Source of the DNA: an uncultured archaeon
GTDB lineage: Archaea > Asgardarchaeota > Thorarchaeia > Thorarchaeales > Thorarchaeaceae
NCBI GenBank assembly: GCA_964610875.1
Contig: CAZSWP010000017.1
Coordinates: 4,940 to 68,939 of the forward strand
Length of the DNA stretch: 64,000 bases
Direction: 5' to 3'
Shown in pieces: positions 1-64,000 of this stretch. The notes under the pieces were generated by a model that was not told the DNA's origin, made no database searches, and saw only the letters and a list, made by a program, of their open reading frames with translations. A program made the translations under genes and the position numbers. Numbering within the stretch: position 1 is the first letter of the stretch; each line of letters starts with the position of its first letter.

Positions 1-175
1 TCTTTTTCTTTTCAGACATGGAGACTCGACCATTGCTCCAATATCGATAGTAGCTTAAAAATTCGATGAAAGATGTTGAATTTCCCGCTTAATAGAGTAT
101 GAAGTAGGTACTAATCCAGACAAGTAATCCTTATGACCAAAAAAATGAAAGGGTCAAAGAGCCGGGGGACATACA

Positions 176-913
176 GTGATACGCGCAGCCTATGTGATAA
201 ATCAGGATGGAAAGACACTCTATTCTGCGAAGTACAACCGCGGAGAAAAAAAAATCGAGAATCGAGTACCTGCTCATATTCGAGCATGTGTTTCACTATT
301 CCAATCGCGAGATAGTACTATTAGAAGAAATCCCTATGTCCTGAATCAAGATGATTTTGATTACATCTACACGTTTTTCGATGATTTTGCAGTTGTATTA
401 GAGACCACCGAAGAGGAAGAACTCGCGCAACTAAAACGAAAATCGGTCTCTCTAGGAATGACTCTTGCACATTCGTACGGAAACCTGATCCCAATCTGGA
501 ACGGGAGTATGGGTGATATTGATGAGATTGATGCGATTGTAGACCACTTTGTAATGCTAGACATTTCTGATCCCTCTAAGAAACAGATCAAAGCTATAGA
601 ATCAGTAATCATGGATACACTAGAATCAAGTAATCTTGCATACGTTGGAGTGTTTGACGCAATTGGAAATATGGTGTCGGGTAACATTCCTGAGAATCAT
701 TTAGAAGAGATTCGTCCAGAGATAACAAGAGGTGTCATCAAGCCAGCCGCTGAGATAGTTCCAACTGCAATCGAAATCCGTGGTTATGATGTACAAATGC
801 TTCGAGTTCAGTCATTTACTGTTGTGGCTGCAGCACACCGTGATGAGAGTAAGATATCTGCTACACAAGCAGTTGGAGATATGGCTCATGCTCTTTCATC
901 TACACTCTCTTGA
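176..913 (+). CDS. Two-domain longin-like / Roadblock-LC7 (MglB-like) protein
   Basis: 245-aa ORF with a GTG start. The N-terminus (MIRAAYVINQDGKTLYSAKY ... FDYIYTFFDDFAVVL) has the pattern of longin / adaptor small-chain folds. The C-terminal half (NLAYVGVFDAIGNMVSG ... IEIRGYDVQMLRVQSFTVVAA) resembles Roadblock/LC7. Assigned by eye. Confidence 0.6.
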   Translation: MIRAAYVINQDGKTLYSAKYNRGEKKIENRVPAHIRACVSLFQSRDSTIRRNPYVLNQDDFDYIYTFFDDFAVVLETTEEEELAQLKRKSVSLGMTLAHSYGNLIPIWNGSMGDIDEIDAIVDHFVMLDISDPSKKQIKAIESVIMDTLESSNLAYVGVFDAIGNMVSGNIPENHLEEIRPEITRGVIKPAAEIVPTAIEIRGYDVQMLRVQSFTVVAAAHRDESKISATQAVGDMAHALSSTLS

Positions 914-962
914 GTCATAGACAAACTGTTATTTGCAAATTATGGAATAGTATTCAATCAGG

Positions 963-1628
963 ATGAATGCTGCTGAAGAATTAGTTGAGATAGAAAAACG
1001 CATAGAGAATGCACTCTGGGAAAGCGTTGAGACCGAGGATCAGGAAAAAGCGCTCAAAGCATATACGACTGCAAAGAGTGAGTTGCTTTCATTAGAGATA
1101 TCTGATTCTGACCTCCGCAAAGAAAAGGATAGGGTTCTGGCCTATTGCCTTATGCGAATAGATGATACACTTGTTCGTTTGGGTGATGAAGAATACACTA
1201 TTGAACGAGCCCAAGAAGCTTTACAGATAGCTGAACGCTCAGAAGATGTTGTTCAGATTGCAAGGTGTAAGATGATGCTTGGTGCCCGCTTAATGGGGAT
1301 TGGCAAAATCTCAGAAGGCGAAAAATACTATGGTGAAGTCATTAAGGAACATTATGAGTCTGATGACAGGGACTTGAAACAAGTCGTAGGTTGGACACTA
1401 CTTGCTCGAGGGCATCTATTGAAAGCAAAAAGTCTCCACAATCAAGCAAAGGCTGTATTGGAAAATGCAATTGGTATCTTGAGTGACATTGACAATTGGG
1501 CTGGATTGGCTAGTGCATATAGTGCATTGAGTCAAGTATTTTCTCTTCTCGGAGAATACGAGGAGGAAAAGAAAGCATCTGATATGAGCGAACACTACAG
1601 AGAACGCGCGAAGAAGGAAAAGCAATAA
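963..1628 (+). CDS. TPR-like helical repeat protein (hypothetical)
   Basis: 221-aa ORF with coding-like composition. It has alpha-helical repeat character (A/L/Y/G spacing, e.g. ARGHLLKAKSLHNQAKAVLENAIGIL, AGLASAYSALSQVFSLLGEYEEE). Confidence 0.5.
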   Translation: MNAAEELVEIEKRIENALWESVETEDQEKALKAYTTAKSELLSLEISDSDLRKEKDRVLAYCLMRIDDTLVRLGDEEYTIERAQEALQIAERSEDVVQIARCKMMLGARLMGIGKISEGEKYYGEVIKEHYESDDRDLKQVVGWTLLARGHLLKAKSLHNQAKAVLENAIGILSDIDNWAGLASAYSALSQVFSLLGEYEEEKKASDMSEHYRERAKKEKQ

Positions 1629-1691
1629 TTGGGATATTATCAGAAACATACAAGTACTGCATCAATTCGATACCGGATAGAGGAATAAAGA

Positions 1692-2333
1692 ATGCTGATT
1701 GTTGGTATCTGTGGGTCCCCAAAGAAGGAAAAATCTAGCACTCGATTCTTACTACAGAAAGCACTGGAATCTGCATCAGATGTACTTTCTGATGGTAAGA
1801 CCAAACTAGCTACAACACTTCTACTTGATATAAGTGATTTTGAGATTAGTCACTGTACAGGTTGTGATTCATGTGTGAGGAAAAAACCGTGTCCTGAGAG
1901 TGCACACGATGATATGAACAAGATTGAGGAGAAACTTCTCCAGGCTGATGGAATAATTATTGCTGCTCCCTCCTACTTCACCACCGTGCCAGGAGTGCTG
2001 AAAGATTTCATTGACAGGTCTAGATATATGAAGATGCAAGACCATCAACTGCAGGATAAGCTGTTTGGTGCCATTACCTACGGAGGATTAAGATATGGTG
2101 GACAGGAACACGTTATTGACTATCTTAATAGATATGCTCTTGGTCAAGGAATGATTGTTGTGGGAGCTCTAGGAAGTCCTGTCAAACATGGAACGTTTGG
2201 GTCTGGTGCAATGCAAAAGGATGAAGGTGGCTGGAGGACATCACAGGATGATGAACTAGCCATTACCAACAGCCAGATTCTCGGTAAGAGAATGGCTAAG
2301 CTCTTACTGAAATTCAAAGCAGATGGTGAATAG
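1692..2333 (+). CDS. Iron-sulfur flavoprotein / NADPH-dependent FMN reductase family (flavodoxin-like fold)
   Basis: The N-terminus MLIVGICGSPKKEKSST is typical of this family. A compact Cys motif CTGCDSCVRKKPC (CX2CX2CX5C) matches Isf-type proteins, and IIIAAPSYFTTVPGVLKDFIDRS is family-typical. Confidence 0.7.
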   Translation: MLIVGICGSPKKEKSSTRFLLQKALESASDVLSDGKTKLATTLLLDISDFEISHCTGCDSCVRKKPCPESAHDDMNKIEEKLLQADGIIIAAPSYFTTVPGVLKDFIDRSRYMKMQDHQLQDKLFGAITYGGLRYGGQEHVIDYLNRYALGQGMIVVGALGSPVKHGTFGSGAMQKDEGGWRTSQDDELAITNSQILGKRMAKLLLKFKADGE

Positions 2334-2335
2334 AT

Positions 2336-2896
2336 ATGAAACCAGAGATAGACGGGCAGGTGCAAGTCTATACTGGAAACGGTAAGGGGAAGACCACCTG
2401 TGCTCTCGGCGCAGGCCTACGTGCTGCAGGTCACAATCTTGAGGTTCTCATGATATCCTTCATGAAAGCTAAGGTAGCTTGGCGGGGAGATGGAGAAGGA
2501 GTGAACTATGGTGAGTTCAAATCAGTGGAGGAAATACCAAATTTCACTATCATCCCAATGGGGCGAGAATCATGGGTGGATAAAGAGAATCCAGACCCTG
2601 AGGACATTCGACTTGCAGAAGAGGCTCTCCAAATGGCTCGTGATGCTCTACTGGAGAAAAAGTGTGACTTACTTATTCTTGATGAGATTAATGTCGCTGT
2701 CGAGTGGAATCTCATATCCGTTGAAGACCAGTTAGAGTTGATAAAGATGAAACATATTGATGTCGAGCTCATCATGACAGGTCGATATGCTCGAGACGAG
2801 GTAAAGGAGGCTGCTGATCTAGTCACAGAGATGACTGAGATAAAGCATTATTTCACTACGAAGAAAATGCTTGGTCGAAAAGGGTTTGAGTATTAA
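2336..2896 (+). CDS. cobO: ATP:cob(I)alamin (cob(I)yrinic acid a,c-diamide) adenosyltransferase, CobO/BtuR type
   Basis: Carries the family signature VQVYTGNGKGKTTCALGAGLRAAGHNLEVLMISFMKA and LLILDEINVAV. It starts 2 nt after the preceding flavoprotein gene. Confidence 0.8.
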   Translation: MKPEIDGQVQVYTGNGKGKTTCALGAGLRAAGHNLEVLMISFMKAKVAWRGDGEGVNYGEFKSVEEIPNFTIIPMGRESWVDKENPDPEDIRLAEEALQMARDALLEKKCDLLILDEINVAVEWNLISVEDQLELIKMKHIDVELIMTGRYARDEVKEAADLVTEMTEIKHYFTTKKMLGRKGFEY

Positions 2897-2962
2897 CACC
2901 TGTTACACCGAATCGAACACTTAATATTCAGAGTATCTTGAGGTCACTCATTCAATCAGGGT

Positions 2963-4690
2963 GTGTCTGTCATGGGAGCTGACAAAGCAGGCAAACATAA
3001 ACGTGAACATGAGGAACGAACCGATTTAGATGATATTGCTGCAGCAAAACAGAACTGGGAGGATAACGTCCTAGGTTCTCATCTTGAACGGCATAAGGAA
3101 CGACGTTCTGAGTTTGTGACTACTTCAAGTAAACCAGTGGCTAGAATCTATACTCCTCTTGATATCAAAGATTTTGACTACATGAGAGACCTCGGTTTTC
3201 CGAGTATGTTTCCCTATACTCGTGGTGTACAGCCTTCTATGTATCGCGGCCGTATCTGGACCATGCGCCAATTTGCTGGAATGGGTACCGCTGAGGAATC
3301 AAATGAACGGTACAAGTTTCTGCTAGCAAATGGTCAGACTGGACTCAGTGTAGCTTTTCACCTTCCTACAATCTTTGGACGTGACTCAGACCATCCATTC
3401 AGCCTGGGTGAAGTTGGGAAACTGGGTGTTGCTATTGACACATTGAAGGATATGGAGATTCTTTTTTCAGGAATCCCACTTGACAAGGTCACAACTTCTA
3501 TGACAATCAATGCGCCAGCTTCTATCTTACTTGCGATGTACATGGTGGCTGCAGAAAAGCAGGGTGTTTCATCTGACAAGATTGGAGGAACAATACAGAA
3601 CGACATCCTGAAGGAATACATGGCTCAGAAATCATGGATCTATCCACCTGAGCCATCAATGAGAATTATCACAGACATCATGGAATATGCGACCAAGCAC
3701 ATTCCAAGGTGGAACACAATCTCAATATCAGGGTATCATATAAGAGAGGCAGGATCCACCGCTGCCCAAGAACTTGCATTTACACTTGCAAACGGCATGG
3801 AATACGTCGGGCACGCAATCGCAGCGGGACAAGATGTTGATGCTTTTGCCCCACGATTGTCATTCTTCTTCAATGCACATAATGATATCTTTGAAGAGGT
3901 TGCGAAGTATCGTGCAGCACGAAGGATATGGGCACGGAAGATGAAAGAGACCTTCAAGGCAAAGAAATCAAGGTCTCTGTGGATGCGATTCCATACTCAG
4001 ACAGCTGGTTGCTCACTTACTGCACAACAACCAATGGTCAATATAGTCAGGACCGCATATCAAGCGCTAGCGGCGGTTTTGGGTGGTACTCAGTCACTGC
4101 ATACAAATAGTATGGATGAAGCGCTGTGTCTTCCAACTGAGGACGCAGTGAGAGTCGCTCTACGTACACAACAAGTGCTTGCTCATGAGAGTGGTGTGGC
4201 GAATACCATCGACCCTCTTGCAGGTTCATACTACATTGAAGCTCTGACCAACGAACTCGAAGAAGAGGCTTACAGTTACTTTGACAAGTTTGAATCTATG
4301 GGTGGAGTGATACCTGCTATTGAGAAAGGATTCCCACAGCGAGAGATTGCTGAAGCCTCCTTCCGATATCAATCAGAAGTAGATAGCAGAAAGCGAACCA
4401 TTGTCGGTGTGAACGATTACATTTTAGAAGGTGAGGAGATCACCATTCCAGTGTTGAAGATTGACCCCGAGGTAGAGAAGAGGCAAGCTGAGCGTACTCA
4501 AAATATACGCAAGGAGCGCGACAACAAGAAACTGCAGGAAGCGCTCGATGGGTTAAGAAAAGCATCAGAGGGCACAGACAATGTCATGCCTTACGTCGTA
4601 GAATGTGTGAAAGCATATGCTACCATTGGTGAGATCTGTGATGTCTGGCGAGAAGTATATGGTGAATGGGAAGAACCCAAAATATTCTGA
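2963..4690 (+). CDS. mcmA: Methylmalonyl-CoA mutase, large (catalytic, N-terminal) subunit
   Basis: Carries [54 protein letters not shown] and further MCM-typical blocks ([27 protein letters not shown]). No B12-binding domain is present, which is the split archaeal form. The start may be the ATG at 2972. Confidence 0.9.
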
Positions 4691-4716
4691 ATTACACATC
4701 CAGTGCGAATTTCCCA

Positions 4717-5208
4717 TCATTCATCTCTATTCGATGACCATTGACAGAAGACACATACCGCCATTCCTGACTCCGACCAAACGAACTTTCGTGAATCACA
4801 AACTGGGCAGGGTTCTAATTGTGGATGAGTTTTCTTTGAGATTTGCTTCAGAAAGTTATTCACGAACATGAACTGGAACACAAAAGCTAGCGACAGAGTA
4901 GAAATCACAGGCGGTCCCGATGTCCAGAAAGCAACAATACCAACTGGGATACATATTAGTAAAATGATTCCACAAATAAAACGCATGACGACTCCAGCGG
5001 AATTTACTTGATATCTTCCTCCACCTTGTGAATAAAACAAGTATAGTATCACATTGAATACGGCAAAAACTGTACTGATAGTGAATACTATTCTGTCTAT
5101 GAAGAAGACCATAATTGTGACTAGAATTACGATTGCAAGAAAATGCCGCGGTTTGATTTTACCATTCCCATTTTTCTGATCCACCATGCTTATTCTTACC
5201 TCCTCCAT
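4717..5208 (-). CDS. Membrane protein (about 4 TM) with C-terminal CxxC..CxxC zinc-ribbon
   Basis: Contains hydrophobic helices (FLAIVILVTIMVFFI, VFAVFNVILYLFY, FICGIILLICIPVGIVAFW). The C-terminus is CPVCDSRKFVWSESGMAVCVFC. Confidence 0.5.
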   Translation of the reverse strand: MEEVRISMVDQKNGNGKIKPRHFLAIVILVTIMVFFIDRIVFTISTVFAVFNVILYLFYSQGGGRYQVNSAGVVMRFICGIILLICIPVGIVAFWTSGPPVISTLSLAFVFQFMFVNNFLKQISKKTHPQLEPCPVCDSRKFVWSESGMAVCVFCQWSSNRDE

Positions 5209-5265
5209 TCAAATATCGACTGCATGATTGTATATGAATCCTGAGATTGTAGAATTCTTGACCTA

Positions 5266-5907
5266 CTAGTTATGTAATGGATTGCCATCAAGAACAATTT
5301 CAACGTCATCACTCAGAAGCGATCTTTGTACTACTCTAAGTCTATTATTAGATAGGTCAACATTGTTGAGTTTTTCACAACTAGCTAAGGGATTCAGATC
5401 CACTTCACAAATTTGGTTTGCACTGAGATTGAGTTCAGAGAGACTCGAACATGAAGAGAGTGGTCCAAGATCAATGGAATCTATTTGATTTTCTTTCAAG
5501 TACAGACCAACTAGATTTTTACATGAACTAAGAGGTCCAAGATCTATCTCAATAAGCTCATTTCTATTAAGAGAGATTGCATGTAGGTTCGTACAATATT
5601 TAATTGGGGTCAAATCAATGCAACGGAGTTTATTTCCAAAAAGATGCAAGTATCGCAGATTCTCACATGTTGCTAGAGGTTCCAAATCAATCTCAATTAT
5701 ATCATTAAGTCCTAGTTTCAATGAACGAAGTTCAGTGTGACCCGCAAGAGAATGCAAATTGATTGACTGAATCATGCTTCTCGTTAGACTGACTTCTTCA
5801 GCAGCTGGGGCGACCTTTACCTCCCCCTTTCCATCTGCTGTTTCCATCTTGAGAATAAGTAAATCTGAATCATCCGAGTTCATTATATTTCCCAACACAT
5901 CTATCAT
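5266..5907 (-). CDS. Leucine-rich repeat (LRR) protein
   Basis: About 7 tandem 22-23-aa units of form LxxCxxLxxLxLxxNxIxxIDLxP, e.g. LATCENLRYLHLFGNKLRCIDLTP, LSSCKNLVGLYLKENQIDSIDLGP, LSSCSSLSELNLSANQICEVDLNP. Confidence 0.75.
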   Translation of the reverse strand: MIDVLGNIMNSDDSDLLILKMETADGKGEVKVAPAAEEVSLTRSMIQSINLHSLAGHTELRSLKLGLNDIIEIDLEPLATCENLRYLHLFGNKLRCIDLTPIKYCTNLHAISLNRNELIEIDLGPLSSCKNLVGLYLKENQIDSIDLGPLSSCSSLSELNLSANQICEVDLNPLASCEKLNNVDLSNNRLRVVQRSLLSDDVEIVLDGNPLHN

Positions 5908-6001
5908 CTAGAAGGTCGCTTATGTTTGAGCTATTTGCTTCTTCAATACACACATATTTCAATCCGCCTCTTTGATGCATTGGATTCAAGGAGTGAATCA
6001 A

Positions 6002-6376
6002 ATGATCACTGGTATAGATGTTGTGTATCTTCACGTTATAGACCATATCAAGATGGCTAATTGGTATCGTGATGTCTTAGGTTTGAAGATTGGATTTCGT
6101 ACCGATGATAAGCATTGGCAGGAGTTCCAATTCCAAAAAGAGAGAAGCCCGACAAGGTTCGCATTAGACGCAGTTGACAAACGCCCCTCTAAGATTGAGA
6201 AGCAGAGAGCTATGATATCATTCTCTGTGGAGGACATCAACCAATTTGTTGAATCAATGAAGTCTAAGAACACGGAATTCTATGGCGAGCCAAAGATTGT
6301 TGATACCGGTCGTACGCTGTTTGCAACTGCAAGAGACCCTGAAGGCAACTGGATTCAATTTAGTCAGAGAAAATAG
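6002..6376 (+). CDS. VOC / glyoxalase-bleomycin resistance family protein
   Basis: Carries VVYLHVIDHIKMANWYRDVLGL ... FSVEDINQFVESM ... ATARDPEGNWIQF. I chose the ATG at 6002 because AAGGAGTG lies 6 nt upstream; the maximal ORF starts at 5972. Confidence 0.7.
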   Translation: MITGIDVVYLHVIDHIKMANWYRDVLGLKIGFRTDDKHWQEFQFQKERSPTRFALDAVDKRPSKIEKQRAMISFSVEDINQFVESMKSKNTEFYGEPKIVDTGRTLFATARDPEGNWIQFSQRK

Positions 6377-6398
6377 ACCTCTCCACCTACTCATGAGA

Positions 6399-6977
6399 TT
6401 ATTTCTTGCCCTTCTTCTTATCTTCAACTTCAATCATGAGTTTTGTAAGGTCCATGAAGGTTTCATTGATGTTCTCGCCAGTAAGTGCTGATGTTTCTTT
6501 GAAGATTACAGGTACTCCCAACTTTTCGCCGTAATCCTTTGAGAACTGCAAACCCTCTAATGGTGAAACTCTCTCCCTCTCTGGAACTGAGTCTCGCAAG
6601 TCTATCTTGTTGCCAATCACTGCACTAGGAGGTAGATCACCTCTGTTCCTGTAAGCCTCAATAAGCCATTTTGAACTGTTATAGAAAGAATCGCGGTCTA
6701 CAACTGAATATACCAGGATGATTCCACTTGAACCTGAATAGTAGTGATTTCGTACATTATCAAAAGATGGTTGACCTGCCAAGTCCCAGATAACAAGTCT
6801 CACGGTTATTGGTCCGATATTGAGGTACCTCTGAGCAAAATCAACTCCGATGGTTGCAAGATGTTCACGAATAAAACTGCCACCCATGTAGCGACGTCTT
6901 ATCGACGTCTTCCCGACAGCTCCCTCTCCAATGAGAACTAGCTTGAACATCCTATCTCCAGGTTGACCAAAGATCAT
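6399..6977 (-). CDS. Small GTPase, Rab/Ras-like
   Basis: All five G boxes are present: G1 GEGAVGKT, switch I TIGVDF (Rab-like), G3 WDLAGQ, G4 GNKIDL, G5 ETSAL. The C-terminus is polybasic (EDKKKGKK) with no Cys prenylation motif. An alternative start is the ATG at 6950. Confidence 0.85.
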   Translation of the reverse strand: MIFGQPGDRMFKLVLIGEGAVGKTSIRRRYMGGSFIREHLATIGVDFAQRYLNIGPITVRLVIWDLAGQPSFDNVRNHYYSGSSGIILVYSVVDRDSFYNSSKWLIEAYRNRGDLPPSAVIGNKIDLRDSVPERERVSPLEGLQFSKDYGEKLGVPVIFKETSALTGENINETFMDLTKLMIEVEDKKKGKK

Positions 6978-7134
6978 CTTGCATTCCCCTCATTTGGCGT
7001 GTGAGAATATTCTCTCAGTGTAAGCACTCGCCTATAAGTCGATTCAACCTATCATAATTGGATAAAATAAATGATTCTTGCTTGACCAAAGGCTTCTTAA
7101 CTGATATTAACAATAGTAAATAAGTGTGTGGAAA

Positions 7135-7776
7135 ATGGAAGTTGTATTTGACTACGGAGAAGTTCTTGAGTATATTGACAAAATTTACCGTGACAGTGAT
7201 TATCCGCGAATGAATGAGTTTATTGAGAAATCCGGTGTCGAGGATTTTGATCCTACAATTGAAGATGACATCGCTAGGGTATTCAGATTATTGATGACTC
7301 TCACCCGTCCGAAGAAAGTACTGGAAATTGGAATGAGTATAGGCTTTTCAACAACAATTCTTGCTCTTGCCGTGAAGGACTTTGGCGGAAAAGTGACATC
7401 ATTAGAATTGGACCCAGATATTGCTGAAGTTGCAAAGAAGAACTTCGAGCGGATTGGAATACAAGACACTATTGAAGTAAAGATCGGTGATGCTAGCAAT
7501 TTGTTGAAGGAGATACCAGATGAGAGTTTTGATGTGGTCTTCCAGGACTCCTCGAAGCGACTCTATCCCGTAATGTTGGAAGATTGTCTAAGGGTGTTGA
7601 AGAAAGGTGGTATTTTTCTCATTGATGACACACTATTTCCAGTTATGACGCCAGAAGATGATTGGAGCGAGTCTGATCGAGCCATTGATGAATTTAATCG
7701 AGACTTATTGAAGTACGATGTTGAGAGTGTATTGCTACCAATTGGTGAAGGCCTAACGGTAGTTGTCAAGAAATAG
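7135..7776 (+). CDS. Class I SAM-dependent O-methyltransferase (family 3, caffeoyl-CoA OMT-like)
   Basis: Carries KKVLEIGMSIGFSTTILALAV, TSLELDPDIAEVAKKNFERIG, FDVVFQDSSKRLYP and GGIFLIDDTLF. Confidence 0.75.
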   Translation: MEVVFDYGEVLEYIDKIYRDSDYPRMNEFIEKSGVEDFDPTIEDDIARVFRLLMTLTRPKKVLEIGMSIGFSTTILALAVKDFGGKVTSLELDPDIAEVAKKNFERIGIQDTIEVKIGDASNLLKEIPDESFDVVFQDSSKRLYPVMLEDCLRVLKKGGIFLIDDTLFPVMTPEDDWSESDRAIDEFNRDLLKYDVESVLLPIGEGLTVVVKK

Positions 7777-7781
7777 AAACA

Positions 7782-7934
7782 TCATTTGACATCATCAGTG
7801 GGGTGATTATCATCACATCTTTGTGGTGGTTTGGTTTTGTCCTTCCAGCAGTCAATGCATATTCTTCGTCCTGATTCTACTCTCTTTCCATATCGTAGAA
7901 TTGTTGTACAGTGTTCACAGGACATGAATCTCAT
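7782..7934 (-). CDS. Small zinc-ribbon protein (50 aa; below the ORF-track cutoff)
   Basis: My own translation of the minus strand gives MRFMSCEHCTTILRYGKRVESGRRICIDCWKDKTKPPQRCDDNHPTDDVK, with CxxC-X16-CxxC. It lies in a 440-bp stretch whose only listed ORF (7831..8130, +) looks non-coding. Confidence 0.4.
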   Translation of the reverse strand: MRFMSCEHCTTILRYGKRVESGRRICIDCWKDKTKPPQRCDDNHPTDDVK

Positions 7935-7983
7935 TTCAAATCATATAATTTCAATTCTTGGTTTTGTGATGAAATCCATGATG

Positions 7984-8148
7984 ATACTAACTTTTCCTTA
8001 TTGTCAGAACAACTACTGCCAATATCACAACAACCTCAAGCCCATCTCCAATAAGGAGAACTTCGATTGGAAATGGTGTCGTTTCTGGCTCATAGTCGTT
8101 GGTGATATTTCTCACATCGGTTCTACGTAAGTTCCATCTAGTCTGCAT
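7984..8148 (-). CDS. Possible small single-TM protein (54 aa)
   Basis: My own translation gives MQTRWNLRRTDVRNITNDYEPETTPFPIEVLLIGDGLEVVVILAVVVLTIRKS. There is no further support. Confidence 0.2.
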
Positions 8149-8250
8149 TACTGATTCTTGGAATTAACATTCATTTGAATAAATAGAAGCCCTATAGAAA
8201 GATACTTCTAAGACTTAGTGATTCGCATTGGCAGAGAGGCAAACTTGATA

Positions 8251-8754
8251 ATGGATGAAGATAGAATTTCGATACGCGGATTGGGCATACTCTTCATTGT
8301 CTTGATAATAGTGAGTATTTTTTCATTCATTTTGTCCAGTATTGAGGGATTCTTAACTGGTGTTGTTGTAATCTTCATCGGATTCCTGTTGAGTTTCTTT
8401 CGAGATGATATCAAGAGTTTCTTAGGTATTTCTAAGGAAAAAGCCAAACCTGCTCCAATAGAAATCAAAAAAGATGATCCTATTACATACATCGAGAAGG
8501 GTATTGCGAAAGGTAGGAAGAAGCTAACCAAAGCGATTGTGAAGAATGAATCAGAATATAGCCCCGAAAAGAAAAAGAAGAGATCTCAAGATATCTTCTT
8601 TGAAGCATCTACACTTCTCACAGTACTTAATCAGGCTAAGGGATATGCTATCCAGAAAGGCAATCCTGAACTTGTTAGACATTATGAGGAGTTAATACGA
8701 GAGGTCGAAGCACAAAGGGATGCTGCTGCACAACAATTGAACATGGATGAATAG
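8251..8754 (+). CDS. Membrane-anchored hypothetical protein with helical C-terminal domain
   Basis: Two TM helices (GILFIVLIIVSIFSFILSSI, GVVVIFIGFLLSFF) are followed by a charged helical tail. The ATG at 8251 has AGAGAGG upstream; the maximal ORF starts at the GTG at 8218. Confidence 0.5.
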   Translation: MDEDRISIRGLGILFIVLIIVSIFSFILSSIEGFLTGVVVIFIGFLLSFFRDDIKSFLGISKEKAKPAPIEIKKDDPITYIEKGIAKGRKKLTKAIVKNESEYSPEKKKKRSQDIFFEASTLLTVLNQAKGYAIQKGNPELVRHYEELIREVEAQRDAAAQQLNMDE

Positions 8755-8889
8755 CATCTTCAAATGGTACTCGCAACCCATCAGCTCTATGCTAGTGTTC
8801 TATTTCATTGATTTAGCCGGTTCTTAGATATGTTTACAGAGTCCTTTGTGAGTTTATTCTCTTCATTCATTGGAACTGCATGAAGAGTA

Positions 8890-9360
8890 TTACTCTGGTT
8901 TGAAGTATTCTATATCTGTAAGACCGCCTTTCCTTTGTGACTTGTCCTTCAGAACTGCAGTTACACGCATACCAATTTTTATATCACTGGTATCAATATC
9001 GCCAAGGTGGTGAATAAGCCCACCGTCGGTTTTATCAATCCTGATGAAAGCTACTGCAACAGGTTTAGCTAGCTTTTCGCCGTTTCTGTCCTCATATGTC
9101 ACTGTATATGTATCAACGACACCATTTGTTGGAACATCCAAGTAGTCTTCAAGGCTTTCGAAACACCGTTCACAGTACATTCGGGGAGGCATGTAAGTAA
9201 TACCACATTCTTTGCATGGTGTGGCAAGCATCTTTCCTTCATCCCTAAGTGCTTTGAAGAACTTCTCACCAGCTACACCTGCAGTATAGATATAGTCAGC
9301 CTCCATATCTCCTACAAGATGGCGAAGTTTCAATGGATTCGTTATTTTATCGAACGACAA
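8890..9360 (-). CDS. DUF35 protein (Zn-ribbon + OB-fold, thiolase-associated)
   Basis: Has the zinc ribbon CKECGITYMPPRMYCERCFE followed by an OB-like C-terminus. It is the last gene of a four-gene operon. Confidence 0.8.
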   Translation of the reverse strand: MSFDKITNPLKLRHLVGDMEADYIYTAGVAGEKFFKALRDEGKMLATPCKECGITYMPPRMYCERCFESLEDYLDVPTNGVVDTYTVTYEDRNGEKLAKPVAVAFIRIDKTDGGLIHHLGDIDTSDIKIGMRVTAVLKDKSQRKGGLTDIEYFKPE

Positions 9361-9362
9361 TT

Positions 9363-9887
9363 TTAGTCCTCCTCCAATGGTTCAAAATATGCAATGTCTC
9401 TAACAGACCCAACTCTCTCTTCCTCGGGCTTCCACACTGCACGGAGTTTCATTCCAATGTGCAAATCATCGGGTTTGCAGTTTCCTACAAGGTGGAGAAT
9501 GCCAACACCTTCGCTTGCTCCATCAATATCAATAACTGCAACAAGAATTGGTTCTTCTATTCTGTTCGCATCAGCATCGAGATAGGATATAGAGTAGGTA
9601 TTTATTGTTCCTGTATCTTTGACCTGAACCCACTCATCTGTGGAACGGAAACATTGCTCACAGAACATTCTGGGAGGTACTATTATACGCCCACATTCTC
9701 GACAACCGCGTCCAATGATTTTCCCTTCTTTTAAGCCCTCTAAGAACTTACTATATGCAATACCTGCACTCCAGACATATTTTGCATTAGGCCGCCACCA
9801 GAATGCAATTGCATCATCTGCTTTGAGTTCAGAGTCACGAAGGTAGACACCGGGAACTTCTTTCATTTTCTCACTCATCTCTTTCAT
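9363..9887 (-). CDS. DUF35 protein (Zn-ribbon + OB-fold), second paralog
   Basis: Has the zinc ribbon CRECGRIIVPPRMFCEQCFR. I chose the ATG at 9887, which forms an ATGA overlap with the stop of the upstream thiolase-fold gene. Confidence 0.8.
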   Translation of the reverse strand: MKEMSEKMKEVPGVYLRDSELKADDAIAFWWRPNAKYVWSAGIAYSKFLEGLKEGKIIGRGCRECGRIIVPPRMFCEQCFRSTDEWVQVKDTGTINTYSISYLDADANRIEEPILVAVIDIDGASEGVGILHLVGNCKPDDLHIGMKLRAVWKPEEERVGSVRDIAYFEPLEED

Positions 9888-11047
9888 CTCCTGAATACAG
9901 TAACTGTACCAACTTGCATGAGGTCTCCCCATGCTTGGCACACACCAGTTTCTGCTCCATCTACTTGCCGTTTACCAGCCTCATTTCTCAATTGCCAGAA
10001 TGCCTCACAGCATTTCATCAATCCGGCTGCTGCTATGGGATTGCCAACTCCTAAGAGACCACCCGAAGGACATATCGGAAGATCACCATCACGTTGAGTT
10101 ACACCCTCAGCTGTGAGTTTGGGAGCTTGCCCTTTTTCAGCCAGAAGTAAGCCTTCCATATGATGCAATTCTTTGTAGGTGAACGGATCATATGGCTCAG
10201 CAAAATCAACCTCTTTCGGAGGGTTATCGATTTTAGCCATCTTATAAGCCATCTTAGCCGCTTCAGCAACATATTGTGGGAAGTAGAGGTCTCTATTTGT
10301 CCAGTAGGAACTGTCAAGTGACCAGCCTACGCCATCAAGCCAAACAGGAGAATCAGTGTACTTCTTTGCAACATCCTCCGAAGCTAGAATCAGAGCGGCA
10401 GCACCATCACTCGGTGGACTGATATCCAATCGTTGAACTGGCCAGACCATAGTTTCAGAATTCATAACATCCTCAACAGTTATCTTGGCAGCCAATTGAG
10501 CACTTGGATGATCAAGAGCATTACCTTTGTTCTTTACGGCAACCTCAGCAATGTGTTCCTTTGGAATATTATGTTTCTGCATGTAACGATTCATTTCCAA
10601 GGCGAAAATCCAGACAAGATTCGGATTTAGAGGTCTAGTTATTATTGGATCCCAAATTGTACGGAATGCTGTCTGAGGATGTGGTTGACATGGACTCATT
10701 TTCTCTTCAGCAACAACAAGACATGTATCAAACAGACCTGAAGCTACATGCCACCAACCTGCTATAGGTGAGAATACACCAGTGCCACCACCAACGAACG
10801 GTCTCATATATGGTCTTCCAACACCACCAGCACCATCCAATAGATTCTCTGATTTCATGTGGATACCATCAAAAGCATCTGGAGCAGTACCCATGACTAC
10901 ACTCTCAATTTCACTAAGATTCATCTCAGCAGAATCAAGTGCCATCTTAGATGCATGATATGACAGTTCTTTGCCAGTTTCTTTCAATCTCCGCCTGAAA
11001 AGTGTGATTCCGGCTCCAATAACTGCTACTCGTTTCTTTTTCGTCAT
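9884..11047 (-). CDS. Thiolase-fold protein (SCP-x / DUF35-associated type)
   Basis: Thiolase-like blocks are present: VAVIGAGITLF, ASGLFDTCLVVAEEKMS, SDGAAALILASE, PSGGLLGVGNPIAAAG. The ATG at 11047 is preceded by GGAGGAG. Confidence 0.85.
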   Translation of the reverse strand: MTKKKRVAVIGAGITLFRRRLKETGKELSYHASKMALDSAEMNLSEIESVVMGTAPDAFDGIHMKSENLLDGAGGVGRPYMRPFVGGGTGVFSPIAGWWHVASGLFDTCLVVAEEKMSPCQPHPQTAFRTIWDPIITRPLNPNLVWIFALEMNRYMQKHNIPKEHIAEVAVKNKGNALDHPSAQLAAKITVEDVMNSETMVWPVQRLDISPPSDGAAALILASEDVAKKYTDSPVWLDGVGWSLDSSYWTNRDLYFPQYVAEAAKMAYKMAKIDNPPKEVDFAEPYDPFTYKELHHMEGLLLAEKGQAPKLTAEGVTQRDGDLPICPSGGLLGVGNPIAAAGLMKCCEAFWQLRNEAGKRQVDGAETGVCQAWGDLMQVGTVTVFRR

Positions 11048-11060
11048 TGTCCATCTCCTC

Positions 11061-12212
11061 CTATTTTTCACTCCCGAGGACCAGCATGCTGCCTGTTGCA
11101 GTTGGAACACCACGCCAAGATTGGGCAACTGCTGTATCTATATCATTCAATTGTCTCTTACCTGCATGCCCTCTAAGTTGAAGAACACACTCTAATACTG
11201 ATTGTAAAGAGGAAGCCTCGAGTAAGTTTCCTGCACCTAATCGACCACCGGAAATATTAACGGGGATATCTCCATCTTTGTTAAGAGCTCCTTCTTCAAG
11301 CAGCTTGCCTGCTTCGCCTTTCTTACAAAGCCCAATAGCTTCCAAGTGCTGGAGTTCTTTGTATGAAAACCAATCATCTACTTCAAAGAGCCCAATTTCC
11401 TTTTTCGGATTTGAAATTCCTGCCATCTTGAACGCTTTTTCTGCAGTCTTGCGAGCGTAAAGAGCATCACTCCAATTCCGTGATTCTAACCATGGAGTTT
11501 CAGAAATCCAACTCATCCCATTCAGCCATATGGGATACTCTGAGAGTTCTTTGGCTTTCTCTTCTGAAGCGAGTACGAATACAATTGCACCGTCTGCTAA
11601 TGGACTGATATCACGTTTTGTTAAGGGATCAGAAACCAGTTCTGCTTTCATCACCTCTTCAACAGACATCACTGACGGGTATGCTGCAAGGGGATTATCC
11701 AAAGCATTTCTCTTGTTCTTAGTAACTACATGAGCACACTGTTCCCGGTTATTACCAGATTCAGAGAGCCATTTTTTCATCTCAAGTCCAGCTACAAAGA
11801 ATGGATTCACATCCATGCTTCGATTGTATACTGGGTCAAGTGCATGAGTTACAATACCTGTGAATGATAACATATCAGATGCTTTGCTATGTGCTTCTAC
11901 CGCGGCAATATCAAACAACCCTGTTTCAATCTGCATGGCTGCGGTTATCAATGCCTGCATTCCGTCTCCACTTATTGTACAGACCGAGCGAAGGACTGCA
12001 CCTAGCTGGTCAGGTACGAACTCATCAAATATCGAGTAACCTTCCCAATAGTCCTCAGCACCTGTAACGAAACTGCCTATATCTTTCCTAGGATTGACCC
12101 CAGCATCTTCATATGCTTTTAAGGCAGCTTCAAACATCTGTTCTTTGAAGGAAACGTCGGGTGTTGTACTCCTAAAATCAGTATGTCCAATTCCAATAAT
12201 AGCAACTGTCAT
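11061..12212 (-). CDS. Thiolase-fold protein (SCP-x / DUF35-associated type), paralog
   Basis: Carries MTVAIIGIGHTDF, GLFDIAAVEAHSKAS, ADGAIVFVLASE and ISGGRLGAGNLLEASS. It is the first gene of the operon. Confidence 0.85.
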   Translation of the reverse strand: MTVAIIGIGHTDFRSTTPDVSFKEQMFEAALKAYEDAGVNPRKDIGSFVTGAEDYWEGYSIFDEFVPDQLGAVLRSVCTISGDGMQALITAAMQIETGLFDIAAVEAHSKASDMLSFTGIVTHALDPVYNRSMDVNPFFVAGLEMKKWLSESGNNREQCAHVVTKNKRNALDNPLAAYPSVMSVEEVMKAELVSDPLTKRDISPLADGAIVFVLASEEKAKELSEYPIWLNGMSWISETPWLESRNWSDALYARKTAEKAFKMAGISNPKKEIGLFEVDDWFSYKELQHLEAIGLCKKGEAGKLLEEGALNKDGDIPVNISGGRLGAGNLLEASSLQSVLECVLQLRGHAGKRQLNDIDTAVAQSWRGVPTATGSMLVLGSEK

Positions 12213-12330
12213 GGGAAGTACTTTCTCCTTCTCAAATTACCAAGCTTTCAACTTCCTAACCTTGGTGGATTTGGGAGGGATTGTAACCTCTATAAAGCCT
12301 TCCGGTAATTTGTGAGATACATTTTCAGCT

Positions 12331-12609
12331 TCAGTGAATCATCAACACATCTTCCTCTTTTGCAACATAGTAGTTGTAAATGAAGACAATAAGGAGACCA
12401 GGAATAGAGATACCTAGGGACACCAATGCAAGTTGGAATCTAAACAAACTGGGGTCAAGAGAATTATAAGTTAGCAGCCAGCCACCAAGAATGAAAATCA
12501 ACGAGAAGATAACATAGAAGAAGCTGCGCCAGCTCTGTTTAAGTTTAGGCCTATTGGAAACCTGCGTTTCAAAATCGGGACTTTCAATCGGCGTCCAGCT
12601 TCTAATCAC
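12331..12609 (-). CDS. Small membrane protein (2 TM), hypothetical
   Basis: Has two hydrophobic helices (FFYVIFSLIFILGGWLL, LALVSLGISIPGLLIVFIY). A GTG is the only available start. Confidence 0.4.
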   Translation of the reverse strand: MIRSWTPIESPDFETQVSNRPKLKQSWRSFFYVIFSLIFILGGWLLTYNSLDPSLFRFQLALVSLGISIPGLLIVFIYNYYVAKEEDVLMIH

Positions 12610-13003
12610 ATTGCCCTCATCTTCAATTTCAGCTTCGATCCATTGATGAAAATCAGGTACATCTAATCGAGATGTATCAAAAAGTACTTCTCAAGTACTT
12701 AGGTCAAGTCCTTCAAGATACCATCTGGTAATTCTGACTTGTTATACACCTTACCTGTTATGACTTCGAAACTCATACTCATACCCAAGAAGAATTCTGA
12801 AAAATTCGATATAGTTTTTTCGTGTCTAACTAAAACTAAGACAATAGACAAGATGCTTCATCTTTTCCATAACCGGTCATAATTGAATAAAATTATTAAT
12901 TTCTCACAATTGGCAATAAACACTTTTATGTTTTCAATAATCGATTCCAAAAAACTGGTAGAATGCTTTGACATGTATCCACTAGTAAATATGAGGAATA
13001 CCA

Positions 13004-13880
13004 ATGACAAAAAAAACTCAATGAAGAATCGTGGGACAAACTCTCGAAGCCATATCAATCATCTAGGAGAATCTCTCTTGAAAACTACCATTACGGAGCA
13101 TACGGTCCAGGTGAAAACGAACTCAAGATAATAGGAGATGTTTCTGGATTAGATATTCTGGAGGTAGGCTGTGGTGGAGGACAGAATTCCATCGTATTAA
13201 AAAAATGGGGAGCAAAATCAGTAGTGGGTATTGATATTTCTAATAAGCAAATTGAACACGCAAAAGATTTAGCAAAACAGAACAATGTTGATGTTGTTTT
13301 CATAAAACAAGACATGGATGATTTGTCGTGTTTCGAAAACCAGAAATTCGACCTTATTGTTTCATCACATGCAATCGGTTATGCTGAAGACTTTGATAAG
13401 GTCATGAGTGAGTGCAACCGCATTCTCAGAAAAGACGGACGTATTGTTGCATGTTTTGGGCATCCCGTATGGCAGGTAATAGGAGAAGCAATGGCTAGAG
13501 AGGATTTTAGCAAAATTACCAGTTATTTCAAAAAAGATCGACTGGTTTGGGACTGGCCAGGTGCTGACAATAAACCCATAGCTACCTTTGAGGATTCCAT
13601 TTTAACAATTAGTACTATTATGAATGGGATGATAGCAGCAGGATTCAAGATAATGAGAGTAGTTGAACCACACACGTATACCAAGCAGGAGATTCAAAGA
13701 CTCCATCCTGATGCGATACCATACATAGACTATGAGCCACTAAATGAAGGATTCATTGCAACAGGTCAGCTTCTACCCAGTGCTATAATAGTATCAGCAA
13801 TAAATAATAGCATTACTTCGCTTAATACGACTGTACCTTTTGTTATTCAGAGGAAATATATACAACGAATACAAGGAAAA
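13004..13880 (+). pseudogene. Class I SAM-dependent methyltransferase paralog with a frameshifted start and no stop codon (pseudogene, sequencing error or N-terminal fusion domain)
   Basis: An RBS (GAGGA) and the ATG at 13004 are followed by an A8 run (13009..13016). After a +1 shift the frame reads ..LNEESWDKL..ENYHYGAYGPGENELKIIGDVSGLDILEVGCGGGQNS.., which is colinear with the intact paralog at 19492..20310. The frame then runs without a stop into the giant ORF. Confidence 0.55.
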
Positions 13881-16800
13881 ATGGAAAGGTCGCGTGGCAC
13901 TATGAGGATCAGGTTCTTTTCTATAGTTCTTATTCTATCTCTACTGGTGAATCCACTTATCGTAGCAATGAACTCTGATGTGGGCACCCAGTTGAGTGTT
14001 AAAACACACTCTCAAAAGATAGAACAAAGTTCAAGAGATGACGGATACCCAGCAAGTATCCTATTCAACCCAGATAATCAGATTTGTAGGAGTGCAGCAG
14101 AAAAGCTCTATCATGAGCTATCCCCTACAAGTCTTATCATTAATTTGATTCCAATCAAATCAGAGGAAATGCTCACACAAAATATGATTGACTCAAAGAT
14201 GAACATCTATGTTTTTCATGGTACTGAGAACGGAATGGAAGTAGGATCAGAAATCATATCTTGGCTTACACTAAGTACCATTATCGATCAAACCGGTCCT
14301 GAACACAATATATTCCAAGTTTGTCATTCAAACCTTCTTGAAGACATGCTCCCTGACAAAAGTATTCATACTCTCAAAGGATCTATTGACACTGAGATAG
14401 CAATACTTGGAGCATTATGTGCCATCTATGATATTTTTGACTTGTCGACTGATTCAAAAGAAGAAGCATTGGCAAGCGAAATTTTTGATATCACCAGTAT
14501 CTATCTACTAAGTAATCTAAACACTATAATACAACGAACAATGAATCCTCAAAACACACTTGATGGTTTTTACATAGATTATGGACAGGATGAAACAGAC
14601 GCACGTGGACCTTGGGGATGGATCATTGACGTGTTCATGTACATCCTTCTAGTCACGGGATACACAAATGGTGACTGGTACGATTCAAATTCTACACATG
14701 TGAATTTTGATAAAGATAGAATCAACAGCGGTTCTACTGGAACAGGCTCCATGACCATGGAGAAGATGGGAGGAGGAGACAAAGATACAGGCGAGTTCCC
14801 ATTTGAGATTCCCATTGATTTTGACGTTACCCCAAGAATTGGTACTGGACCCTGGTACATGCCAGACTATGTGGATTTGGTATTTACCGTGCAAGCTGAA
14901 GACGGAGCACTTGACTTAGCCAAGGTCCTTGGACTAAAACAAGTCTTCAAAGCTGCAGGATATGATGTTTCACTTGAACTCACACCAAAACTTAGTGCTA
15001 CATTACGTATAGGTAACTTCATTCAACAAATAGCTGATGCCAACCCAACGGTAGCAGAGAATCCTTTCAAATTCATGGGAGGGTCATTCTCAATTGAACT
15101 TGGTTTCGAGCTTGGGATTCCATTGGCAACGTTCTTGGATTACCTCATTCCTGGAACTGGAAAGACGGTTTCCACAATAATGGATGTCTTGAACATGAAG
15201 GTCAATTTGGTCAACTACTTGTCTCTTGCACTAGGGATGAACTACAATGCTACCACTGAAGCTTCAAAGCAAGATGTAACGTTGAAGGTTGGATTTGGAC
15301 TAGACATAGCACTGAGTCTGCCTTCACCAGCATCATACATCAAAGAGGCAATAGGTGTCAGTCTACCTTTAGACTTCATAAAGCTTGGACTCCAACTGAA
15401 GGCAAAGACAGGTATCTTAGCACAAGCATCTTTTGGACACGAGGGTGATTCGTTCAAAGTCGGACTCTTCTATAATCTCTTCTTCAAGTTCTATGCTTCA
15501 CTCTTCTGGATTTTCAAGTTTGATGTTACCAAGTCATGGAAAGGTACCGTTCCCTTTCTTTCAATCCAGTCAAAAAATAGTAACACCAATCCTCCAACAG
15601 ACGAGCACGCAAACTTGGACCTCGATGGTGATGGGCTCTGGGACGAACTTGAGAAAAGCATGGGTCTTGATCCTACTCAAGTTGATACTGATGGTGACCA
15701 CCTCTCAGATGGAAATGAATTACTGAACTACTTCACTGACCCTTTACTAAGTGATACAGACGCTGATGGGCTTTCCGACTCCGAAGAACTTGCGTTGTTT
15801 TACGCTGCTGGCCTCGACCCATTGGCAGACTATGACAATGATGGCAAACCTAGTATCATGGATTATGACAGCGATGATGATGGGCTCAATGATAAACAAG
15901 AACTCAAGGGAATGAGCAGTGTGTATTGGCTTGAAGTCATTAAAACCAATCCTTCAGTAAAGGACAGCGATTACGATGGGTTTACTGATTCTGAGGAATG
16001 GGCTTTTGCTGGACATGATTTGGAAGATGCACATCCACACCCACTAAAGAAAGACTCAGATCAAGATGGACTTTGGGATAAGTTCGAATATGATTGGTAT
16101 CAGAATGAGTATGGTGTTCCATCTCCAGTATTATATATTCTAAATAGCGATGTTGATGGAGAAGGCTTGAATGATGGAGAGGAATTCGACTACGGCACTT
16201 CGCCACTCGATATTGATACAGACAACGACTTCGACCTCAATAATGATAACATCATTAATTCAACTGAACAAAATCTTGCCATCAATGACGGTAACTATGG
16301 CAGCTTCACTGATTACGGAGAAATTCAAGGGAATACTTGGCAAGCTTGGAATTTTGGTCTGGACGACTGCGTGCCACCAAACCCAACACCTACTAATCCT
16401 CTCAAGAAAGATTCAGATAACGATGGAGTCAGTGACGTTGCTGAGTACACAGCAAATACACTTCCTGTTTCAGAAGATTCGGATGCTGACGGTATTGAAA
16501 ATGTACAAGACTTCTTCTTCTTCCATGCTAATTGTACTGACCCAGATACAGATAATGACTATCTAAGAGATGGAACTGAGGTCCAGTACTATAACCTGAT
16601 AAGAGGTATATCCAATGAGAGCATTGCCAATCTACATTACTTGAATAACTCTGATGTTGATGAAGATGGAGTGCTTGATGGTTTAGAACTTAGAATAGGG
16701 ACTGATCCTCTCAATAACGATACTGACTCTGATGGGTTGCTGGATGGAGAAGAGCTTGAGATAGGTTCCTACCCGCTGGTTAATGATACAGATGAGGACT

Positions 16801-18623
16801 CATTGTTGGATGGTGTTGAAGTACACTACTATAACACGGATCCACTCCGAAAAGACACAGATAATGATGGACTCCCAGACCCAATTGAAGTAGTTGAGGG
16901 AAGCCTCTACATCCTGTACAGAGGTAATGTGACATACTTTACGAATCCAAATGATCCTGATTCAGATGATGATGGAATCACAGATGGGGAGGAATACTAT
17001 GGCTGGAACTGGGCAGTTGACCGGAAAGTAGCTCCAGGTTCTAATGATATTGATGAACCAATCATAGAAGAGGATGACGAGTATATCCTCGACGAATTGT
17101 TTGGAGCTCCAGACCCATACCGTGCTCGTTTCCAGACACACCCTGCAGATCCAGATACAGACATGGATGGACTTTCCGATGGCCTTGAGAAGGAAATTGT
17201 CCTCTCACCTTTGACAAATGACACAGATGCAGACAATTGGATAGATGTGGATGAGATTGACTACATGATGAAAAGATTCCCCAGCACGTGGGAGAGCTAT
17301 GACATTTGGCACTATCTTGACTTTGATAGAGATGGTGTGAGTGACTTTGTAGAAATGCAAGAAGGCACTGATATGTTAATGCCCGATACTGACATGGATG
17401 GGCTTGATGACTGGACGGAGCTATTTGTACCGAGTTCAGTGTCGAACGAAAGCACTGGTTCAATTGGCACAAGAGAGGGAGTCACAGTTACCGCTAACAC
17501 AACTTTACCTGAGAATAGAAGGTACACTCTTGCAACGAAAGCAGATACGGATGAAGACGGTCTCAATGACTATTGGGAACTCATGAATGGGACGGACCCT
17601 CTTAATCCCGATTCGGACTTTGACGACCTCACTGATTATGAAGAGTTGGTCACATATCAGACCTATGAGGGGTCAATAAAGGTTTCACTTGACCCTCTGA
17701 ATAATGATACAGATGCAGATGGCATTATTGATGGAGTTGAAGTCCAATATTGTGAGGAACGTATGAGTGAAAGCGGTAACTCTGAACATGGCCCAATGGG
17801 TGACTTCGATAATGATGGTATCATTAATATCTTAGATTATGATTCAGACGACGATGGCATCTATGATGGATTTGAGGTTTTTGAATATCACGACCCATCT
17901 TTGAGTTGGCATCCCATTGGTACTGACATGTTTGATGGAGACCAAAACAACGACATGTGGGTTGATGGTATTGATACAGATTTCGATAATGATTCTCTAT
18001 CAGACTATCATGAGCTTACTATGATTATACCCGGTTACACATACACCACTCTTGGAGATGAAAACACAACCTTCAGACATTACTCACATCTTATCAACCA
18101 TACACTCTGTGTGCTTGAAGATACAGATTCTGATGGCTATAATGATGGTTGGGAGATCAACTTTGGCTCGGATCCGTTGAATCCAAATAGTTTTCCGCAA
18201 ATATTCAGCTGGCAAATCCCAGACTTCGGATACAACATTGGTTTTCAGACATCATCCAATATTCAAAATCAGACTTTTAGTACTGAAGATGGTACTTTGG
18301 AGTTTGACATCAGTGGACCAGAAGGGACCATTGGTTTCTGCAATGTGACTATTCCTCATGGTCTTCTTTATGCAGCTCAGAATGAGTGGATTGTCCTCTT
18401 CGATGGTGATCCGATAAGTTATGTTGCTGAACCAAATGAAACTGCAACTATGATTTCCTTTTCTTATCAACACAGTGAACACCATGTCGTAATACAAGGT
18501 ACTGATGTTCTATCACCTCCTAGTGGTTTTGACCCGATTCAATTACTACTCATTGGTTCCATAGTAGGTGTAGTCATTATAGTTGTCTTAGTTTTCTTGT
18601 TGAAACAGAGAAAACAATCTTAG
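13881..18623 (+). CDS. Giant surface protein with thrombospondin type-3-like Ca-binding repeats and a C-terminal TM anchor
   Basis: The ATG at 13881 (or 13902) precedes a signal/anchor helix, RIRFFSIVLILSLLVNPLIVAM. The central part has more than 20 DxDxDGxxDxxE motifs. The C-terminus is LLLIGSIVGVVIIVVLVFLLKQRKQS. The listed 1799-aa ORF start (13224) lies inside the upstream methyltransferase homology. Confidence 0.8.
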   Translation: MERSRGTMRIRFFSIVLILSLLVNPLIVAMNSDVGTQLSVKTHSQKIEQSSRDDGYPASILFNPDNQICRSAAEKLYHELSPTSLIINLIPIKSEEMLTQNMIDSKMNIYVFHGTENGMEVGSEIISWLTLSTIIDQTGPEHNIFQVCHSNLLEDMLPDKSIHTLKGSIDTEIAILGALCAIYDIFDLSTDSKEEALASEIFDITSIYLLSNLNTIIQRTMNPQNTLDGFYIDYGQDETDARGPWGWIIDVFMYILLVTGYTNGDWYDSNSTHVNFDKDRINSGSTGTGSMTMEKMGGGDKDTGEFPFEIPIDFDVTPRIGTGPWYMPDYVDLVFTVQAEDGALDLAKVLGLKQVFKAAGYDVSLELTPKLSATLRIGNFIQQIADANPTVAENPFKFMGGSFSIELGFELGIPLATFLDYLIPGTGKTVSTIMDVLNMKVNLVNYLSLALGMNYNATTEASKQDVTLKVGFGLDIALSLPSPASYIKEAIGVSLPLDFIKLGLQLKAKTGILAQASFGHEGDSFKVGLFYNLFFKFYASLFWIFKFDVTKSWKGTVPFLSIQSKNSNTNPPTDEHANLDLDGDGLWDELEKSMGLDPTQVDTDGDHLSDGNELLNYFTDPLLSDTDADGLSDSEELALFYAAGLDPLADYDNDGKPSIMDYDSDDDGLNDKQELKGMSSVYWLEVIKTNPSVKDSDYDGFTDSEEWAFAGHDLEDAHPHPLKKDSDQDGLWDKFEYDWYQNEYGVPSPVLYILNSDVDGEGLNDGEEFDYGTSPLDIDTDNDFDLNNDNIINSTEQNLAINDGNYGSFTDYGEIQGNTWQAWNFGLDDCVPPNPTPTNPLKKDSDNDGVSDVAEYTANTLPVSEDSDADGIENVQDFFFFHANCTDPDTDNDYLRDGTEVQYYNLIRGISNESIANLHYLNNSDVDEDGVLDGLELRIGTDPLNNDTDSDGLLDGEELEIGSYPLVNDTDEDSLLDGVEVHYYNTDPLRKDTDNDGLPDPIEVVEGSLYILYRGNVTYFTNPNDPDSDDDGITDGEEYYGWNWAVDRKVAPGSNDIDEPIIEEDDEYILDELFGAPDPYRARFQTHPADPDTDMDGLSDGLEKEIVLSPLTNDTDADNWIDVDEIDYMMKRFPSTWESYDIWHYLDFDRDGVSDFVEMQEGTDMLMPDTDMDGLDDWTELFVPSSVSNESTGSIGTREGVTVTANTTLPENRRYTLATKADTDEDGLNDYWELMNGTDPLNPDSDFDDLTDYEELVTYQTYEGSIKVSLDPLNNDTDADGIIDGVEVQYCEERMSESGNSEHGPMGDFDNDGIINILDYDSDDDGIYDGFEVFEYHDPSLSWHPIGTDMFDGDQNNDMWVDGIDTDFDNDSLSDYHELTMIIPGYTYTTLGDENTTFRHYSHLINHTLCVLEDTDSDGYNDGWEINFGSDPLNPNSFPQIFSWQIPDFGYNIGFQTSSNIQNQTFSTEDGTLEFDISGPEGTIGFCNVTIPHGLLYAAQNEWIVLFDGDPISYVAEPNETATMISFSYQHSEHHVVIQGTDVLSPPSGFDPIQLLLIGSIVGVVIIVVLVFLLKQRKQS
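15618..18190 (+). repeat. Array of TSP3-like acidic calcium-binding repeats (coding)
   Basis: The motif recurs as DLDGDGLWDE, DTDGDHLSDGNE, DTDADGLSDSEE, DSDQDGLWDKFE, DTDSDGLLDGEE, DTDNDGLPDPIE, DPDTDMDGLSDGLE, DTDEDGLNDYWE, DTDADGIIDGVE, DTDSDGYNDGWE and others. Confidence 0.75.
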
Positions 18624-18628
18624 TTGGC

Positions 18629-18659
18629 TGGCAGAGCTATTCTGCCACCACATTTTTTC
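18629..18659 (+). terminator. Hairpin plus T-run downstream of the giant gene
   Basis: TGGCAGA-gctat-TCTGCCA (7-bp stem) is followed by TTTTTT at 18654..18659. Confidence 0.4.
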
Positions 18660-18712
18660 TTTATCAATGATAAATCAATTTACTCCGGGTTTGAAGTAAT
18701 ATTACATTGTAA

Positions 18713-19353
18713 CTAGTGATACTCAATAATATTTTCCAGTTCAATATTTGAAAGATGTCCACATTCATTGAGTTTTCTTATAGTTCGTTCACCCAGACGA
18801 TTCACTCGTAACCAAGTGATGTTACAGGTATGCTGTTCGTATGTGATTCTAGCTTCTAATGGGATGCCAAGCCAGGTAGATATCAGGCAGTGCAGCGTAT
18901 TTCCATGACTGATGACAACAGCTCTTCTTTTTTCGACAGAGGATATCTGTTCCAATGCTTTTGTAGCCCTCTCGTATAAAATTCTCCAAGATTCACCACC
19001 TTCAAAGGGAATCCAATCCTCTATTGGTTCAATTAAGGGATTCATGATTCCCCTTGCTTCATCGTTTGAAAGACCAACAGCGACGCCATTATTGAGCTCG
19101 CGGAGATCTTTTAGAAAAACCACCTCTGAGTTTAGAGATTTAGATATAATCTCAGCAGTCTGAGATGCTCTAAGGAGGTCACTTGAGAAGAGTGTGAATT
19201 CATCTTCATCTAGAACCGATTTGAGGCGCTTCGCCAGTGCAGCTGCTTGCTTGATTCCTCTCTCGGTGAGTGGAGTGTCAGTCATCCACCAGTCATGTCT
19301 TCAACAATATGCTTTGACTTTCCATGGCAAGATAATATCAATTCCTCAATCAT
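18713..19353 (-). pseudogene. Histidine phosphatase (phosphoglycerate mutase) family, apparently frameshifted
   Basis: The listed ORF begins MTDTPLTERGIKQAAALAKRL..SSDLLRASQTAEII, so it lacks the N-terminal RHG motif. A 23-codon ORF in another frame (ATG at 19353: MIEELILSCHGKSKHIVEDMTGG) supplies a CHG version and ends at a TGA overlapping the listed ATG. Confidence 0.55.
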
Positions 19354-19491
19354 GTGGTCATCCCTTGATAAGATGAAACTATTCATTTACTTATAGATAG
19401 CTTATACTAAGAAGTCATTTTGTGTTCATGTGAGAATTCTTAATAGAAAGAATACTAGCGATGGTTTTACAGAAGGTAGGTCAAAGAGAAT

Positions 19492-20310
19492 ATGACAGCT
19501 ACAAACAGACGTAATGAAGATGCATGGGATAGTCTCTCAGATTATTATCAAGCCAATACAAGAATCTCCTTGGAGAACTACCACTACAATCCATATGGTC
19601 CGGGAGATAATGAACTCAAAGTAATTGGAGATGTCACAGGCTTAGATGTTTTGGAAGTTGGATGCGGAGGAGGACAGAATAGCATAGTATTATCAAAACA
19701 GGGGGCAAAGTCCGTCACAGGACTCGATCAGTCAGTCCAACAACTGGATTATGCTAGAGAACTCGCGAAACAGGAACATGTCGAAGTATCGTTCTTGAAA
19801 AGTGATATGGAAAAAATGTCTATGTTGGAGGACTCATCATATGACCTGATTGTGTCATCACATGCTATGAACTATGCATCAGATATTCATGCTGTCTTCA
19901 GAGAAAGCTATCGAGTTCTTAGATTTGAAGGCAGGATTATCACTTGTATGGCACATCCAGTCTGGCTTGTTGTTGGTGAAGCTCTTGAAGAGAATGATAT
20001 CTCTAAGATTGCAAATTACTTTCAATCAGAGAGAGAAACATGGGAGTGGCATGAATATAGAGGCAAGAAAATTGGAAATTTTGAAACAACACCATGGACA
20101 TTGGGAGATATAATCAATGGATTGATAGATGTGGGATTTATTGTTCAAAGGATTGATGAGCCTAAAGGATATACCTTTGATGAAGTGAATAATTTACCAC
20201 TAGATGCTGTTCCCTACCGTGATAAGTTGTATACACCAAAGAAGTTCATCCGAGCTAACACAATAGTTCCTAACTCAATCATAATCACTGCTATGAAGAA
20301 GAATTCTTAA
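19492..20310 (+). CDS. Class I SAM-dependent methyltransferase
   Basis: Has the SAM-binding motif LDVLEVGCGGGQNSIVL and YDLIVSSHAMNY, RVLRFEGRII. It is a paralog of 13004..13880. Confidence 0.8.
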   Translation: MTATNRRNEDAWDSLSDYYQANTRISLENYHYNPYGPGDNELKVIGDVTGLDVLEVGCGGGQNSIVLSKQGAKSVTGLDQSVQQLDYARELAKQEHVEVSFLKSDMEKMSMLEDSSYDLIVSSHAMNYASDIHAVFRESYRVLRFEGRIITCMAHPVWLVVGEALEENDISKIANYFQSERETWEWHEYRGKKIGNFETTPWTLGDIINGLIDVGFIVQRIDEPKGYTFDEVNNLPLDAVPYRDKLYTPKKFIRANTIVPNSIIITAMKKNS

Positions 20311-20373
20311 TTTACTTTAACATAAATAATCCCAGAAGTCTTTTCAGGAGGAGAAGATTCAATTAAAAGGTAC

Positions 20374-21807
20374 TTGGTGGTCTTGATGCAACTATTTGAG
20401 ATTCTTATGCTCATTGTCATTGTCCTGTTGATTCTGCAATATTTTAGCCCTAAGATGCAAAAGAGAATATTTGATGTCAATCTCTCGTTCTTTATTGATT
20501 TAATCAATATTGCATTTCTTGTATTGCATATACTTTTTGAAGGTGCACGATGGCAGCTAATTCCACTATATCTTACAGTATTTGCATTATTCATAGCTGG
20601 GTTTTACCAAGAATTCACTTATAGAAAAGCAAGTTTACCTAGAGAAGGTCCAAAGAGTAGTAAAACCCCATCGAGAATTTCACGAGCTGTAATCCTCCTA
20701 ATCATAATGATTGTCATATCATCGACTTTGTTCTTAGATCAACTATTTCCAATGTTTGATATTCCAAATCCAAGTGGTTCATATAATGTTGGGACAGTTA
20801 TTTTCGATTTGACTGATTCATCTAGGGATGAGGTTTTTACAGCAAATCCAGATGATAACCGTAGGATTTTGATTCAAGTATGGTATCCTACTGATGATGT
20901 CAGTATGGATACAAAAGCTCCGTATATCTCAGACATGGAAGCATTTGGTACGGGGATACAACAATCATTTAGATTTCCGCCATTGCTAGTTAGTCATTTG
21001 AATAACATAAAGACAAACTCATACACTGGAGTTGAGGTTTCCGAAAACCAAGCAGAATATCCAGTGCTTCTCTTCTCCCATGGATATGGAGGATTGATAA
21101 TGCAAAACACAATCCTGATGGAAGAATTGGCGAGTCACGGGTACATCGTGTTTAGCATCTGCCATCCATACGAATCTGCAGTAGCGAGTTTCCCAGATGG
21201 AACTGACATATTTGAAGGTGAAGCTCCAGAAGGGCATTTCATAAATGATAGTCTAACTATCTGGGCTAATGACTCAACATATCTACTTGACCAACTAGAG
21301 GTCACAGAGAATACTGTAATTCCTGGTGTTTTGTGGGGAAAGATGGACTTGGATAGAATCGGAGCTTTGGGACATTCCTTTGGTGGAACAACTGCAGAAG
21401 AGTTGTGTCTAACAGATGCCCGTGTAATAATAGGAATTAGCTTTGACTCTCCACATATTGGCGCATCGAGAGAACTTAACATGACAAAACCATTCATGCT
21501 ATTCTTTGGCCCGGATTATGGAAATCCAGGATTGAATGATATAGTGTACAATAACGCACAGAATACATGCTACGGATTGTATGTCAATGATACAAGACAC
21601 TACAACTTTGCTGACGTAGATCTCTGGTCACCAATCCTCCAGTCATTTGGCTTGATAGGAAAGATCAATCCATATAGAATGATGAATATCATGAACACGT
21701 ACATCATCGAATTCCTTGACCAAGAAATGAAAGGTGAAGACTCCGCACTTCTTGATGAGCAGTCAACAGATTATCCTGAAGTCATGTTCTATTGGAATGG
21801 CATATGA
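20374..21807 (+). CDS. Membrane-anchored alpha/beta hydrolase (PAF-acetylhydrolase-like lipase/esterase)
   Basis: Has N-terminal TM helices, then YPVLLFSHGYGGLIMQNTILMEELASHGYIVFSICHP and the nucleophile elbow GALGHSFGG. Confidence 0.7.
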   Translation: MVVLMQLFEILMLIVIVLLILQYFSPKMQKRIFDVNLSFFIDLINIAFLVLHILFEGARWQLIPLYLTVFALFIAGFYQEFTYRKASLPREGPKSSKTPSRISRAVILLIIMIVISSTLFLDQLFPMFDIPNPSGSYNVGTVIFDLTDSSRDEVFTANPDDNRRILIQVWYPTDDVSMDTKAPYISDMEAFGTGIQQSFRFPPLLVSHLNNIKTNSYTGVEVSENQAEYPVLLFSHGYGGLIMQNTILMEELASHGYIVFSICHPYESAVASFPDGTDIFEGEAPEGHFINDSLTIWANDSTYLLDQLEVTENTVIPGVLWGKMDLDRIGALGHSFGGTTAEELCLTDARVIIGISFDSPHIGASRELNMTKPFMLFFGPDYGNPGLNDIVYNNAQNTCYGLYVNDTRHYNFADVDLWSPILQSFGLIGKINPYRMMNIMNTYIIEFLDQEMKGEDSALLDEQSTDYPEVMFYWNGI

Positions 21808-21848
21808 CCTTAGTAAGGAGAAATCTGACCCATCAGTACTCGGACCAG

Positions 21849-22922
21849 CTAAAAAAAGTTCGAAAACTGATTGCATATCTTTCGGATTATTCTCCGATTT
21901 GCTCTCTTGATACTTGTATCAACAGTTCTTTCTTCTTGGTCCTCAAGTTTCTCTTCATCTTCACCTTGCAGTCCAGTCAATGTTGCTCTAACACAAGGGC
22001 CAAGCACAAGTGGATTATATCCACCTTCTAATACCCAGAAAGTCCCATGTATACCCATAGAGGATGAGAGCTCATCAAGTTTATTGGCAATATACCAGTA
22101 TGTTCGGGAATCCACATCCATATCTCCTAAAGGATCAGTGAAGTGCGCGTCGTAACCTGCAGAAACAGCAATCACATCTGGTTTGAAACTTTCAATCGCT
22201 GGAACTACAATTCTATCAATGGCACTTCTATATGAAGGATCAGGAGACTCTTCTCGAAGGGGGATGTTGATGTTTGTTCCAAAGCCATCTCCCTTACCCA
22301 TCTCATGAAAATGACCAAGACCATAACTCACGTAATCGTATTCATGAATTGAAATGAATTGAACATCCGCATCTTGGTAGAATATCTCTGCAGTGCCATT
22401 TCCAAAATGATCATCAATATCTAAAATCGAAACGCGATGCACTCCGTCCTCTTGCAAGATTTTTTTCGTGGCAACTGCTACATTATTGAAATAACAAAGC
22501 CCGGTTGTTGAAGAGCTGGTGGCATGATGACCAGGTGGACGAATCAATGCAAATGCATGTTTACAGGACTCCTCAATAACCAGTTCTGCAGCAATAAGTG
22601 ATCCACCAAGAGAATAGAGAGCTGAATTTAGTAGATTCTGGCTAGCATATGCGGATTCACCTAATTGACCACTACCAAAATCGGAAAGCAACTCTACGGA
22701 ATGGACATGATAATCTGAATGAACTAGTAGCGCTTCTTCAATTGTTGCCATAGGAGTTTTAATGTTGATCAAATTGCTGAGAATATTATTTTCTTCAAGA
22801 TATTGCATTGTGATCAGCAAGCGTTCAGGATTCTCAAACGCCTCCATGTGTGGCTTAGGAAATGGTGCAGAGTGCTGGTCCAATCCAACTTGGTCAATTA
22901 CTGTAATGGGATTGCAAGACAT
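21849..22922 (-). CDS. Histone deacetylase family (class II HDAC / acetoin-utilization / acetylpolyamine amidohydrolase-like)
   Basis: Carries RPPGHHA, SILDIDDHFGNGT, SAGYDAHFTDPLG and LEGGYN. I chose the ATG at 22922 (MSCNPITVIDQ); the maximal ORF reaches 23000 with a TTG start. Confidence 0.85.
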   Translation of the reverse strand: MSCNPITVIDQVGLDQHSAPFPKPHMEAFENPERLLITMQYLEENNILSNLINIKTPMATIEEALLVHSDYHVHSVELLSDFGSGQLGESAYASQNLLNSALYSLGGSLIAAELVIEESCKHAFALIRPPGHHATSSSTTGLCYFNNVAVATKKILQEDGVHRVSILDIDDHFGNGTAEIFYQDADVQFISIHEYDYVSYGLGHFHEMGKGDGFGTNINIPLREESPDPSYRSAIDRIVVPAIESFKPDVIAVSAGYDAHFTDPLGDMDVDSRTYWYIANKLDELSSSMGIHGTFWVLEGGYNPLVLGPCVRATLTGLQGEDEEKLEDQEERTVDTSIKRANRRIIRKICNQFSNFF

Positions 22923-23065
22923 AATGCCACACAATTCTTGCATAGATAATTCACTATTTACCCTTTCACTGGATGGATTGAATCTTATTACCAATCTCAA
23001 TTTAGAATTAGATTACATACAAACAGTATTCATTAGTAAGAATACGGCATATTGAATGAAAAAAA

Positions 23066-23977
23066 TTGACAAATCCAGATGCTTCACTAATAGATGCAGC
23101 AAAAAGAGGAAGTCTTGAAGAAGTAATAGCCAGTATCGAAAATGGTGCGGATATTAACTTCCAAGAAGAGGTCTTTAGAAACTCTGCATTCCATATTGCT
23201 GCTAGCAATGGATTTCTTAATATCATAAAGCATCTCTTCGAGAATGGAGCAGATATCACTCTGCAAAATGCTGTTGATATGACACCTCTCCATCTTGCAG
23301 TTCGAGATGGAAGATTCTCAGTCTTTGTTTATCTCTTAGAAAATTTGGATTCATTTCCTGAACTTCTTCTCAATGATGTTATCACCGTTGCAAGAATGTC
23401 AGTGTATAGTAATCCAATGTTTGTTAAGATGCTCGAGCAATTCAGAATAAAAGTGGTGAGACCTTCAACAGACCATCTAGATGAAAAAGATGCACTCCTT
23501 CTTAATGCGGCTCATGATGGACAAACTGAAGATGTTACTCGAGCTATTAATCAAGGAGCAAATATCGAGGTTGAAGATGGACGGGGAATGAATCCCCTAA
23601 TCTGGGCATCTTTGAGAGGACAGATTGATGTAATTCGAATTCTCATTTCTCGCGGAGCAAACATCGAAGCTTATAATTTTGCAGGTTGGACAGCTTTGAT
23701 ACAAGCCAGTGCACATGGTCATGATTCGATTGTGAAGCTATTGCTCGAGAGCGGTGCAGATGTGAATGCTTCAACAAGACATGAAGAAACAGCCCTCCAT
23801 TTTGCAGCGGAAGAGGGTTATACCGCTATAGTCGAACTATTATTGGAACACGGTGCAGATGGGACTCTCAGGGATAGCGATGAACGCTTAGCTGCAGATA
23901 TTGCACGTGAATTTGGTCATGAAGAATTGGGTAAACTCATTGAGGGCAAGATGAAAGAGAAATTATCTCGTTTATAG
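23066..23977 (+). CDS. Ankyrin repeat protein
   Basis: About 7 ANK units, e.g. GWTALIQASAHGHDSIVKLLLESGADVN and ETALHFAAEEGYTAIVELLLEHGADG. The start is TTG. Confidence 0.85.
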   Translation: MTNPDASLIDAAKRGSLEEVIASIENGADINFQEEVFRNSAFHIAASNGFLNIIKHLFENGADITLQNAVDMTPLHLAVRDGRFSVFVYLLENLDSFPELLLNDVITVARMSVYSNPMFVKMLEQFRIKVVRPSTDHLDEKDALLLNAAHDGQTEDVTRAINQGANIEVEDGRGMNPLIWASLRGQIDVIRILISRGANIEAYNFAGWTALIQASAHGHDSIVKLLLESGADVNASTRHEETALHFAAEEGYTAIVELLLEHGADGTLRDSDERLAADIAREFGHEELGKLIEGKMKEKLSRL

Positions 23978-24024
23978 GATATGATATCCTATGAATGTCT
24001 CTAAGACATTTTCAAATTCGTGAA

Positions 24025-24633
24025 TTACTCAGACTCATATTCCAAACTGAATCTGTCAGATATCCATTCTTTGACATCCTTTTTCTCATCTGATTTTGGA
24101 CTTGGAGGTTTGCCTGTTCCTTCTTCGCGCAGTTTCTTCATTCGCACAGACATATCTGTAACAGAATTGATATTACCTTCATCGAGAACCAGTTCTAGAA
24201 CGGTTTCATAACTTGATGCACTCTGAAAACCCATATGAACATAGTTTTCGCTTATGAAGTCCTTTGCTATGATTATTCGTCCAGTGAAAGGTACCTTGAA
24301 ATCCAAATTCTTGTAGATGTACGGAAACATTACACCATTGCTTTCAGGTTCTACTCCATTGACTGGTTTCGCCTCAGCACTGCTTAGATACATTGTATCA
24401 AGAGTAAGTTCATTGTTTGGACATGTATATATATTTTGAAATCCTCTCCAACAAGCAGTAGATGCTGGACGAGGTGAAATCCCAAAGTCTTGGGGAGAAG
24501 GTAGTTTTGTACCATCAATTCCGGATAGATAATACTCTTCTCCTTCAAATATCACAATATCAGAAACCTGTCCGGTCATAAATAACGAGTTACAATCCAT
24601 CTCTTCAATCATTCTGTTCTGTCTTTTTACCAT
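24025..24633 (-). CDS. Hypothetical protein
   Basis: 202-aa ORF with coding-like composition (FEGEEYYLSGIDG..STACWRGFQNIYTC..). I recognise no domain. The start is ambiguous (ATG at 24633, 24612 or 24600) and the ORF overlaps the upstream gene. Confidence 0.5.
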   Translation of the reverse strand: MVKRQNRMIEEMDCNSLFMTGQVSDIVIFEGEEYYLSGIDGTKLPSPQDFGISPRPASTACWRGFQNIYTCPNNELTLDTMYLSSAEAKPVNGVEPESNGVMFPYIYKNLDFKVPFTGRIIIAKDFISENYVHMGFQSASSYETVLELVLDEGNINSVTDMSVRMKKLREEGTGKPPSPKSDEKKDVKEWISDRFSLEYESE

Positions 24634-24931
24634 GTGACAGGGCGGATTTCGAGACCTCGAGTTCTTTCTTCAAACATCTAGAACATAACATGGATACTTG
24701 ACTTCCTTTGAATCTCTGCCAATGAATCACCCATCTGCGTATAGAGTCGATTGGCCGTCCGCATTCAGAACAGGTATTGTATTCCAAGAGGGATTGATCC
24801 ATCTCTTCTAATAGGCAATCCTCACAGAGAAGAGGATATTTCCCTCCAGATTTTTCCACGATTTTTGAGGCAACTTCACTAACTAAATTGCCACAACGGA
24901 CGCATTTTGAAATCAGAAATATCACTCTCAT
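24605..24931 (-). CDS. Multi-CxxC zinc-ribbon protein
   Basis: Has four CxxC pairs: CVRCGN, CEDCLL, CSECGRP, CSRCLKK. Confidence 0.5.
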   Translation of the reverse strand: MRVIFLISKCVRCGNLVSEVASKIVEKSGGKYPLLCEDCLLEEMDQSLLEYNTCSECGRPIDSIRRWVIHWQRFKGSQVSMLCSRCLKKELEVSKSALSHGKKTEQND

Positions 24932-25224
24932 CTAACCAAGCTACGGAATGTAAATTGTACACTCCTTTTTTCCTTTTTCATTCATAGTAGGTATAATCCA
25001 GTCAGGGATGAACAATGATCTGATTCATTTTCTGGAGGTCATTAGTATTGGCAATGTCTGTCTGTACGCGATTTAGGATAGCCTTATGATCTTCGATTCA
25101 TAGATATGAGATTGTTGGAATAAATCAATGAGTTCTATCCTTTTTTCAGGAGATATTTGAAACAATAAGGCAATCAAAAGACTTCTAACCTAGTTTTGAC
25201 TTCATAGTAAATGGAGAAAGAACT

Positions 25225-25647
25225 ATGCCATTCTATGAGAGTTCTGAGCAACTAAAAGAGGTATTCGAAGAATTCTGGAGTAGAGCACTTCAGGAAGAAG
25301 AAGTCTATGAGAAATTGGTCAAATCCGGGATAATTGTACGGTTTGATATTGAACAACCAGAGGTACATGTGACAATCAATTTTCGAGATCCGGGTCCTGA
25401 TGGAAAACTTGGATCATTGAGCTTCGATTCAGATGTGGAACCAGAGATTGCTGTTTGGAGTACTTCAGAAACTACGAACAAATTCTGGCAAGGTAAACTA
25501 AATACAACTATAGCTATGGCGAAAGGACAAGTGAAGATGGATGGTTCTATTGCAAAAGCCCTTGGACTCCTTTCGAAAATCAAGCCACTCTTCAAAATAT
25601 TTCCGAAAGTTTTGCGCGATAAAGGCTTAGATCATATGGTTCTATGA
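25225..25647 (+). CDS. SCP2 (sterol carrier protein 2) domain protein
   Basis: Carries FWQGKLNTTIAMAKGQVKMDGSIAKALGLLSKIKPLFKIF, a typical SCP2 C-terminal pattern. Confidence 0.7.
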   Translation: MPFYESSEQLKEVFEEFWSRALQEEEVYEKLVKSGIIVRFDIEQPEVHVTINFRDPGPDGKLGSLSFDSDVEPEIAVWSTSETTNKFWQGKLNTTIAMAKGQVKMDGSIAKALGLLSKIKPLFKIFPKVLRDKGLDHMVL

Positions 25648-25727
25648 TGTTGGAAAATATTGCTATCATAAAGCATAAAAGGGAAAACTCCAAGTTACAA
25701 ATTAGAACTTAACATAGGTTAACTACA

Positions 25728-25943
25728 ATGGCGGAAATCACAAAAGACATGACAATTGCTGAAGTCGTAATGAAATGGCCAGAAACAGCTGGAACCTTCA
25801 TGGAATGGGGGCTACACTGTTATGGTTGTGCTGTTGCGAAATATGAGAATGTCGAACAGGGCGCTATGGCACATGGAATCCCCGCAGACAAACTTGTTGA
25901 AGCACTTAATGAAACAATTGAGAAGAAAAAAGCAGAGGCGTGA
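25728..25943 (+). CDS. DUF1858 / hybrid-cluster-protein-associated redox disulfide protein
   Basis: Carries MTIAEVVMKWPETAGTFMEWGLHCYGCAVAKYENVEQGAMAHGI. Confidence 0.7.
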   Translation: MAEITKDMTIAEVVMKWPETAGTFMEWGLHCYGCAVAKYENVEQGAMAHGIPADKLVEALNETIEKKKAEA

Positions 25944-25982
25944 AACTCCCGAGTTGCATCTTCTTCTTTTTTTCTACAGAAC

Positions 25983-26837
25983 TTAATCTTTCTCTGATTT
26001 TATTCTACCATAGAGACGACCAGTTTCTTCTTCACTCATCTCAAAACTATGTTCCTTGTCAGGAAACTTCTTACTTCTGACCTCTTCTACGTATTCTAGA
26101 ACCGCATCTTTCATGATCTTACTGATGTTGGCATATTTCTTGACAAACTTGGGTTTGAAATCTTCGAAGAAACCTAACATATCCCACAATACAAGAACTT
26201 GACCATCACAATGAGGTCCAGCGCCAATTCCTATCGTTGGTATTTCAACAGATTCAGTGATCAGTTTTGCAGTTTCAGTTGGAACCAGCTCAATGACTAG
26301 GGAGAAAACACCTGCATCCTGTAGAGCTTTCGCTTGTTCTACCAATACTTCAGTTGCCTCGGCGGTCCGTCCTTGCACTCGATATCCACCTAAATCGAAG
26401 ATGGACTGTGGTGTCAGACCTATATGGCCCATAACAGGAATCCCAGCATCAACCACTGCTGAAATAATATCTGTTACTCTGCCAGCACCCTCAATTTTAA
26501 CGGCTTCGGCACCACCTGCTTGAAGAGCATAAGCACAGTTCTCTAGAGCCTGCTCAGTACTAATTTTACATGTCATAAATGGCATATCAGCAATAATCAG
26601 ACTATCCGGATTTGCTCGTGAAACAGCAGAGCAATGATGCACAATATCATCCAATGTGACGGGAATTGTGCTTTCATATCCAAGCAGGGAATTACCTACC
26701 GAATCCCCAACAAGAATCATATCCACACCGCACTCGCTGAGGATTTTTGCAGATGGAGCATCGTAGGCTGTTAGCATCACAATCTTCTTTCCTTTCGATT
26801 TCATCTGCTTTATCTTATGAGTAGTCTTTCGAGCCAA
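25983..26837 (-). CDS. panB: 3-methyl-2-oxobutanoate hydroxymethyltransferase (ketopantoate hydroxymethyltransferase)
   Basis: Carries KIVMLTAYDAPSAKILSECGVDMILVGDSVGNSLLGYESTIPVTLDDIVHH, VKIEGG-like AVKIEG and IGIGAGPHCDGQVLV. Confidence 0.9.
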   Translation of the reverse strand: MARKTTHKIKQMKSKGKKIVMLTAYDAPSAKILSECGVDMILVGDSVGNSLLGYESTIPVTLDDIVHHCSAVSRANPDSLIIADMPFMTCKISTEQALENCAYALQAGGAEAVKIEGAGRVTDIISAVVDAGIPVMGHIGLTPQSIFDLGGYRVQGRTAEATEVLVEQAKALQDAGVFSLVIELVPTETAKLITESVEIPTIGIGAGPHCDGQVLVLWDMLGFFEDFKPKFVKKYANISKIMKDAVLEYVEEVRSKKFPDKEHSFEMSEEETGRLYGRIKSEKD

Positions 26838-26920
26838 GATATTTCTCCATCCGCTATAATTCCATCTCTGTTATTTATAGAGTTTCTTTCTCAAATGTAT
26901 ATTGTATATACAATCTATTG

Positions 26921-28876
26921 TTAGCGGTTTGATTCTGTTAATATAAAGAATGTATCTGCACCAGGGAGATAGCTTCCCTTAAACAAACGACGTAGTAAGC
27001 ATATGAAAACAGAACGTTTCAAATCGATAGATTTTGCATGCTCAGTGACACGGAGTTGACCTTTCTCCATTCCTGTCTTCCTTAATTGGTCAACCCATTC
27101 AACAGTTACCACCACTCCACAAGCATCAATCAGGTATTGGCCATCTAACAGATTCGCCTCTAACTCAGATGCCAATACTGAATAGTCCATACCAAAAGCA
27201 TCAGCACGCATACCTACATCAAACACACCCCTTTGTTTTAACCTTGAACGCATGGCATCAACAAGAGCCTTTCTGCTCACAAGAACTCCTTTTGGGGTTC
27301 TAAGCGCGTTCCAACTCATTCTTGAGAGTATTCGTTGTATCTCTGTTAGATCGTAACCATGATGCTTTGAAAATGCAATAGGATTGAGTATCCCGTGTTT
27401 CTTGAATTCTTCAGATAACTCAGCACGAATAACATCGTATGGGATTAATGCCCCTTCCGAATTCATCATCGCTTCAGTTTCAATATCAGCTAGAATAGCC
27501 TCTGCTGTACCAATTTTAATGCCATAAGAGTCCATTAGACTTTGAGGATTTATTCTTTTACCAGATTCCAGTTGTGCGCGAGCATTTCTTCTAGCCCATG
27601 CCAATGAGAGATAGTCGCCATCTCTTGTTATGGTGGTACGCAGACCAAATCGTTTCATGAGAGAGAGTATGTCTAAATTGGATAGCCCCCACTTCTCTTC
27701 TGCTTCACGAATATTTACCAAACCATTTTCTCTCACAGTTTCTAAGAACCATTCTCGTAGTACGCGTAAAGAAATATAATGACCATTTGGATTCTTGCGA
27801 TATCTTTCATCATCTTTGACCAATCCGATAATTGTAGTTACAGGAACCTGGTACCTATCAGAAAAGACTTGGGGATCAATAATTCCAAGAAGCTCAATAT
27901 CATCATGAAACATGCGAGATATTTGAGACAGGGTCAGTATTGAATCATCTTCAGAGGTTATCACTCTATGTCCAGATTTTGCAAGCAATCGTAAAGCCTG
28001 TTCCTTTGTTATATGCAACTGTTCATTTAGTGTGACAGGAGAGATTAAACCATCCTCAATGAACTCGACCAATTTCTCTTCAACCAAGTGTTCAGGAACT
28101 AGATTCCCTTCTAGAGTTTTAACCAATTTCCAGTGAAGAGCAATGGCTATTTTTGTGATTTCTTGCTCTTGTATTTCAAGGCGGATTGTTTCATCAGCGG
28201 GAGAGAGATATCCTTTCTTCCTAATCTCACTCTCTAGAGACCATCGCACCCATCTTAGAGAGATTATTTTTCCATTTCTTGTTTCAAAGGCATTCCAGTT
28301 CCATGAACGAATTAATTCGAGCAATTCATCTTGCTCTACCTGAAGCCGTTGTGACTCAGTCAGTGTATCAATACGTCCCTGAAGCTGAAGTGTATCGCGT
28401 AGTTTCTCCTTGAGGTCTGGAACTAAGAGATATTCACCAGATTTTGTCCTCAGAACATCCAATTTCTCTTTCTGGCAGAGAGCTTCAACAATGTCTGCAA
28501 CTTTGTCCTCGGTGATACTCCAATTCATTGCTTCCTTACCTGGATTCAAAACATGGGAATTGACTAGTTGTTCCTTGAACTTTGTTTCCATGACAGGTAG
28601 TGAAAGGATTGTCATCCCACTAAATGAGAGAATAGCGTTTTCAGCAAGTTCAACAATTCCTAATACACTCTTTCTATCAAGGGGTTTCCGAGAGAGCTCC
28701 TGTGATGCAGTAACTACACTAATATTTGATTGAAAATCCAGAATCTGATTGAGTTTTGCAACACACTTCCTTTTGTTTTGAATACTCCAGTACGCGTATG
28801 CAACCAATGCCAGAATTGAGAGGCTTAATCCAATAAAGAGAGAAAAATAATCCTCATCTACAAAGGGCAATTGCAT
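26921..28876 (-). CDS. Membrane-anchored protein built from about 10 tandem 54-56-aa repeats (wHTH-like), function unknown
   Basis: Has an N-terminal TM helix (FSLFIGLSLSILALVAYAYW). After it, the anchor Gly recurs with a spacing of 54-56 residues (QGRID, KGYLS, DGLIS, LGIID, NGLVN, SGKRI, HGILN, RGVFD, KGQLR). It lies 20 nt downstream of the P-type ATPase gene. Confidence 0.6.
   Translation of the reverse strand: MQLPFVDEDYFSLFIGLSLSILALVAYAYWSIQNKRKCVAKLNQILDFQSNISVVTASQELSRKPLDRKSVLGIVELAENAILSFSGMTILSLPVMETKFKEQLVNSHVLNPGKEAMNWSITEDKVADIVEALCQKEKLDVLRTKSGEYLLVPDLKEKLRDTLQLQGRIDTLTESQRLQVEQDELLELIRSWNWNAFETRNGKIISLRWVRWSLESEIRKKGYLSPADETIRLEIQEQEITKIAIALHWKLVKTLEGNLVPEHLVEEKLVEFIEDGLISPVTLNEQLHITKEQALRLLAKSGHRVITSEDDSILTLSQISRMFHDDIELLGIIDPQVFSDRYQVPVTTIIGLVKDDERYRKNPNGHYISLRVLREWFLETVRENGLVNIREAEEKWGLSNLDILSLMKRFGLRTTITRDGDYLSLAWARRNARAQLESGKRINPQSLMDSYGIKIGTAEAILADIETEAMMNSEGALIPYDVIRAELSEEFKKHGILNPIAFSKHHGYDLTEIQRILSRMSWNALRTPKGVLVSRKALVDAMRSRLKQRGVFDVGMRADAFGMDYSVLASELEANLLDGQYLIDACGVVVTVEWVDQLRKTGMEKGQLRVTEHAKSIDLKRSVFICLLRRLFKGSYLPGADTFFILTESNR
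26924..28540 (-). repeat. Coding tandem repeat with a period of about 55 codons (about 165 nt), divergent copies
   Basis: I counted the spacing between conserved Gly anchors as 54, 55, 54, 55, 54, 54, 56, 55, 56 residues. Confidence 0.6.
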
Positions 28877-28896
28877 CGGTTGATATCACCAATTGT

Positions 28897-31827
28897 CTAG
28901 AGGAATATTCCTTTCTTCCTTAAGCTTCTCTTGTATATCTCCATTCCAAGAATCGCAGGTAATGAGGCAAGTATGCAAACTAACCAATCAAAGGCAGTTA
29001 GAGGAATAATGTAGAATTCCAGTCCCGCCGTTGCCAAGAACAGCTGTACCTCAGGAATATACATCAACAAAAGATGGGCAAGATAGATTAATCCAAGTAG
29101 AACAGCAAACCGTTCGATTCCAGGTTCACGAATTCCTTCATGAGCAGGAAGATTAATTCTTCGAATGATCAATACTAAGACGCTTTCAACAATTAGGATA
29201 ATTGTGAGAAGCATGGTTGTCGCTTTCATTATCTGAAGGTTCCATTGGTCTGGTACTGGTGAAGCATTGCTATAGAAACCTGCTAGATTCTCTGGAACAA
29301 TATCAAGAATGCCCATGAATCCAGTGAAAGCCATCCAGTACACAACAGCTGCACCAATCACCATCAATACAACATTTAGTCCCATCAACTTTGCTAGACC
29401 ACGCGTAATTAGGTCTTCACTGTCCCTAGGTTTCTCTTCCATAGCACGAGGTGATGTTTTATCGAACACCAACGCCAGACCAGGGAACGAATGTGTTGTG
29501 GCAACCAGATAGAGACTCTGCCAACTTGTGAGCATATTGAATCCTGCTGGTAGGAGAAATAGTGCTCCAAAGAATATGATGCTTTCAAACAGGTTGATAG
29601 CGATATAGAAATAGACCATCATACGTATCTTGTTGAAAAGCCCTCTTCCCTCTTGCACACCAGTAACAATAGAGGCAAATGAATCATCAGTGATTACCAG
29701 ATCTGCTGCTTCTTTGGCAACATCTGTTCCAGTGATGCCCATAGCGATACCTGCATCGCTCATTGCAAGGGCAAGAGCATCATTCACTCCATCACCAGTC
29801 ATCGCGACAACTTTTTTGTCATCCTGATAGCGTTCTACAATTATTTGCTTGTGTTCTGGGTTTACGCGTGCAAAGACATTTACATTTAGAAACGCTTCGT
29901 CAGTCAGTGCAGGGATGTCCTTTCCTTCGCACACCAGAGAATTCTCTTTGAAAATATTGAGATTTTCAGCGATGGTTTTTGCGGTTGCAGACGCATCACC
30001 AGTAATCATTATTACGTTTATTCCCGCACTATGACAAGCATCAACTGCTTCTCTGACACCATCACGTGCAGGGTCGACTATTGCGGCAAAACCGAGATAT
30101 GTCAAATGTCGTTCGGTTTGTTCCCGTGCATTTGGTCCTGATGGGACATAGTCCATTTCACGGTGAGCAAGAGAGATGACTCGATATCCACGTGCAGCAA
30201 ACTCACTACTCAGTCGCATGATTTCTTCACGGATAGAATCAGTCAGGGGTTCGTCGGTTCCCGCTGTTTCTACCATTGTGCACATAGGAACAAGGACTTC
30301 AGTTGCACCTTTTACGAATGCGATGTGTTTATCCCCATTCTTTGCAATCTTTGCCATTCTCTTAAATTCTGAATCGAATGGGAATTCTTCCACTATACTA
30401 TAATGGTCATCGACATTTAGTTGACTCTTGCGGTACAATGCAAGTAGGGCGGCGTCTGTAGGGTCACCCATTGGAATATACATTGAGCCTTGACCAGGAA
30501 TTATCTTCTCAACGATTTCAGAGTCGTTGTTGATTCCACCACAAATCAATAACTGTGCAAGACCCTGCGGCAGGTTATATTCATCCACCTTGAAGGAGTC
30601 TTCAAATGAGAGAGTATCGACTGATGAGAGGTCTTTGAGTTTTAGAATGTCACCACTGTGAGCATAACCAGCTCCAGTAACAGCAAAGATCTCCTCCGTG
30701 TCCCAGATAAATTTCACAGTCATTTCATTTCTGGTCATTGTTCCAGTTTTATCTGAACAGATCACACTGACTCTACCAAGACTTTCTACAGCTGAGAGGT
30801 CTCGAATGATTACACCCTTCTTGGCCATGGCTAGTACTCCCGTCAGCAACACGATAGTCGTAAGTAATGGAATATTGATGGGCATGATCGTCATGGCCTT
30901 GGTGATTCCTGCGGAAAGTGTATTGACTATGATTTCCAAATCCAAGATAATCGGATCACCTAAAAGCATTGGACCAAAGAAGAGAGCCCAAGTGATTGAT
31001 AGTACCATTAGAAATACTGCAGCAATTCCAAGATATTTTGCTAGAAGATTTACCTTCCTGCGTAGCGGGATATCCCCTGTATTTAACTGTTCAAGGGAAC
31101 CCTGTATTTTTCCAATCTCAGTTCCGCTGCCGGTTGTTGTGGCGACAATTCTTGCAGTGCCAGTTGAAACATAGGTTCCAAAAAAGACTGTATTGATCAT
31201 ATCAGTAAGCGGAACATCTGATTCTATAGTAGCATTAGCATCCTTTGTAACAGGAACACTCTCACCAGTCAGAGATGCTTCGTTAGCAGAGAAGTTTGAG
31301 CACGTGATAACTCGCGCATCAGCAGGGACTCTATCACCTTGGTCTAATTTGATTATATCTCCAGGAACGATTTTATCGGGTGTTACTTGAAGCTCATGTC
31401 CATTTCTAATTACTCGTACATCTCCCGCACTGAGTTTCTCAAGCGCTTCAAGTTTCTTTTGGGCACGAAACTGCTGGAAAATAGCAACTAGACAATTCAC
31501 AGCAACAATGGCCAACCAGAATAAAGCTTGATTCAACTGTGATTCGCTAAATGGAAATGCGTAAGCAATTATCACCAGCGCAAATGAGCTTAAAAGATAG
31601 ATATTGATCAACCAGTTTAAGATGGGAGCTAAGTAAACTTTCCAGAAGGATTCTTTTGCTTTTGGTATCATATTTGGACCATATTGATCCAGACGTGTAG
31701 AAGCATCTTCCATTGAAAGACCATTATCAATATCCGTTTCCAATTCGGATACAACTTTGCTAAGAGGTACAGCATGAAAATTGTTCTTCAACAGAGATTC
31801 GGATACGATGGTTTCTTGCGCCGGCAA
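28897..31827 (-). CDS. P-type cation-transporting ATPase (P2-type, Ca2+-ATPase-like)
   Basis: Carries CSDKTGTMT (phosphorylation site), TGES, MITGD, VAMTGDGVNDALALA and 8-10 TM helices. The start is TTG. Confidence 0.9.
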   Translation of the reverse strand: MPAQETIVSESLLKNNFHAVPLSKVVSELETDIDNGLSMEDASTRLDQYGPNMIPKAKESFWKVYLAPILNWLINIYLLSSFALVIIAYAFPFSESQLNQALFWLAIVAVNCLVAIFQQFRAQKKLEALEKLSAGDVRVIRNGHELQVTPDKIVPGDIIKLDQGDRVPADARVITCSNFSANEASLTGESVPVTKDANATIESDVPLTDMINTVFFGTYVSTGTARIVATTTGSGTEIGKIQGSLEQLNTGDIPLRRKVNLLAKYLGIAAVFLMVLSITWALFFGPMLLGDPIILDLEIIVNTLSAGITKAMTIMPINIPLLTTIVLLTGVLAMAKKGVIIRDLSAVESLGRVSVICSDKTGTMTRNEMTVKFIWDTEEIFAVTGAGYAHSGDILKLKDLSSVDTLSFEDSFKVDEYNLPQGLAQLLICGGINNDSEIVEKIIPGQGSMYIPMGDPTDAALLALYRKSQLNVDDHYSIVEEFPFDSEFKRMAKIAKNGDKHIAFVKGATEVLVPMCTMVETAGTDEPLTDSIREEIMRLSSEFAARGYRVISLAHREMDYVPSGPNAREQTERHLTYLGFAAIVDPARDGVREAVDACHSAGINVIMITGDASATAKTIAENLNIFKENSLVCEGKDIPALTDEAFLNVNVFARVNPEHKQIIVERYQDDKKVVAMTGDGVNDALALAMSDAGIAMGITGTDVAKEAADLVITDDSFASIVTGVQEGRGLFNKIRMMVYFYIAINLFESIIFFGALFLLPAGFNMLTSWQSLYLVATTHSFPGLALVFDKTSPRAMEEKPRDSEDLITRGLAKLMGLNVVLMVIGAAVVYWMAFTGFMGILDIVPENLAGFYSNASPVPDQWNLQIMKATTMLLTIILIVESVLVLIIRRINLPAHEGIREPGIERFAVLLGLIYLAHLLLMYIPEVQLFLATAGLEFYIIPLTAFDWLVCILASLPAILGMEIYKRSLRKKGIFL

Positions 31828-32132
31828 TTCAACAACCTCTTAACATGTACTTGCTTTGATAGCGTTACTACTGATAAATGAAATTGTGTGGAAGCCAGAT
31901 GCATTCGATTCTTGGCGTGTCACTTTTTTCATTCCTGCCTCATGCCATGGCTCTTGGTTCTATATTCATTAGCCCCATTGATATAACAGGCATGAATTAT
32001 ACTAGATTAAGCTTCCCCTTCCCCTTCCAATATGAAGGATTCTCTTATCAATATAAACCGCCTCAGTCGACAAGTTAAATTAGTTATATTCGAATCCTAT
32101 CATGCCGCGAGTAGAAACCGAGGTGTTTTACT

Positions 32133-34124
32133 ATGAGATATCAATATTGGGAAGCTGATTCTACATATCGTAGAACACCTTCCTCATCAAACCCTACAAA
32201 GAAAATAATTGCCGCACTTGTCATTATTATTTTGATGATTTCATCAGGCATTATTCTAATGATGCAGAATTACAATCCATTCACGCCGGGTACACCTACT
32301 GGTGAAGTGAAGGTTGCAGTTCTGGACTCTGGATTGGACATCGATTTCTCCATGCAAGGAAGAGTAGCAGAACAACAGAGCTTCATTTTACCAATGTATG
32401 GATATGAAGAAACCGATACTTCCACCACTGATTCGAATCCCAGTGATGGTGCAGGGAATAATGTAAAACATGGAACACTTGTGACTCAAGCAGTCCTACA
32501 GGAGAGTCAAAGCGCGATTATAGTTAATGCTAAAGTCATAGGCTCTGACGGTGTCGCTACTGCGCGGGGTATAGAAGCAGCCATATACTGGGCTATTGAG
32601 GTCAATTGTAGTATCATCAATTTGAGTGTGGGTTCAAGTCCAACATACGGAGACCCACTAGAAAGAGCAGTGGACTATGCATTCTCACAGGGAGTGGTTG
32701 TGGTTGCTGCTGCGGGAAATGAAGGAGGAGAAGGATTAGCTGGAACGAGCATTAGCTCACCTAGTCTTTTCAGAAATGCATTATCAGTTGCTGCTCTAGA
32801 TCAGAATGGTATTCCAGAGGGTTACTCGAGCACCGGGCCAATTGAATCACGATATATGAAACCAGACATAGCAGCACCAGGTTATGTTGAAACACCATCA
32901 GCAAGATACTTCGGAACAAGTTTTGCATCACCACGTGTTGCGGGTATTGCGGCAGATTTAATTAATTATCTAGACACAAATGGAATCAATCACACTCCAG
33001 GAATGATATATTCAGCACTCATGCTTGGAGCTGAGTCAATAGCAGCCGCAGAGTATGTTGTAGGAGCGGGTGAAGCTGACCTTCAAGGAGCAATAGACGT
33101 TCTTCAAACGGTAGGATATGAGAGAGGGTTTGCAGAGATTGCTTATGCTCACCCTAATAATTTGCCAATTGATTATGAACAACTCTTCTATGGAGATTTA
33201 TACTTCTTTGATATTACGATTTTCAATTCACAAGATACCACATATTCGGTATCCATTGAGAGCGAAACCCCCGAAATCTTTGATATTCCAATAACACTTC
33301 AGGTGAATCAAAGTGGAGTGTTACACATAGAACTAGAGGTTCCGGATTCTGGAACTGGTTCATTTGAATCAACCATATTACTTGAGGCGACATATCATTC
33401 CACATCGGTAGAGATTGATTTCTCAGCGGAAGTACCGGATGCAAGAATTGCTTTTGATACAAGTCATTCTGCGTGGTCTATAGATAGTATCTACGGGCAA
33501 TTCAGGGACTTCTATATAGAGCTTACAGACAACGATATCTCTGTGACAGAAATCAGAAATTCTTTATTACTAACATACTCATACCTAAGCGATTTTGATG
33601 CTGTGTTTATTTTAGATCCATGTTCATGGGACATTAACGAAACTATCCCTTCAAATCCCGAATGGTATTATATTCCATATACTCAGGCAGAGAAAGATGC
33701 CTACATTCAGTATTATAATTCGGGTGGCGGAATCTTCGTAGCTGGTCTCTCTAATGAAAGCATAAACATTGATGAAGTGAATAGCTTTCTTGATTGGACA
33801 GGAATCTCATTTGATCACGACACAGTTCCAGGTGATAAGAGCATCACACTTGTAACGAATCTATCACCCCATCCTGTGACATCAGGAATTCCAAACTTTG
33901 ATTATGCAGGAACAACCCTGAATCACAATGCGACTGCTGATGTTTTGGCAACATTGAACGGTGAACCTGTCTTGGTATCTATAGAAACCGCAGGTAGGAT
34001 AATTGTAACTGGAACCAATTTCTTCATTGACAATTGGGGTATTAATGGAATTGAACCTTACCAATCATCAAGCAATGCAATTCTCGGATTAAGGATAGCA
34101 TTATGGTTGGCTGATATGATATGA
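32133..34124 (+). CDS. Subtilisin-like serine protease (S8) with N-terminal TM anchor and a large C-terminal domain
   Basis: The catalytic triad blocks are VAVLDSGLD, HGTLVTQ and GTSFASPRVAG. The TM helix is IIAALVIIILMISSGIILM. A GAGGTG RBS is present. Confidence 0.85.
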   Translation: MRYQYWEADSTYRRTPSSSNPTKKIIAALVIIILMISSGIILMMQNYNPFTPGTPTGEVKVAVLDSGLDIDFSMQGRVAEQQSFILPMYGYEETDTSTTDSNPSDGAGNNVKHGTLVTQAVLQESQSAIIVNAKVIGSDGVATARGIEAAIYWAIEVNCSIINLSVGSSPTYGDPLERAVDYAFSQGVVVVAAAGNEGGEGLAGTSISSPSLFRNALSVAALDQNGIPEGYSSTGPIESRYMKPDIAAPGYVETPSARYFGTSFASPRVAGIAADLINYLDTNGINHTPGMIYSALMLGAESIAAAEYVVGAGEADLQGAIDVLQTVGYERGFAEIAYAHPNNLPIDYEQLFYGDLYFFDITIFNSQDTTYSVSIESETPEIFDIPITLQVNQSGVLHIELEVPDSGTGSFESTILLEATYHSTSVEIDFSAEVPDARIAFDTSHSAWSIDSIYGQFRDFYIELTDNDISVTEIRNSLLLTYSYLSDFDAVFILDPCSWDINETIPSNPEWYYIPYTQAEKDAYIQYYNSGGGIFVAGLSNESINIDEVNSFLDWTGISFDHDTVPGDKSITLVTNLSPHPVTSGIPNFDYAGTTLNHNATADVLATLNGEPVLVSIETAGRIIVTGTNFFIDNWGINGIEPYQSSSNAILGLRIALWLADMI

Positions 34125-34232
34125 GAGAGCCAAAGTGCTTCCAGATGCACATAGATTGCGGAGTCTTAGATGTTTAAAAGGGATGGATGTATAGAAATAG
34201 CTACCAAAAAACACCGAGTCGAAGTCGGATGT

Positions 34233-34280
34233 GCTGATGATTGGATTCAACTAGTCATCAGCTTTCCGCACTGTTTTTTT
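34233..34280 (+). terminator. Hairpin plus T7 run downstream of the protease gene
   Basis: GCTGATGA-14 nt-TCATCAGC is followed by TTTTTTT at 34274..34280. Confidence 0.35.
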
Positions 34281-34412
34281 CGTTTACAAATTTTCAACTC
34301 AAAATACTATGTTAATCATGTCTTCAATAATATCTTGAACTAGTGATACATATCATCACATTTACATAGCACTGGTGTACCCGCCGGCCGTAGCAAGGAG
34401 TCTGGTTGATAA

Positions 34413-35630
34413 TTGGCAAAAGTCACGAAAGCATCCTACGCGGTGCTTATTGCTTGTACTATTGCACATTTTATGAATCACGTTTACAGCGGTGCTTTAT
34501 CTCCTTTCATGCCACTAATCAGAGACGAGCTCTCCCTCAGCTTGACAGAAGTTGGGATGATCACTAGTGCAGTCATTGTTACAATGACATTAGCTCATTT
34601 CATAATCGGTTATCTAGGAGACCGTGGATGGCGGGACATCTTCATCTCGATTAGTGTATTATCAGCATCTATTGTCATGCTATTCGCAAGTTTTGCAACA
34701 AGTTTTCTCTTTCTTCTTGGAACACAGATAGCACTTGGATTAGGTGTTTCAGGATATCATCCTTCCTCATTTCCTGCAATTTCAGATAGGTTCCCAAAAC
34801 GAGAACGCGCAAAAGCTGTCGGTGTTAATGCTATGGGCGGTTTAGTAGGTATGGCTATGATTCCTGCAATGGGAGTAGCATTCCTCGTGTTACTAGGAGG
34901 TTGGCGTGAGTCTGTTCTTGCATTAGGTTTCCTTGGAGTTCTCTTCTTCATACCTACATTTGCTTTGATGAGATATTCAGGATCCCCAAGACATGCGATG
35001 GAAGAGAACACATCTGAAGTCTGTGAAGGAACAAATGAATGGACACGGAACTACTACATCGTGATTCTATATGCAATGTTGAGAGGTATACCATTTCGAT
35101 GTACAACACTACTCATGCCAATATATCTGGTAGACCAATATGGATACGAACCAGTTTGGGCAGGTTCATTGACCGCAGTTATGTTGGTTGCAGGACTAGC
35201 AGCAGAGATTATTTCAGCTCCAATCTCGGATAAATCAGGCAAAAGAGTCGCATTCATGGCTTTATCAATGGGTCTCTCAGTACCATTTTTCCTATTACTT
35301 AACTACTCTCTGAATCTACCCGCTCTCATTGCGGTTCTAATTGGAATAGGATTCCTATACTTTTTTGGTGTCCCACCTGGTCAAGCCTACGAAACGGAAG
35401 TGTGTCCTCAAAATGCCAAAGGGTTGGCATTTGGTGTATTGTTTTCACTAGGTGCAATTCCAGGAGCATTATCACCAATTGTTTTCGGTTATATTGGAGA
35501 TGTATACGGGTTAGAGGTATCAATCCTCTTCTTGGCTGTTGTATCACTCATAGGAACAATAGTGACTCTCTTCTTGAGAGATATAAAACCACAACAAGAC
35601 GAGATTTCTTTTTATCACAAAGAAGTTTGA
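34413..35630 (+). CDS. MFS transporter
   Basis: About 12 TM helices with MFS-like loops (GYLGDRGWR, SDRFPKRERAKAVG). The start is TTG, with AAGGAG upstream. Confidence 0.8.
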   Translation: MAKVTKASYAVLIACTIAHFMNHVYSGALSPFMPLIRDELSLSLTEVGMITSAVIVTMTLAHFIIGYLGDRGWRDIFISISVLSASIVMLFASFATSFLFLLGTQIALGLGVSGYHPSSFPAISDRFPKRERAKAVGVNAMGGLVGMAMIPAMGVAFLVLLGGWRESVLALGFLGVLFFIPTFALMRYSGSPRHAMEENTSEVCEGTNEWTRNYYIVILYAMLRGIPFRCTTLLMPIYLVDQYGYEPVWAGSLTAVMLVAGLAAEIISAPISDKSGKRVAFMALSMGLSVPFFLLLNYSLNLPALIAVLIGIGFLYFFGVPPGQAYETEVCPQNAKGLAFGVLFSLGAIPGALSPIVFGYIGDVYGLEVSILFLAVVSLIGTIVTLFLRDIKPQQDEISFYHKEV

Positions 35631-35703
35631 TTTTCTTCACGAATTGGTGTCAATGGTACATTAGGCAATCAGTTCAAACAAACTTGGAAGTGAAAAAGAA
35701 AAG

Positions 35704-35901
35704 TTGTCAGCCAAACCAACAAAGGTAGAAAATTTACAGATGTGGCATAAGGAATTCAAAACAGGCATTGGCGCACTGGCAAAAGCCAAGTTGATTACAG
35801 CAGATGAAAAGAAGGCGAAGCTCGCAGAGTACGATACAGCCTTCAAGGACCTAATCAAAGAAGAAAAGACTAAGATGAAGACTAAGGCCAAGAAGAAATA
35901 G
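35704..35901 (+). CDS. Small lysine-rich protein, hypothetical
   Basis: 65 aa, helical and basic (..KAKLITADEKKAKLAEYDTAFKDLIKEEKTKMKTKAKKK). A terminator-like hairpin follows it directly, whereas the antisense ORF looks like low-complexity junk. Confidence 0.4.
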   Translation: MSAKPTKVENLQMWHKEFKTGIGALAKAKLITADEKKAKLAEYDTAFKDLIKEEKTKMKTKAKKK

Positions 35902-35932
35902 GAGTATTCGTACTCCTACTTCTCCTTTTTTT
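35901..35932 (+). terminator. Hairpin plus T7 run
   Basis: GGAGTA-ttcg-TACTCC is followed by TTTTTTT at 35926..35932. Confidence 0.45.
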
Positions 35933-35992
35933 GGTAGTTCATGCATGTTACTATAGTCAAGCCTTTAACGTTCTCTTTTTTCCCTCGACTCA

Positions 35993-36826
35993 ATGCAAGA
36001 CTATCATATCCACCCCAATTATTCAATAGATGCAAAAGGCGAGCTTGACGAGTTTTGTGAAGCTGCACTGAAAGCAGGTCTTACAGAGATTGCATTCACT
36101 ACTCATCTAGATAGTGACCCAGCCACAAATGATAATGTCGTTTTAGTCGAAGGAAAATTAGTTGATGTGAAGTCAGACTATTGGCTACAACACTATGAGC
36201 AGTCCATTAGAGAGATTGGAGATGTATATGCTGAACAGGGCTTGATTGTCCTGCTCGGAGTCGAACTTGAACTCTATCCAGGTGTTGCTGGTAATCTGCC
36301 TGATTGTTTCTTTTCAACAGACTTCGACCTCATTCTAGGTTCAGCACACCTAATTGATCACTTGGCAATATCGGTAGAAAAGGAAGCAATGACCGTGTTC
36401 GCAAAGCATACAATGCAGGATTTAGGAGAGAAGTATTTCAATCTATTAATGGATGGGATTGATGAAGGACTCGTGGATATACTCGCACATATCGACCTTT
36501 ATAGAAGATATGGTGAACTCTTCTACGAGGAATGTATCAAAACACTCTGGGAACCGCATATTGAAGAGCTCACGAAAAGAATGAAAAAACGGGATGTGGG
36601 TTTTGAAATCAATACATCCACGTGGAGAAAAGGACAAGTAGAACCAATGCCATCACCGGAATTGGCATCAGTTCTGATTTCCAAAGGTATTGATAGGGTA
36701 ACAGTCGGTTCTGATGCCCATGAACCCAGCTTCGTTGGCTCAGGTATTGAGAGGGCTATCAAAATCTTACAGGAGATCGGCATCGCTAATCCGACCAGAA
36801 TGCGTCACCGTAAGAGAATCATTTGA
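35993..36826 (+). CDS. Histidinol-phosphatase, PHP family
   Basis: Carries MQDYHIHPNYSIDA, AFTTHLD, GSAHLI, LAHIDL and GSDAH. Confidence 0.8.
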   Translation: MQDYHIHPNYSIDAKGELDEFCEAALKAGLTEIAFTTHLDSDPATNDNVVLVEGKLVDVKSDYWLQHYEQSIREIGDVYAEQGLIVLLGVELELYPGVAGNLPDCFFSTDFDLILGSAHLIDHLAISVEKEAMTVFAKHTMQDLGEKYFNLLMDGIDEGLVDILAHIDLYRRYGELFYEECIKTLWEPHIEELTKRMKKRDVGFEINTSTWRKGQVEPMPSPELASVLISKGIDRVTVGSDAHEPSFVGSGIERAIKILQEIGIANPTRMRHRKRII

Positions 36827-36877
36827 CTTTATGAGAAGGAATACTGTGATAAGTAGGCTTGCATACTGATTTAGAGT

Positions 36878-37300
36878 ATGAATAATCGAACTCCCTTCCT
36901 ACTTTGTCTAATCGGTGGAATCCTATTGATTATCACTAGTATTGCAGGAAGCATTGGTTTCTTTGGAGATCTAATTGCTTATGCTGCTGCAGCATTTCCA
37001 GGTTTCGCAGGAATATTGGAATGGATATTAGTTATCCTGAGTTTCATAGCTGGACTTGGAGGTGTAGGTGTCATAGTTGGGGGTTTCTTGCTTACAAGAA
37101 ACCGTGTTGGAACTGGCAAATTTATCATTGGTATAGCAGCAGGGATGGGACTAATTGGTCTGATAATCAACCTAATACAGATTTTCCTAGTTGGAGGAGC
37201 TTTGGGTACTCTCAACATTGTTGCTTTGGGACTTCAGTCACCCGGATGGATTGGTGCGTTCATCACAATTCCAGCTCGAAGAATGGCTTCTGGTGAATAG
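36878..37300 (+). CDS. Membrane protein (4 TM), hypothetical
   Basis: Gly-rich hydrophobic helices run throughout the 140 aa. Confidence 0.55.
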   Translation: MNNRTPFLLCLIGGILLIITSIAGSIGFFGDLIAYAAAAFPGFAGILEWILVILSFIAGLGGVGVIVGGFLLTRNRVGTGKFIIGIAAGMGLIGLIINLIQIFLVGGALGTLNIVALGLQSPGWIGAFITIPARRMASGE

Positions 37301-37350
37301 TTACTTCACAATGCTTATTCCAGTTGTTTCAGAACCATAATACGGTAGAT

Positions 37351-38001
37351 ATGAACACGAAAGATGGAACAACTCTTCAGAGAGCAATACAACTAATGGA
37401 AAATGGTGATTTCAGTACAACAGTTGATATCTTACAAGAATTTCTTGAGAATAATCCTACATCTCTGGAGGGATGGTATAATCTTGGATATGCTCTATCG
37501 GAGATAGATAAGGAAGAAGATGCTATCAAAGCATATGATGAAGCTTTGGCAATTGATAACATGATCTTTGAAATCTGGTTCAATAAAGCAAATGTGTTGT
37601 ATAATTTAGGTGATTTCGGGAAAGCACGTGAGTGCTATGAACGAGCAGTAGAGCTAAACCCGGACGATGCAGAAGCTTGGAACAATTTGGGTAATTGTTA
37701 TTCACGATTGACAGAGGGAGAGAAAGCAATCGAAGCATACACCAGAGCTGTGGCTGCTAAACCAGACTATGCAGAAGCATACTATAACAAAGCAAACGCA
37801 CATTTCATCGAGGAACAAGATGAACAAGCAATAGTCTATGCAGAAACAGCTGTGAGATTAAAGCCAATTCTTGGAAAACTTGTTGATGAATGGATACAAG
37901 TTGCTAGAGACCGGCTTGCTGCTCGTGAGGCGGAAAAGATTCATAGAGAGAAACAGAAAATATTGAGTAGAATCTCTGATGAGAATGAACCAGACGATTG
38001 A
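37351..38001 (+). CDS. TPR repeat protein
   Basis: Has canonical TPR units (EGWYNLGYALSEIDKEEDAIKAYDEALAID, AEAWNNLGNCYSRLTEGEKAIEAYTRAVAAKPDYAEAYYNKANA). Confidence 0.8.
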   Translation: MNTKDGTTLQRAIQLMENGDFSTTVDILQEFLENNPTSLEGWYNLGYALSEIDKEEDAIKAYDEALAIDNMIFEIWFNKANVLYNLGDFGKARECYERAVELNPDDAEAWNNLGNCYSRLTEGEKAIEAYTRAVAAKPDYAEAYYNKANAHFIEEQDEQAIVYAETAVRLKPILGKLVDEWIQVARDRLAAREAEKIHREKQKILSRISDENEPDD

Positions 38002-38059
38002 TTTCGTAATTCATTACTTCTAAAAGGGAAAGAAGTGTCAACAGAAGTGGTGCAGTACC

Positions 38060-38611
38060 TTGATGGGTGTAGCAGCAGATGTTGATATGAGTAGTAACAA
38101 AGTAAAGATGATAGGATTGGCTGCAGTTCTAATAATCGTAGGCGGAATTATTACAGCATGGTTGACTGGATGGGGTTATCTCCCATTTGTCGCACAGTAT
38201 GCTAATCCAGCAGCCATTTTGGGAATCACAATCCTGACTGGAAGCATTTTGATTTGCTGCACTGCATCAATGTTGACTGGCTCCTTTGCTTCAAGGATTC
38301 CTGAATATGGAGAAATGGAAATCGCATTTGAGAAAGGTATGGACCATTACAATGCAGAAGAGTGGGAGGACGCGCTTGAAGTTTTTCAAAAACTGATGGG
38401 GCCCGAGCTGGATCATAAGCGTGCACTCTACTATGGTGCAAAATGCTGTGAGAAGCTCGATAACACTGAATGCGTGATAAAGTACTTAGAACGATATGTT
38501 GAGCTGCAATCAAAAGACAAAGAAGCCTGGTTAATGCTTGCAAAGGCGCATAAGCGTTTGTTCCAATACGAAGAAGCTCAAAGAGCAGAACAGAAAGCTA
38601 TGGAATTGTAA
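38060..38611 (+). CDS. Membrane-anchored TPR-like protein
   Basis: Two TM helices are followed by TPR-like helices (YNAEEWEDALEVFQKL, KEAWLMLAKAHKRLFQYEEAQRA). Confidence 0.6.
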   Translation: MMGVAADVDMSSNKVKMIGLAAVLIIVGGIITAWLTGWGYLPFVAQYANPAAILGITILTGSILICCTASMLTGSFASRIPEYGEMEIAFEKGMDHYNAEEWEDALEVFQKLMGPELDHKRALYYGAKCCEKLDNTECVIKYLERYVELQSKDKEAWLMLAKAHKRLFQYEEAQRAEQKAMEL

Positions 38612-38675
38612 GTAGTCGGGCAAAGAATAAGTGCAGAATTGTTCTCCAAACAGGTAGCTTGGAGGACCATGTGAA

Positions 38676-40967
38676 TTGCATAACTTGAATGATATCTGCA
38701 AAATCGAAGTGTCAGATGATGCAATCAGTCTAAGTAACGAAACAATTACAGTAACATATGACACTAGATTAGGTACTATAGCATTACACCATCATGAGAA
38801 AAAAGTGAAGATCTTTGACCGATCATATATCCTCGTGCATACTGATACACAGGTCTTTGACTCAAGAAAAATGATTTACAAATCCTTCAGTGCTTTAGAT
38901 TTCAAAGATGAAGGGCTGAAAGGTAAGTCAGTTATTCTCCGTGTTCAAGATATGGACGGCACAGCTGAGATGAACATTAGACTCTCAGTGATTGAGAGAA
39001 CAATGGGATACATGTGCAGGATTCAGTTCAAAAACAAAGCTGCTGAACTGAGAATGAAAGCGATTGATACTCTGGTCCTTGATGTTGATGACTCATCAAG
39101 GATAATCACAGGATGGGACGGTTCTAAACTAAGATTATTCCATAACGGATTTCATTCTTGGGAACTCAGTCAGGCGAAACAAATTAAACAGGGAGAGAAT
39201 TTGAGTCATTTCTATTCAGTATTGAATAATATTCAATCACATGATGCACTAGTAATTGGCTATACCACGTTTGATAACCAACTCTCCGAAGTTTCAGCCT
39301 TCGGAAGAAAGGAGGAAGAAAAACGTCTTGCACAAATTGTTGCAACATGTAAACTTGATGCAATTCCTCTCACTGAAAAAGATACTATTCTATCAGAAGA
39401 GATGCAAGTACTTGTATCCGAAGACGCGCTAACATCACTTTCTCTCTATATGGATATTGTTTCTAACCGCATGGAAGCACTGACCTGGGAGAAGGTTCCA
39501 ACGGGGTGGTGTACATGGTATTTCTATTACACACAGGTCGATGAAATTGAAGTAATGGAGAATACAGAATTCCTTGCAAAGAGGTATCCAGAGAAGATTG
39601 AGTGGATACAGATCGATGACGGGTTTCAAAAATCAGTAGGTGACTGGGAGGAGAATCAGCGGTTTAGTAGTGGATTGGAAGGACTAGTAGAAAAAATAAA
39701 GATAGAAGGTTTCAGACCAGGAATTTGGCTTGCACCTTTTGTCGCAGCAGAACATTCGGAGGTTTTCAAGGATAAACCGGATTGGTTTATCAGAAATTTG
39801 GATAATATACCCATAATAGCAGACCAAAATCCATTATGGCTAGGCAACTATTACGCACTTGACCTTTCCAATCCTCATGTAATCAACCACATCAAAGATA
39901 TGTTTGCCAAATTCAAGGAATATGGATTTGAATACTTCAAGATCGATTTTCTCCATTATGCAACAATGGAAGGTATACGCTATGATATGAAAATGACTCG
40001 AGCTCAAGCATTCAAGCAAGGAATGGATGCTATCAGAGAAGCAGTTGGCAATGATATGATTTTAGGCTGTGGCGCACCAATAGGACCTTGCGTCGGAAAA
40101 GTCAATATGATGAGAATTGGAACAGATATAGCTACTAGCTGGCGCTATGATTGGGGAGCCGGAGTCTACGAGTGTTCAATAAATACAATGACACGTGCAG
40201 TAATGCATGATCGACTCTGGATAAATGATCCAGACTGTGTTCTTGTACGCCAAGATGATAACGAACTCACTCTGGATGAGATTCGACTGTGGCTTTCAGT
40301 GGTTGCTTTGAGTGGAGGAGCTGTATTGCTAAGTGATAGAATGACAGAAGTTTCGGATGAACGACTTGCCTTACTTGATAAAATCTTACCATCCTATAGA
40401 AAGAGTGCTTTGGCTCTAGACAGCCTAGAAATTGAAGAACCACGCATCTTCGCTCTTCCGATTGAAACTGAACACTCCAGCTGGGCAGTAGTGGCGGTCG
40501 TGAATCTATCTGAGAACCCAATAGATGTTTCAGTCTCAATGGAAGACCTTGGTTTTCAAGATGACGACAGATTCCATGTATTTGAATTTTGGACGGAGAA
40601 ATATCATGGAGAGTCTGAGCCAATAATCAACATAACTGGATTGAAGCCTCATAGCTGCAAATTATTGGTCCTTCGACCTGTTGTAGAAGAGCCTTGTCTA
40701 CTAAGTACCAGTATTCACTTCACACAAGGTGCAATCGAAGTTACAGACACAGATTGGAATGCAGGTGGTAGTGAGCTTTCCCTGACTGTTAATACTAACA
40801 CACGTAATCCCGAATCATTGTTTTTTGTCTTTAGTAAGAAGTGGACTCCTTTAGCTGGATATGTTGATGAAAAGAAGATAGAGTTTGATGAAATTGCTCC
40901 TGAAGTAATTGCTTTGAAACAGCAGTTCAAGAAAGGTCAGACTATTAGGATTAAATTTTCACATTGA
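38676..40967 (+). CDS. Glycoside hydrolase family 36-like (alpha-galactosidase / raffinose-family)
   Basis: Carries PTGWCTWYFYY, WIQIDDGFQ, GFEYFKIDFL and LWINDPDC. The start is TTG, with GGAGGA 9 nt upstream. Confidence 0.75.
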   Translation: MHNLNDICKIEVSDDAISLSNETITVTYDTRLGTIALHHHEKKVKIFDRSYILVHTDTQVFDSRKMIYKSFSALDFKDEGLKGKSVILRVQDMDGTAEMNIRLSVIERTMGYMCRIQFKNKAAELRMKAIDTLVLDVDDSSRIITGWDGSKLRLFHNGFHSWELSQAKQIKQGENLSHFYSVLNNIQSHDALVIGYTTFDNQLSEVSAFGRKEEEKRLAQIVATCKLDAIPLTEKDTILSEEMQVLVSEDALTSLSLYMDIVSNRMEALTWEKVPTGWCTWYFYYTQVDEIEVMENTEFLAKRYPEKIEWIQIDDGFQKSVGDWEENQRFSSGLEGLVEKIKIEGFRPGIWLAPFVAAEHSEVFKDKPDWFIRNLDNIPIIADQNPLWLGNYYALDLSNPHVINHIKDMFAKFKEYGFEYFKIDFLHYATMEGIRYDMKMTRAQAFKQGMDAIREAVGNDMILGCGAPIGPCVGKVNMMRIGTDIATSWRYDWGAGVYECSINTMTRAVMHDRLWINDPDCVLVRQDDNELTLDEIRLWLSVVALSGGAVLLSDRMTEVSDERLALLDKILPSYRKSALALDSLEIEEPRIFALPIETEHSSWAVVAVVNLSENPIDVSVSMEDLGFQDDDRFHVFEFWTEKYHGESEPIINITGLKPHSCKLLVLRPVVEEPCLLSTSIHFTQGAIEVTDTDWNAGGSELSLTVNTNTRNPESLFFVFSKKWTPLAGYVDEKKIEFDEIAPEVIALKQQFKKGQTIRIKFSH

Positions 40968-40968
40968 G

Positions 40969-41877
40969 TTATGCTCGATCTACGTGATTTTTCAGAGTAC
41001 CAATCTTGTCTATGTGCATTTCAACTTCATCTCCCGGTTTCAAGAATTCCTTTGGATCACGTGCATTTCCAACGCCTCCAGGAGTTCCAGTAGCTATGAC
41101 ATCACCGGGTTCAAGTGTGAATGACTGAGATAAGTAAGAGATTATCTTGGGTACATTGTGAAGTAAGTTTGATGTGTTTGATTCCTGCTTAATGATGTCG
41201 TTGACTTTTGTGTACATATAAAGCCCAGAAGCATCTCCAAGCTCATCGGTCGTTACTATCCTTGGACCCATTGGACAGAATGTGTCCATTGATTTTGAAC
41301 GTACAAATTGTACGTCAGCGAATTGAAGGTCTCTTGCACTTACATCATTGATGATAGTGTATCCCGCAACATAATCCAGTGCTACACGTCCTTTTACATC
41401 TTTACAGTCCTTTCCGATTATTATTGCAAGTTCAATTTCCCAATCAATCTCTTTTGCTATTCTTGGAATTCTAATTGCATCATTAGGACCAATAATGGTC
41501 GATGGAAATTTAGCAAAGATGACTGGAAAATCTGGTACTTCACTACCAGTTTCTTCGATGTGCTCCTCATAATTCAGACCCAGAGCCACTATCTTACCAG
41601 GTTGAAGTAAAGGTGCTTTGTATTTTATTTTGGAGTAATCATATATCAGAGGACGGACTGCATCACTGGTTCCAGAATATGATTCAACTATCTGGCGAAC
41701 CACATTCAATCCGGATTCCCATTTCAGGAGTTCTATCATTGTCGATGGGAAGGGTTTACCGTGTATCTGGTATTTGCGTCCAAATCGCGACGCAGCCTCA
41801 GGAATATCCAGAACACCACCTTCCATCTCAACACCGATGGAAGGAACCCCAAGACGAGTGTAGGTTACTAGGCGCAT
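40969..41877 (-). CDS. Fumarylacetoacetate hydrolase (FAH) family protein
   Basis: Carries KIVALGLNYEEHIEE, PVIFAKFPSTIIGPNDAIRIP, DWEIELAIIIG, INDVSARDLQ and PGDVIATGTPGGVG. Confidence 0.85.
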   Translation of the reverse strand: MRLVTYTRLGVPSIGVEMEGGVLDIPEAASRFGRKYQIHGKPFPSTMIELLKWESGLNVVRQIVESYSGTSDAVRPLIYDYSKIKYKAPLLQPGKIVALGLNYEEHIEETGSEVPDFPVIFAKFPSTIIGPNDAIRIPRIAKEIDWEIELAIIIGKDCKDVKGRVALDYVAGYTIINDVSARDLQFADVQFVRSKSMDTFCPMGPRIVTTDELGDASGLYMYTKVNDIIKQESNTSNLLHNVPKIISYLSQSFTLEPGDVIATGTPGGVGNARDPKEFLKPGDEVEMHIDKIGTLKNHVDRA

Positions 41878-41905
41878 GTGTTAATACAGAGGAAACGCTT
41901 CATTT

Positions 41906-42271
41906 ATGGGTAGTGGTGTAATGTTTCTCAACGGTGATAATATGTCTGAAGCGCGTACCCTCGATGAACTCCCAGATCAGGTCTTTGTTCCTCTTGGTAG
42001 AAGAGGAATGGAAGGTATTCCATTGAAAGAGTGTGCCTATGAATGCGATGGTAAAGAGATCAGATTACTAGATGTTAAAAGCTCACCTCTTGAAAAGGAT
42101 GATGATGGACTTGACCAGCATATTGAAGACTGGTATGTTACCTGTGAAAAATGTAAGAGGAAGTTCACAATCAGATGCAAGACGCGTTTCAAGGATGATG
42201 AACGCCTTGATACCTATGTTTCAATTATCGATGATGAAGGAACTAATTTGGGATGGTTAGGTAGTTACTAG
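41906..42271 (+). CDS. Hypothetical small protein with Cys pairs
   Basis: 121-aa ORF (CAYECDG ... CEKCKRKF). It ends 10 nt before the ATG of the next gene. The start is uncertain. Confidence 0.4.
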   Translation: MGSGVMFLNGDNMSEARTLDELPDQVFVPLGRRGMEGIPLKECAYECDGKEIRLLDVKSSPLEKDDDGLDQHIEDWYVTCEKCKRKFTIRCKTRFKDDERLDTYVSIIDDEGTNLGWLGSY

Positions 42272-42281
42272 GGTGAAAATA

Positions 42282-43430
42282 ATGAGCGGGAGTTTCAAGA
42301 TTGCGGTGCTTCCCGGAGACGGTATCGGAAAGGAAGTAGTTGATCAAGCACTGAGGATACTAAAGAGTGTTCAAGAACTCGTTGATGGGTTCTCATTGAG
42401 CTATCATAAGTTTGATTGTGGAGGAGCATATTATGCGAACACTGGCCGCGAATGGGATGAGGAAGCGGAGAAGTTTGTGAAAGAAGAAGCTGATGCAGTT
42501 CTACTTGGAGCAGTTGGTGCTGAAGGAAGTGATGGAAACCCAATTAGAAGACCTGATGGACATCTTGCAGGATATAGTATAGTGATTGGTCTGAGAATGG
42601 ATTTGGACCTATATGCAAATGTTAGACCCGTAGAACTTTATGAAGGCGTACCAACTCCTCTGAAGGTACCTAGTTCTGATGTGAAAATGACAATAATTAG
42701 GGAGAACACTGAAGGTTTGTATGCACCTGCAAGAGGTGGTCTCGATAGAAAAGGAGAACGCGAGATAGCCATTGACAATCGGATAATCACAAAAAAAGGA
42801 AGTAGAAGAGTAGCTGAATTCGCATTTGAACTAGCACTAAAAGGATCTGGAGCTCCAGAGGATGAAAAGAAACGTGTGACATGTGTTGATAAGAGTAATC
42901 TCCTGGCAGGATGTCAATTATTCAGAGAAACATTCAGACAGGTAGCAGGTTCCTATCCCAAAGTCGAAGCTGATTATGCATATGTTGATGCATTTGCACA
43001 GTGGATTGTGAAAAACCCAGCACATTATGATGTTGTAGTAACTCCTAACGAGTTCGGAGACATACTCACAGACCTTGGTGCGGCCCTTCAAGGTGGATTA
43101 GGAATGGCTCCTGCTGGAAATATTGGGGAGTCTAAGGGTGTCTTTGAACCTGTCCACGGCTCTGCTCCAAAATATGCGGGGAAGAATTCTGTGAATCCGA
43201 CAGCAGCAATATTGGCTGCTTCAATGATGCTCGAGTGGTTGGGAGAAAAATATGGAAATAGCAAGTGTATTGATGCAGGACGACGGATTAAGCATGCAGT
43301 GAAGGCGGTTCTCATAGAAGGTAAGATTCGAACATTCGACCTTTGTGTAGACAAATGGGATTCAATTTCTCCGGCATCCACTAGTAAGATGGCTGATGCA
43401 ATTATTGATCAAATGAAAAGACAAGCGTAA
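42282..43430 (+). CDS. Isopropylmalate / isocitrate / tartrate dehydrogenase family (beta-decarboxylating dehydrogenase)
   Basis: Carries IAVLPGDGIGKEVV, IRENTEGLY, NEFGDILTDLGA and EPVHGSAPKYAGK. The ATG at 42282 has GGGTGA upstream. Confidence 0.85.
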   Translation: MSGSFKIAVLPGDGIGKEVVDQALRILKSVQELVDGFSLSYHKFDCGGAYYANTGREWDEEAEKFVKEEADAVLLGAVGAEGSDGNPIRRPDGHLAGYSIVIGLRMDLDLYANVRPVELYEGVPTPLKVPSSDVKMTIIRENTEGLYAPARGGLDRKGEREIAIDNRIITKKGSRRVAEFAFELALKGSGAPEDEKKRVTCVDKSNLLAGCQLFRETFRQVAGSYPKVEADYAYVDAFAQWIVKNPAHYDVVVTPNEFGDILTDLGAALQGGLGMAPAGNIGESKGVFEPVHGSAPKYAGKNSVNPTAAILAASMMLEWLGEKYGNSKCIDAGRRIKHAVKAVLIEGKIRTFDLCVDKWDSISPASTSKMADAIIDQMKRQA

Positions 43431-43442
43431 GAGGTGTATATA

Positions 43443-44708
43443 GTGGGGAAGACACTTGCTGAGAAACTAATGGCAGCTCACACTATAGAAGGGTCTGCTG
43501 AAGCTGGAGAGATCATTGAAGCGGAAGTCGACCTAATTATGGTTCATGAAGTTCTGGGTTCTCGAATCATACCTGTGCTTGATGAGATGGGAGTTGAGGA
43601 AGTTTGGGACTCAGATAAGATACTTGTTGTAAATGACCACTGGGCACCTGCATCAGACATTCAAAGTGCTGAAATTCATATGAGAAATAGAGAGTTTGTA
43701 AAGAAACACAATATCATGCATTTCTGTGATGTTGATTGTGGTATATCACATCAAGTACTCCCAGAGATGGGTTTGGTAACACCAGGTGACTTCATCATAG
43801 GCAGTGACTCACACTCGACTACATACGGAGCTTTCAATGCTTTTTCAGCAGGGCTTGCGGCAACCGACAGTGCATTAATCTTGGCTACTGGTAAGTGTTG
43901 GTTCAGGGTACCTGAGTCAATTAAGGTGACAGTGACAGGTGACCTACAGGACCGAGTTATGAGTAAAGACCTCATACTCGGAATTATTGCTGATCTTGGT
44001 CCAGATGGAGCAAATTACCAATCACTCGAATTCACTGGCGATACTATTGACAAGATGAGCATCGGGTCTCGAATGACTATGTGCAATATGAGTGTGGAAG
44101 CAGGAGCAAAGTGTGCACCCATGACTGTCAATTATGCCGTTGAGGAATGGATGAATGAATGGGCACCGATGAAAAAATGGTCAACAACCAACCCGGATAA
44201 AGATGCAGAGTATGCTGAGAGTCTAAGCTATGACCTTGCAGAGGAAAAGCTTGAACCAATTGTGGCAATACCACATAGTCCTGCTAATGGAAAACCTATC
44301 AGTGAAGTTTTAGGAATAGAAATAGATCAGGCATTCCTTGGTTCTTGTACAAACGGACGTCTGGAAGACTTGGCAATTGCGGTGGAGATACTAAAAGGTA
44401 AGAAGATTCACAAAGATACTAGATTGATAGTAACTCCGGCTAGTAAAATAACATACATGAAAGCTTTGGAATTAGGTTATGTTCAGGAACTAATGAAAGC
44501 TGGAGCAATCGTAACAAATAGTACATGCGGAGCCTGTGTGGGGGGACATCTTGGTGTGCTTGGACCCGGAGAAGTATGTATCTCAAGTACTAATAGGAAC
44601 TTCAGAGGTCGAATGGGAGATCGTGAATCTTTAATCTATCTGGCGAGTCCAGCGACTGTAGCTGCTAGTGCAATCAATGGTGAGATTACCGACCCAAGGG
44701 AGGTATGA
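43443..44708 (+). CDS. 3-isopropylmalate dehydratase / homoaconitase large subunit (aconitase family)
   Basis: Carries MVHEVLG, GSDSHSTTYGAFNAF, LGSCTNGRLEDL, STCGACVG and SSTNRNFRGRMG. The GTG at 43443 has GAGGTG 6 nt upstream. Confidence 0.85.
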   Translation: MGKTLAEKLMAAHTIEGSAEAGEIIEAEVDLIMVHEVLGSRIIPVLDEMGVEEVWDSDKILVVNDHWAPASDIQSAEIHMRNREFVKKHNIMHFCDVDCGISHQVLPEMGLVTPGDFIIGSDSHSTTYGAFNAFSAGLAATDSALILATGKCWFRVPESIKVTVTGDLQDRVMSKDLILGIIADLGPDGANYQSLEFTGDTIDKMSIGSRMTMCNMSVEAGAKCAPMTVNYAVEEWMNEWAPMKKWSTTNPDKDAEYAESLSYDLAEEKLEPIVAIPHSPANGKPISEVLGIEIDQAFLGSCTNGRLEDLAIAVEILKGKKIHKDTRLIVTPASKITYMKALELGYVQELMKAGAIVTNSTCGACVGGHLGVLGPGEVCISSTNRNFRGRMGDRESLIYLASPATVAASAINGEITDPREV

Positions 44709-44711
44709 TTC

Positions 44712-45221
44712 GTGAGCCCGGATTTTTCAAGTATCAAGGGCAAGTGTTGGGTATTTGGAGATAACGTTGATACCGACCAAATCATCCAAGGACGATATCT
44801 TACTATGCTTGATTATTCCAAGATGGCAAAGCATACCTTTGAAGTGATTCGTCCAGATTTTGCTGCTTCTGTGAAAGAGGGAGACGTCATTGTTGCGGGG
44901 AAGAATTTTGGTGCAGGCTCATCAAGAGAGGAAGCCCCAATGGTACTTAGAGAACTCGGTGTCAATTGTATTGTAGCGGAGTCATTTGCAAGAATATTCT
45001 ATAGAAATGCATTCAATGTAGGACTACCAGTTATTATTGTCCCAAAAATTTCTGATAATGTAAGAGAAGGAGATGAACTTTCAATAGACCTTACAAGTGG
45101 TGAGGTCAAGAACCTTTCATCTGACACTATTCTGCAGGGCTCGAAGACGCCAAAGATGATGCTAAGAATGCTCAAAGCAGGAGGAGCTGTAGCCCTCTAT
45201 CGAAAAGAGTACAATTCATGA
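44712..45221 (+). CDS. 3-isopropylmalate dehydratase / homoaconitase small subunit
   Basis: Carries GKCWVFGDNVDTDQIIQGRYL, VAGKNFGAGSSREEAP and ESFARIFYRNAFNVGLP. Confidence 0.85.
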   Translation: MSPDFSSIKGKCWVFGDNVDTDQIIQGRYLTMLDYSKMAKHTFEVIRPDFAASVKEGDVIVAGKNFGAGSSREEAPMVLRELGVNCIVAESFARIFYRNAFNVGLPVIIVPKISDNVREGDELSIDLTSGEVKNLSSDTILQGSKTPKMMLRMLKAGGAVALYRKEYNS

Positions 45222-45291
45222 TTACTCAGGAAATGTAAGAAAACACTAAAAGCACTCAAGATGATTCCAATATCAATAGCGCTCCGCTAGA

Positions 45292-47097
45292 GTGTGGAAA
45301 AATATGAATATTATGCTATTCTTACTCGTATCGCTGATTGTCCATGCGATACCTATTCCATATACTCCAGGAATGCTTAGGATAAATCGCTTGATCAAAT
45401 GGCTTCCATTCAGGTTGTTCTGGGGATTGCTTTCATGGCTCTTCATCTGTTTCTTCGTGGCCATGACACTACCCTGGGCTTTGATTACTCTTGTAATGAG
45501 CTTTGGTATACTCCTGCTCATCACTAGTGGTTTTCGACCCGGAGATGTGGAAGAGATGATTCAAGGTCTTAGATTACCCTTTGCATGTCTAGGATTCATC
45601 ATGATTATTCTAGTCCCTGGGTTTACTGGAATCATTACATGGACATCAGATGTAGCAAATGCACAGACTGTTGATGAGTTAATCACAGTGAGTGAACCGC
45701 CCCTTTTCGACAATCCAATCCCTGATAATCAAGTCAGATTAGTCACTGATGCTTATGCATCATTTGTCGCAAGGCAACAATTTGCAAGTATTGGATCAAA
45801 CATAGAGATAGCTGCGACTCATATCACAACGCGGAATAACCGGTTGGTCTGGGTGTGTGTCGTGGTTTCTACAAATGTGCTGTCAGAGAACTTTCTCAAA
45901 GCTTTGATTGTTGTTGATGCAAACGATCCTTCAATGGTCGAGGTCATCGACTTCAGTGAATATGATATGGAAATTCAAGTTGGAGAAGGACTATTCTATG
46001 ATAGAAATATCCAGTTTGGTAATTACATGGAGGACATGACCAATGCGTATGAATACGCATATCCTACATGGGACCCATTAGGTGAGCTCTGCTATATACA
46101 GACGCGAACAAACCTCGGATGGGACTTTGTTGAGAGACCTCTTGGTCCTAAAATCTATTTTGAGAATGGTAGTGTGGTAGCCTACAACACAGTTGAAGAA
46201 ACCCCTGAATGGGTCACTCAAGCATATAGTGAGGAATGGTTCGAACGTCAGATATATCGTTGGGGTGGTTACCAAAGAAGTGATGGATTTGACCTCTTTG
46301 CAGGCGGATTCCTTTGGATTATCCCACCATCAAATGACCGTCTTGAGATGACTGAAGATACACGATATATCTTGAATCCTGACACCGGGCTTGTTGAAGC
46401 ATTCCTGGCAGTTCATCCACCTGGAGAAAGCTCAAGCTCTCTATCCCTCAGTGGTATGGTAAGAGGCACGAAAGATCAGATCTTTTATTATGACCTCAGT
46501 GATGCAGGTTTTTCCAGCGGTGAGGCAGCGATAAATGAGGTAATCAAAGCATTTCCCGACCCGAACACTGGGACCTACTTTGGTGCAATGCCACTCATCT
46601 ATCCTGTTGTCATTGATTCTACTAGAACCGAGTATGCATGGTATTGTCCAATATATTGGTGGGATGGTTACTATGATTCAGATGCTGAAGAGTACTATGT
46701 TTCAGATATTCGGCTTCATGCTCTAGGGATGGCTTATGCCAAGGATGTATCTACCAATTTCGTTCTTACCAGACAGGGTGCTGTCACTGGTGCAAATCTA
46801 GTGAAAGAAGTACGAGAAGGATTCGTAGAAGAAATGGGTGGAGTTATAGAAGACACAACAGACACATTTGAGATTACAGCAGATGTTGTGGGAGCAAGCT
46901 CCTATGTATATGATGGAGATACTCATATCGTACTTGAAACGAACAATGCATCATATCAATACCTAGAGGGATCTCTAGCTTGGATGAATCAGACTGATTG
47001 GTATGTGTTACTTGGTCTTGAGGACGGCGATAATTTCACTGCAACAGTGAAATTTGTTGGTGACCAATATAGAATAGTCGCTATCACTAAGAACTAG
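45292..47097 (+). CDS. Polytopic N-terminus plus large extracytoplasmic domain, hypothetical
   Basis: About 4 TM helices occupy the first 115 aa, followed by a 480-aa aromatic-rich soluble domain. I recognise no motif. Confidence 0.55.
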   Translation: MWKNMNIMLFLLVSLIVHAIPIPYTPGMLRINRLIKWLPFRLFWGLLSWLFICFFVAMTLPWALITLVMSFGILLLITSGFRPGDVEEMIQGLRLPFACLGFIMIILVPGFTGIITWTSDVANAQTVDELITVSEPPLFDNPIPDNQVRLVTDAYASFVARQQFASIGSNIEIAATHITTRNNRLVWVCVVVSTNVLSENFLKALIVVDANDPSMVEVIDFSEYDMEIQVGEGLFYDRNIQFGNYMEDMTNAYEYAYPTWDPLGELCYIQTRTNLGWDFVERPLGPKIYFENGSVVAYNTVEETPEWVTQAYSEEWFERQIYRWGGYQRSDGFDLFAGGFLWIIPPSNDRLEMTEDTRYILNPDTGLVEAFLAVHPPGESSSSLSLSGMVRGTKDQIFYYDLSDAGFSSGEAAINEVIKAFPDPNTGTYFGAMPLIYPVVIDSTRTEYAWYCPIYWWDGYYDSDAEEYYVSDIRLHALGMAYAKDVSTNFVLTRQGAVTGANLVKEVREGFVEEMGGVIEDTTDTFEITADVVGASSYVYDGDTHIVLETNNASYQYLEGSLAWMNQTDWYVLLGLEDGDNFTATVKFVGDQYRIVAITKN

Positions 47098-47101
47098 TAA
47101 A

Positions 47102-47135
47102 GGGGGTATCCTACCCCCACTTTTCTTATTTTCCA
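47102..47135. terminator. Bidirectional hairpin with T-rich flank between convergent genes
   Basis: GGGGGTA-tcc-TACCCCC is followed by ACTTTTCTTATTTT. Confidence 0.5.
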
Positions 47136-47155
47136 AACATCTGTCTAGAGAAGAT

Positions 47156-47710
47156 TCAGGATTTTCCAGTCATTTTTGCTTTCAGTGCACTGTACTTGCT
47201 TTTGACCATGCTCCACACTTTCTGACGCCGTGACACGAAAGCATTTGTATGAATTGGGCAACGGTCACCAAGCGGGCATTCATCTGAAAATCCACCATGT
47301 TCCTCAAGTGCTTTCACAAGGGCATTTTGAAGAAGTTCCTCTTCAAAATCGTTCATCACATCGCTTGTTATATGAATCCATTCGATTTCCTTGAACCTGT
47401 CCTGTTCAAGCACAGCAGATACTGCTTTGAATACTTTTTCGGCAACCTCAGGATTGTCCTCCCCCAGTCCGACAACAACGCTGTGACCAGTTGGGGTGGT
47501 TTTTGAGAACCGCATCTGAGTTGGTCCCATCTTTATTGACTCTAGAGAAAGCCCATCCCCAATTGTCGGAGGGATAGTTTCTATTGCAGAGAGAAAACCT
47601 GATAGTAATTCAGGATTCTTGAATGCAGTTTTACAAAACATTCCATAGCATTTGCTGTAAATAGGCAAGCCAGCTTCAGTATAGACCATGAGATATTCAA
47701 GGATTGGCAT
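47156..47710 (-). CDS. Longin/Roadblock-like domain protein with C-terminal Cys/His segment
   Basis: Carries MPILEYLMVYTEAGLPIYSKCYG...PELLSGFLSAIETI...GHSVVVGL, the pattern seen in archaeal roadblock/longin-like proteins. The C-terminus is CPLGDRCPIH. Confidence 0.5.
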   Translation of the reverse strand: MPILEYLMVYTEAGLPIYSKCYGMFCKTAFKNPELLSGFLSAIETIPPTIGDGLSLESIKMGPTQMRFSKTTPTGHSVVVGLGEDNPEVAEKVFKAVSAVLEQDRFKEIEWIHITSDVMNDFEEELLQNALVKALEEHGGFSDECPLGDRCPIHTNAFVSRRQKVWSMVKSKYSALKAKMTGKS

Positions 47711-47817
47711 GGTTTGACTCTCCAGTAATCAACCCCCAGTACTCAATATATATTGATATAATTTGCGTAATTCTAAGAAAATGGAGAAATATGGGAGAAA
47801 ACCCCCAATTTCTCAGT

Positions 47818-48981
47818 TTATAGCATTTGTTTGAACACTTCACGTTGTATCAAGAAACGTAATATCTCAGCAGTGCCGCCACCAATTGTCATTAGACGCG
47901 CATCTCTCAGGAAGCGCTCTACCGGATAATCAGTGGTATACCCCATTCCTCCAAGTATCTGGAGAGCATCATTAGTTATCTGTATGGCAGCTTCGGTTGT
48001 GAATAGCTTTGCCATAGCGCCCTCCTTAGTGATTTTCTGGCCTTTATCATACATCCTAGCAGCTGTAAGTGTCAGAGCTCGTCCTGCTTCTAGCTTTGTG
48101 GCCATATCAGCTATCTTAAAGCTCACACCTTCAAAGGCTCTAATTGGACGACCAAATTGATGTCGTTCATTGGAATACTTCACCGCTACTTCATATGGTG
48201 TGCGGCCATAACCAATTGCCTCTGCAGCAATTGCAGTCCTCTCACTATCAAGCTCATCCATAAGAATTGGGAATCCTTGTCCTGGTTCACCGAGAAGCTG
48301 TCCAGGTTTGACACGCACATTATCGAGTTTCAGCCATGATACTCTTGCTGATTTCATTCCTAAGAGTTCGTGATCCTGAACCACGCTGAAACCATCAGAT
48401 TTTGTATCAACTATGAATGCGCTCATTCCATCCTTAGATTTCACACTTGGATCAGTTATCGCGAATGCACACATGAAATCTGCTTGGCTACCATTCGTGA
48501 TGAATCGCTTCTCTCCATTGAGAATCCACTCATCACCATCTTTCTCAGCTGTTGTCTTCATTCCAGCTGTATCAGAACCCACTTCAGGCTCAGTGATACC
48601 AATACAGCCAATATTGTCACCTTTGATGATAGGTTCTAGGTACTTTTTCTTCTGTTCACTGGTTCCAAAGACACTGATAGGCATTCCATAGAGTGTAGTT
48701 GATGCCATCCTGGCCATATCGAGACCACCATTTGCTGCAGAAATCTCTTCAGCAACAATGATTTCATACGAAAGCCCACGAGCAGTGCCCCCTACTTCTT
48801 TCTCATGGTGCACACCCATATATCCCGCTTGACCTATCTTCCTGAGCAGTTCCCTAGGATAAGGGCCCTTGTCAATGTCATCGGAAATAGGATAGATCTC
48901 TTTGTCACAGAACTCTCGAATTTCTTTTCGGAATTCGATTTCTTCTTCGGTCCACAGAATCGAACTGAGATAGTCAACCAT
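47818..48981 (-). CDS. Acyl-CoA dehydrogenase
   Basis: Carries GCIGITEPEVGSDTAGMKTTA, FITNGSQADF, QILGGMGYTTDYPVERFLRDARLMTIGGGTAEI. Confidence 0.9.
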   Translation of the reverse strand: MVDYLSSILWTEEEIEFRKEIREFCDKEIYPISDDIDKGPYPRELLRKIGQAGYMGVHHEKEVGGTARGLSYEIIVAEEISAANGGLDMARMASTTLYGMPISVFGTSEQKKKYLEPIIKGDNIGCIGITEPEVGSDTAGMKTTAEKDGDEWILNGEKRFITNGSQADFMCAFAITDPSVKSKDGMSAFIVDTKSDGFSVVQDHELLGMKSARVSWLKLDNVRVKPGQLLGEPGQGFPILMDELDSERTAIAAEAIGYGRTPYEVAVKYSNERHQFGRPIRAFEGVSFKIADMATKLEAGRALTLTAARMYDKGQKITKEGAMAKLFTTEAAIQITNDALQILGGMGYTTDYPVERFLRDARLMTIGGGTAEILRFLIQREVFKQML

Positions 48982-49048
48982 TGTCTAAACCTACCCGCCG
49001 CAGGAATTATTCCCTTAAATCAGTAACGAGCGAGGAAATATACTAGAT

Positions 49049-49384
49049 TCAATTAATTTGCTGAACTATCAAGCGCTTAGAGGAATCATATCCTATTGTT
49101 ACGCGACTGTCAACTTTGATTGATTCAATAAGCTCGGGAGCCACATGACATAGTGCTTGTAGTCCTTCATCCAGTTCTACCAGTGCAAGGAAAACATGTG
49201 ACTCAAAACCTTCAGGAGGTCTATGAAGAGTAGTATGACTCTTTATAGTACCAATTGGTTTCATTAGAATCAATTCAGTCTTTTCTTTTGTGTCAGGACA
49301 AAATGGACAAGTTTCCCGAGGGGGGATTACATTTCTCCCACAGAATCTACAATGAGATGCTTCTATTCCATCAGAAACCAACAC
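49049..49384 (-). CDS. DUF35-type Zn-ribbon/OB-fold protein (short)
   Basis: Has the zinc ribbon CRFCGRNVIPPRETCPFCPD followed by an OB-like C-terminus. The start is GTG. Confidence 0.65.
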   Translation of the reverse strand: MLVSDGIEASHCRFCGRNVIPPRETCPFCPDTKEKTELILMKPIGTIKSHTTLHRPPEGFESHVFLALVELDEGLQALCHVAPELIESIKVDSRVTIGYDSSKRLIVQQIN

Positions 49385-49430
49385 AGCGACCTTCCCATAT
49401 CTTACACCAATAATGAGAAGAGAATCTGTA

Positions 49431-49769
49431 TTAACCCTTTTTCGTTTTCAAGGTGCGAACGACAGTTTTCATATGTTTCTTAATGAATTTCATAAACTTG
49501 ATATCCTCAGTCAGATGAAGCTGAGTTCCATTGGAAAGAGAATTGATATCTCCATCAATCTCAATGGCTTCACCAAGGTCAATAATATCCTGTTTGAATA
49601 TCCCCTCTATTGCATGAGGAGAGAATCCTTCTTTCTTGTAAACTGGGAAAATCTGTCCTTTTGTCGCACTACCACCCATCTTTACAAGTGATAGAACCAT
49701 TAGCCAATGATGCCAAGCTAACGTATAGTTCTCAAGAAATCTCATTACTTCATCAAGCGACTTTGTCAT
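49431..49769 (-). CDS. Small hypothetical protein (possibly wHTH-like)
   Basis: 112 aa. GGGTGGA lies 8 nt upstream of the ATG. It is the last gene of the co-directional cluster. Confidence 0.45.
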   Translation of the reverse strand: MTKSLDEVMRFLENYTLAWHHWLMVLSLVKMGGSATKGQIFPVYKKEGFSPHAIEGIFKQDIIDLGEAIEIDGDINSLSNGTQLHLTEDIKFMKFIKKHMKTVVRTLKTKKG

Positions 49770-49783
49770 TTGTATTATCCACC

Positions 49784-51175
49784 CTAATCTGTATCATTGT
49801 TTTCTTCTGCTTGACCTGTTTCTTCATCTTCTGTACTAGTATCTACTTGTTCTGTTACTTCTTTAATTGCTTCTTCATCCATACCCGCAAGATTCTTTGC
49901 CACTTCTGAAAGGTTCATGGGTCGGATTTTGTCATCCTGAATCTCAACCAGACCTGCATCAATGAATTTCTGTAGTTGTCGCTTTAATAACACCATAGGA
50001 ACACCTAGAGCTGACGATAGGTGTTGTATGGGGAACCAATGCGTCTTCCCAGCAACTACAAAATACGCTTTGAATGCGGGTTCATCCTCTGCGACTTGGT
50101 AAAGCATTTCCCAACGGGCTTGCATTTCTGCAACATCTGCTTTTGCTGACCCAAATTCCTCTTCTAATGATGTAATTTCACCTTCCAAATTTGCAATTCT
50201 GGAAGAATAGGTTATATTTTCAGATTCTATTGTTTGAATTCGTCCTTTAGATTTCGCAAGCTCATCTTGAAGAGATTGGATATACTTCTCTTTTTGAAGC
50301 GTTATCTCTTCCAATTCACTGATTCTTCCTCTTGCTTCAGCAAGCTCAGTTGATTTATGTTCGAATTCTTCCACTAAATCAGCAGCAGTATCTAGTTTTT
50401 CAATCAAGTTTCTCTGTTGTTCAATCTGAGATTGAGCTTGACTCAATTCGCCTTTGGTAGCGGATAGTTCATCGTTTCGTTCAGAAACAGTTTTTTTCGC
50501 TTCTGCAAGAGAAGTTTTTAGGTCATCAATTTCTTCCTGTAATTGAACCATTGAAACATTCTTTTGCTGAACTTGAGTTTCTAGCTCTTTTGCCTTGCTC
50601 CTCCATTTTCTTGCCTCAGCCTGTGCAAGTTCGAGATTTTTTTCGGTTTCATTAATCGAAGCATAAAGTCGCAGTAATCTCTCTTGAAGAGAACCTGTTG
50701 ATTTACCGATTGTCTTGGCAGTACCCCGACTAGCTTTAGTGAGAACATCTTCAACTTGTTCTTTTGCATCCGAAATGGCTTCTTGAATAATTTTGAGAAT
50801 CTTCTCTATGGAAAGATTTTGTTTTAGCTCCTGATTCACAATGGATACAGCACGATTAGCAAAGACGCCCAGACCAGCTCCCTTCAGTTTTTCACTTAGC
50901 CTTTGTGAGATCCCTTCCAATTGCTTTTCAATTTCTGGTTCAGTGTTACTTAGACTATCTTCAATATTGGAGAGAATATCATCCATACGAACTTTGATTC
51001 TCTCAAAGGTTTCATCGACTTGTGACATGCCTTGGTCCGAGAAGGAGGTTTCCCCTGGTTTTTCATCCTCTAAAGGAACACCTTCTTGAATTGCTTGTTC
51101 CATAAGGATACGAGTCTTTTCTTCAATATCCTCTGGACTTTCCTCTTCAGGTTGGTCCTCCTTTCGACCTGACAC
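49784..51175 (-). CDS. Long coiled-coil protein with C-terminal winged-helix-like domain and acidic ends
   Basis: Heptad-rich Q/E/K/L segments (LELAQAEARKWRSKAKELETQVQQ..., ISELEEITLQKEKYIQSLQDELAKSK...). The C-terminus is HWFPIQHLSSALGVPMVLLKRQLQKFIDAGLVEI. The GTG start is preceded by GAGGTG. Confidence 0.6.
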   Translation of the reverse strand: MSGRKEDQPEEESPEDIEEKTRILMEQAIQEGVPLEDEKPGETSFSDQGMSQVDETFERIKVRMDDILSNIEDSLSNTEPEIEKQLEGISQRLSEKLKGAGLGVFANRAVSIVNQELKQNLSIEKILKIIQEAISDAKEQVEDVLTKASRGTAKTIGKSTGSLQERLLRLYASINETEKNLELAQAEARKWRSKAKELETQVQQKNVSMVQLQEEIDDLKTSLAEAKKTVSERNDELSATKGELSQAQSQIEQQRNLIEKLDTAADLVEEFEHKSTELAEARGRISELEEITLQKEKYIQSLQDELAKSKGRIQTIESENITYSSRIANLEGEITSLEEEFGSAKADVAEMQARWEMLYQVAEDEPAFKAYFVVAGKTHWFPIQHLSSALGVPMVLLKRQLQKFIDAGLVEIQDDKIRPMNLSEVAKNLAGMDEEAIKEVTEQVDTSTEDEETGQAEENNDTD

Positions 51176-51186
51176 CTATGTGCACC

Positions 51187-51564
51187 TCAGTGCAAAATTC
51201 CACGATATCCCATAGATGTAAGTTTTGCAGCTGTTTCCTTCAACTCTTCAGAAACAGTTGCTGCTTCCTGAATTCTAGACATCAATTCTTTGCGGAATTC
51301 AATTGCTGTCAGTTCACCTTTGTCAAGCCGTTCTGTAAGAGCACTGCGTTCATCCTGAAGTTTTTCTCGTCGTTTTTGAAGTCGCTCATAGTCCGCAACT
51401 AATTTCACCAACTCACCCTGTGTCTCCGGATCAAGTTCATCCACATCAGGAGGTGTTATACCTTTCTCAGGCATCGGGGTAGATGGCGTCATAATTTCAC
51501 GTGCTTTCACAGTAGTTCGTGATTTCTTTTTCTTTCGTCTTCTCCAACTGTCAAATAGACCCAT
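51187..51564 (-). CDS. Small basic-N-terminus coiled-coil protein
   Basis: Starts MGLFDSWRRRKKKKS, then a helical LVKLVADYERLQKRREKLQDERSALTERL segment. AGGTGGAG lies 5 nt upstream. Confidence 0.55.
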   Translation of the reverse strand: MGLFDSWRRRKKKKSRTTVKAREIMTPSTPMPEKGITPPDVDELDPETQGELVKLVADYERLQKRREKLQDERSALTERLDKGELTAIEFRKELMSRIQEAATVSEELKETAAKLTSMGYRGILH

Positions 51565-51576
51565 TGTTCTCCACCT

Positions 51577-52143
51577 TTACATGTTTTCGATTTTTTCTTG
51601 TATCTCTTTCAATTGAATTTCAAATTCCTTGCGCATTTCAGAGGCGACTCTCGCTTTATCGGCATATTCATCTGCACCAGCAGGGTCATTTAACTCCATT
51701 TCAGCAAGTTCATTCTCTTTTTCAAAAAGACGCGCAATCTTTGTCCGAATTTCATCAGCTTCTCTGAGTAATTCGTCCTTTGAAGCATCATGCGATGGTT
51801 CAATATCCTCTGAGGGTGTTTCCTCCCTTTCAATGATTACTTCATCATCTGATGTATCCTCAGCTGATTCTTTGTAGGACCTAAGACGGACAGATATACC
51901 CTGCTCCAATTCTTTCTCCAGTTTTTCCATTCGGCTTACAATATCATCCATCTTGGATTCAAATCGTTTTATCGTGACTGTCTGTCTATCAATAGTTTTG
52001 AATAACTCATTAGCAAAATCCTCAAAGTTAAGGCCATACTTGAAACTATCAAGGGTTTCTTTCATCTTCCCAATTTCTGTGATTAATCTGCGGCGTTCTT
52101 CTTCATTAACAATAGACTTGGATTCATCACTGTGTTCACTCAA
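51577..52143 (-). CDS. Acidic coiled-coil protein
   Basis: Helical and acidic throughout. I chose the TTG at 52143, 1 nt after the GTPase stop, with GAGGTGGAG upstream. The maximal ORF (to 52182) would overlap the GTPase gene by 38 nt. Confidence 0.55.
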   Translation of the reverse strand: MSEHSDESKSIVNEEERRRLITEIGKMKETLDSFKYGLNFEDFANELFKTIDRQTVTIKRFESKMDDIVSRMEKLEKELEQGISVRLRSYKESAEDTSDDEVIIEREETPSEDIEPSHDASKDELLREADEIRTKIARLFEKENELAEMELNDPAGADEYADKARVASEMRKEFEIQLKEIQEKIENM

Positions 52144-52144
52144 T

Positions 52145-53026
52145 CTACTCCACCTCAATATCTCCCACAATTCTAAAATCAATTGTTTCGAAAGCCAAAG
52201 CTTTCAGTAATTTCAACCATCTATCCCGGAAATCTCGCTGGTTTGCTTGCATGCCATAAGCAGGTACATCAAGTCGTTTTCCAACCTCTTGGGGTGATAA
52301 AGCACCCTTCAAGTCCTGTTTATTTGCGATAGCAATTGCTCTCGCATAGGGTAATTCCTGTTTCAATACAGGATATGCCACACGTTTGGTCCATGCTAGA
52401 TTTTCCTTTGTTGAATCTGCAACAATTACCACCATACTCCCAGCACGGATAATTTTTCCCCATTCTTGGACAAACCTATCCTGACCACCAAGGTCGAATA
52501 TACTGAAAACATACGGATCAAAATCTGCTTTCAATAGCGATTTGTCACCAAAGAATGTAGGCACATATTCTTGAGGAGGTCCCTGTGATGGTAATGTCGC
52601 CAGTTCAAGCAAGGTTGTTTTTCCAGTACCGCCATGCCCTGCAAGGCATAACTTGACTGGAATTCTTCCTACAATGTTCCTGAAACCTGTCTTGAAAGGT
52701 GAGAAATCTGTTGATTTCCATTCATTAGATTCTAATGTACTCTCAAATGCTGTCATGAATTTTGATACTAGATTCATTATTGCTTCTTCTACTTTGGACA
52801 ATGAAGCTTGACGATCCATGGTTACAATAAATTGTGTATCATGGCTGTTCATGTAGACATATCTGAACCGTTCGATTTCCATGGAATCAATTTTCCATTC
52901 TTGAAGTTTCTTTGCAGAAGATGATACGAGCATCATGACAGCACTGCCATCAAGATCATTATTGGGTACAATGATATCTTGAAAGAGAACTTGTCCGTCT
53001 TTAAACACATTGATCTCTCGGAGCAT
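52145..53026 (-). CDS. Longin/roadblock-like domain fused to a small GTPase (Arf/SR-beta-like G3)
   Basis: The N-terminal 120 aa (MLREINVFKDGQVLFQDIIV...FIVTMDRQASL...) are longin/roadblock-like. They are followed by G1 GHGGTGKT, G3 DLGGQ and G4 NKQD. Confidence 0.8.
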   Translation of the reverse strand: MLREINVFKDGQVLFQDIIVPNNDLDGSAVMMLVSSSAKKLQEWKIDSMEIERFRYVYMNSHDTQFIVTMDRQASLSKVEEAIMNLVSKFMTAFESTLESNEWKSTDFSPFKTGFRNIVGRIPVKLCLAGHGGTGKTTLLELATLPSQGPPQEYVPTFFGDKSLLKADFDPYVFSIFDLGGQDRFVQEWGKIIRAGSMVVIVADSTKENLAWTKRVAYPVLKQELPYARAIAIANKQDLKGALSPQEVGKRLDVPAYGMQANQRDFRDRWLKLLKALAFETIDFRIVGDIEVE

Positions 53027-53182
53027 TATCTAAACACCTTCATGGCCAGCAACATAATCGGAACTAACGCATAATGTATGTGAATTGTTTTCATAATAGA
53101 CTATTGTGTTTGGAATGTGCTCACTAGTATCATTTGATGTTTTATTTGGGAGTTGATACTTAACACACATTCTGAACACATT

Positions 53183-53219
53183 CCTTAAAGAAATAAATAA
53201 GGGAGGATTGAAATCCTCC
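53183..53219 (-). terminator. Hairpin plus T-rich tract directly after the giant gene stop
   Basis: Read on the minus strand, GGAGGAT-ttca-ATCCTCC is followed by CTTATTTATTTCTTT. Confidence 0.4.
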
Positions 53220-53233
53220 AATATTCTCCAAGT

Positions 53234-56200
53234 CTATTCTTCTTCTGGTTCTTCTTCAGCTTCAGACACTGCCTCCTTTTCTTCTTCGGATTCCGATGTT
53301 TCTTCAGATTCATCCTCTACTTCCTCCAGGTCAGATTCCGATTCCTCCTCGATCTCTTCATACTCAGGAAGTGTATCGTCATCAGAACTGGTAGATTCAT
53401 CATCAATGTCTACTTCTTCATCGGTTTCGCCCATATCGGCTTCTTCAACCTCAGGTCCCTCAGCTTCAGATGAAGTCTCTTCAGGTTTCTCTGAAACCTC
53501 AGCATCAGCAGATGATGTGTCCTCAATATCCTCGGTTTCAGAATCATCAGTTTCAATTGAGGCATCGTCCGTTTCATCAATTTGCTCAGCTTCTTCAGCT
53601 TCTTCTGCTTCCTCAAGCTCAGCACCTTCAGACTCATCATCTTCAACGACTTCTTCAGCTTCAGTTTCCTCAACATCTTGTGATACTTCAGATTCATCAA
53701 CATCAGATGCTTCATCAACGGGCCTTTCTTCTACAATGGAATCGAGTTCAGCTTCTAACTCAGATTCATAATCCTCAGATATGTCCTCCTCAGGAGCTTC
53801 GTCGGCACCAATCTCATCAAGAGCGTCTAGTTCGCCCAAGAGATCATCGGTTTCTTCTGCCAGAACATCGTATTCATAGCCCGGACCAACATCAATTGCT
53901 GGAGCAGAGATATCAAGTTCAGCAAGTCCTGCTGCAAGAAGTTCAGAAATAACTTGACCCATAGACTTGATGTTCTCAACCTTCGCGGTCTTCTGATCTT
54001 CAATTGCACTGACTGCCTTATTGATCTGTTTGATGACTACAGGTATCTTCCAACGACGATAGCCTACCGCGGCACCAGCAACAGCACCGAATAATACAGT
54101 CATGTACAGGATTGTCATCAATAGAGAAACAGGAACGACTAGAAAACCAGATAACCCAATTGGACTTAGGATATCTAAAGTCTGTTCTGAGATTGTTACC
54201 TGGATAGCCACATCCGTCTTATTCTCGTACATCGGTGCAGTAGCACTGAGATATACAGAGTATGGTTCTGCACGAAGCTCACCAATCTGTTCTGTGACAA
54301 GACTGATGAGATAGTGTGAACCATTGTATGTAATTTGACCTGCTGACAGTGTATATGTAGCAATAGGAGTTGTTACACTCACATCAATAACATTGTTTGT
54401 TCCAATCGGAACTTGATTAGCTAGGTCAAAGTATTGGAACACAATCCATAGTGTACTTCCTTCCTCTGCAACCACTGAAGGTCCAGTTAGAGAGGTCCTT
54501 GCATAGATGGTCAAGCTTGGATGAATAGTTATAGTGGTATAGTTCACAAGTGTAGCAGTGATGTTGAGTTCAAGCACACCAGGGATGTAACTAAGATCGA
54601 TATCAGAGGGATCAAAGTTCAGCTGATATTGACCAGTGCCTGCTTGGTAAGTTGCAGTATAGTCAGTACCGGCATATGTCATGGTTATGGTAGCCCCCAC
54701 AAGATTGCCAGATAGACTGACTGCAGTGTCTGATATAGAGAACGTCAGCAGGATGTCAAGACCTGTTGCATCGGTATATACTGTGTAGCTTGTTGCATCT
54801 GCACTGAGTTCAGTATCTACTGTTTCGATCGTGATATCGAGTACATAATCTGGTATGGTGTAGTTCTCATTTATGACTCGGATGTAGAGTTCATACACTC
54901 CTGCAGGTACTTCTCCCGCATTTATGACGACGAAATAGTCATCATTGTCATCATAGAATGTCAAAGGATGGAGCGTTATGTATCCACTCCAGAGATAGAA
55001 CACATCCGCAAACTCAATTGGGACATTTCCTCTGTAAATATCATTGACTCCGACACGGACCTCGAATGTGTTTGACCACTTTACTGTGATGGAATCATCA
55101 CTGGGCATTGTGAGTTCATCAGGAATAATTACTCCCTCAATTGGATTGACAATTACACTCGTTGTATTGAAGCTGTCAACATAGTTCGGTAGAGTATAGT
55201 TCAAAGTAAGAACATACCCCTCATCCCGGGCTGCGAACCATAAACTAGATGTGAAATTAACTCTGAATGTTCCATTCTGATAGTTTATCATATTCTCGGA
55301 ATACGGTCCATAGTATACCGTGATTGATGCACTCTCCCATATCATACCTCCGTGCAGTGCATCGTAGAGTGTAGCAGTGATAAAGATATTATCAGACCAA
55401 TAGACATCCTCAACTACGTCTATTAAGAGAGAAGTATCGGTCTCTCGCATCAACACGAATACGGTTTCTGGAATATCGTGTGTCTGAAATCCTTCAAGGA
55501 AGATATCAATTTGAATGATGTAGAAACTCGCACTCACAGCAGCTGTCATTCCAAGAGTCCTAGTATCAATCAATAGACTGTAGGTGCCATTCTCATGGTT
55601 AAACAAGCCCATTATTTCTACAGCAGGATTGACAATTTGAGTTATTGAACTATCATATGTTTCAATTCCATCCCCAGTCAAAGTATTATTCCAGAAGAAG
55701 CGAATCTCGAATATGTCCGCATAGTATTGTTCAAAGTATTGCTGTTCAAGGATAATCTCATTTGGTACTGCAAGAATCCTCACAAAGATTGTTGTTACAT
55801 CGGTGGTTGCTCCTGCATCAGTTGCAGTAATAATAATCTCGTAGAGTTCAGATTGTGGTACCGCATCAAACGCATTCAATGAGATATTGTAAAATCCACT
55901 GCCTTGTCCATCCAAACCACCTTCAAGGTCTACAATGGACTCAAGATACCAGTCATAGCTGATTGTTGCTGAATCCACAGGTGTAGTTGTCCTTGATTGG
56001 TCCCATAAGAAGACCTCGAGTACAAACGATTCGGTCCAATATACCTCAAGAGGATTCTCAGAGGAACCAAATTCGGTCTCAATGAGTAATGGTACACGTA
56101 TATTAACTGTCAGCTGGAATGCTGCATTATCGTGGTTATCTTTTGAGAATGTTATATCCAAGACGTAGCTACCAGATTCAAGGTTAGTACCCAACGATAT

Positions 56201-59200
56201 TGAGTACTCCCCATCGCCCATATATGCTACATTAATTGAGTCTGTCCAGTTGTGTGTATATGACGCTCCAGATAATGGAACAGAACCTGCAGTTCGTTCA
56301 TAAAATATCAAGAAATTAGCTGTTCCCAACCAATCAACTGTGATATCACTAGACCCAGTGACACCCATCGTTATGGGAGCTGGAGACACAGTTAGCAGAC
56401 TTGCTAAAGCTTTTGTGGCTTGAGCATAGTTTGCTTTGGAACATGTGATAGTTAAGTTCCAATCACCAACTGGAAGTAAATCACTTGAGAATGTATAGGT
56501 AAATGTACCACCTGAGGCAGAAAGTGTCTTCGTTGCATTGAGATATGACACACCTGCATCAGTGTACCATCTTAGAACCACTGTAACACTGGAAAGTCCA
56601 GGATTGGTTGTGTTGTCTGGATCGAAAATGTAAGTGAATGTGATATCCTGAGTCGTTCCTACATTCCAATCATAACCTGAAACTGGTGTGATGATTACCT
56701 GCATTGGAATTTCTTCTACAGTTATATCACCAGTGATTGATTGACTGATATAGTTCTGTTTCTCCAAGCTGATAATCAATGTGTAGAAATCAACATTGAG
56801 TTGGTTTAAGACACTCTGTGGAAGAATGAACACATCTCCGCTTGGATTAAGGTCACCAGAGGCAATTGTTGTTGATCCTCGTTTGATAGTATATGTATAG
56901 ATGTCTAAATCTGTCACATTCACATTATTGGTTGTATCCTCTAGCCAGAACTGGTAATCATTATGAGACCCATAGTAATCAACTATCGAGGTTGTTTCAG
57001 ATCCATCATCTGTCAAAGCATTTTGAACTGTGACATAGAGAGTGATTGGCGCTGGGTCATCATAGGTATCAGTATGAGCGCTCACCCGTATTGTATATGG
57101 AGTTTCAGAAGCATTCATCAACCAATAGTCAGTATCAATAATGATTGTGAAATTGATAGTTCCATCATTGGTTACATAGAAGTACCCTGAGTTATTCCAA
57201 GTACCTGAACCAATAAATGTGGATTCGAAGAAGATACTGAAGTTGACCCAGGTAGTGACATAGGAAGATATCTGACTTGTATCATTATCACCATCTCTAT
57301 CATAATATCCCACAATAGCAGTGGCATTCCTTCCCCACCGTACATTGAGGAAATATGCAGTAGAGTTGAGTTCGGTATACTGCTCATTATATGTAGGTGC
57401 TATGATGTAAATAACATTCTCATAGGTCCAATCAAAGTCACATTTTACTATGACAGATGATTCGGACTGATCGCCTGAAATGACGTCCACAGTGTATGAT
57501 AGAGAATATGGACTACTCATGTTTCCATGAATGTAGAAGAATGTGACCTGACCTGAACTATTAGTGTTTCCTTGAGCAATAAGACCAACACCCACTAGAG
57601 TTACGTTTACCTGAGCATTTTGAACAACTGCTTCAGTTCCTTCCTGTCTTACTTCAATGTTTAGTCTAGTGATAGCAAGATTTACCGTGAAAGTAATCTC
57701 ACCCTGTACATTTGTCTGAATGATATCTGCAGTATTATTGCGAGCGGTCTGAGTCAGAGGATAGTCATCGTCCTTCCAGACATCCATCTGCCATGTACCA
57801 TTCACAATACGATAGAACTCAAAGTACCCATTCTCATCAGAAGTTGCAGTAATAGAGTATGCATTCTCATTTAGTGTGTTATTGATTTTAATGGTGGCAC
57901 CTTCCACAGGTTGGTCATCCCAGCTATTAACGTAGATGTTCATGGTAACAAGTGGTAGTACCCAATCGGGATGGCTGAAAGAACCTCCTATAAACTCAGT
58001 CTGACTTATTGTCCAAGCACCGAAATTGGTCATATCATCGTAAGTATAGCTGTCTACTGGACCATCATATCTTACAAAGACATCGTAATCACCAACAGGC
58101 ACGCGATAGAAATACGCCCAACCAGTACTGTTCACTACATCATAGTCTGTGAAGTTAGCTGTATTGCCATCCGGAGATAATCTTACGGTCGTTGTTTCGT
58201 CTGGATTATCATTCATAGAATCGGACATTAGATCATCAAAGTGAATTTCAATTGACGCTAGGTCTAGAGTTATTGTCACAGGTGTAACAGAACCAGTGAT
58301 TGCTTGGTTTGTGGAGTCTGTGCTTTCCCAGACCTGTGAGGAAGATAACCAAGTTGCAGTAATGTTTGTACGGATATCATAGGTTATGTTGCTCAGACCT
58401 TCGAAGATTATCAAACCATTTGCATCAGTAGTGCCAGTCCGAGTTCTTCCATTGTCATCTTCCCAAACATCACCAGTTGTATTGTATAGTGTAACGGTGG
58501 CGCCTTCAACAGGTACACCATCTAGGTCTACTACAGTTACATCCAACTCGAAGAGGTTTACCTCCTCTCCAAGGTCAATTGAGAATCCATTCTGGTCATT
58601 TTCAGGAGAATAAGCTGGTACCATCCATCCAAATCCCGTATCAGAAGTTGGATAATACGGAGATGTGGTTGAGAATTTGCCAACATCAACAACGCCGACT
58701 GTTGCGTTTGATGTGATGTGATAGAGTGTCATGCTTGTAGACCAAGGCATGAAATATGTCATTCCACCCTTAGGAATCTCAAGTGTTTGGCCGTTATAGC
58801 CTTCAATGTCCACTTCTGCATTCTCAAGAGCAACAATCATGAATTTGTAACTTCTAGTTCCCCAGAGTTTGTAATTACTACCGTAACGATCACCAGTGAT
58901 TGTGGGCACCCAATCCCCTGCATCTGTTGCAGAAGTTGGATTGTAGAGTCCCTCTACCATAATCATGTAATTCTCCTCTGCTACAATGTGGAGGATATCT
59001 TCAGTATTGGTATCACTTGCCGTGCCACGAGCGATAAGCTGTGAGCTGTTTGCCGCTATAGTAAGAGTTCCACCAAAGACAAAACCAGAACCACTATTTC
59101 GATACCAATCTACTTCAACAGTGGTATCGTTCAGGTTTGTGACTCGTGTGTAGTCGCTACTATGTCCCATATCAATGGTATAGAACTCTTCTCCAGCCAA

Positions 59201-60397
59201 GTCACCATTTATTGCAGGATAGAATGCCCAAATATCTCGTGCATGACTGCAATCCTGATCACCCATTCGTGTTGAAACTGCTTTTGTAGCATTCACATAT
59301 GTTATTGATGTATAGATGTAGTCACCTTTGTAGATGTACTCACCAGCATCCAGAACTGCGGGAAATGATGCAGCACTATTGTTGATGTATTTCCAACCTG
59401 TATCCGCCTCCATGCTTGATGTCCAGACATATACCTCTGTATCGTCTTCGTGTGCCTGAATCCAGTACTTCCCTTCATTTCGTGAATCAAACCCTTCAAC
59501 GCCACCAAGTACCCACTCGGTCGCAGTTCCAGAACCCAATTCCGAAACTCCTGGGAACCAATCATTGATAGCTGAATTTGAACCCTCATCACCCTGGCCT
59601 ACATGCACAGCCATTGGATAATTTGAATACACGGCATAGTAACCTTGGAACAAAGAGTACGAGTATGGTTCTGGTTCATATCGTGCTTGTTCATATGCAC
59701 TAAGAGTGCCATTGGGAACATTTGTGGTATACACACTGCCACTTGTGCCAGCCCATCTGTCATCCAAGTTTCTTGGATCATCCCATACCTGATTATTTGT
59801 ATCATACTTCTCAATGTTGTATTGATTATTATCATAGTATGAGATTAGACTCAATAGAGAGAAAGTGTAACTCTTGTAGATGAAGGGATAGAAATCGGGA
59901 TAACTGACTGACCCAACATCTTCCTTAGCATAGTAAATGTAGTAATTGGGTTCTCTCTGGCTTTGACTAACATTCACAAGAAATGTTACCCTTGTTGAAA
60001 GAATGTAAGTACCAGTTGCATCATAAGTAGTATTCCAAATCTGGAAAGGCTGGGGGGTCCAATCAGGATCATCATAATATAGAACTCGAATAGAACCGTC
60101 GTAACAATGTCCTGCTTCAAACTCGAGGAAGAGATGTACTGGTGTATTGATTCTATCCGACACACCGGGTTCTGTGAAATTGTAGTATCTACGATAAATG
60201 TAGGAACTATTCCACCATTTTGCCAAGTCTTGTTCATTGGCAGCTAGTTCCACGTCACCATTCTTCATCGTTAAATCATCACTAGTGTCATCTGCAAAAG
60301 ATGACGGGTTCATCGTCGCTGGCTCTGCTCCATTCAGAGGGAGGAGTAGCATAACAGCAAATACAGCTAGAATTCCAATCTTTACTATTCTATTCAA
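53234..60397 (-). CDS. Giant (2387 aa) type-I membrane surface protein with a beta-rich ectodomain, one TM helix and a 275-aa cytoplasmic tail
   Basis: The TTG start is preceded by GGAGGTGGA. The signal peptide is MNRIVKIGILAVFAVMLLLPLNGAEP. There are CarboxypepD_reg-like units (PVEGATVTLYN..TDANGLIIFEGL) and many roughly 100-aa beta modules. The TM helix is LVVPVSLLMTILYMTVLFGAVAGAAVG, followed by YRRWK. Confidence 0.85.
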   Translation of the reverse strand: MNRIVKIGILAVFAVMLLLPLNGAEPATMNPSSFADDTSDDLTMKNGDVELAANEQDLAKWWNSSYIYRRYYNFTEPGVSDRINTPVHLFLEFEAGHCYDGSIRVLYYDDPDWTPQPFQIWNTTYDATGTYILSTRVTFLVNVSQSQREPNYYIYYAKEDVGSVSYPDFYPFIYKSYTFSLLSLISYYDNNQYNIEKYDTNNQVWDDPRNLDDRWAGTSGSVYTTNVPNGTLSAYEQARYEPEPYSYSLFQGYYAVYSNYPMAVHVGQGDEGSNSAINDWFPGVSELGSGTATEWVLGGVEGFDSRNEGKYWIQAHEDDTEVYVWTSSMEADTGWKYINNSAASFPAVLDAGEYIYKGDYIYTSITYVNATKAVSTRMGDQDCSHARDIWAFYPAINGDLAGEEFYTIDMGHSSDYTRVTNLNDTTVEVDWYRNSGSGFVFGGTLTIAANSSQLIARGTASDTNTEDILHIVAEENYMIMVEGLYNPTSATDAGDWVPTITGDRYGSNYKLWGTRSYKFMIVALENAEVDIEGYNGQTLEIPKGGMTYFMPWSTSMTLYHITSNATVGVVDVGKFSTTSPYYPTSDTGFGWMVPAYSPENDQNGFSIDLGEEVNLFELDVTVVDLDGVPVEGATVTLYNTTGDVWEDDNGRTRTGTTDANGLIIFEGLSNITYDIRTNITATWLSSSQVWESTDSTNQAITGSVTPVTITLDLASIEIHFDDLMSDSMNDNPDETTTVRLSPDGNTANFTDYDVVNSTGWAYFYRVPVGDYDVFVRYDGPVDSYTYDDMTNFGAWTISQTEFIGGSFSHPDWVLPLVTMNIYVNSWDDQPVEGATIKINNTLNENAYSITATSDENGYFEFYRIVNGTWQMDVWKDDDYPLTQTARNNTADIIQTNVQGEITFTVNLAITRLNIEVRQEGTEAVVQNAQVNVTLVGVGLIAQGNTNSSGQVTFFYIHGNMSSPYSLSYTVDVISGDQSESSVIVKCDFDWTYENVIYIIAPTYNEQYTELNSTAYFLNVRWGRNATAIVGYYDRDGDNDTSQISSYVTTWVNFSIFFESTFIGSGTWNNSGYFYVTNDGTINFTIIIDTDYWLMNASETPYTIRVSAHTDTYDDPAPITLYVTVQNALTDDGSETTSIVDYYGSHNDYQFWLEDTTNNVNVTDLDIYTYTIKRGSTTIASGDLNPSGDVFILPQSVLNQLNVDFYTLIISLEKQNYISQSITGDITVEEIPMQVIITPVSGYDWNVGTTQDITFTYIFDPDNTTNPGLSSVTVVLRWYTDAGVSYLNATKTLSASGGTFTYTFSSDLLPVGDWNLTITCSKANYAQATKALASLLTVSPAPITMGVTGSSDITVDWLGTANFLIFYERTAGSVPLSGASYTHNWTDSINVAYMGDGEYSISLGTNLESGSYVLDITFSKDNHDNAAFQLTVNIRVPLLIETEFGSSENPLEVYWTESFVLEVFLWDQSRTTTPVDSATISYDWYLESIVDLEGGLDGQGSGFYNISLNAFDAVPQSELYEIIITATDAGATTDVTTIFVRILAVPNEIILEQQYFEQYYADIFEIRFFWNNTLTGDGIETYDSSITQIVNPAVEIMGLFNHENGTYSLLIDTRTLGMTAAVSASFYIIQIDIFLEGFQTHDIPETVFVLMRETDTSLLIDVVEDVYWSDNIFITATLYDALHGGMIWESASITVYYGPYSENMINYQNGTFRVNFTSSLWFAARDEGYVLTLNYTLPNYVDSFNTTSVIVNPIEGVIIPDELTMPSDDSITVKWSNTFEVRVGVNDIYRGNVPIEFADVFYLWSGYITLHPLTFYDDNDDYFVVINAGEVPAGVYELYIRVINENYTIPDYVLDITIETVDTELSADATSYTVYTDATGLDILLTFSISDTAVSLSGNLVGATITMTYAGTDYTATYQAGTGQYQLNFDPSDIDLSYIPGVLELNITATLVNYTTITIHPSLTIYARTSLTGPSVVAEEGSTLWIVFQYFDLANQVPIGTNNVIDVSVTTPIATYTLSAGQITYNGSHYLISLVTEQIGELRAEPYSVYLSATAPMYENKTDVAIQVTISEQTLDILSPIGLSGFLVVPVSLLMTILYMTVLFGAVAGAAVGYRRWKIPVVIKQINKAVSAIEDQKTAKVENIKSMGQVISELLAAGLAELDISAPAIDVGPGYEYDVLAEETDDLLGELDALDEIGADEAPEEDISEDYESELEAELDSIVEERPVDEASDVDESEVSQDVEETEAEEVVEDDESEGAELEEAEEAEEAEQIDETDDASIETDDSETEDIEDTSSADAEVSEKPEETSSEAEGPEVEEADMGETDEEVDIDDESTSSDDDTLPEYEEIEEESESDLEEVEDESEETSESEEEKEAVSEAEEEPEEE
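53237..53866 (-). other. Extreme acidic (D/E/S/T) low-complexity segment of the cytoplasmic tail
   Basis: The last 210 or so codons are almost entirely E/D/S/T/A (..EETEAEEVVEDDESEGAELEEAEEAEEAEQIDETDD..EEEPEEE). Confidence 0.8.
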
Positions 60398-61561
60398 CTA
60401 TTCCACCTCCATCATTGCAGTAGCGTTGCTTGGATGAAACTTCTTCAGTACTTCCAGATAGTGAATGGCTTGTCGACTGGGGACCTCTTCATCATTGTAC
60501 AAGTCGACGGTTCTGCTTACTAACCATTCAGGATAGACTGTAGCAACCTCTGGACTGCATTTCAGCATCACATGTTGTCTACCATCCTCATCGTTAATTT
60601 TGAGGATAATATTGTGTTTCTCTAGTTTGGACAATTGACTTCTTAGACCGGACTTGTTTGTATCTAAAAGTTCTTGGAGATTCTCAACAAGTCGAGGACC
60701 ATCTCTTAGAATCTCAATTATGTCATACGCTTCGAAATCAAGAAGGATTTTTGCTAATTGATCGGCTTCTGTCCAGATTGTTTCAGATAGATCTTTCCTG
60801 AGTCTGGCAATATAGTCACGATGATAACGCTTAGTTGACTGTAAGAACTGCTCAGAAACTTCCTGAGGTAACTTACCACTGCGAATTGCTCTGATCGTTT
60901 CACGCGATATTTCTCTCAAGATGAAGAGAGCACGTGTCAGATATATCACTTCGGAGGATAATCCCTCAACCCAGCCAGTTGCAATGATACCCATCTTCAC
61001 TAGTGGTCTGAGTACCATGTCAACGTCAATCTTCTTTCCAACCTCTTCAAAGATTATCTGTTCAAGGTCAGAAGCTTGTAGGCTACCGTTCCTCATGAGT
61101 ACTTGTAGAATTGCACGTCTCACAGGGTCACTCAATACCGAAGCCTGTCGCTGCTCGGGTGTCATCTGAGTGTATCGAGCAATCTGTTTGTAGAGCTTTG
61201 GTACCATCTCAGTATATTTGTCATCGTCAGCATTCAGGAAAATCTGGGTTGCAATCTCAGGTAGTGCATCTTTGTAGATATCTGGGTCCTCACTTGGTTC
61301 AAGAACAAGGAATACCATAGAGGGTTGTCCCTTTAGATGCATATTCAAACCACCATAATATACTGCGAGTTTGAACTCATCAAACGCAAGTGAACTGAAT
61401 CCAGGTTTTTGTGATTCTTCGGTCTCACCTAATGTCGCAATACCATAGACCCGCATACTTGTTGTCGGGTCTAATCCCACCTTGAGCTTCTTTGGTGTCT
61501 TAGAGGTGACAACAGGACCAAGCTCATCGTCCCATTTCAAAACAGCCAATCCTTCAGGCAT
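60398..61561 (-). CDS. Longin/uDENN-like N-terminal domain plus two winged-helix (ArsR-like) domains, hypothetical
   Basis: The N-terminus is LAVLKWDDELGPVVTSKTP...FKLAVYYGG...SMVFLVLEP. The wHTH-like segments are RRAILQVLMRNGSLQASDLEQI and YDIIEILRDGPRLVENLQELLDTNKSGLRSQLSKLEKHNII. Its stop abuts the giant gene start. Confidence 0.6.
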   Translation of the reverse strand: MPEGLAVLKWDDELGPVVTSKTPKKLKVGLDPTTSMRVYGIATLGETEESQKPGFSSLAFDEFKLAVYYGGLNMHLKGQPSMVFLVLEPSEDPDIYKDALPEIATQIFLNADDDKYTEMVPKLYKQIARYTQMTPEQRQASVLSDPVRRAILQVLMRNGSLQASDLEQIIFEEVGKKIDVDMVLRPLVKMGIIATGWVEGLSSEVIYLTRALFILREISRETIRAIRSGKLPQEVSEQFLQSTKRYHRDYIARLRKDLSETIWTEADQLAKILLDFEAYDIIEILRDGPRLVENLQELLDTNKSGLRSQLSKLEKHNIILKINDEDGRQHVMLKCSPEVATVYPEWLVSRTVDLYNDEEVPSRQAIHYLEVLKKFHPSNATAMMEVE

Positions 61562-61801
61562 CTTACTATTCTCCGGTCTATTATCTCAACTATTCTTCCT
61601 TCTGGTGGACTACTTTTTCTAAGAATAAGTAGTCGCAACACATTTGATTGAATCCTACCTGTCAGGTCCCATTCAAGAGCAGGTAGCATCCATTCATCAT
61701 AAGATAGTTGAGTCTTATGTACGGAAGAAGGTGCATAATGTGTTAATAAGCGATTTTGGTTTGAATTATCTGGAATTTTATTAGCTTTTATTAGGAAATA
61801 T

Positions 61802-62983
61802 TTATGTTCTCTGCAATATGGTCACAACCATGTTGTTTCCGAATCCACCAATATTGTGTGTTAAGGCCAATTCAGCACTTGAGACTTGCAATCCTTTTGG
61901 AGCTTTCCCAATCAACTGTTGGTAGATATCATGAATTTGTGCAATTCCTGTTGCTCCAGTAGGATGTCCTCTAGCCTTTAACCCGCCAGTTGAATTGATT
62001 GGAATTCGTCCATCAACCTCAGTTTCACCCGATTTCACTAGATCAATGGCCAATCCAGGTTCGGCAAAACCAACATCTTCCATGTTTACAATTTCCAAGA
62101 TAGAAAATGCATCGTGGAGTTCAGCAATATCAATCTCATCCGGTCCTATCTTAGCCATTGTATACGCATTGCGTGCAGCATTGATGGTTGAAGTGAAAGA
62201 TGTCATTGATGCTCTATTCTGAACTGCATGATAGTCTGTCGCATGGCCAATGCCAAGAACTCTCACCGATTCAGATCTCTTACCAAGTATATTGGTCATC
62301 TCTTCACATGCCAATATGATAGCAGCAGCTCCATCACTAGTTGGACAACAATCGAATAATGTGAGAGGGTCAGCTACAATTCGTCCATTGCTAACCTTTT
62401 CAGCACTCACTTCTTTCTGAAAGTGTGCTAGAGGATTCTTCGCCCCATTCTTATGAGCTTTCACTGGAATGAGTGAGAGCTCATCACGTGTGAGACCATA
62501 CTCATACATGTACCGACGAGTGATCATTGCAGCAAGAGCAACTGGAGTAGCACCGTAGCGAGTTTCACTGTCATACGACATCATTTTTGCCAAGATCTTT
62601 GAAGCCGTTCCTCTGTCTACTTCTGACATCTTTTCCACTCCGATTGCGAGGACTAGGTCAGCGAGTCCGGAGGCAATCATTGCATAACCGTGCTCAATTG
62701 CGCTAGCTCCTGATGATGGACCACTCTCAATACGTGTAGCTCCAGCTGGAACAAGACCAAGGTCATCAGCCAGCATAGTGGATAGATGTCCTTGCCCTGT
62801 AAACTCATCTGGATTTTGACTTGCTACAACAATATGAGAGAATGAATGTCCAGAGGATTCTGATGAACTAATTGCTTTTCTTGACGCTTCTCGTGCCAAT
62901 TCCAAAAGGGATTCTTCAAGAACTCCAAATTTTGTCATTCCGGCTCCAATGATATGGACCGACCGCACCAAAGACACCCTCAT
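61802..62983 (-). CDS. Thiolase-fold protein (archaeal acetyl-CoA acetyltransferase-like)
   Basis: Carries VHIIGAGMTKFG, ASGLADLVLAIGVEKMSE, SDGAAAIILACE, GGLKARGHPTGATG and HNIGGFG. Its ATG overlaps the BCCP stop (ATGA). Confidence 0.85.
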   Translation of the reverse strand: MRVSLVRSVHIIGAGMTKFGVLEESLLELAREASRKAISSSESSGHSFSHIVVASQNPDEFTGQGHLSTMLADDLGLVPAGATRIESGPSSGASAIEHGYAMIASGLADLVLAIGVEKMSEVDRGTASKILAKMMSYDSETRYGATPVALAAMITRRYMYEYGLTRDELSLIPVKAHKNGAKNPLAHFQKEVSAEKVSNGRIVADPLTLFDCCPTSDGAAAIILACEEMTNILGKRSESVRVLGIGHATDYHAVQNRASMTSFTSTINAARNAYTMAKIGPDEIDIAELHDAFSILEIVNMEDVGFAEPGLAIDLVKSGETEVDGRIPINSTGGLKARGHPTGATGIAQIHDIYQQLIGKAPKGLQVSSAELALTHNIGGFGNNMVVTILQRT

Positions 62984-63510
62984 TCAATGAGAATGACAAG
63001 CTGTCCCTGCGTCACACTTGAACCAGGTTCTACATGTACTTCTTTAACAGTACCAGCTTGTGGAGCCTTTAGCTCATTAAACATCTTCATTGCTTCTAGT
63101 ATGCAGACAGTCTGACCACTCTTCACGGTATCCCCAATATCCACATGAACTTCGGTTATTTTTCCAGGCATCGGCGGATAAACCCCACCTGGAACCTTTG
63201 GCCCACTTGAAGCTGCACTGGGACTAGAAGTACTTGTAGCAGCTTGTTTCTTGGATCTTGTCCACATGACCTCATGCGGCTCATCATCAATTTCAACAAC
63301 GAATTTGCTACCTGCACGCTCTGCGATTTTAATGTGGTAATCTGTAACAGTGTCATTTGCAGTCCAAGAGCCATCCTCATTCTGTTCAGCTTTGATTGTG
63401 TAACTCTTACCATTAGTTTTGACGATAAGAAGTCCTCCTTCGTCCAATCTTTCAACTTCAACTATGTGTGTTTTTTCTCCTACTGTGAGTTCATACTCTG
63501 GACTCATCAT
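62980..63510 (-). CDS. Biotin carboxyl carrier protein (biotinyl domain), archaeal type
   Basis: The C-terminus is GQTVCILEAMKMFNELKAPQAGTVKEVHVEPGSSV, with the biotinyl-Lys motif EAMKM. A P/A/S linker and a beta-rich N-domain precede it. Confidence 0.85.
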   Translation of the reverse strand: MMSPEYELTVGEKTHIVEVERLDEGGLLIVKTNGKSYTIKAEQNEDGSWTANDTVTDYHIKIAERAGSKFVVEIDDEPHEVMWTRSKKQAATSTSSPSAASSGPKVPGGVYPPMPGKITEVHVDIGDTVKSGQTVCILEAMKMFNELKAPQAGTVKEVHVEPGSSVTQGQLVILIE

Positions 63511-64000
63511 AGACCACCCAATGATTTCTTTCTAGCCTGTTGCCTTCTCCCTGCAGCACTCCACTGACTTTCAGCACGCTCCCATCTACCCGGACCATAG
63601 CTTACACCAGAATGCAGTTCATCACGTCCTTCGTCTTTCCAAGCGTCAGCTCGGATTCCACCAGCCAAGCGAGCACTTCCAACACCACCACCAAGATGTA
63701 AAACTGTTGCTAGAAGTGCGATTTCAAGTTCTTCAGAGATCTCACCCTTTGCACTTCGTGATGCCTTCTTTTTGATAAAGTCCAGAGCATATTGTGGAAA
63801 GAGTGCATAGGACACCTCGTCACGTGGTTCGTGTGGGATGTCTTTGAGTGCGTCTCGAGCTTTGGGTAGCTCTGGTTCTAGTAGGTCTGCAGCTCTCACT
63901 TTGAGAGGTTCCTCATCACCAATAGATTTCTTCTTTACTTCTTCATCGACAGGCGCAGGAGGTCGCCCATAATATCCTCGGAAGTACTGCTTTACTTCAT
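63507..64000 (-). CDS. Carboxyltransferase 5S / oxaloacetate decarboxylase alpha / pyruvate carboxylase B-type subunit, C-terminal part (partial; continues beyond the window)
   Basis: The frame is open to the window edge: ..EVKQYFRGYYGRPPAPVDEEVKKKSIGDEEPLKVRAADLLEPELPKARDAL..VSYALFPQYALDF, typical of the conserved carboxylase domain. An ATGA overlap joins it to the BCCP start. Confidence 0.7.
   Translation of the reverse strand, partial: EVKQYFRGYYGRPPAPVDEEVKKKSIGDEEPLKVRAADLLEPELPKARDALKDIPHEPRDEVSYALFPQYALDFIKKKASRSAKGEISEELEIALLATVLHLGGGVGSARLAGGIRADAWKDEGRDELHSGVSYGPGRWERAESQWSAAGRRQQARKKSLGGL

What the first reader, a model, noticed from the sequence alone, without database searches (positions are those of the whole stretch)
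49431..61561. Candidate undescribed module: longin-wHTH protein, giant type-I membrane protein, longin-GTPase fusion, three coiled-coil proteins and a wHTH-like protein
Seven consecutive minus-strand ORFs have gaps of 0, 207, 1, 12, 11 and 14 nt. They fall into two units. Unit 1 is 60398..61561, stop-to-start coupled to the 2387-aa giant. Unit 2 is the GTPase fusion followed by 51577..52143, 51187..51564, 49784..51175 and 49431..49769. The units are separated only by a hairpin with a T-rich tract. The G domain is the only recognisable enzyme-type domain; the rest are longin/roadblock-like, winged-helix-like, coiled-coil or beta-rich surface modules. The layout suggests a surface receptor or adhesin whose long cytoplasmic tail is read by a GTPase and coiled-coil machinery. 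I know of no described archaeal system with this composition.
Basis: partly seen in the sequence, partly recalled or inferred. Interest (0 to 1): 0.85.

Follow-up and report, generated by a model that had tools for sequence, protein, structure and literature searches.

The report
Surface-protein-linked longin and GTPase module
In this Thorarchaeota genome, and in several other Asgard archaeal lineages, a giant cell-surface protein is encoded next to (or fused with) a longin/winged-helix protein and usually an Arf-like small GTPase, which pairs an Asgard GTPase with candidate regulators and a membrane partner and makes that pairing testable.

Summary
The seven minus-strand genes are real, with exactly the stated coordinates and gaps. 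The window comes from a Thorarchaeota genome.

- **A (387 aa)**: a longin domain followed by two winged helices.
- **B (2387 aa)**: a glycoprotein-like type-I surface protein.
- **C (293 aa)**: a longin domain fused to an intact Arf-like GTPase.
- **D, E, F**: helical proteins with coiled-coil-family matches. G's fold is undetermined.

Comparative genomics supports a functional module.
- A sits within one gene of a giant protein carrying the same cytoplasmic juxtamembrane motif in Thor, Atabeyarchaeia, Odin, Loki and unclassified Asgard loci.
- In Loki-type proteins, A is fused to the giant's C-terminus.
- A and C are adjacent in Thor, Atabey and Jordarchaeia loci.
- E and F homologues follow C outside Thor.
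- Within Thor, B, D and F are nearly always present or absent together.

My best reading is a receptor-coupled small-GTPase switch: the giant's juxtamembrane helix docks A, A's longin regulates C, and E tethers the complex to the membrane. All binding and activity steps are inferred.

A resembles NPRL2/NPRL3 only at fold level, and the sequence tests failed. It shares a WDxxxGP motif with C9orf72.

The parts are known Asgard kinds, but I found no description of this assembly. I class it as a new variant of a known kind, with high interest.

The parts
60398..61561 (-). Gene A: 387-aa cytoplasmic protein with a longin-like domain (aa 1-130), winged helix 1 (aa 135-217), a helical linker, winged helix 2 (aa 279-342) and C-terminal helices.
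   Evidence: ORF. The AF2 model has pLDDT 81.7 with this topology. HTH_20 scores above its cut-off. Thor homologues are 68-81% identical. The family has 240 clusters at 50% identity, and every member that carries an organism name is from an Asgard lineage. Foldseek multi-domain hits are to NPRL2/NPRL3.
61514..61534 (-). WDDELGP motif (aa 10-16) at the beta1-loop-beta2 turn of A's longin domain.
   Evidence: W10, D11, G15 and P16 are invariant in Thor. W, D and G are at least 90% conserved family-wide. The spacing matches C9orf72 W33-D34...G38-P39, whose sequence I verified. The motif's role is described in PMC12290439.
53234..60397 (-). Gene B: 2387-aa giant type-I surface protein with a TTG start abutting A's stop codon. 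It has a signal-like N-terminus and a beta-rich, sequon-rich ectodomain.
   Evidence: Thor orthologues are 29-55% identical. Giants with the same N-domain signature and C-terminal architecture occur in Atabey, Odin and Loki loci.
54062..54160 (-). Transmembrane segment of B (about aa 2080-2112).
   Evidence: Kyte-Doolittle scan.
53900..54061 (-). Conserved cytoplasmic juxtamembrane segment of B (aa 2113-2166: YRRWKIPVVIKQINKAVSAIE...LLAAGLAELDISAP). This is the proposed docking site for A.
   Evidence: An alignment of 13 giants from Thor, Atabey, LC30, Odin, Loki and other Asgard loci has an invariant Pro and a near-invariant Lys. In the Loki-type proteins, the full A module follows this segment in the same chain.
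53237..53899 (-). Acidic, low-complexity tail of B (aa 2167-2387).
   Evidence: The whole 275-aa cytoplasmic tail (aa 2113-2387, which includes this stretch) has 117 D/E. The stretch varies in length and sequence between orthologues.
53192..53219 (-). Hairpin (7 bp, 4 G-C pairs) followed by a T-rich tract, in the 207-nt B-C spacer. It is a possible terminator or attenuator between the two units.
   Evidence: The scan found 5 terminator-like sites in the region against 7.1 expected in shuffles, so the pattern alone is not significant.
52145..53026 (-). Gene C: 293-aa fusion of a longin-like domain (aa 1-120; 52667-53026) and an Arf-like small GTPase (aa 121-293).
   Evidence: Pfam Arf. G motifs are intact. 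AF2 topology. The best PDB matches are the Asgard GerdArfR1 entries 8oum/8oun by sequence and 8oum by fold. The N-terminal domains from four lineages give weak hits to four different longin Pfam families. Thor orthologues are 74-88% identical.
51577..52143 (-). Gene D: 188-aa acidic helical, coiled-coil-like protein. It is an accessory part of the module.
   Evidence: It gives only weak coiled-coil family matches. It is present in Thor type-I loci and L042 and absent wherever B is absent.
51187..51564 (-). Gene E: 125-aa basic protein. It has an N-terminal MGLFDSWRRRKKKK amphipathic/polybasic peptide (51517-51564), a linker, and a roughly 70-aa helical region with the motif LDKGELTAIEFRKEL.
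   Evidence: Homologues follow C in every Thor locus long enough to show it, and in L042, L044, L045 and L050. An E-like helical segment is fused to the C-terminus of the C-like GTPase in Loki locus L048 (read by eye).
49784..51175 (-). Gene F: 463-aa acidic coiled-coil protein with a conserved C-terminal winged-helix-like domain (about aa 365-430; 49886-50083).
   Evidence: SMC/Rad50 coiled-coil matches. Homologues occur in L042 (9e-24) and L044 (6e-5). Matches are stronger between L042 and the Atabey-type loci L044/L045.
49431..49769 (-). Gene G: 112-aa basic protein of unknown fold, always last in the Thor cluster.
   Evidence: It has a homologue in L042 (9e-17). It gives no Pfam or PDB match.

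Best explanation
I read this as a membrane-proximal small-GTPase switch coupled to a giant surface protein.

**Shown by sequence and comparative genomics**
- B is a signal-peptide-bearing, sequon-rich, single-pass surface protein.
- B's only conserved cytoplasmic element is a juxtamembrane segment.
- A is a cytoplasmic longin + two-winged-helix protein. In other Asgard lineages it is encoded next to such giants or fused to their C-terminus directly after that segment.
- C is a longin domain fused to an Arf-like GTPase with intact catalytic motifs, and it is adjacent to A in at least four lineages.
- E and F accompany C in several lineages.

**Inferred**
1. A docks on the juxtamembrane helix of B.
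2. The longin domain of A pairs with the longin domain of C, as longin and roadblock domains do in GATOR1, FLCN-FNIP, C9orf72-SMCR8, Mon1-Ccz1 and MglB. This forms the platform that sets the nucleotide state of C's G domain.
   - The WDxxxGP motif shared with C9orf72 favours a GAP co-factor role.
   - The lack of a conserved arginine at the NPRL2 position leaves GEF or scaffold roles open.
3. E tethers the complex to the membrane through its N-terminal amphipathic/polybasic peptide. This supplies in trans the amphipathic helix that classical Arf proteins carry and that C has replaced with a longin domain.
4. The coiled-coil proteins D and F, and G, are effectors or scaffolds recruited by the GTP-bound form.

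The net function would be to couple the state of a large extracellular protein (contact, ligand or load) to local events at the inner face of the membrane, or the reverse: to control clustering or placement of the surface protein.
For: **Observation and anatomy**.

**Fusions (Rosetta-stone evidence)**
- The profile search with A found its full module at the C-terminus of proteins of 588-2548 aa: P0257, P0258, P0264, P0275, P0281, P0284, P0288, P0305 and P0309.
- The six of these that I read have an ectodomain, a TM, the juxtamembrane motif and then the A module. The complete ones also begin with a signal or anchor.

**A adjacent to a giant**
- Atabeyarchaeum L044 (4-nt overlap) and LC30 L045.
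- Odin LCB_4 L047, one gene apart.
- Lokiarchaeota L048 (4-nt overlap) and L049.
- L053.
- 24 Thor loci of type I, and 6 of type IIa where the thiolase gene lies between.

**Juxtamembrane motif**: conserved in 13 giants from these lineages.

**A adjacent to C**
- All Thor loci that include that flank, and L044 and L045.
- Jordarchaeaceae L050.
- A C-like longin-GTPase lies immediately upstream of A in L048 and divergently next to the fused giant in L004.

**E and F**: homologues follow C in L042, L044 and L045, and an E homologue follows C in L050. L048 appears to carry a C::E fusion.

**Co-variation within Thor**: B, D and F are present or absent together, with one exception, L017.

**Coupling signals**: stop/start abutment or overlap, and GGTG Shine-Dalgarno-like motifs before the internal genes.

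**Fold**: the best multi-domain Foldseek matches of A are NPRL2 (probability 0.99, 0.95, 0.94) and NPRL3 chains of GATOR1.

**Literature**: longin and roadblock domains are GTPase platforms (PMC10933270; PMC12290439).
Against: - No interaction, GTPase activity or localisation has been measured or even modelled.
- Sequence homology of A to NPRL2 or C9orf72 is not demonstrable. hhalign gave probability 0.1-0.5%, and 20 family members gave no Pfam NPR2 hit.
- The Foldseek E-values are weak (about 2e-3) and global TM-scores are low.
- No arginine is conserved across the family in A's longin domain. Pro16 of the GP motif is confined to Thor and its nearest relatives.
- Some A-family genes have no giant nearby: Thor type IIb, Jord L050 and Njord L054. 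Some are fused to TPR-SIR2 instead (L052).
- In Thor, the flanking metabolic genes are as syntenic as the module, so within-Thor synteny alone is weak evidence.
- A's second winged helix passes the ArsR-type HTH threshold, which is compatible with DNA binding.
- The hairpin and T-tract may separate A-B from C-G transcriptionally.
Confidence: 0.5

Rival explanations
1. Biogenesis or sorting machinery. A, C and E are not a signalling device. They form a dedicated GTPase-driven system that targets, inserts, positions or quality-controls the giant surface protein. A comparable case is the eukaryotic SRP receptor, where the longin-fold SRX domain of SR-alpha binds the Arf-like GTPase SR-beta. Another is a polar-sorting system.
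For: - A longin domain plus an Arf-like GTPase in one chain recalls the SRX/SR-beta pair (own knowledge). SRPRB is among C's Pfam hits (E 0.0094).
- The client-like partner is always a very large secreted protein.
- The tight translational coupling of A and B would suit a dedicated chaperone or targeting factor.
Against: - The SRPRB score (15.8 bits) is below its cut-off of 25 and far below the Arf score.
- C has no TM anchor.
- A fused permanently to the mature giant's cytoplasmic end fits a resident partner better than a transient targeting factor.
- The conserved element lies on the cytoplasmic side after the TM. It would leave the ribosome only after most of the protein has been made.
Confidence: 0.2
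2. A is a transcription factor. It would be an ArsR/MarR-type winged-helix regulator with a longin sensor domain, as public annotations call it. It would either simply regulate the neighbouring genes, or be held at the membrane by B and act like a ToxR-type membrane-tethered regulator or a released regulator.
For: - HTH_20 and HTH_5 score above their Pfam cut-offs in A.
- MarR/ArsR structures are the best matches of the second winged helix, by sequence profile and by fold.
- Several sources name it an ArsR/HxlR/MarR regulator.
- In the window protein, the presumed recognition helix has net charge +3.
Against: - Across the family, the presumed recognition helices carry net charges from -4 to +3 with no conserved basic or polar pattern.
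- A is acidic overall (pI 5.2).
- Only 6 of 20 diverse members reach an HTH Pfam hit.
- The conserved partners are a membrane giant and a GTPase.
- Winged helices in NPRL2/3 and ESCRT-II, which are also among the fold matches, are protein-binding modules.
Confidence: 0.15
3. Adhesion or motility polarity module. This uses the same parts, but the output is mechanical, as in Myxococcus. There the small GTPase MglA, its roadblock-fold GAP MglB and coiled-coil adaptors engage envelope-spanning adhesion complexes. Here the GTPase and coiled coils would link the giant adhesin to the cytoskeleton, or fix its position on protrusions.
For: - A roadblock/longin regulator with a small GTPase and coiled-coil proteins is the MglA/MglB logic (PMC10933270; PMC13408092 listed).
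- The giants carry Ig-like, FG-GAP and invasin-like adhesin-type domains, mostly as sub-threshold hits.
- Cultured Lokiarchaea show complex surface proteins on protrusions that contain actin filaments (PMC9834061).
Against: - The G domain of C is Arf-like. I did not compare it directly with MglA.
- No cytoskeletal gene lies in any of the loci I read.
- No motility is known for these organisms (own knowledge).
Confidence: 0.1
4. Chance synteny. The genes are neighbours only because Thorarchaeota genomes have diverged little, and they have no common function.
For: Thiolase, the DUF35/ChsH2 OB-fold protein, acyl-CoA dehydrogenase and a 184-aa protein are just as syntenic across the Thor loci.
Against: - The A-giant, A-C and C-E-F linkages persist in Atabey, Odin, Loki, Jord and other lineages at 23-38% identity, in entirely different flanking contexts and with changed gene order.
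- Gene fusions join B to A. An apparent fusion joins C to E.
Confidence: 0.05

Closest known systems
GATOR1 subunits NPRL2/NPRL3 acting on Rag GTPases (eukaryotic lysosomal nutrient sensing), and the 'NPRL2-like' Asgard protein family of Liu et al. (bioRxiv 10.1101/2020.10.19.343400)
   Same: - A has nearly the size of human NPRL2 (387 against 380 aa).
- It has an N-terminal longin domain followed by a C-terminal region containing winged helices.
- NPRL2 and NPRL3 chains are its best multi-domain fold matches.
- Its gene neighbour is a small GTPase carrying its own longin/roadblock-type domain, as Rag GTPases do.
[quoted passage not shown] That fits A's distribution, but I could not confirm it is the same family.
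   Different: - No sequence-level homology was detected.
- No arginine is conserved in the beta4-beta5 loop, where NPRL2 has Arg78 (position by own knowledge).
- No DEPDC5-like partner lies in the loci.
- The GTPase is Arf-like, with its longin domain N-terminal. Rags are the reverse, with a C-terminal roadblock domain.
- The membrane partner is a giant surface protein and not a lysosomal complex.
C9orf72-SMCR8 (CSW) longin-DENN complex, a GAP for Arf GTPases
   Same: - A carries WDDELGP at the beta1-beta2 turn of its longin domain. C9orf72 has WDNILGP (W33-D34, G38-P39) at the equivalent place.
- Both motifs are reported as functionally important or GAP-specific (PMC12290439).
- The client in both cases is an Arf-type GTPase.
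   Different: - The alignment is not statistically significant (E 0.12, probability 0.5%).
- A has winged helices where C9orf72 has a DENN module.
- The proline is confined to Thor and close relatives.
- No SMCR8-like arginine-finger partner has been identified.
Asgard Arf-related GTPases (ArfR; GerdArfR1, PDB 8oum/8oun) and the longin-GTPase fusions noted by Tran et al. 2024
   Same: - C's G domain matches 8oun/8oum best by sequence and 8oum best by fold.
- Fusions of a GTPase domain to a longin or roadblock domain are a recognised Asgard architecture (PMC10933270).
   Different: - ArfR proteins bind membranes through an N-terminal amphipathic helix (bioRxiv 10.1101/2024.02.28.582541). C has a longin domain there instead. 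The amphipathic peptide sits on the separate protein E.
- Tran et al. state that small GTPase genes of the cultured Lokiarchaeon MK-D1 are generally not in operons with longin or roadblock genes. Here they are.
Ragulator (LAMTOR1 lipid anchor plus roadblock dimers) with Rag GTPases
   Same: A small, mostly helical protein begins with Met-Gly and has a membrane-binding N-terminus (E). It is encoded with longin/roadblock-type proteins and a GTPase. This resembles LAMTOR1/Ego1 anchoring Ragulator-Rag (roles taken from PMC10933270).
   Different: This is purely an analogy. I saw no sequence or fold similarity between E and LAMTOR1, and I did not compare them directly. Archaea are not known to myristoylate proteins (own knowledge), so E's peptide would bind as an amphipathic/polybasic helix.
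MglA/MglB polarity switch of Myxococcus with coiled-coil adaptors and envelope adhesion complexes
   Same: It comprises a small GTPase, a roadblock/longin-fold regulator, coiled-coil proteins and a surface adhesion apparatus.
   Different: C's G domain is Arf-like; I did not compare it directly with MglA. The regulator is fused or multi-domain. The surface partner is a single giant type-I protein. No motility genes are nearby.

Membership tests
Arf family small GTPases (incl. Asgard ArfR) | Ras-superfamily G domain that scores above the Pfam Arf (PF00025) cut-off, with G1, G3 and G4 motifs intact. | tested here: met
   45.5 bits against a cut-off of 22.3. GHGGTGKT, DLGGQ and NKQD are invariant in 26 orthologues. 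The best PDB matches are 8oum/8oun.
Arf family small GTPases (incl. Asgard ArfR) | N-terminal amphipathic helix that mediates GTP-dependent membrane binding. | tested here: not met
   The N-terminal 120 aa of C form a longin-type alpha/beta domain. An amphipathic/polybasic N-terminus is found on the separate protein E.
Rag/Gtr GTPases | N-terminal Gtr1/RagA-type G domain (PF04670) followed by a C-terminal roadblock dimerisation domain. | tested here: not met
   C gives no PF04670 hit at E <= 0.1. The domain order is the reverse, with the longin N-terminal.
NPRL2/NPRL3 (GATOR1) | Sequence membership in Pfam NPR2/NPR3, or profile similarity to NPRL2. | tested here: not met
   20 diverse A-family members gave no NPR2/NPR3 hit. 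hhalign against human NPRL2 (sequence verified) gave probability 0.1%. Against a vertebrate NPRL2 alignment it gave 0.15%. That NPRL2 profile was shallow (87% mean identity), so the test is weak.
NPRL2/NPRL3 (GATOR1) | Architecture of an N-terminal longin domain plus a C-terminal region containing winged helices. | tested here: met
   AF2 model. Foldseek hits: 9o5d_D probability 0.99, 7t3a_B 0.95, 9v0j_A 0.94, and NPRL3 chains 9o5a_C and 7t3a_C. E-values are only about 2e-3 to 4e-2 and global TM-scores are 0.15-0.27.
NPRL2/NPRL3 (GATOR1) | Catalytic arginine finger in the longin domain (NPRL2 Arg78, in the beta4-beta5 loop). | tested here: not met
   No arginine is conserved in A's longin domain across the family. 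The invariant or near-invariant longin positions are G4, W10, D11, G15, P23, Y68, L87 and E91. The equivalent loop position was judged by eye from secondary structure.
C9orf72-type GAP longin | WD motif and GP motif at the beta1-beta2 turn of the longin domain. | tested here: met
   A has W10-D11-x3-G15-P16, and C9orf72 has W33-D34-x3-G38-P39. W, D and G are conserved family-wide. P is conserved only in Thor and P0241.
C9orf72-type GAP longin | DENN module downstream of the longin domain, and significant sequence similarity. | tested here: not met
   The downstream domains are winged helices. hhalign gave E 0.12, probability 0.5%.
ArsR/SmtB-MarR winged-helix transcription regulators | HTH domain scoring above the Pfam cut-off. 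| tested here: met
   HTH_20 scores 34.5 against 27, and HTH_5 scores 25.1 against 22.
ArsR/SmtB-MarR winged-helix transcription regulators | DNA-recognition helix conserved across the family, and a stand-alone dimeric regulator architecture. | tested here: not met
   Net charge of the presumed recognition helix ranges from -4 to +3 across 20 members, with no conserved pattern. Only 6 of 20 members hit an HTH Pfam. The protein is 387 aa with a longin domain, and in some lineages it is fused to a membrane giant. DNA binding itself cannot be tested here.
SRP receptor SR-alpha(SRX)/SR-beta | SR-beta-type GTPase (PF09439) with an N-terminal membrane anchor, bound by a longin-fold SRX domain. | tested here: not met
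   SRPRB scores 15.8 bits against a cut-off of 25. The translation of C shows no hydrophobic N-terminal segment (read by eye), and the AF2 model folds its N-terminus as a longin-type alpha/beta domain.
MglA/MglB system | MglA-type GTPase together with a separate roadblock homodimer, MglB. | not tested
   Considered only as a functional analogy. C's best matches are of Arf type.

The most novel reading that the evidence does not exclude
The module may be an archaeal, plasma-membrane version of the eukaryotic lysosomal longin-GAP/small-GTPase hubs (GATOR1-Rag, FLCN-FNIP, C9orf72-SMCR8-Arf, Ragulator). In it, a transmembrane sensor would recruit a C9orf72/NPRL2-like longin protein that controls an Arf/Rag-like GTPase. 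A small anchor protein with a Met-Gly N-terminus would hold the complex on the membrane, and coiled-coil proteins would act as effectors. If this is homologous and not convergent, it would show that receptor-coupled longin regulation of Arf-type GTPases predates eukaryotes and endomembranes. It would also provide defined GTPase-regulator-membrane partner sets for experiments.
Probability: 0.2. Interest if true: 0.9.

Novelty: new variant of a known kind. Interest (0 to 1): 0.78.

Why it matters
Asgard archaea encode dozens of small GTPases and longin or roadblock proteins. Which regulator acts on which GTPase, and at which membrane site, is largely unknown.

Tran et al. (PMC10933270) state that the genome layout of the cultured Lokiarchaeon MK-D1 makes it hard to match individual GTPases to GAPs or GEFs. 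Dvorak et al. (PMC12290439) ask which GTPases partner the GAP-like Asgard longins.

This locus and its relatives answer part of that by genomic linkage and fusion. They define:
- one longin-winged-helix protein;
- one longin-Arf-like GTPase;
- one small protein with an amphipathic N-terminus;
- a giant surface protein with a conserved juxtamembrane motif.

All of these are short enough, or can be cut into domains, for direct biochemistry. The Loki-type fusions occur in the class that has cultured representatives.

If the proposed mechanism holds, it would be an example of a surface-receptor-coupled small-GTPase switch in archaea. It would also be a plausible precursor of eukaryotic longin-GAP signalling.

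Tried and rejected
- **Sequence membership of A in NPRL2.** Pfam scans of 20 members found no NPR2/NPR3 hit. hhalign against human NPRL2 and against a vertebrate NPRL2 alignment was not significant. My third and last homologue search went on NPRL2 and returned only vertebrate sequences at 75% identity or more, so that profile was shallow and the test weak.
- **hhalign of A against C9orf72.** The alignment is in register over 46 columns, including the WD and GP motifs, but it is not significant.
- **PDB sequence searches.** A alone or as a profile matched only MarR/ArsR winged helices. The G profile matched nothing useful.
- **Locus scan with the diverse A alignment.** I used the GTPase alignment instead.
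- **Promoter and terminator scan.** It uses bacterial sigma-70 rules, so its promoter hits mean nothing for an archaeon. Terminator-like sites were not enriched (5 found against 7.1 expected).
- **The long acidic tail as the conserved 'read' element.** Rejected, because the tails vary and only the juxtamembrane segment is conserved.
- **Thiolase, DUF35 and acyl-CoA dehydrogenase as parts of the module.** Rejected. They flank it only in Thor, and the non-Thor loci have other neighbours.
- **Supplementary tables of Liu et al.** None are held. The published Nature version is not held either. I therefore could not confirm that A is their 'NPRL2-like' family.

Full report
**1. Observation**

The seven minus-strand ORFs are at the stated coordinates:
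- A 60398-61561
- B 53234-60397
- C 52145-53026
- D 51577-52143
- E 51187-51564
- F 49784-51175
- G 49431-49769

D's start at 52143 is a TTG lying 1 nt after C's stop. It is preceded by GAGGTGGAG. Similar GGTG Shine-Dalgarno-like motifs precede B, E, F and G. This fits translation of internal genes on polycistronic messages.

The 207-nt B-C spacer begins with the hairpin GGAGGATTTCAATCCTCC followed by CTTATTTATTTCTTT. The general terminator scan found no enrichment (5 sites against 7.1 expected), so the hairpin is a feature and not proof of a terminator.

**2. Source organism**

Homologues of C (142 hits, 75-88% identical) and of A (192 hits, 68-81% identical) are almost all named Thorarchaeota. 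The window is therefore from a Thorarchaeota genome.

**3. The parts**

*A (387 aa).*
- It passes the Pfam HTH_20 and HTH_5 cut-offs at aa 279-319.
- Its AlphaFold2 model (pLDDT 81.7, pTM 0.72) has these elements:
  - an N-terminal longin-like sheet with helices (aa 1-130);
  - a winged helix (135-217);
  - two long helices;
  - a second winged helix (292-342);
  - C-terminal helices.

*B (2387 aa).*
- It has a hydrophobic N-terminus and weak Ig-like or carboxypeptidase-regulatory hits.
- A hydrophobic segment lies at about aa 2080-2112, followed by a 275-aa tail with 117 D/E.
- The ectodomain has 45 N-x-S/T sequons against 25.9 +/- 4.2 in shuffles. The tail has none. This fits an extracellular glycoprotein.

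*C (293 aa).*
- It scores 45.5 bits on Pfam Arf.
- GHGGTGKT, DLGGQ and NKQD are invariant in 26 orthologues.
- It matches the Asgard ArfR entries best: 8oun/8oum by sequence and 8oum by fold.
- Its first 120 residues fold as beta-beta-alpha-beta-beta-beta-alpha.
- The equivalent domains from four lineages each give a weak hit to a different longin-clan Pfam family: Intu_longin_3, Fuz_longin_1, Longin and Clat_adaptor_s.

*D, E, F and G.*
- F has clear SMC/Rad50-type coiled-coil matches and a conserved C-terminal winged-helix-like segment.
- D and E give only weak coiled-coil family matches.
- E starts with MGLFDSWRRRKKKK.
- G has no match anywhere, so 'wHTH-like' remains unverified.

**4. Conservation within Thorarchaeota**

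A scan of one genome per species with the C alignment gave 42 loci. I mapped the window's proteins onto these and onto the four loci fetched earlier (L001-L004) with tblastn.

| Layout | Gene order | Loci |
|---|---|---|
| Type I | thiolase-A-B-C-D-E-F-G-DUF35-ACAD-184aa | 24 |
| Type II | thiolase-A-C-E-G-DUF35-ACAD-184aa | 15 |

- B, D and F are present or absent together. L017 is the one exception: it has F but neither B nor D. L041 has a giant of only about 700 aa.
- In six type-II loci (L002, L003, L031-L034), a giant with a C-terminal TM and the same juxtamembrane motif lies just upstream of the thiolase gene.
- In the other nine, no giant lies in the upstream sequence held, up to about 8 kb.
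- The flanking metabolic genes are just as syntenic, so within-Thor synteny alone proves little.
- Thiolase and the DUF35 OB-fold protein are known partners in archaea (own knowledge). The module therefore looks inserted between them.

**5. Conservation beyond Thorarchaeota, which is the decisive evidence**

A profile search with A against 1.84 billion representative proteins found 240 clusters. Members that carry an organism name come from Thor, Jordarchaeaceae, Odinarchaeia, Lokiarchaeota, Hodarchaeota and Njordarchaeia; one Njord-cluster sequence also carries a Korarchaeota name in NCBI nr. Atabeyarchaeum is added from its genome record.

| Locus | Lineage | Gene order |
|---|---|---|
| L044 | Atabeyarchaeum deiterrae | giant(1604)-A-C-E-like-F-like; 4-nt overlap giant/A, 7-nt gap A/C |
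| L045 | Promethearchaeati LC30 | as L044, plus a second longin-GTPase |
| L047 | Odin LCB_4 | A-140aa-giant(1552) |
| L048 | Lokiarchaeota | longin-GTPase(411)-A-giant(2395) |
| L049 | Promethearchaeota | giant(1626)-A |
| L053 | unclassified | membrane protein (1903 aa, two TM-plus-motif units)-TPR-A |
| L050 | Jordarchaeaceae | A-C-E-like, no giant |
| L042 | unnamed (C 56% identical) | C-D-E-F-(510-aa protein with an A-like N-terminus)-G |

Homology of the smaller genes is significant by BLASTP:
- E: 6e-13 and 9e-7.
- F: 9e-24 and 6e-5.
- G: 9e-17.

*Counter-examples.*
- Njord L054 has A alone.
- L052 has the A module fused to TPR and SIR2 domains.

**6. Fusions**

- Nine representatives of 588-2548 aa carry the complete A module at their C-terminus.
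- The six I read have an ectodomain, one TM, the juxtamembrane motif and then A. The complete ones (P0288, P0305) also begin with a signal anchor and a LamG-like region.
- One of them (locus L004) is flanked by four GTPase-domain genes. One of these resembles C over its whole length.
- The Loki 411-aa GTPase of L048 ends in a helical segment that I read by eye as carrying E's signature motif. That would be a C::E fusion.

**7. The juxtamembrane motif**

Thirteen giants from Thor, Atabey, LC30, Odin, Loki and other loci align over the 50-60 residues after the TM. The pattern is (K/R)(I/V)Pxx(I/V)K(Q/K)(I/L), with an invariant Pro and a near-invariant Lys. In Thor, Atabey and LC30 a second block, LLxPGLxxL, follows.

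Beyond this segment the tails are acidic or repetitive and are not conserved. The conserved cytoplasmic element is thus the juxtamembrane helix, not the long tail.

**8. Mechanism (inference)**

- The fusions and overlapping genes argue that A is the resident cytoplasmic partner of the giant.
- Longin and roadblock domains act as dimeric platforms for small GTPases (PMC10933270). A and C each carry one, which suggests an A-C longin pair that controls C's G domain.
- A carries WDDELGP at the beta1-beta2 turn. C9orf72 has WDNILGP at the same structural place. PMC12290439 reports the WD residues as essential and the GP motif as specific to GAP-type longins. This favours a GAP co-factor role.
- No arginine is conserved in A's longin domain across the family, and the proline is confined to Thor and its closest relatives. 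GEF or scaffold roles therefore remain open.
- E's N-terminus is amphipathic and polybasic in Thor (MGLFDSW-RRRKKKK), L042 (MGIFDSLLRKKYKKK), LC30 and Jord (MGLINKVVSFFKGLLGG). It would supply in trans the membrane-binding helix that ArfR proteins carry and that C lacks.
- D, F and G would be effectors or scaffolds.
- I give this reading a confidence of 0.5. Every binding and catalytic step is inferred.

**9. Rivals**

- *Biogenesis or sorting machine for the giant (0.2).* It recalls SRX/SR-beta, but SRPRB scores below its cut-off and permanent fusion argues for a resident partner.
- *Transcription factor (0.15).* This is supported by the HTH score and public annotations. Against it:
  - the recognition-helix charge is not conserved (-4 to +3);
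  - the pI is acidic;
  - only 6 of 20 members give HTH hits;
  - membrane fusions exist.
- *Adhesion or polarity module of the MglA/MglB kind (0.1).* It shares the logic, but I found no direct evidence.
- *Chance synteny (0.05).* The cross-class conservation and the fusions contradict it.

**10. Comparison with known systems**

*By fold.* A's best multi-domain matches are NPRL2 (probability 0.99, 0.95, 0.94) and NPRL3 of GATOR1. Next come Fuzzy/Inturned, the FLCN complex and ESCRT-II. E-values are only about 2e-3 and global TM-scores are low.

*By sequence.* Tests for NPRL2 membership failed. The C9orf72 alignment is in register but not significant. I therefore do not file A as an NPRL2 or C9orf72 family member. 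It works like, and is built like, a longin-type GTPase regulator.

*Literature.*
- Liu et al. describe an 'NPRL2-like' family in most Thor genomes and some Loki genomes, and note longin-GTPase fusions.
- Tran et al. list such fusions and note that operon pairing is uncommon in MK-D1.
- Four of my five full-text searches bore on this. They found no description of the linkage to giant surface proteins, of the juxtamembrane motif, or of the E and F partners.
- The library is incomplete, so absence there is not proof.

**11. Verdict**

This is a new variant of a known kind: a longin-regulated small-GTPase switch, here coupled to a giant surface protein. It is of high interest because it supplies defined, testable partner sets.

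Noticed in passing
window 47156-47710 (-): A 184-aa protein has an N-terminal longin/roadblock-like region (MPILEYLMVYTEAGLPIYSK...; weak Fuz_longin_1 hit, E 0.03) and a C-terminal CPLGDRCPIH motif. It is conserved next to the acyl-CoA dehydrogenase gene in most Thor loci (43-73% identity). It could be a further partner of the module, separated from it by two metabolic genes.
   Followed up: partly
window 61802-62983 (-) and 49049-49384 (-): The thiolase gene and the DUF35/ChsH2-type OB-fold and zinc-ribbon gene, which are normally partners in archaea, are separated by the 12-kb module. In Thor type-II loci only 2.6-2.9 kb (A-C-E-G) separates them. In six loci a giant gene lies upstream of the thiolase gene. 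The module looks inserted into, and rearranged around, a metabolic operon.
   Followed up: partly
window 53208-53771 (+) and 53470-53952 (+): Long antisense ORFs (187 aa, Ser-rich; 160 aa, Gln/His/Leu-rich) lie opposite the acidic tail of B. They are most likely artefacts of the GAA/GAG-rich coding strand and not genes.
   Followed up: no
window 13008-18620 (+): A second giant ORF (1871 aa) has a hydrophobic segment 13 residues from its C-terminus. It lacks the juxtamembrane motif and is a different kind of surface protein from B.
   Followed up: no
window 45292-47097 (+): A 601-aa protein with three N-terminal hydrophobic segments is conserved in the same relative position and orientation in many Thor loci, and also in L042 (15454-17181). 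It gave no Pfam hit in the neighbouring-gene tables.
   Followed up: no
L052 4826-11063: Two tandem paralogues (1046 and 1020 aa; P0311, P0301) carry the A module at the N-terminus, fused to TPR repeats and, in one, a SIR2_2 domain. This is a quite different use of the same module.
   Followed up: no
L004 7733-9688 (-): A 651-aa protein lies next to the Loki giant::A fusion. It has an Arf-like GTPase domain, a weak LAMTOR3/MP1 roadblock hit in the middle and a Ras/Rab-like GTPase at the end. Two further GTPase genes and a 286-aa unknown gene lie on the other side of the giant.
   Followed up: partly
L012 3-9984 and L014 3-9878: Two Thor loci carry two giant genes in tandem upstream of C. Each giant has its own TM and juxtamembrane motif. 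Some tails (L012, L014, L041, L002, L047) contain repeated helical 'LPxxxKxxMSxEEL' units instead of a purely acidic tail.
   Followed up: no
L044 12101-12652 (-) and L045 12001-12546 (-): A Rab-like small GTPase gene (181-183 aa) lies convergently just after the F-like gene in both Atabey-type loci. L045 also has a second longin-GTPase with a C-terminal coiled coil (12788-13804).
   Followed up: no

Follow-up and report, generated by a model that had tools for sequence, protein, structure and literature searches.

The longin-GTPase locus and the questions it raises

What kind of molecular switch is encoded by a gene in which a longin-like domain precedes a small GTPase on one chain, and which proteins might it work with? 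The gene lies in a window of 64,000 nucleotides, the whole stretch of thorarchaeal DNA analysed here. Debates on the origin of eukaryotic membrane trafficking and nutrient signalling turn largely on Asgard small GTPases and longin/roadblock proteins. To our knowledge, almost none of these GTPases or longin/roadblock proteins has an identified partner.

The initial annotation of this locus had claimed a single polypeptide at 52145-53026. A 293-aa reading frame is indeed present, on the minus strand; the plus-strand reading of the same interval was rejected, its translation being riddled with stops. The gene and its two domains are:

52145..53026, minus strand: fusion gene of a longin and an Arf-like GTPase domain, 293 aa (open reading frame, homologues, third-codon-position bias)
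52667..53026, minus strand: longin-type domain, residues 1-120, beta-beta-alpha-beta-beta-beta-alpha-alpha (AlphaFold2, Foldseek)
52187..52660, minus strand: Arf-like G domain, residues 123-280 (Pfam, PDB sequence and profile comparisons)

A conserved and already described architecture

The protein has at least 142 homologues; identity among the 120 listed is 75-88% across nearly the whole length, and every one of these 120 carries a precomputed Arf annotation. Mean column identity in the alignment is 84%, and nucleotide differences between the gene and its orthologues fall mostly at third codon positions (e.g. 48/16/184 at positions 1/2/3). The fusion reading frame is a genuine gene of Asgard archaea and is strongly conserved, with strong purifying selection on both the longin and the G domain. 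The RNA runs searched for the gene sequence gave no match.

The full-length fusion occurs at one locus per genome in ∼39 Thorarchaeota species genomes, nearly every one searched. Divergent full-length members are found at L040 (56% identity), in Atabeyarchaeum (L042, 36%) and in LC30 (L043, 38%), and the fusion exists in at least three Asgard lineages beyond Thorarchaeota, including Atabeyarchaeia. Since it is thus present in four Asgard lineages, the fear that the G domain might have no fusion partners elsewhere is not borne out.

Compared with Rag/Gtr the domains stand in reversed order, as had been pointed out, with the longin N-terminal and the G domain after it. The novelty which this reversed cis fusion seemed to imply falls, because three papers already report Asgard longin-GTPase fusions: Liu et al. 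2020 (10.1101/2020.10.19.343400), Tran et al. 2024 (PMC10933270), who describe both longin-GTPase and RB-GTPase fusions, and Zhu et al. 2025 (PMC11914678), whose AArfs carry “additional domains such as longin”. The fusion itself is no discovery, the architecture being already described for Asgard archaea. These published catalogues deal mainly with MK-D1 and Heimdall-group genomes; their main texts do not characterise the Thorarchaeota family and mention neither its single full-length locus per genome nor its conserved neighbourhood. In the text of Zhu et al. [quoted passage not shown]

The N-terminal domain and the question of self-regulation

In the AlphaFold2 model of residues 1-120 by themselves (pLDDT 89.5, pTM 0.84) strands span residues 2-9, 12-18, 46-51, 54-61 and 64-71, and helices residues 27-39, 76-99 and 110-120. 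This agrees with the beta-beta-alpha-beta-beta-beta-alpha order predicted earlier, plus one extra helix. The strand and helix order is that expected of a longin, with no helix ahead of beta1; residue 2 already belongs to the first beta strand, and the chain does not have the Roadblock/LC7 (MglB-type) topology, alpha-beta-beta-alpha-beta-beta-beta with an N-terminal helix. Foldseek recovered longin/roadblock-superfold structures only, not an unrelated fold. The best PDB matches were VAMP7 longin structures (TMq 0.67-0.71), further ones being AP sigma/mu, Sec22b, zeta-COP and the SRX domain of SRalpha in complex with SRbeta (1nrj_A, E=4.2e-4, TMq 0.56), while LAMTOR/roadblock structures showed lower query coverage (TMq 0.41-0.54). 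Because the N-terminal helix is absent and an additional C-terminal helix is present, the fold is longin-type and not roadblock/MglB-type, so that only the first half of the original label “longin/roadblock-like” stands.

By sequence the domain has few relatives. Pfam gave no significant longin family (best Intu_longin_3, E=0.18) and no match to Robl_LC7 at E<=1; a paralog in L043 (28% identical) has a weak match to Fuz_longin_1 (E=0.0018), still under the cutoff. A search of a library of 1.84 billion representatives returned only the domain's own family and the multi-PAS protein P0126 (E=2.5e-4), which was rejected as spurious, the match consisting of five short stretches. The sequence family of this domain is very narrow.

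The longin might regulate the G domain of its own chain in cis, whether as GAP, as GEF or as an intramolecular lock, making the protein a self-regulating GTPase. Known GAPs and GEFs have longin/roadblock domains as their catalytic cores (PMC12290439, PMC10933270), and several charged longin residues are invariant (R3, R53, R55, D71 and R72), three of them (R3, D71 and R72) even in relatives of 36-57% identity. The two-domain AlphaFold2 model of the full protein (pTM 0.80) also hints at a fixed arrangement of longin and G domain, suggesting a defined mutual orientation. GAP longins, however, are defined by a GP motif ahead of beta2 and an arginine finger, which in NPRL2 is R78 in the beta4-beta5 loop (PMC12290439). 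Both marks of this FLCN/NPRL2/SMCR8 type are absent here, the beta1-beta2 loop being K-D/E-G-Q (KDGQ in our protein) and the beta4-beta5 loop NSHDTQ, and the known longin/roadblock regulators act in trans as dimers. We consider self-regulation unlikely.

In phmmer the last helix of the domain (residues 110-120, FKTGFRNIVG) is matched to residues 9-18 of Arf1. The helix is amphipathic but not free, and comparing its hydrophobic moment with those of Arf N-terminal helices brought no further information. In Arf such a helix is set free when GTP binds (the interswitch toggle); in our model switch I and the interswitch are poorly defined.

The G domain is Arf-like

The three motifs named in the initial annotation (GHGGTGKT, DLGGQ and NKQD) are found at residues 130-137, 178-182 and 235-238, together with a switch I:

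52616..52639, minus strand: G1/P-loop GHGGTGKT, residues 130-137 (direct reading; invariant across orthologues)
52553..52564, minus strand: switch I/G2 VPT157F, residues 155-158 (alignment with Arf1 IPT48IG)
52481..52495, minus strand: G3 DLGGQ, residues 178-182, with catalytic Gln182 (direct reading, Arf1 alignment)
52313..52324, minus strand: G4 NKQD, residues 235-238 (direct reading)

G1 reads GHGGTGKT in Thorarchaeota and in the homologue P0124, with H131 and G132 invariant, and GFGGVGKT in the homologue P0125. In switch I, P156, T157 and F158 are invariant, as are D178-L-G180-G181 in G3; W189 follows Gln182 by seven residues, and the counterpart in Arf1 is Q71/W78. A G5-like MQAN with invariant A261 occupies residues 259-262. 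The protein thus carries the motifs of a Ras-superfamily small GTPase (G1, the G2 Thr, G3, G4 and a G5-like motif) and, judged by sequence, its G domain has every residue needed for GTP binding and hydrolysis (P-loop, Thr157, Gln182 and NKQD).

Of the Pfam families searched for, Arf (PF00025) was found with 45.5 bits (E 7.6e-12, gathering cutoff 22.3), ahead of Roc (25.8 bits) and Ras (22.8 bits), and P0125 scored 49.7 bits against the same Arf model. SRPRB reached 15.8 bits, under its cutoff of 25, and Gtr1_RagA gave no match at E<=1; the general model TIGR00231 small_GTP (41.2 bits) fell slightly short of its cutoff of 42.5. The best PDB sequence matches were to Asgard ArfR (8oun/8oum) and next to ARF1 (E 1e-10 to 4e-10). 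The G-domain profile scored highest with ARF1 (42.6 bits), followed by RhoA (26.3), Sar1 (23.2), RagA (18.6), MglA (15.0), Gtr1 (13.6) and, lowest, SR-beta (11.2). The G domain appears from these comparisons closest to Arf and far from Rag, SRbeta and MglA. As SRPRB stayed below its cutoff and the SR-beta reference scored lowest, it is Arf-like and not SR-beta-like, which upholds the Arf part of the earlier “Arf/SR-beta-like” reading of G3 and removes the other. Zhu et al. (PMC11914678) require Leu-Asp at G1 positions 2-3 and Gly at G3 position 3 of an Arf. Our protein has the glycine, but His-Gly in G1, and may belong to a separate “ArfL” group.

A full-length Foldseek search was rejected as a means of telling GTPase families apart, since TMt was ∼0.6 for Rho, Arf and Ras alike; it cannot separate them because the region around switch I (residues 146-172) is poorly modelled (pLDDT <50). 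Its top match was an engineered LOV2-Rac1 fusion, an artefact due to the two-domain shape.

The protein might instead be a domain-swapped, longin-dimerised nutrient-signalling GTPase of the Rag/Gtr kind. DxGGQ is common to RagA and Gtr1. Liu et al. named Asgard longin-GTPase fusions “Rag family” and reported an NPRL2-like family in most Thor MAGs (10.1101/2020.10.19.343400), and Tran et al. place such fusions as Rag-like yet close to Arf (PMC10933270). The scores given above nevertheless speak for ARF1 over RagA and Gtr1, G4 is the Arf-type NKQD and not HKxD, and the one full-length copy in each genome does not fit Rags, which form obligate dimers from two paralogs. This reading, which we regard as improbable, would also have the neighbouring gene product w387 as an NPRL2/C9orf72-like GAP partner, a point taken up below.

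Gene neighbourhood and candidate partners

The neighbours of the fusion gene are:

60398..61561, minus strand: w387, 387 aa, with an N-terminal W10-D11-x-x-L-G15-P16 motif and C-terminal winged helices
53234..60397, minus strand: giant 2387-aa protein, long cluster form only (open reading frame, domain matches, comparison of loci)
53202..53219, minus strand: terminator-like hairpin GGAGGATT-tcaa-AATCCTCC with a T-rich tail, between the giant and the GTPase gene
51577..52182, minus strand: CC201, coiled-coil-like protein (only weak coiled-coil family matches)
51187..51564, minus strand: CC125, short coiled-coil protein whose N-terminus has the conserved motif MG[LI]FD-x-WRRKK (invariant core)
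49784..51175, minus strand: CC463, long coiled-coil protein of the long cluster form, its C-terminus winged-helix-like
49431..49769, minus strand: w112, small conserved protein at the cluster end in most Thorarchaeota loci and L040

That the fusion gene stands at the head of a coiled-coil run was borne out by the hairpin upstream and by gaps of only 1-14 nt downstream. The 214-nt intergenic RNA between the giant and the GTPase gene folds with z = -3.76, and the hairpin probably acts as a terminator. A sigma-70 promoter scan was disregarded as irrelevant to an archaeal host. The true start of CC201 is likely a TTG at 52143, one base past the GTPase stop, which would give a protein of 188 aa; its orthologues have 183-205 aa and start right behind the GTPase stop.

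A core module of w387, the longin-GTPase and CC125 is kept in both a long and a short cluster form, to which the long form adds the giant surface protein and two further coiled-coil proteins. The same two neighbours are retained across lineages in which the proteins are only 33-38% identical. This neighbourhood, conserved across several Asgard lineages, is the new part of our analysis and points to likely partners; the conserved neighbours therefore provide a short list of candidate interactors of the longin-GTPase. The CC125 N-terminus (MG[LI]FD-WRRKK) is a plausible membrane anchor, and the C-terminal part of CC463 is conserved in L042/L043.

The giant protein starts with a signal-like segment, carries Ig/CarboxypepD_reg-like repeats and ends in a hydrophobic segment and an acidic tail; weak homologues lie upstream in L042/L043. 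In the long form the GTPase gene lies directly after the gene for this secreted/membrane protein, and such an arrangement, together with the fold match to 1nrj_A, could speak for a cis module resembling SRX-SRbeta that targets or secretes the giant protein. About a dozen Thorarchaeota loci, however, have the GTPase without the giant gene, the protein has no N-terminal membrane anchor (no hydrophobic N-terminal segment), and its G3 is DLGGQ as against DLPGH in SRbeta. With the low SRPRB and SR-beta scores added, we consider a targeting function of this kind very unlikely.

The most consistently linked neighbour is w387. Its homologues adjoin the GTPase gene in most Thorarchaeota loci on a long enough contig, and also in L042/L043 (33-34% identity, E ∼1e-75). 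W10, D11 and G15 are invariant, while P16 is replaced by T in the Atabeyarchaeum and LC30 homologues. The spacing of WDxxLGP is identical to that of W33-D34...G38-P39 in C9orf72, which is what would recommend w387 as the GAP partner of a Rag-like GTPase. With hhalign against the C9orf72 and NPRL2 N-termini the motif came out in register, but at non-significant probabilities of 1.5% and 0.2%, and w387 lacks an Arg finger. The w387 profile recognised only the C-terminal winged helices (HTH_20, 2e-8, ArsR-type) in PDB and Pfam and no NPR2, folliculin or C9orf72, and hhalign of our longin against w387 gave no signal. As homologue searches returned only the names “hypothetical”, ArsR or wHTH, and the family is otherwise annotated as ArsR/wHTH regulator, w387 may simply be the transcription factor of the cluster; it is also a candidate regulator or partner longin.

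We propose, as a moderately probable explanation of the whole, that the fusion protein is an Arf-like GTP switch of the ArfL/ArfR type in which the longin domain would stand where Arf has its N-terminal membrane helix. The longin would be a platform for docking or dimerisation and not a GAP built into the chain, a role that longin/roadblock domains also fill in Rag, Ragulator, TRAPP, SRX-SRbeta and adaptor complexes. Assembly with the products of the conserved neighbours, w387 and CC125, would be governed by the nucleotide state of the G domain, and in the long cluster form two coiled-coil proteins and the giant membrane-anchored surface protein with its acidic cytoplasmic tail may join this assembly.

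A more speculative extension, in our view quite improbable, is that w387 (as a C9orf72-like longin/winged-helix protein), the longin-GTPase and CC125 (as a membrane-anchored coiled-coil protein) represent an archaeal precursor of those eukaryotic GAP complexes, built on longin heterodimers, that act on Arf or Rag, the GTPase chain and w387 each contributing one half of a longin dimer. If true, it would tell which Asgard GTPases partner GP-motif longins, a question raised in PMC12290439, and the long form would couple the switch to the giant surface protein via its acidic cytoplasmic tail.

Comparison with known systems

C9orf72-SMCR8, FLCN-FNIP and NPRL2-NPRL3 (PMC12290439) are brought to mind by the C9orf72-spaced WDxxLGP at the start of the N-terminal domain of w387, and by the Arf-like nature of the GTPase to which w387 is linked, CSW being a GAP for Arf. 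Differently from these GAP complexes, neither w387 nor the longin-GTPase has an arginine finger at the canonical position, and the similarity of w387 is not significant. MglA/MglB likewise pair a small GTPase with a roadblock-superfold regulator. There the regulator, MglB, is a protein apart, a roadblock dimer that has an N-terminal helix, and MglA reaches only 15 bits with our G-domain profile. SRX bound to SRbeta (PDB 1nrj) combines a longin-like domain with an Arf-related GTPase as two separate proteins, whereas here the pair would sit on one chain and the G domain is not SRbeta by sequence.

Rag/Gtr proteins resemble the fusion in the covalent joining of a small GTPase to a longin/roadblock-superfold domain and in DxGGQ in G3. 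Their roadblock is C-terminal, while our protein has an N-terminal longin, NKQD instead of HKxD and no Gtr1_RagA match. Closer are Asgard ArfR/AArf (8oum, 8oun; Vargova et al., Zhu et al.) and Arf1, which have in common with it DxGGQ, the W seven residues on, NKQD and GKTT at the end of the P-loop. The fusion differs from them by lacking Leu-Asp in G1 and a free N-terminal amphipathic helix, the latter because the longin domain precedes the G domain. The Asgard longin-GTPase fusions share the N-terminal longin on an Arf/Rag-like GTPase, Arf-like by sequence. According to Tran et al. the GTPase and longin/RB genes of MK-D1 generally lie outside operons (PMC10933270), and the longin-GTPase family with its conserved neighbours is an exception to this pattern.

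The longin-GTPase gene

The gene and the motifs read in its product are:

52145-53026 (-), longin-GTPase ORF, 293 aa, ATG start
residues 130-137, G1 motif GHGGTGKT
residues 178-182, G3 motif DLGGQ
residues 235-238, G4 motif NKQD
elsewhere in the protein, switch-I VPT157F and a G5-like MQAN

The initial annotation placed a single fusion polypeptide at 52145-53026, and an ORF of this kind is indeed found there, on the minus strand; the plus strand was ruled out as coding, its translation being full of stops. The ORF is a genuine gene, given its homologs, their conserved alignment and the pattern of third-codon-position differences. A search of 5.8 billion proteins yielded at least 142 homologs; among the 120 matches listed, identity is 75-88% over essentially the full length, and the named ones are almost all Thorarchaeota. 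Mean column identity in a 40-sequence alignment is 84%, with both halves conserved, and nucleotide differences from orthologs pile up at third codon positions (e.g. 48/16/184). In the sequencing-run search the sequence was present solely in DNA metagenomes, from microbial mat, and in none of the RNA runs.

The N-terminal domain adopts a longin arrangement

Residues 1-120 were modelled by AlphaFold2 with high confidence, both within the full-length protein (pLDDT 79.9, pTM 0.80; pLDDT >90 over most of the domain) and alone (pLDDT 89.5, pTM 0.84). The predicted elements are β(2-9), β(12-18), α(27-39), β(46-51), β(54-61), β(64-71), α(76-99) and α(110-120). Since no helix precedes the first strand and an additional helix follows at the C-terminus, the modelled arrangement is that of a longin and not of a roadblock/MglB domain, a distinction set out in PMC10933270. 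Foldseek against the PDB matched only proteins of the longin/roadblock superfold: the best full-coverage matches were the VAMP7 longin (TMq 0.67-0.71), Sec22b, zeta-COP, the SRX domain of SRalpha and the N-terminal domains of AP-1/2/3 sigma and mu, and LAMTOR and bacterial roadblock proteins matched at lower coverage. Of the longin/roadblock-like domain first proposed, the longin part is thus upheld and the roadblock/MglB type is dropped on element order.

In sequence the domain forms a very narrow family. No Pfam family recognised it (best Intu_longin_3, E=0.18), and phmmer against 1.84 billion representatives retrieved only Thorarchaeota cluster fragments, the two divergent full-length relatives P0124 and P0125, and one PAS protein, which was rejected as spurious.

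A longin acting in cis on its own G domain would make the protein self-regulating, as the initial annotation suggested. The pTM of the two-domain model is compatible with this, as is the fact that R3, D71 and R72 stay unchanged down to the most divergent relatives, but the canonical marks of GAP-type longins are absent from the domain, and we regard self-regulation as unlikely.

An Arf-like G domain

The G1, G3 and G4 motifs stand as originally described, and together they clearly predict a conserved GTP switch that is complete and includes the catalytic glutamine. The HMM searches proposed at the outset gave Arf as the best Pfam family (45.5 bits, cutoff 22.3), with marginal matches to Roc, Ras and GTP_EFTU. 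Among solved structures, the sequences that match best are Asgard ArfR 8oun and 8oum (E 1e-10 and 1e-9); eukaryotic Arf1, Arl8, Arl1 and Arl6 come next. A profile of the G-domain family was also scored against reference GTPases, with approximate scores: ARF1 42.6 bits, ARF6 41.2, RhoA 26.3, Sar1 23.2, Ran 22.7, Rab1 21.5, RagA 18.6, H-Ras 18.2, MglA 15.0, Gtr1 13.6 and SRbeta 11.2. A Rag-like protein, for which Gtr1_RagA gave no Pfam match at E<=1 and RagA scored far below ARF1, is therefore improbable. An SRX/SRbeta-like one is more doubtful still and can be given very little weight, as SRPRB (15.8 bits) fell below its cutoff of 25 and SRbeta scored lowest of the references.

Like Arf1, the protein has DxGGQ with a Trp seven residues past the Gln (Q182/W189 vs Q71/W78); NKQD and GKTT are further Arf-like details. 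However, G1 positions 2-3, where Leu-Asp is Arf-specific (Zhu et al., PMC11914678), are His-Gly in this family and Phe-Gly in P0125, and a longin domain replaces the free N-terminal amphipathic helix of canonical Arf. Strict Arf membership is doubtful for both reasons. AArf/ArfR are described as true Arf relatives, apart from "ArfL", an older Asgard group that falls elsewhere (Zhu et al., PMC11914678; Vargova et al., 10.1101/2024.02.28.582541) and that Zhu et al. put close to Rag and Rup2. Because of the G1 motif, and because Thorarchaeota are not among the groups for which Zhu et al. describe widespread AArfs, we lean towards ArfL rather than AArf/ArfR. The whole-model structure search did not separate GTPase families, since switch I and the interswitch (146-172) were modelled at pLDDT <50.

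Distribution and gene neighbourhood

When GTDB species were scanned with one genome each, about 39 MAGs, Thorarchaeota or Thorarchaeota-like, proved to encode the full-length fusion, with one locus per genome. Divergent full-length members are found in an archaeon (L040, 56% identity), Candidatus Atabeyarchaeum (L042, 36%) and Asgard MAG LC30 (L043, 38%). In the LC30 MAG the ortholog is followed, about 2 kb further downstream, by a second longin-GTPase, a paralog (L043 12788-13804; 338 aa, 28% identity), which matches Arf and, weakly, Gtr1_RagA and Fuz_longin_1 (E=0.0018). The pattern scan also reached, through the common DxGGQ region, a stand-alone 199-aa Ras/Rab-like GTPase (L044 9932-10531; Ras 93 bits) in the Thorarchaeota genome (isolate BC) that also carries locus L021.

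The neighbouring features in the window are:

51187-51564 (-), CC125, with a conserved N-terminal MG[LI]FD-x-WRRKK
53202-53219 (-), terminator-like GC-rich hairpin with T-rich tail, directly past the stop of the giant gene and before the GTPase gene
53234-60397 (-), giant protein, 2387 aa, from ORF and domain search
60398-61561 (-), w387, 387 aa, with an N-terminal WDxxLGP domain and winged helices

When ORFs from all 44 loci were compared with the genes of the window, two layouts emerged in Thorarchaeota. The long form, as in the window, comprises w387, a giant protein of 2100-2500 aa, the GTPase, CC201, CC125, CC463 and w112. The short form, found in about a dozen species (L022-L025, L027, L029-L032, L034-L036), consists of w387, the GTPase, CC125 and w112, without the giant protein, CC201 and CC463. 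Atabeyarchaeum and LC30 have, in this order, a large protein, a homolog of w387 (33-34% identity, E about 1e-75), the GTPase, a CC125-like gene and a protein that resembles CC463 over the winged-helix part at the C-terminus of the latter. L040 retains the GTPase, the coiled-coil genes and w112. From these gene sets, the invariant core is w387, the longin-GTPase and CC125.

To call the GTPase gene the head of a coiled-coil sub-operon is fair for the long form: the genes 3′ of it are separated by 1-14 nt, given a TTG start of CC201 at 52143, and the terminator-like hairpin lies upstream. This start is likely the true one, as the resulting length agrees with orthologs. The 214-nt spacer between the giant and GTPase genes folds far better than shuffles (z=-3.76). 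Upstream w387, however, is the more faithful companion of the GTPase.

The CC125 N-terminal motif is kept in Thorarchaeota and in L040 (11435-11770) and may form an amphipathic, polybasic membrane-binding segment; this Arf-style segment sits on a short coiled-coil protein adjoining an Arf-like GTPase without a free helix. The giant protein begins with a signal-like segment and contains Ig/CarboxypepD_reg-like repeats; towards its C-terminus it has a hydrophobic stretch, and it ends in a low-complexity, very acidic tail of roughly 300 residues. Opposite-strand ORFs over this tail, 53208-53771 (+) and 53470-53952 (+), are Ser-rich and Gln/Leu-rich and most likely artefacts of repeat composition.

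Elsewhere in the window, a 184-aa protein (MPILEYLMVYTEAGLPIYSK..., 47156-47710 (-)), whose gene lies in synteny a few genes further downstream in many Thorarchaeota loci, combines a weak Fuz_longin_1 match (E=0.1) with invariant C21, C26, C145 and C151 (CPLGDxCP); it is a candidate for another longin-like, possibly metal-binding protein. A further eukaryote-like signature protein, of 651 aa (26921-28876 (-)), matches the E3 UFM1-protein ligase 1 family at 35.7 bits against a cutoff of 23.2. The 1799-aa ORF at 13224-18623 (+) has its start within a methyltransferase domain, of which profile positions 22-94 are matched, and bears bacterial TSP3 repeats near residue 1441; it may have a miscalled start or join two genes.

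A possible C9orf72-like motif in w387

The C-terminal two-thirds of w387 contain two or three winged-helix modules (HTH_20 2e-8), while the N-terminal domain of ~125 residues had no database match. The latter opens LAVLKW10D11DELG15P16VV; no family member departs from W10, D11 or G15, and P16 gives way to Thr in the two most divergent ones. The spacing equals that of W33-D34...G38-P39 in C9orf72. According to PMC12290439, this WD/GP motif lines the catalytic pocket when C9orf72 and SMCR8 form their Arf-GAP complex, and the GP motif is confined to longins of the GAP type, of which Asgard archaea have some. An NPRL2-like family is reported in "most Thor MAGs" (Liu et al., 10.1101/2020.10.19.343400). 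Profile searches of w387 against PDB and Pfam returned nothing for a C9orf72-type link, and hhalign aligned the motif in register with those of C9orf72 and NPRL2, though with probabilities of only 1.5% and 0.2%. An arginine in the β4-β5 loop, the site of NPRL2 R78, is absent from both w387 and the longin of the GTPase. The likeness is unproven; relatives of w387 are named ArsR/wHTH regulator or hypothetical, and w387 may simply regulate the cluster.

Proposed function and relation to known systems

The conserved, motif-complete G domain with its catalytic Gln sits on a longin fold, and its gene is linked to neighbours that stay the same from locus to locus. On balance we slightly favour a picture in which the longin domain would serve as a docking or dimerisation platform and the nucleotide state would gate assembly with w387 and the coiled-coil proteins at a membrane. 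The initial observation is confirmed and its interpretation supported in part. Its contrast with Rag GTPases, whose roadblock is C-terminal, and with MglB, which acts in trans, was correct, but the reversed cis fusion is no novelty. It is a documented Asgard theme: longin-GTPase fusions are reported by Liu et al. (10.1101/2020.10.19.343400) and Tran et al. (PMC10933270), the latter describing G domains that are Rag-like yet close to Arf, and Arf-type GTPases with an added longin domain by Zhu et al. (PMC11914678). The protein is a new, uncharacterised family member of known architecture. Its value lies mainly in the uncommon stability of its gene neighbourhood, from which partners of an Asgard small GTPase can be chosen for testing, and secondly in the unproven C9orf72-like motif of the adjacent w387. 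The platform role favoured here for its longin domain would resemble that in Rag-Ragulator, TRAPP, adaptor complexes and SRX-SRbeta.
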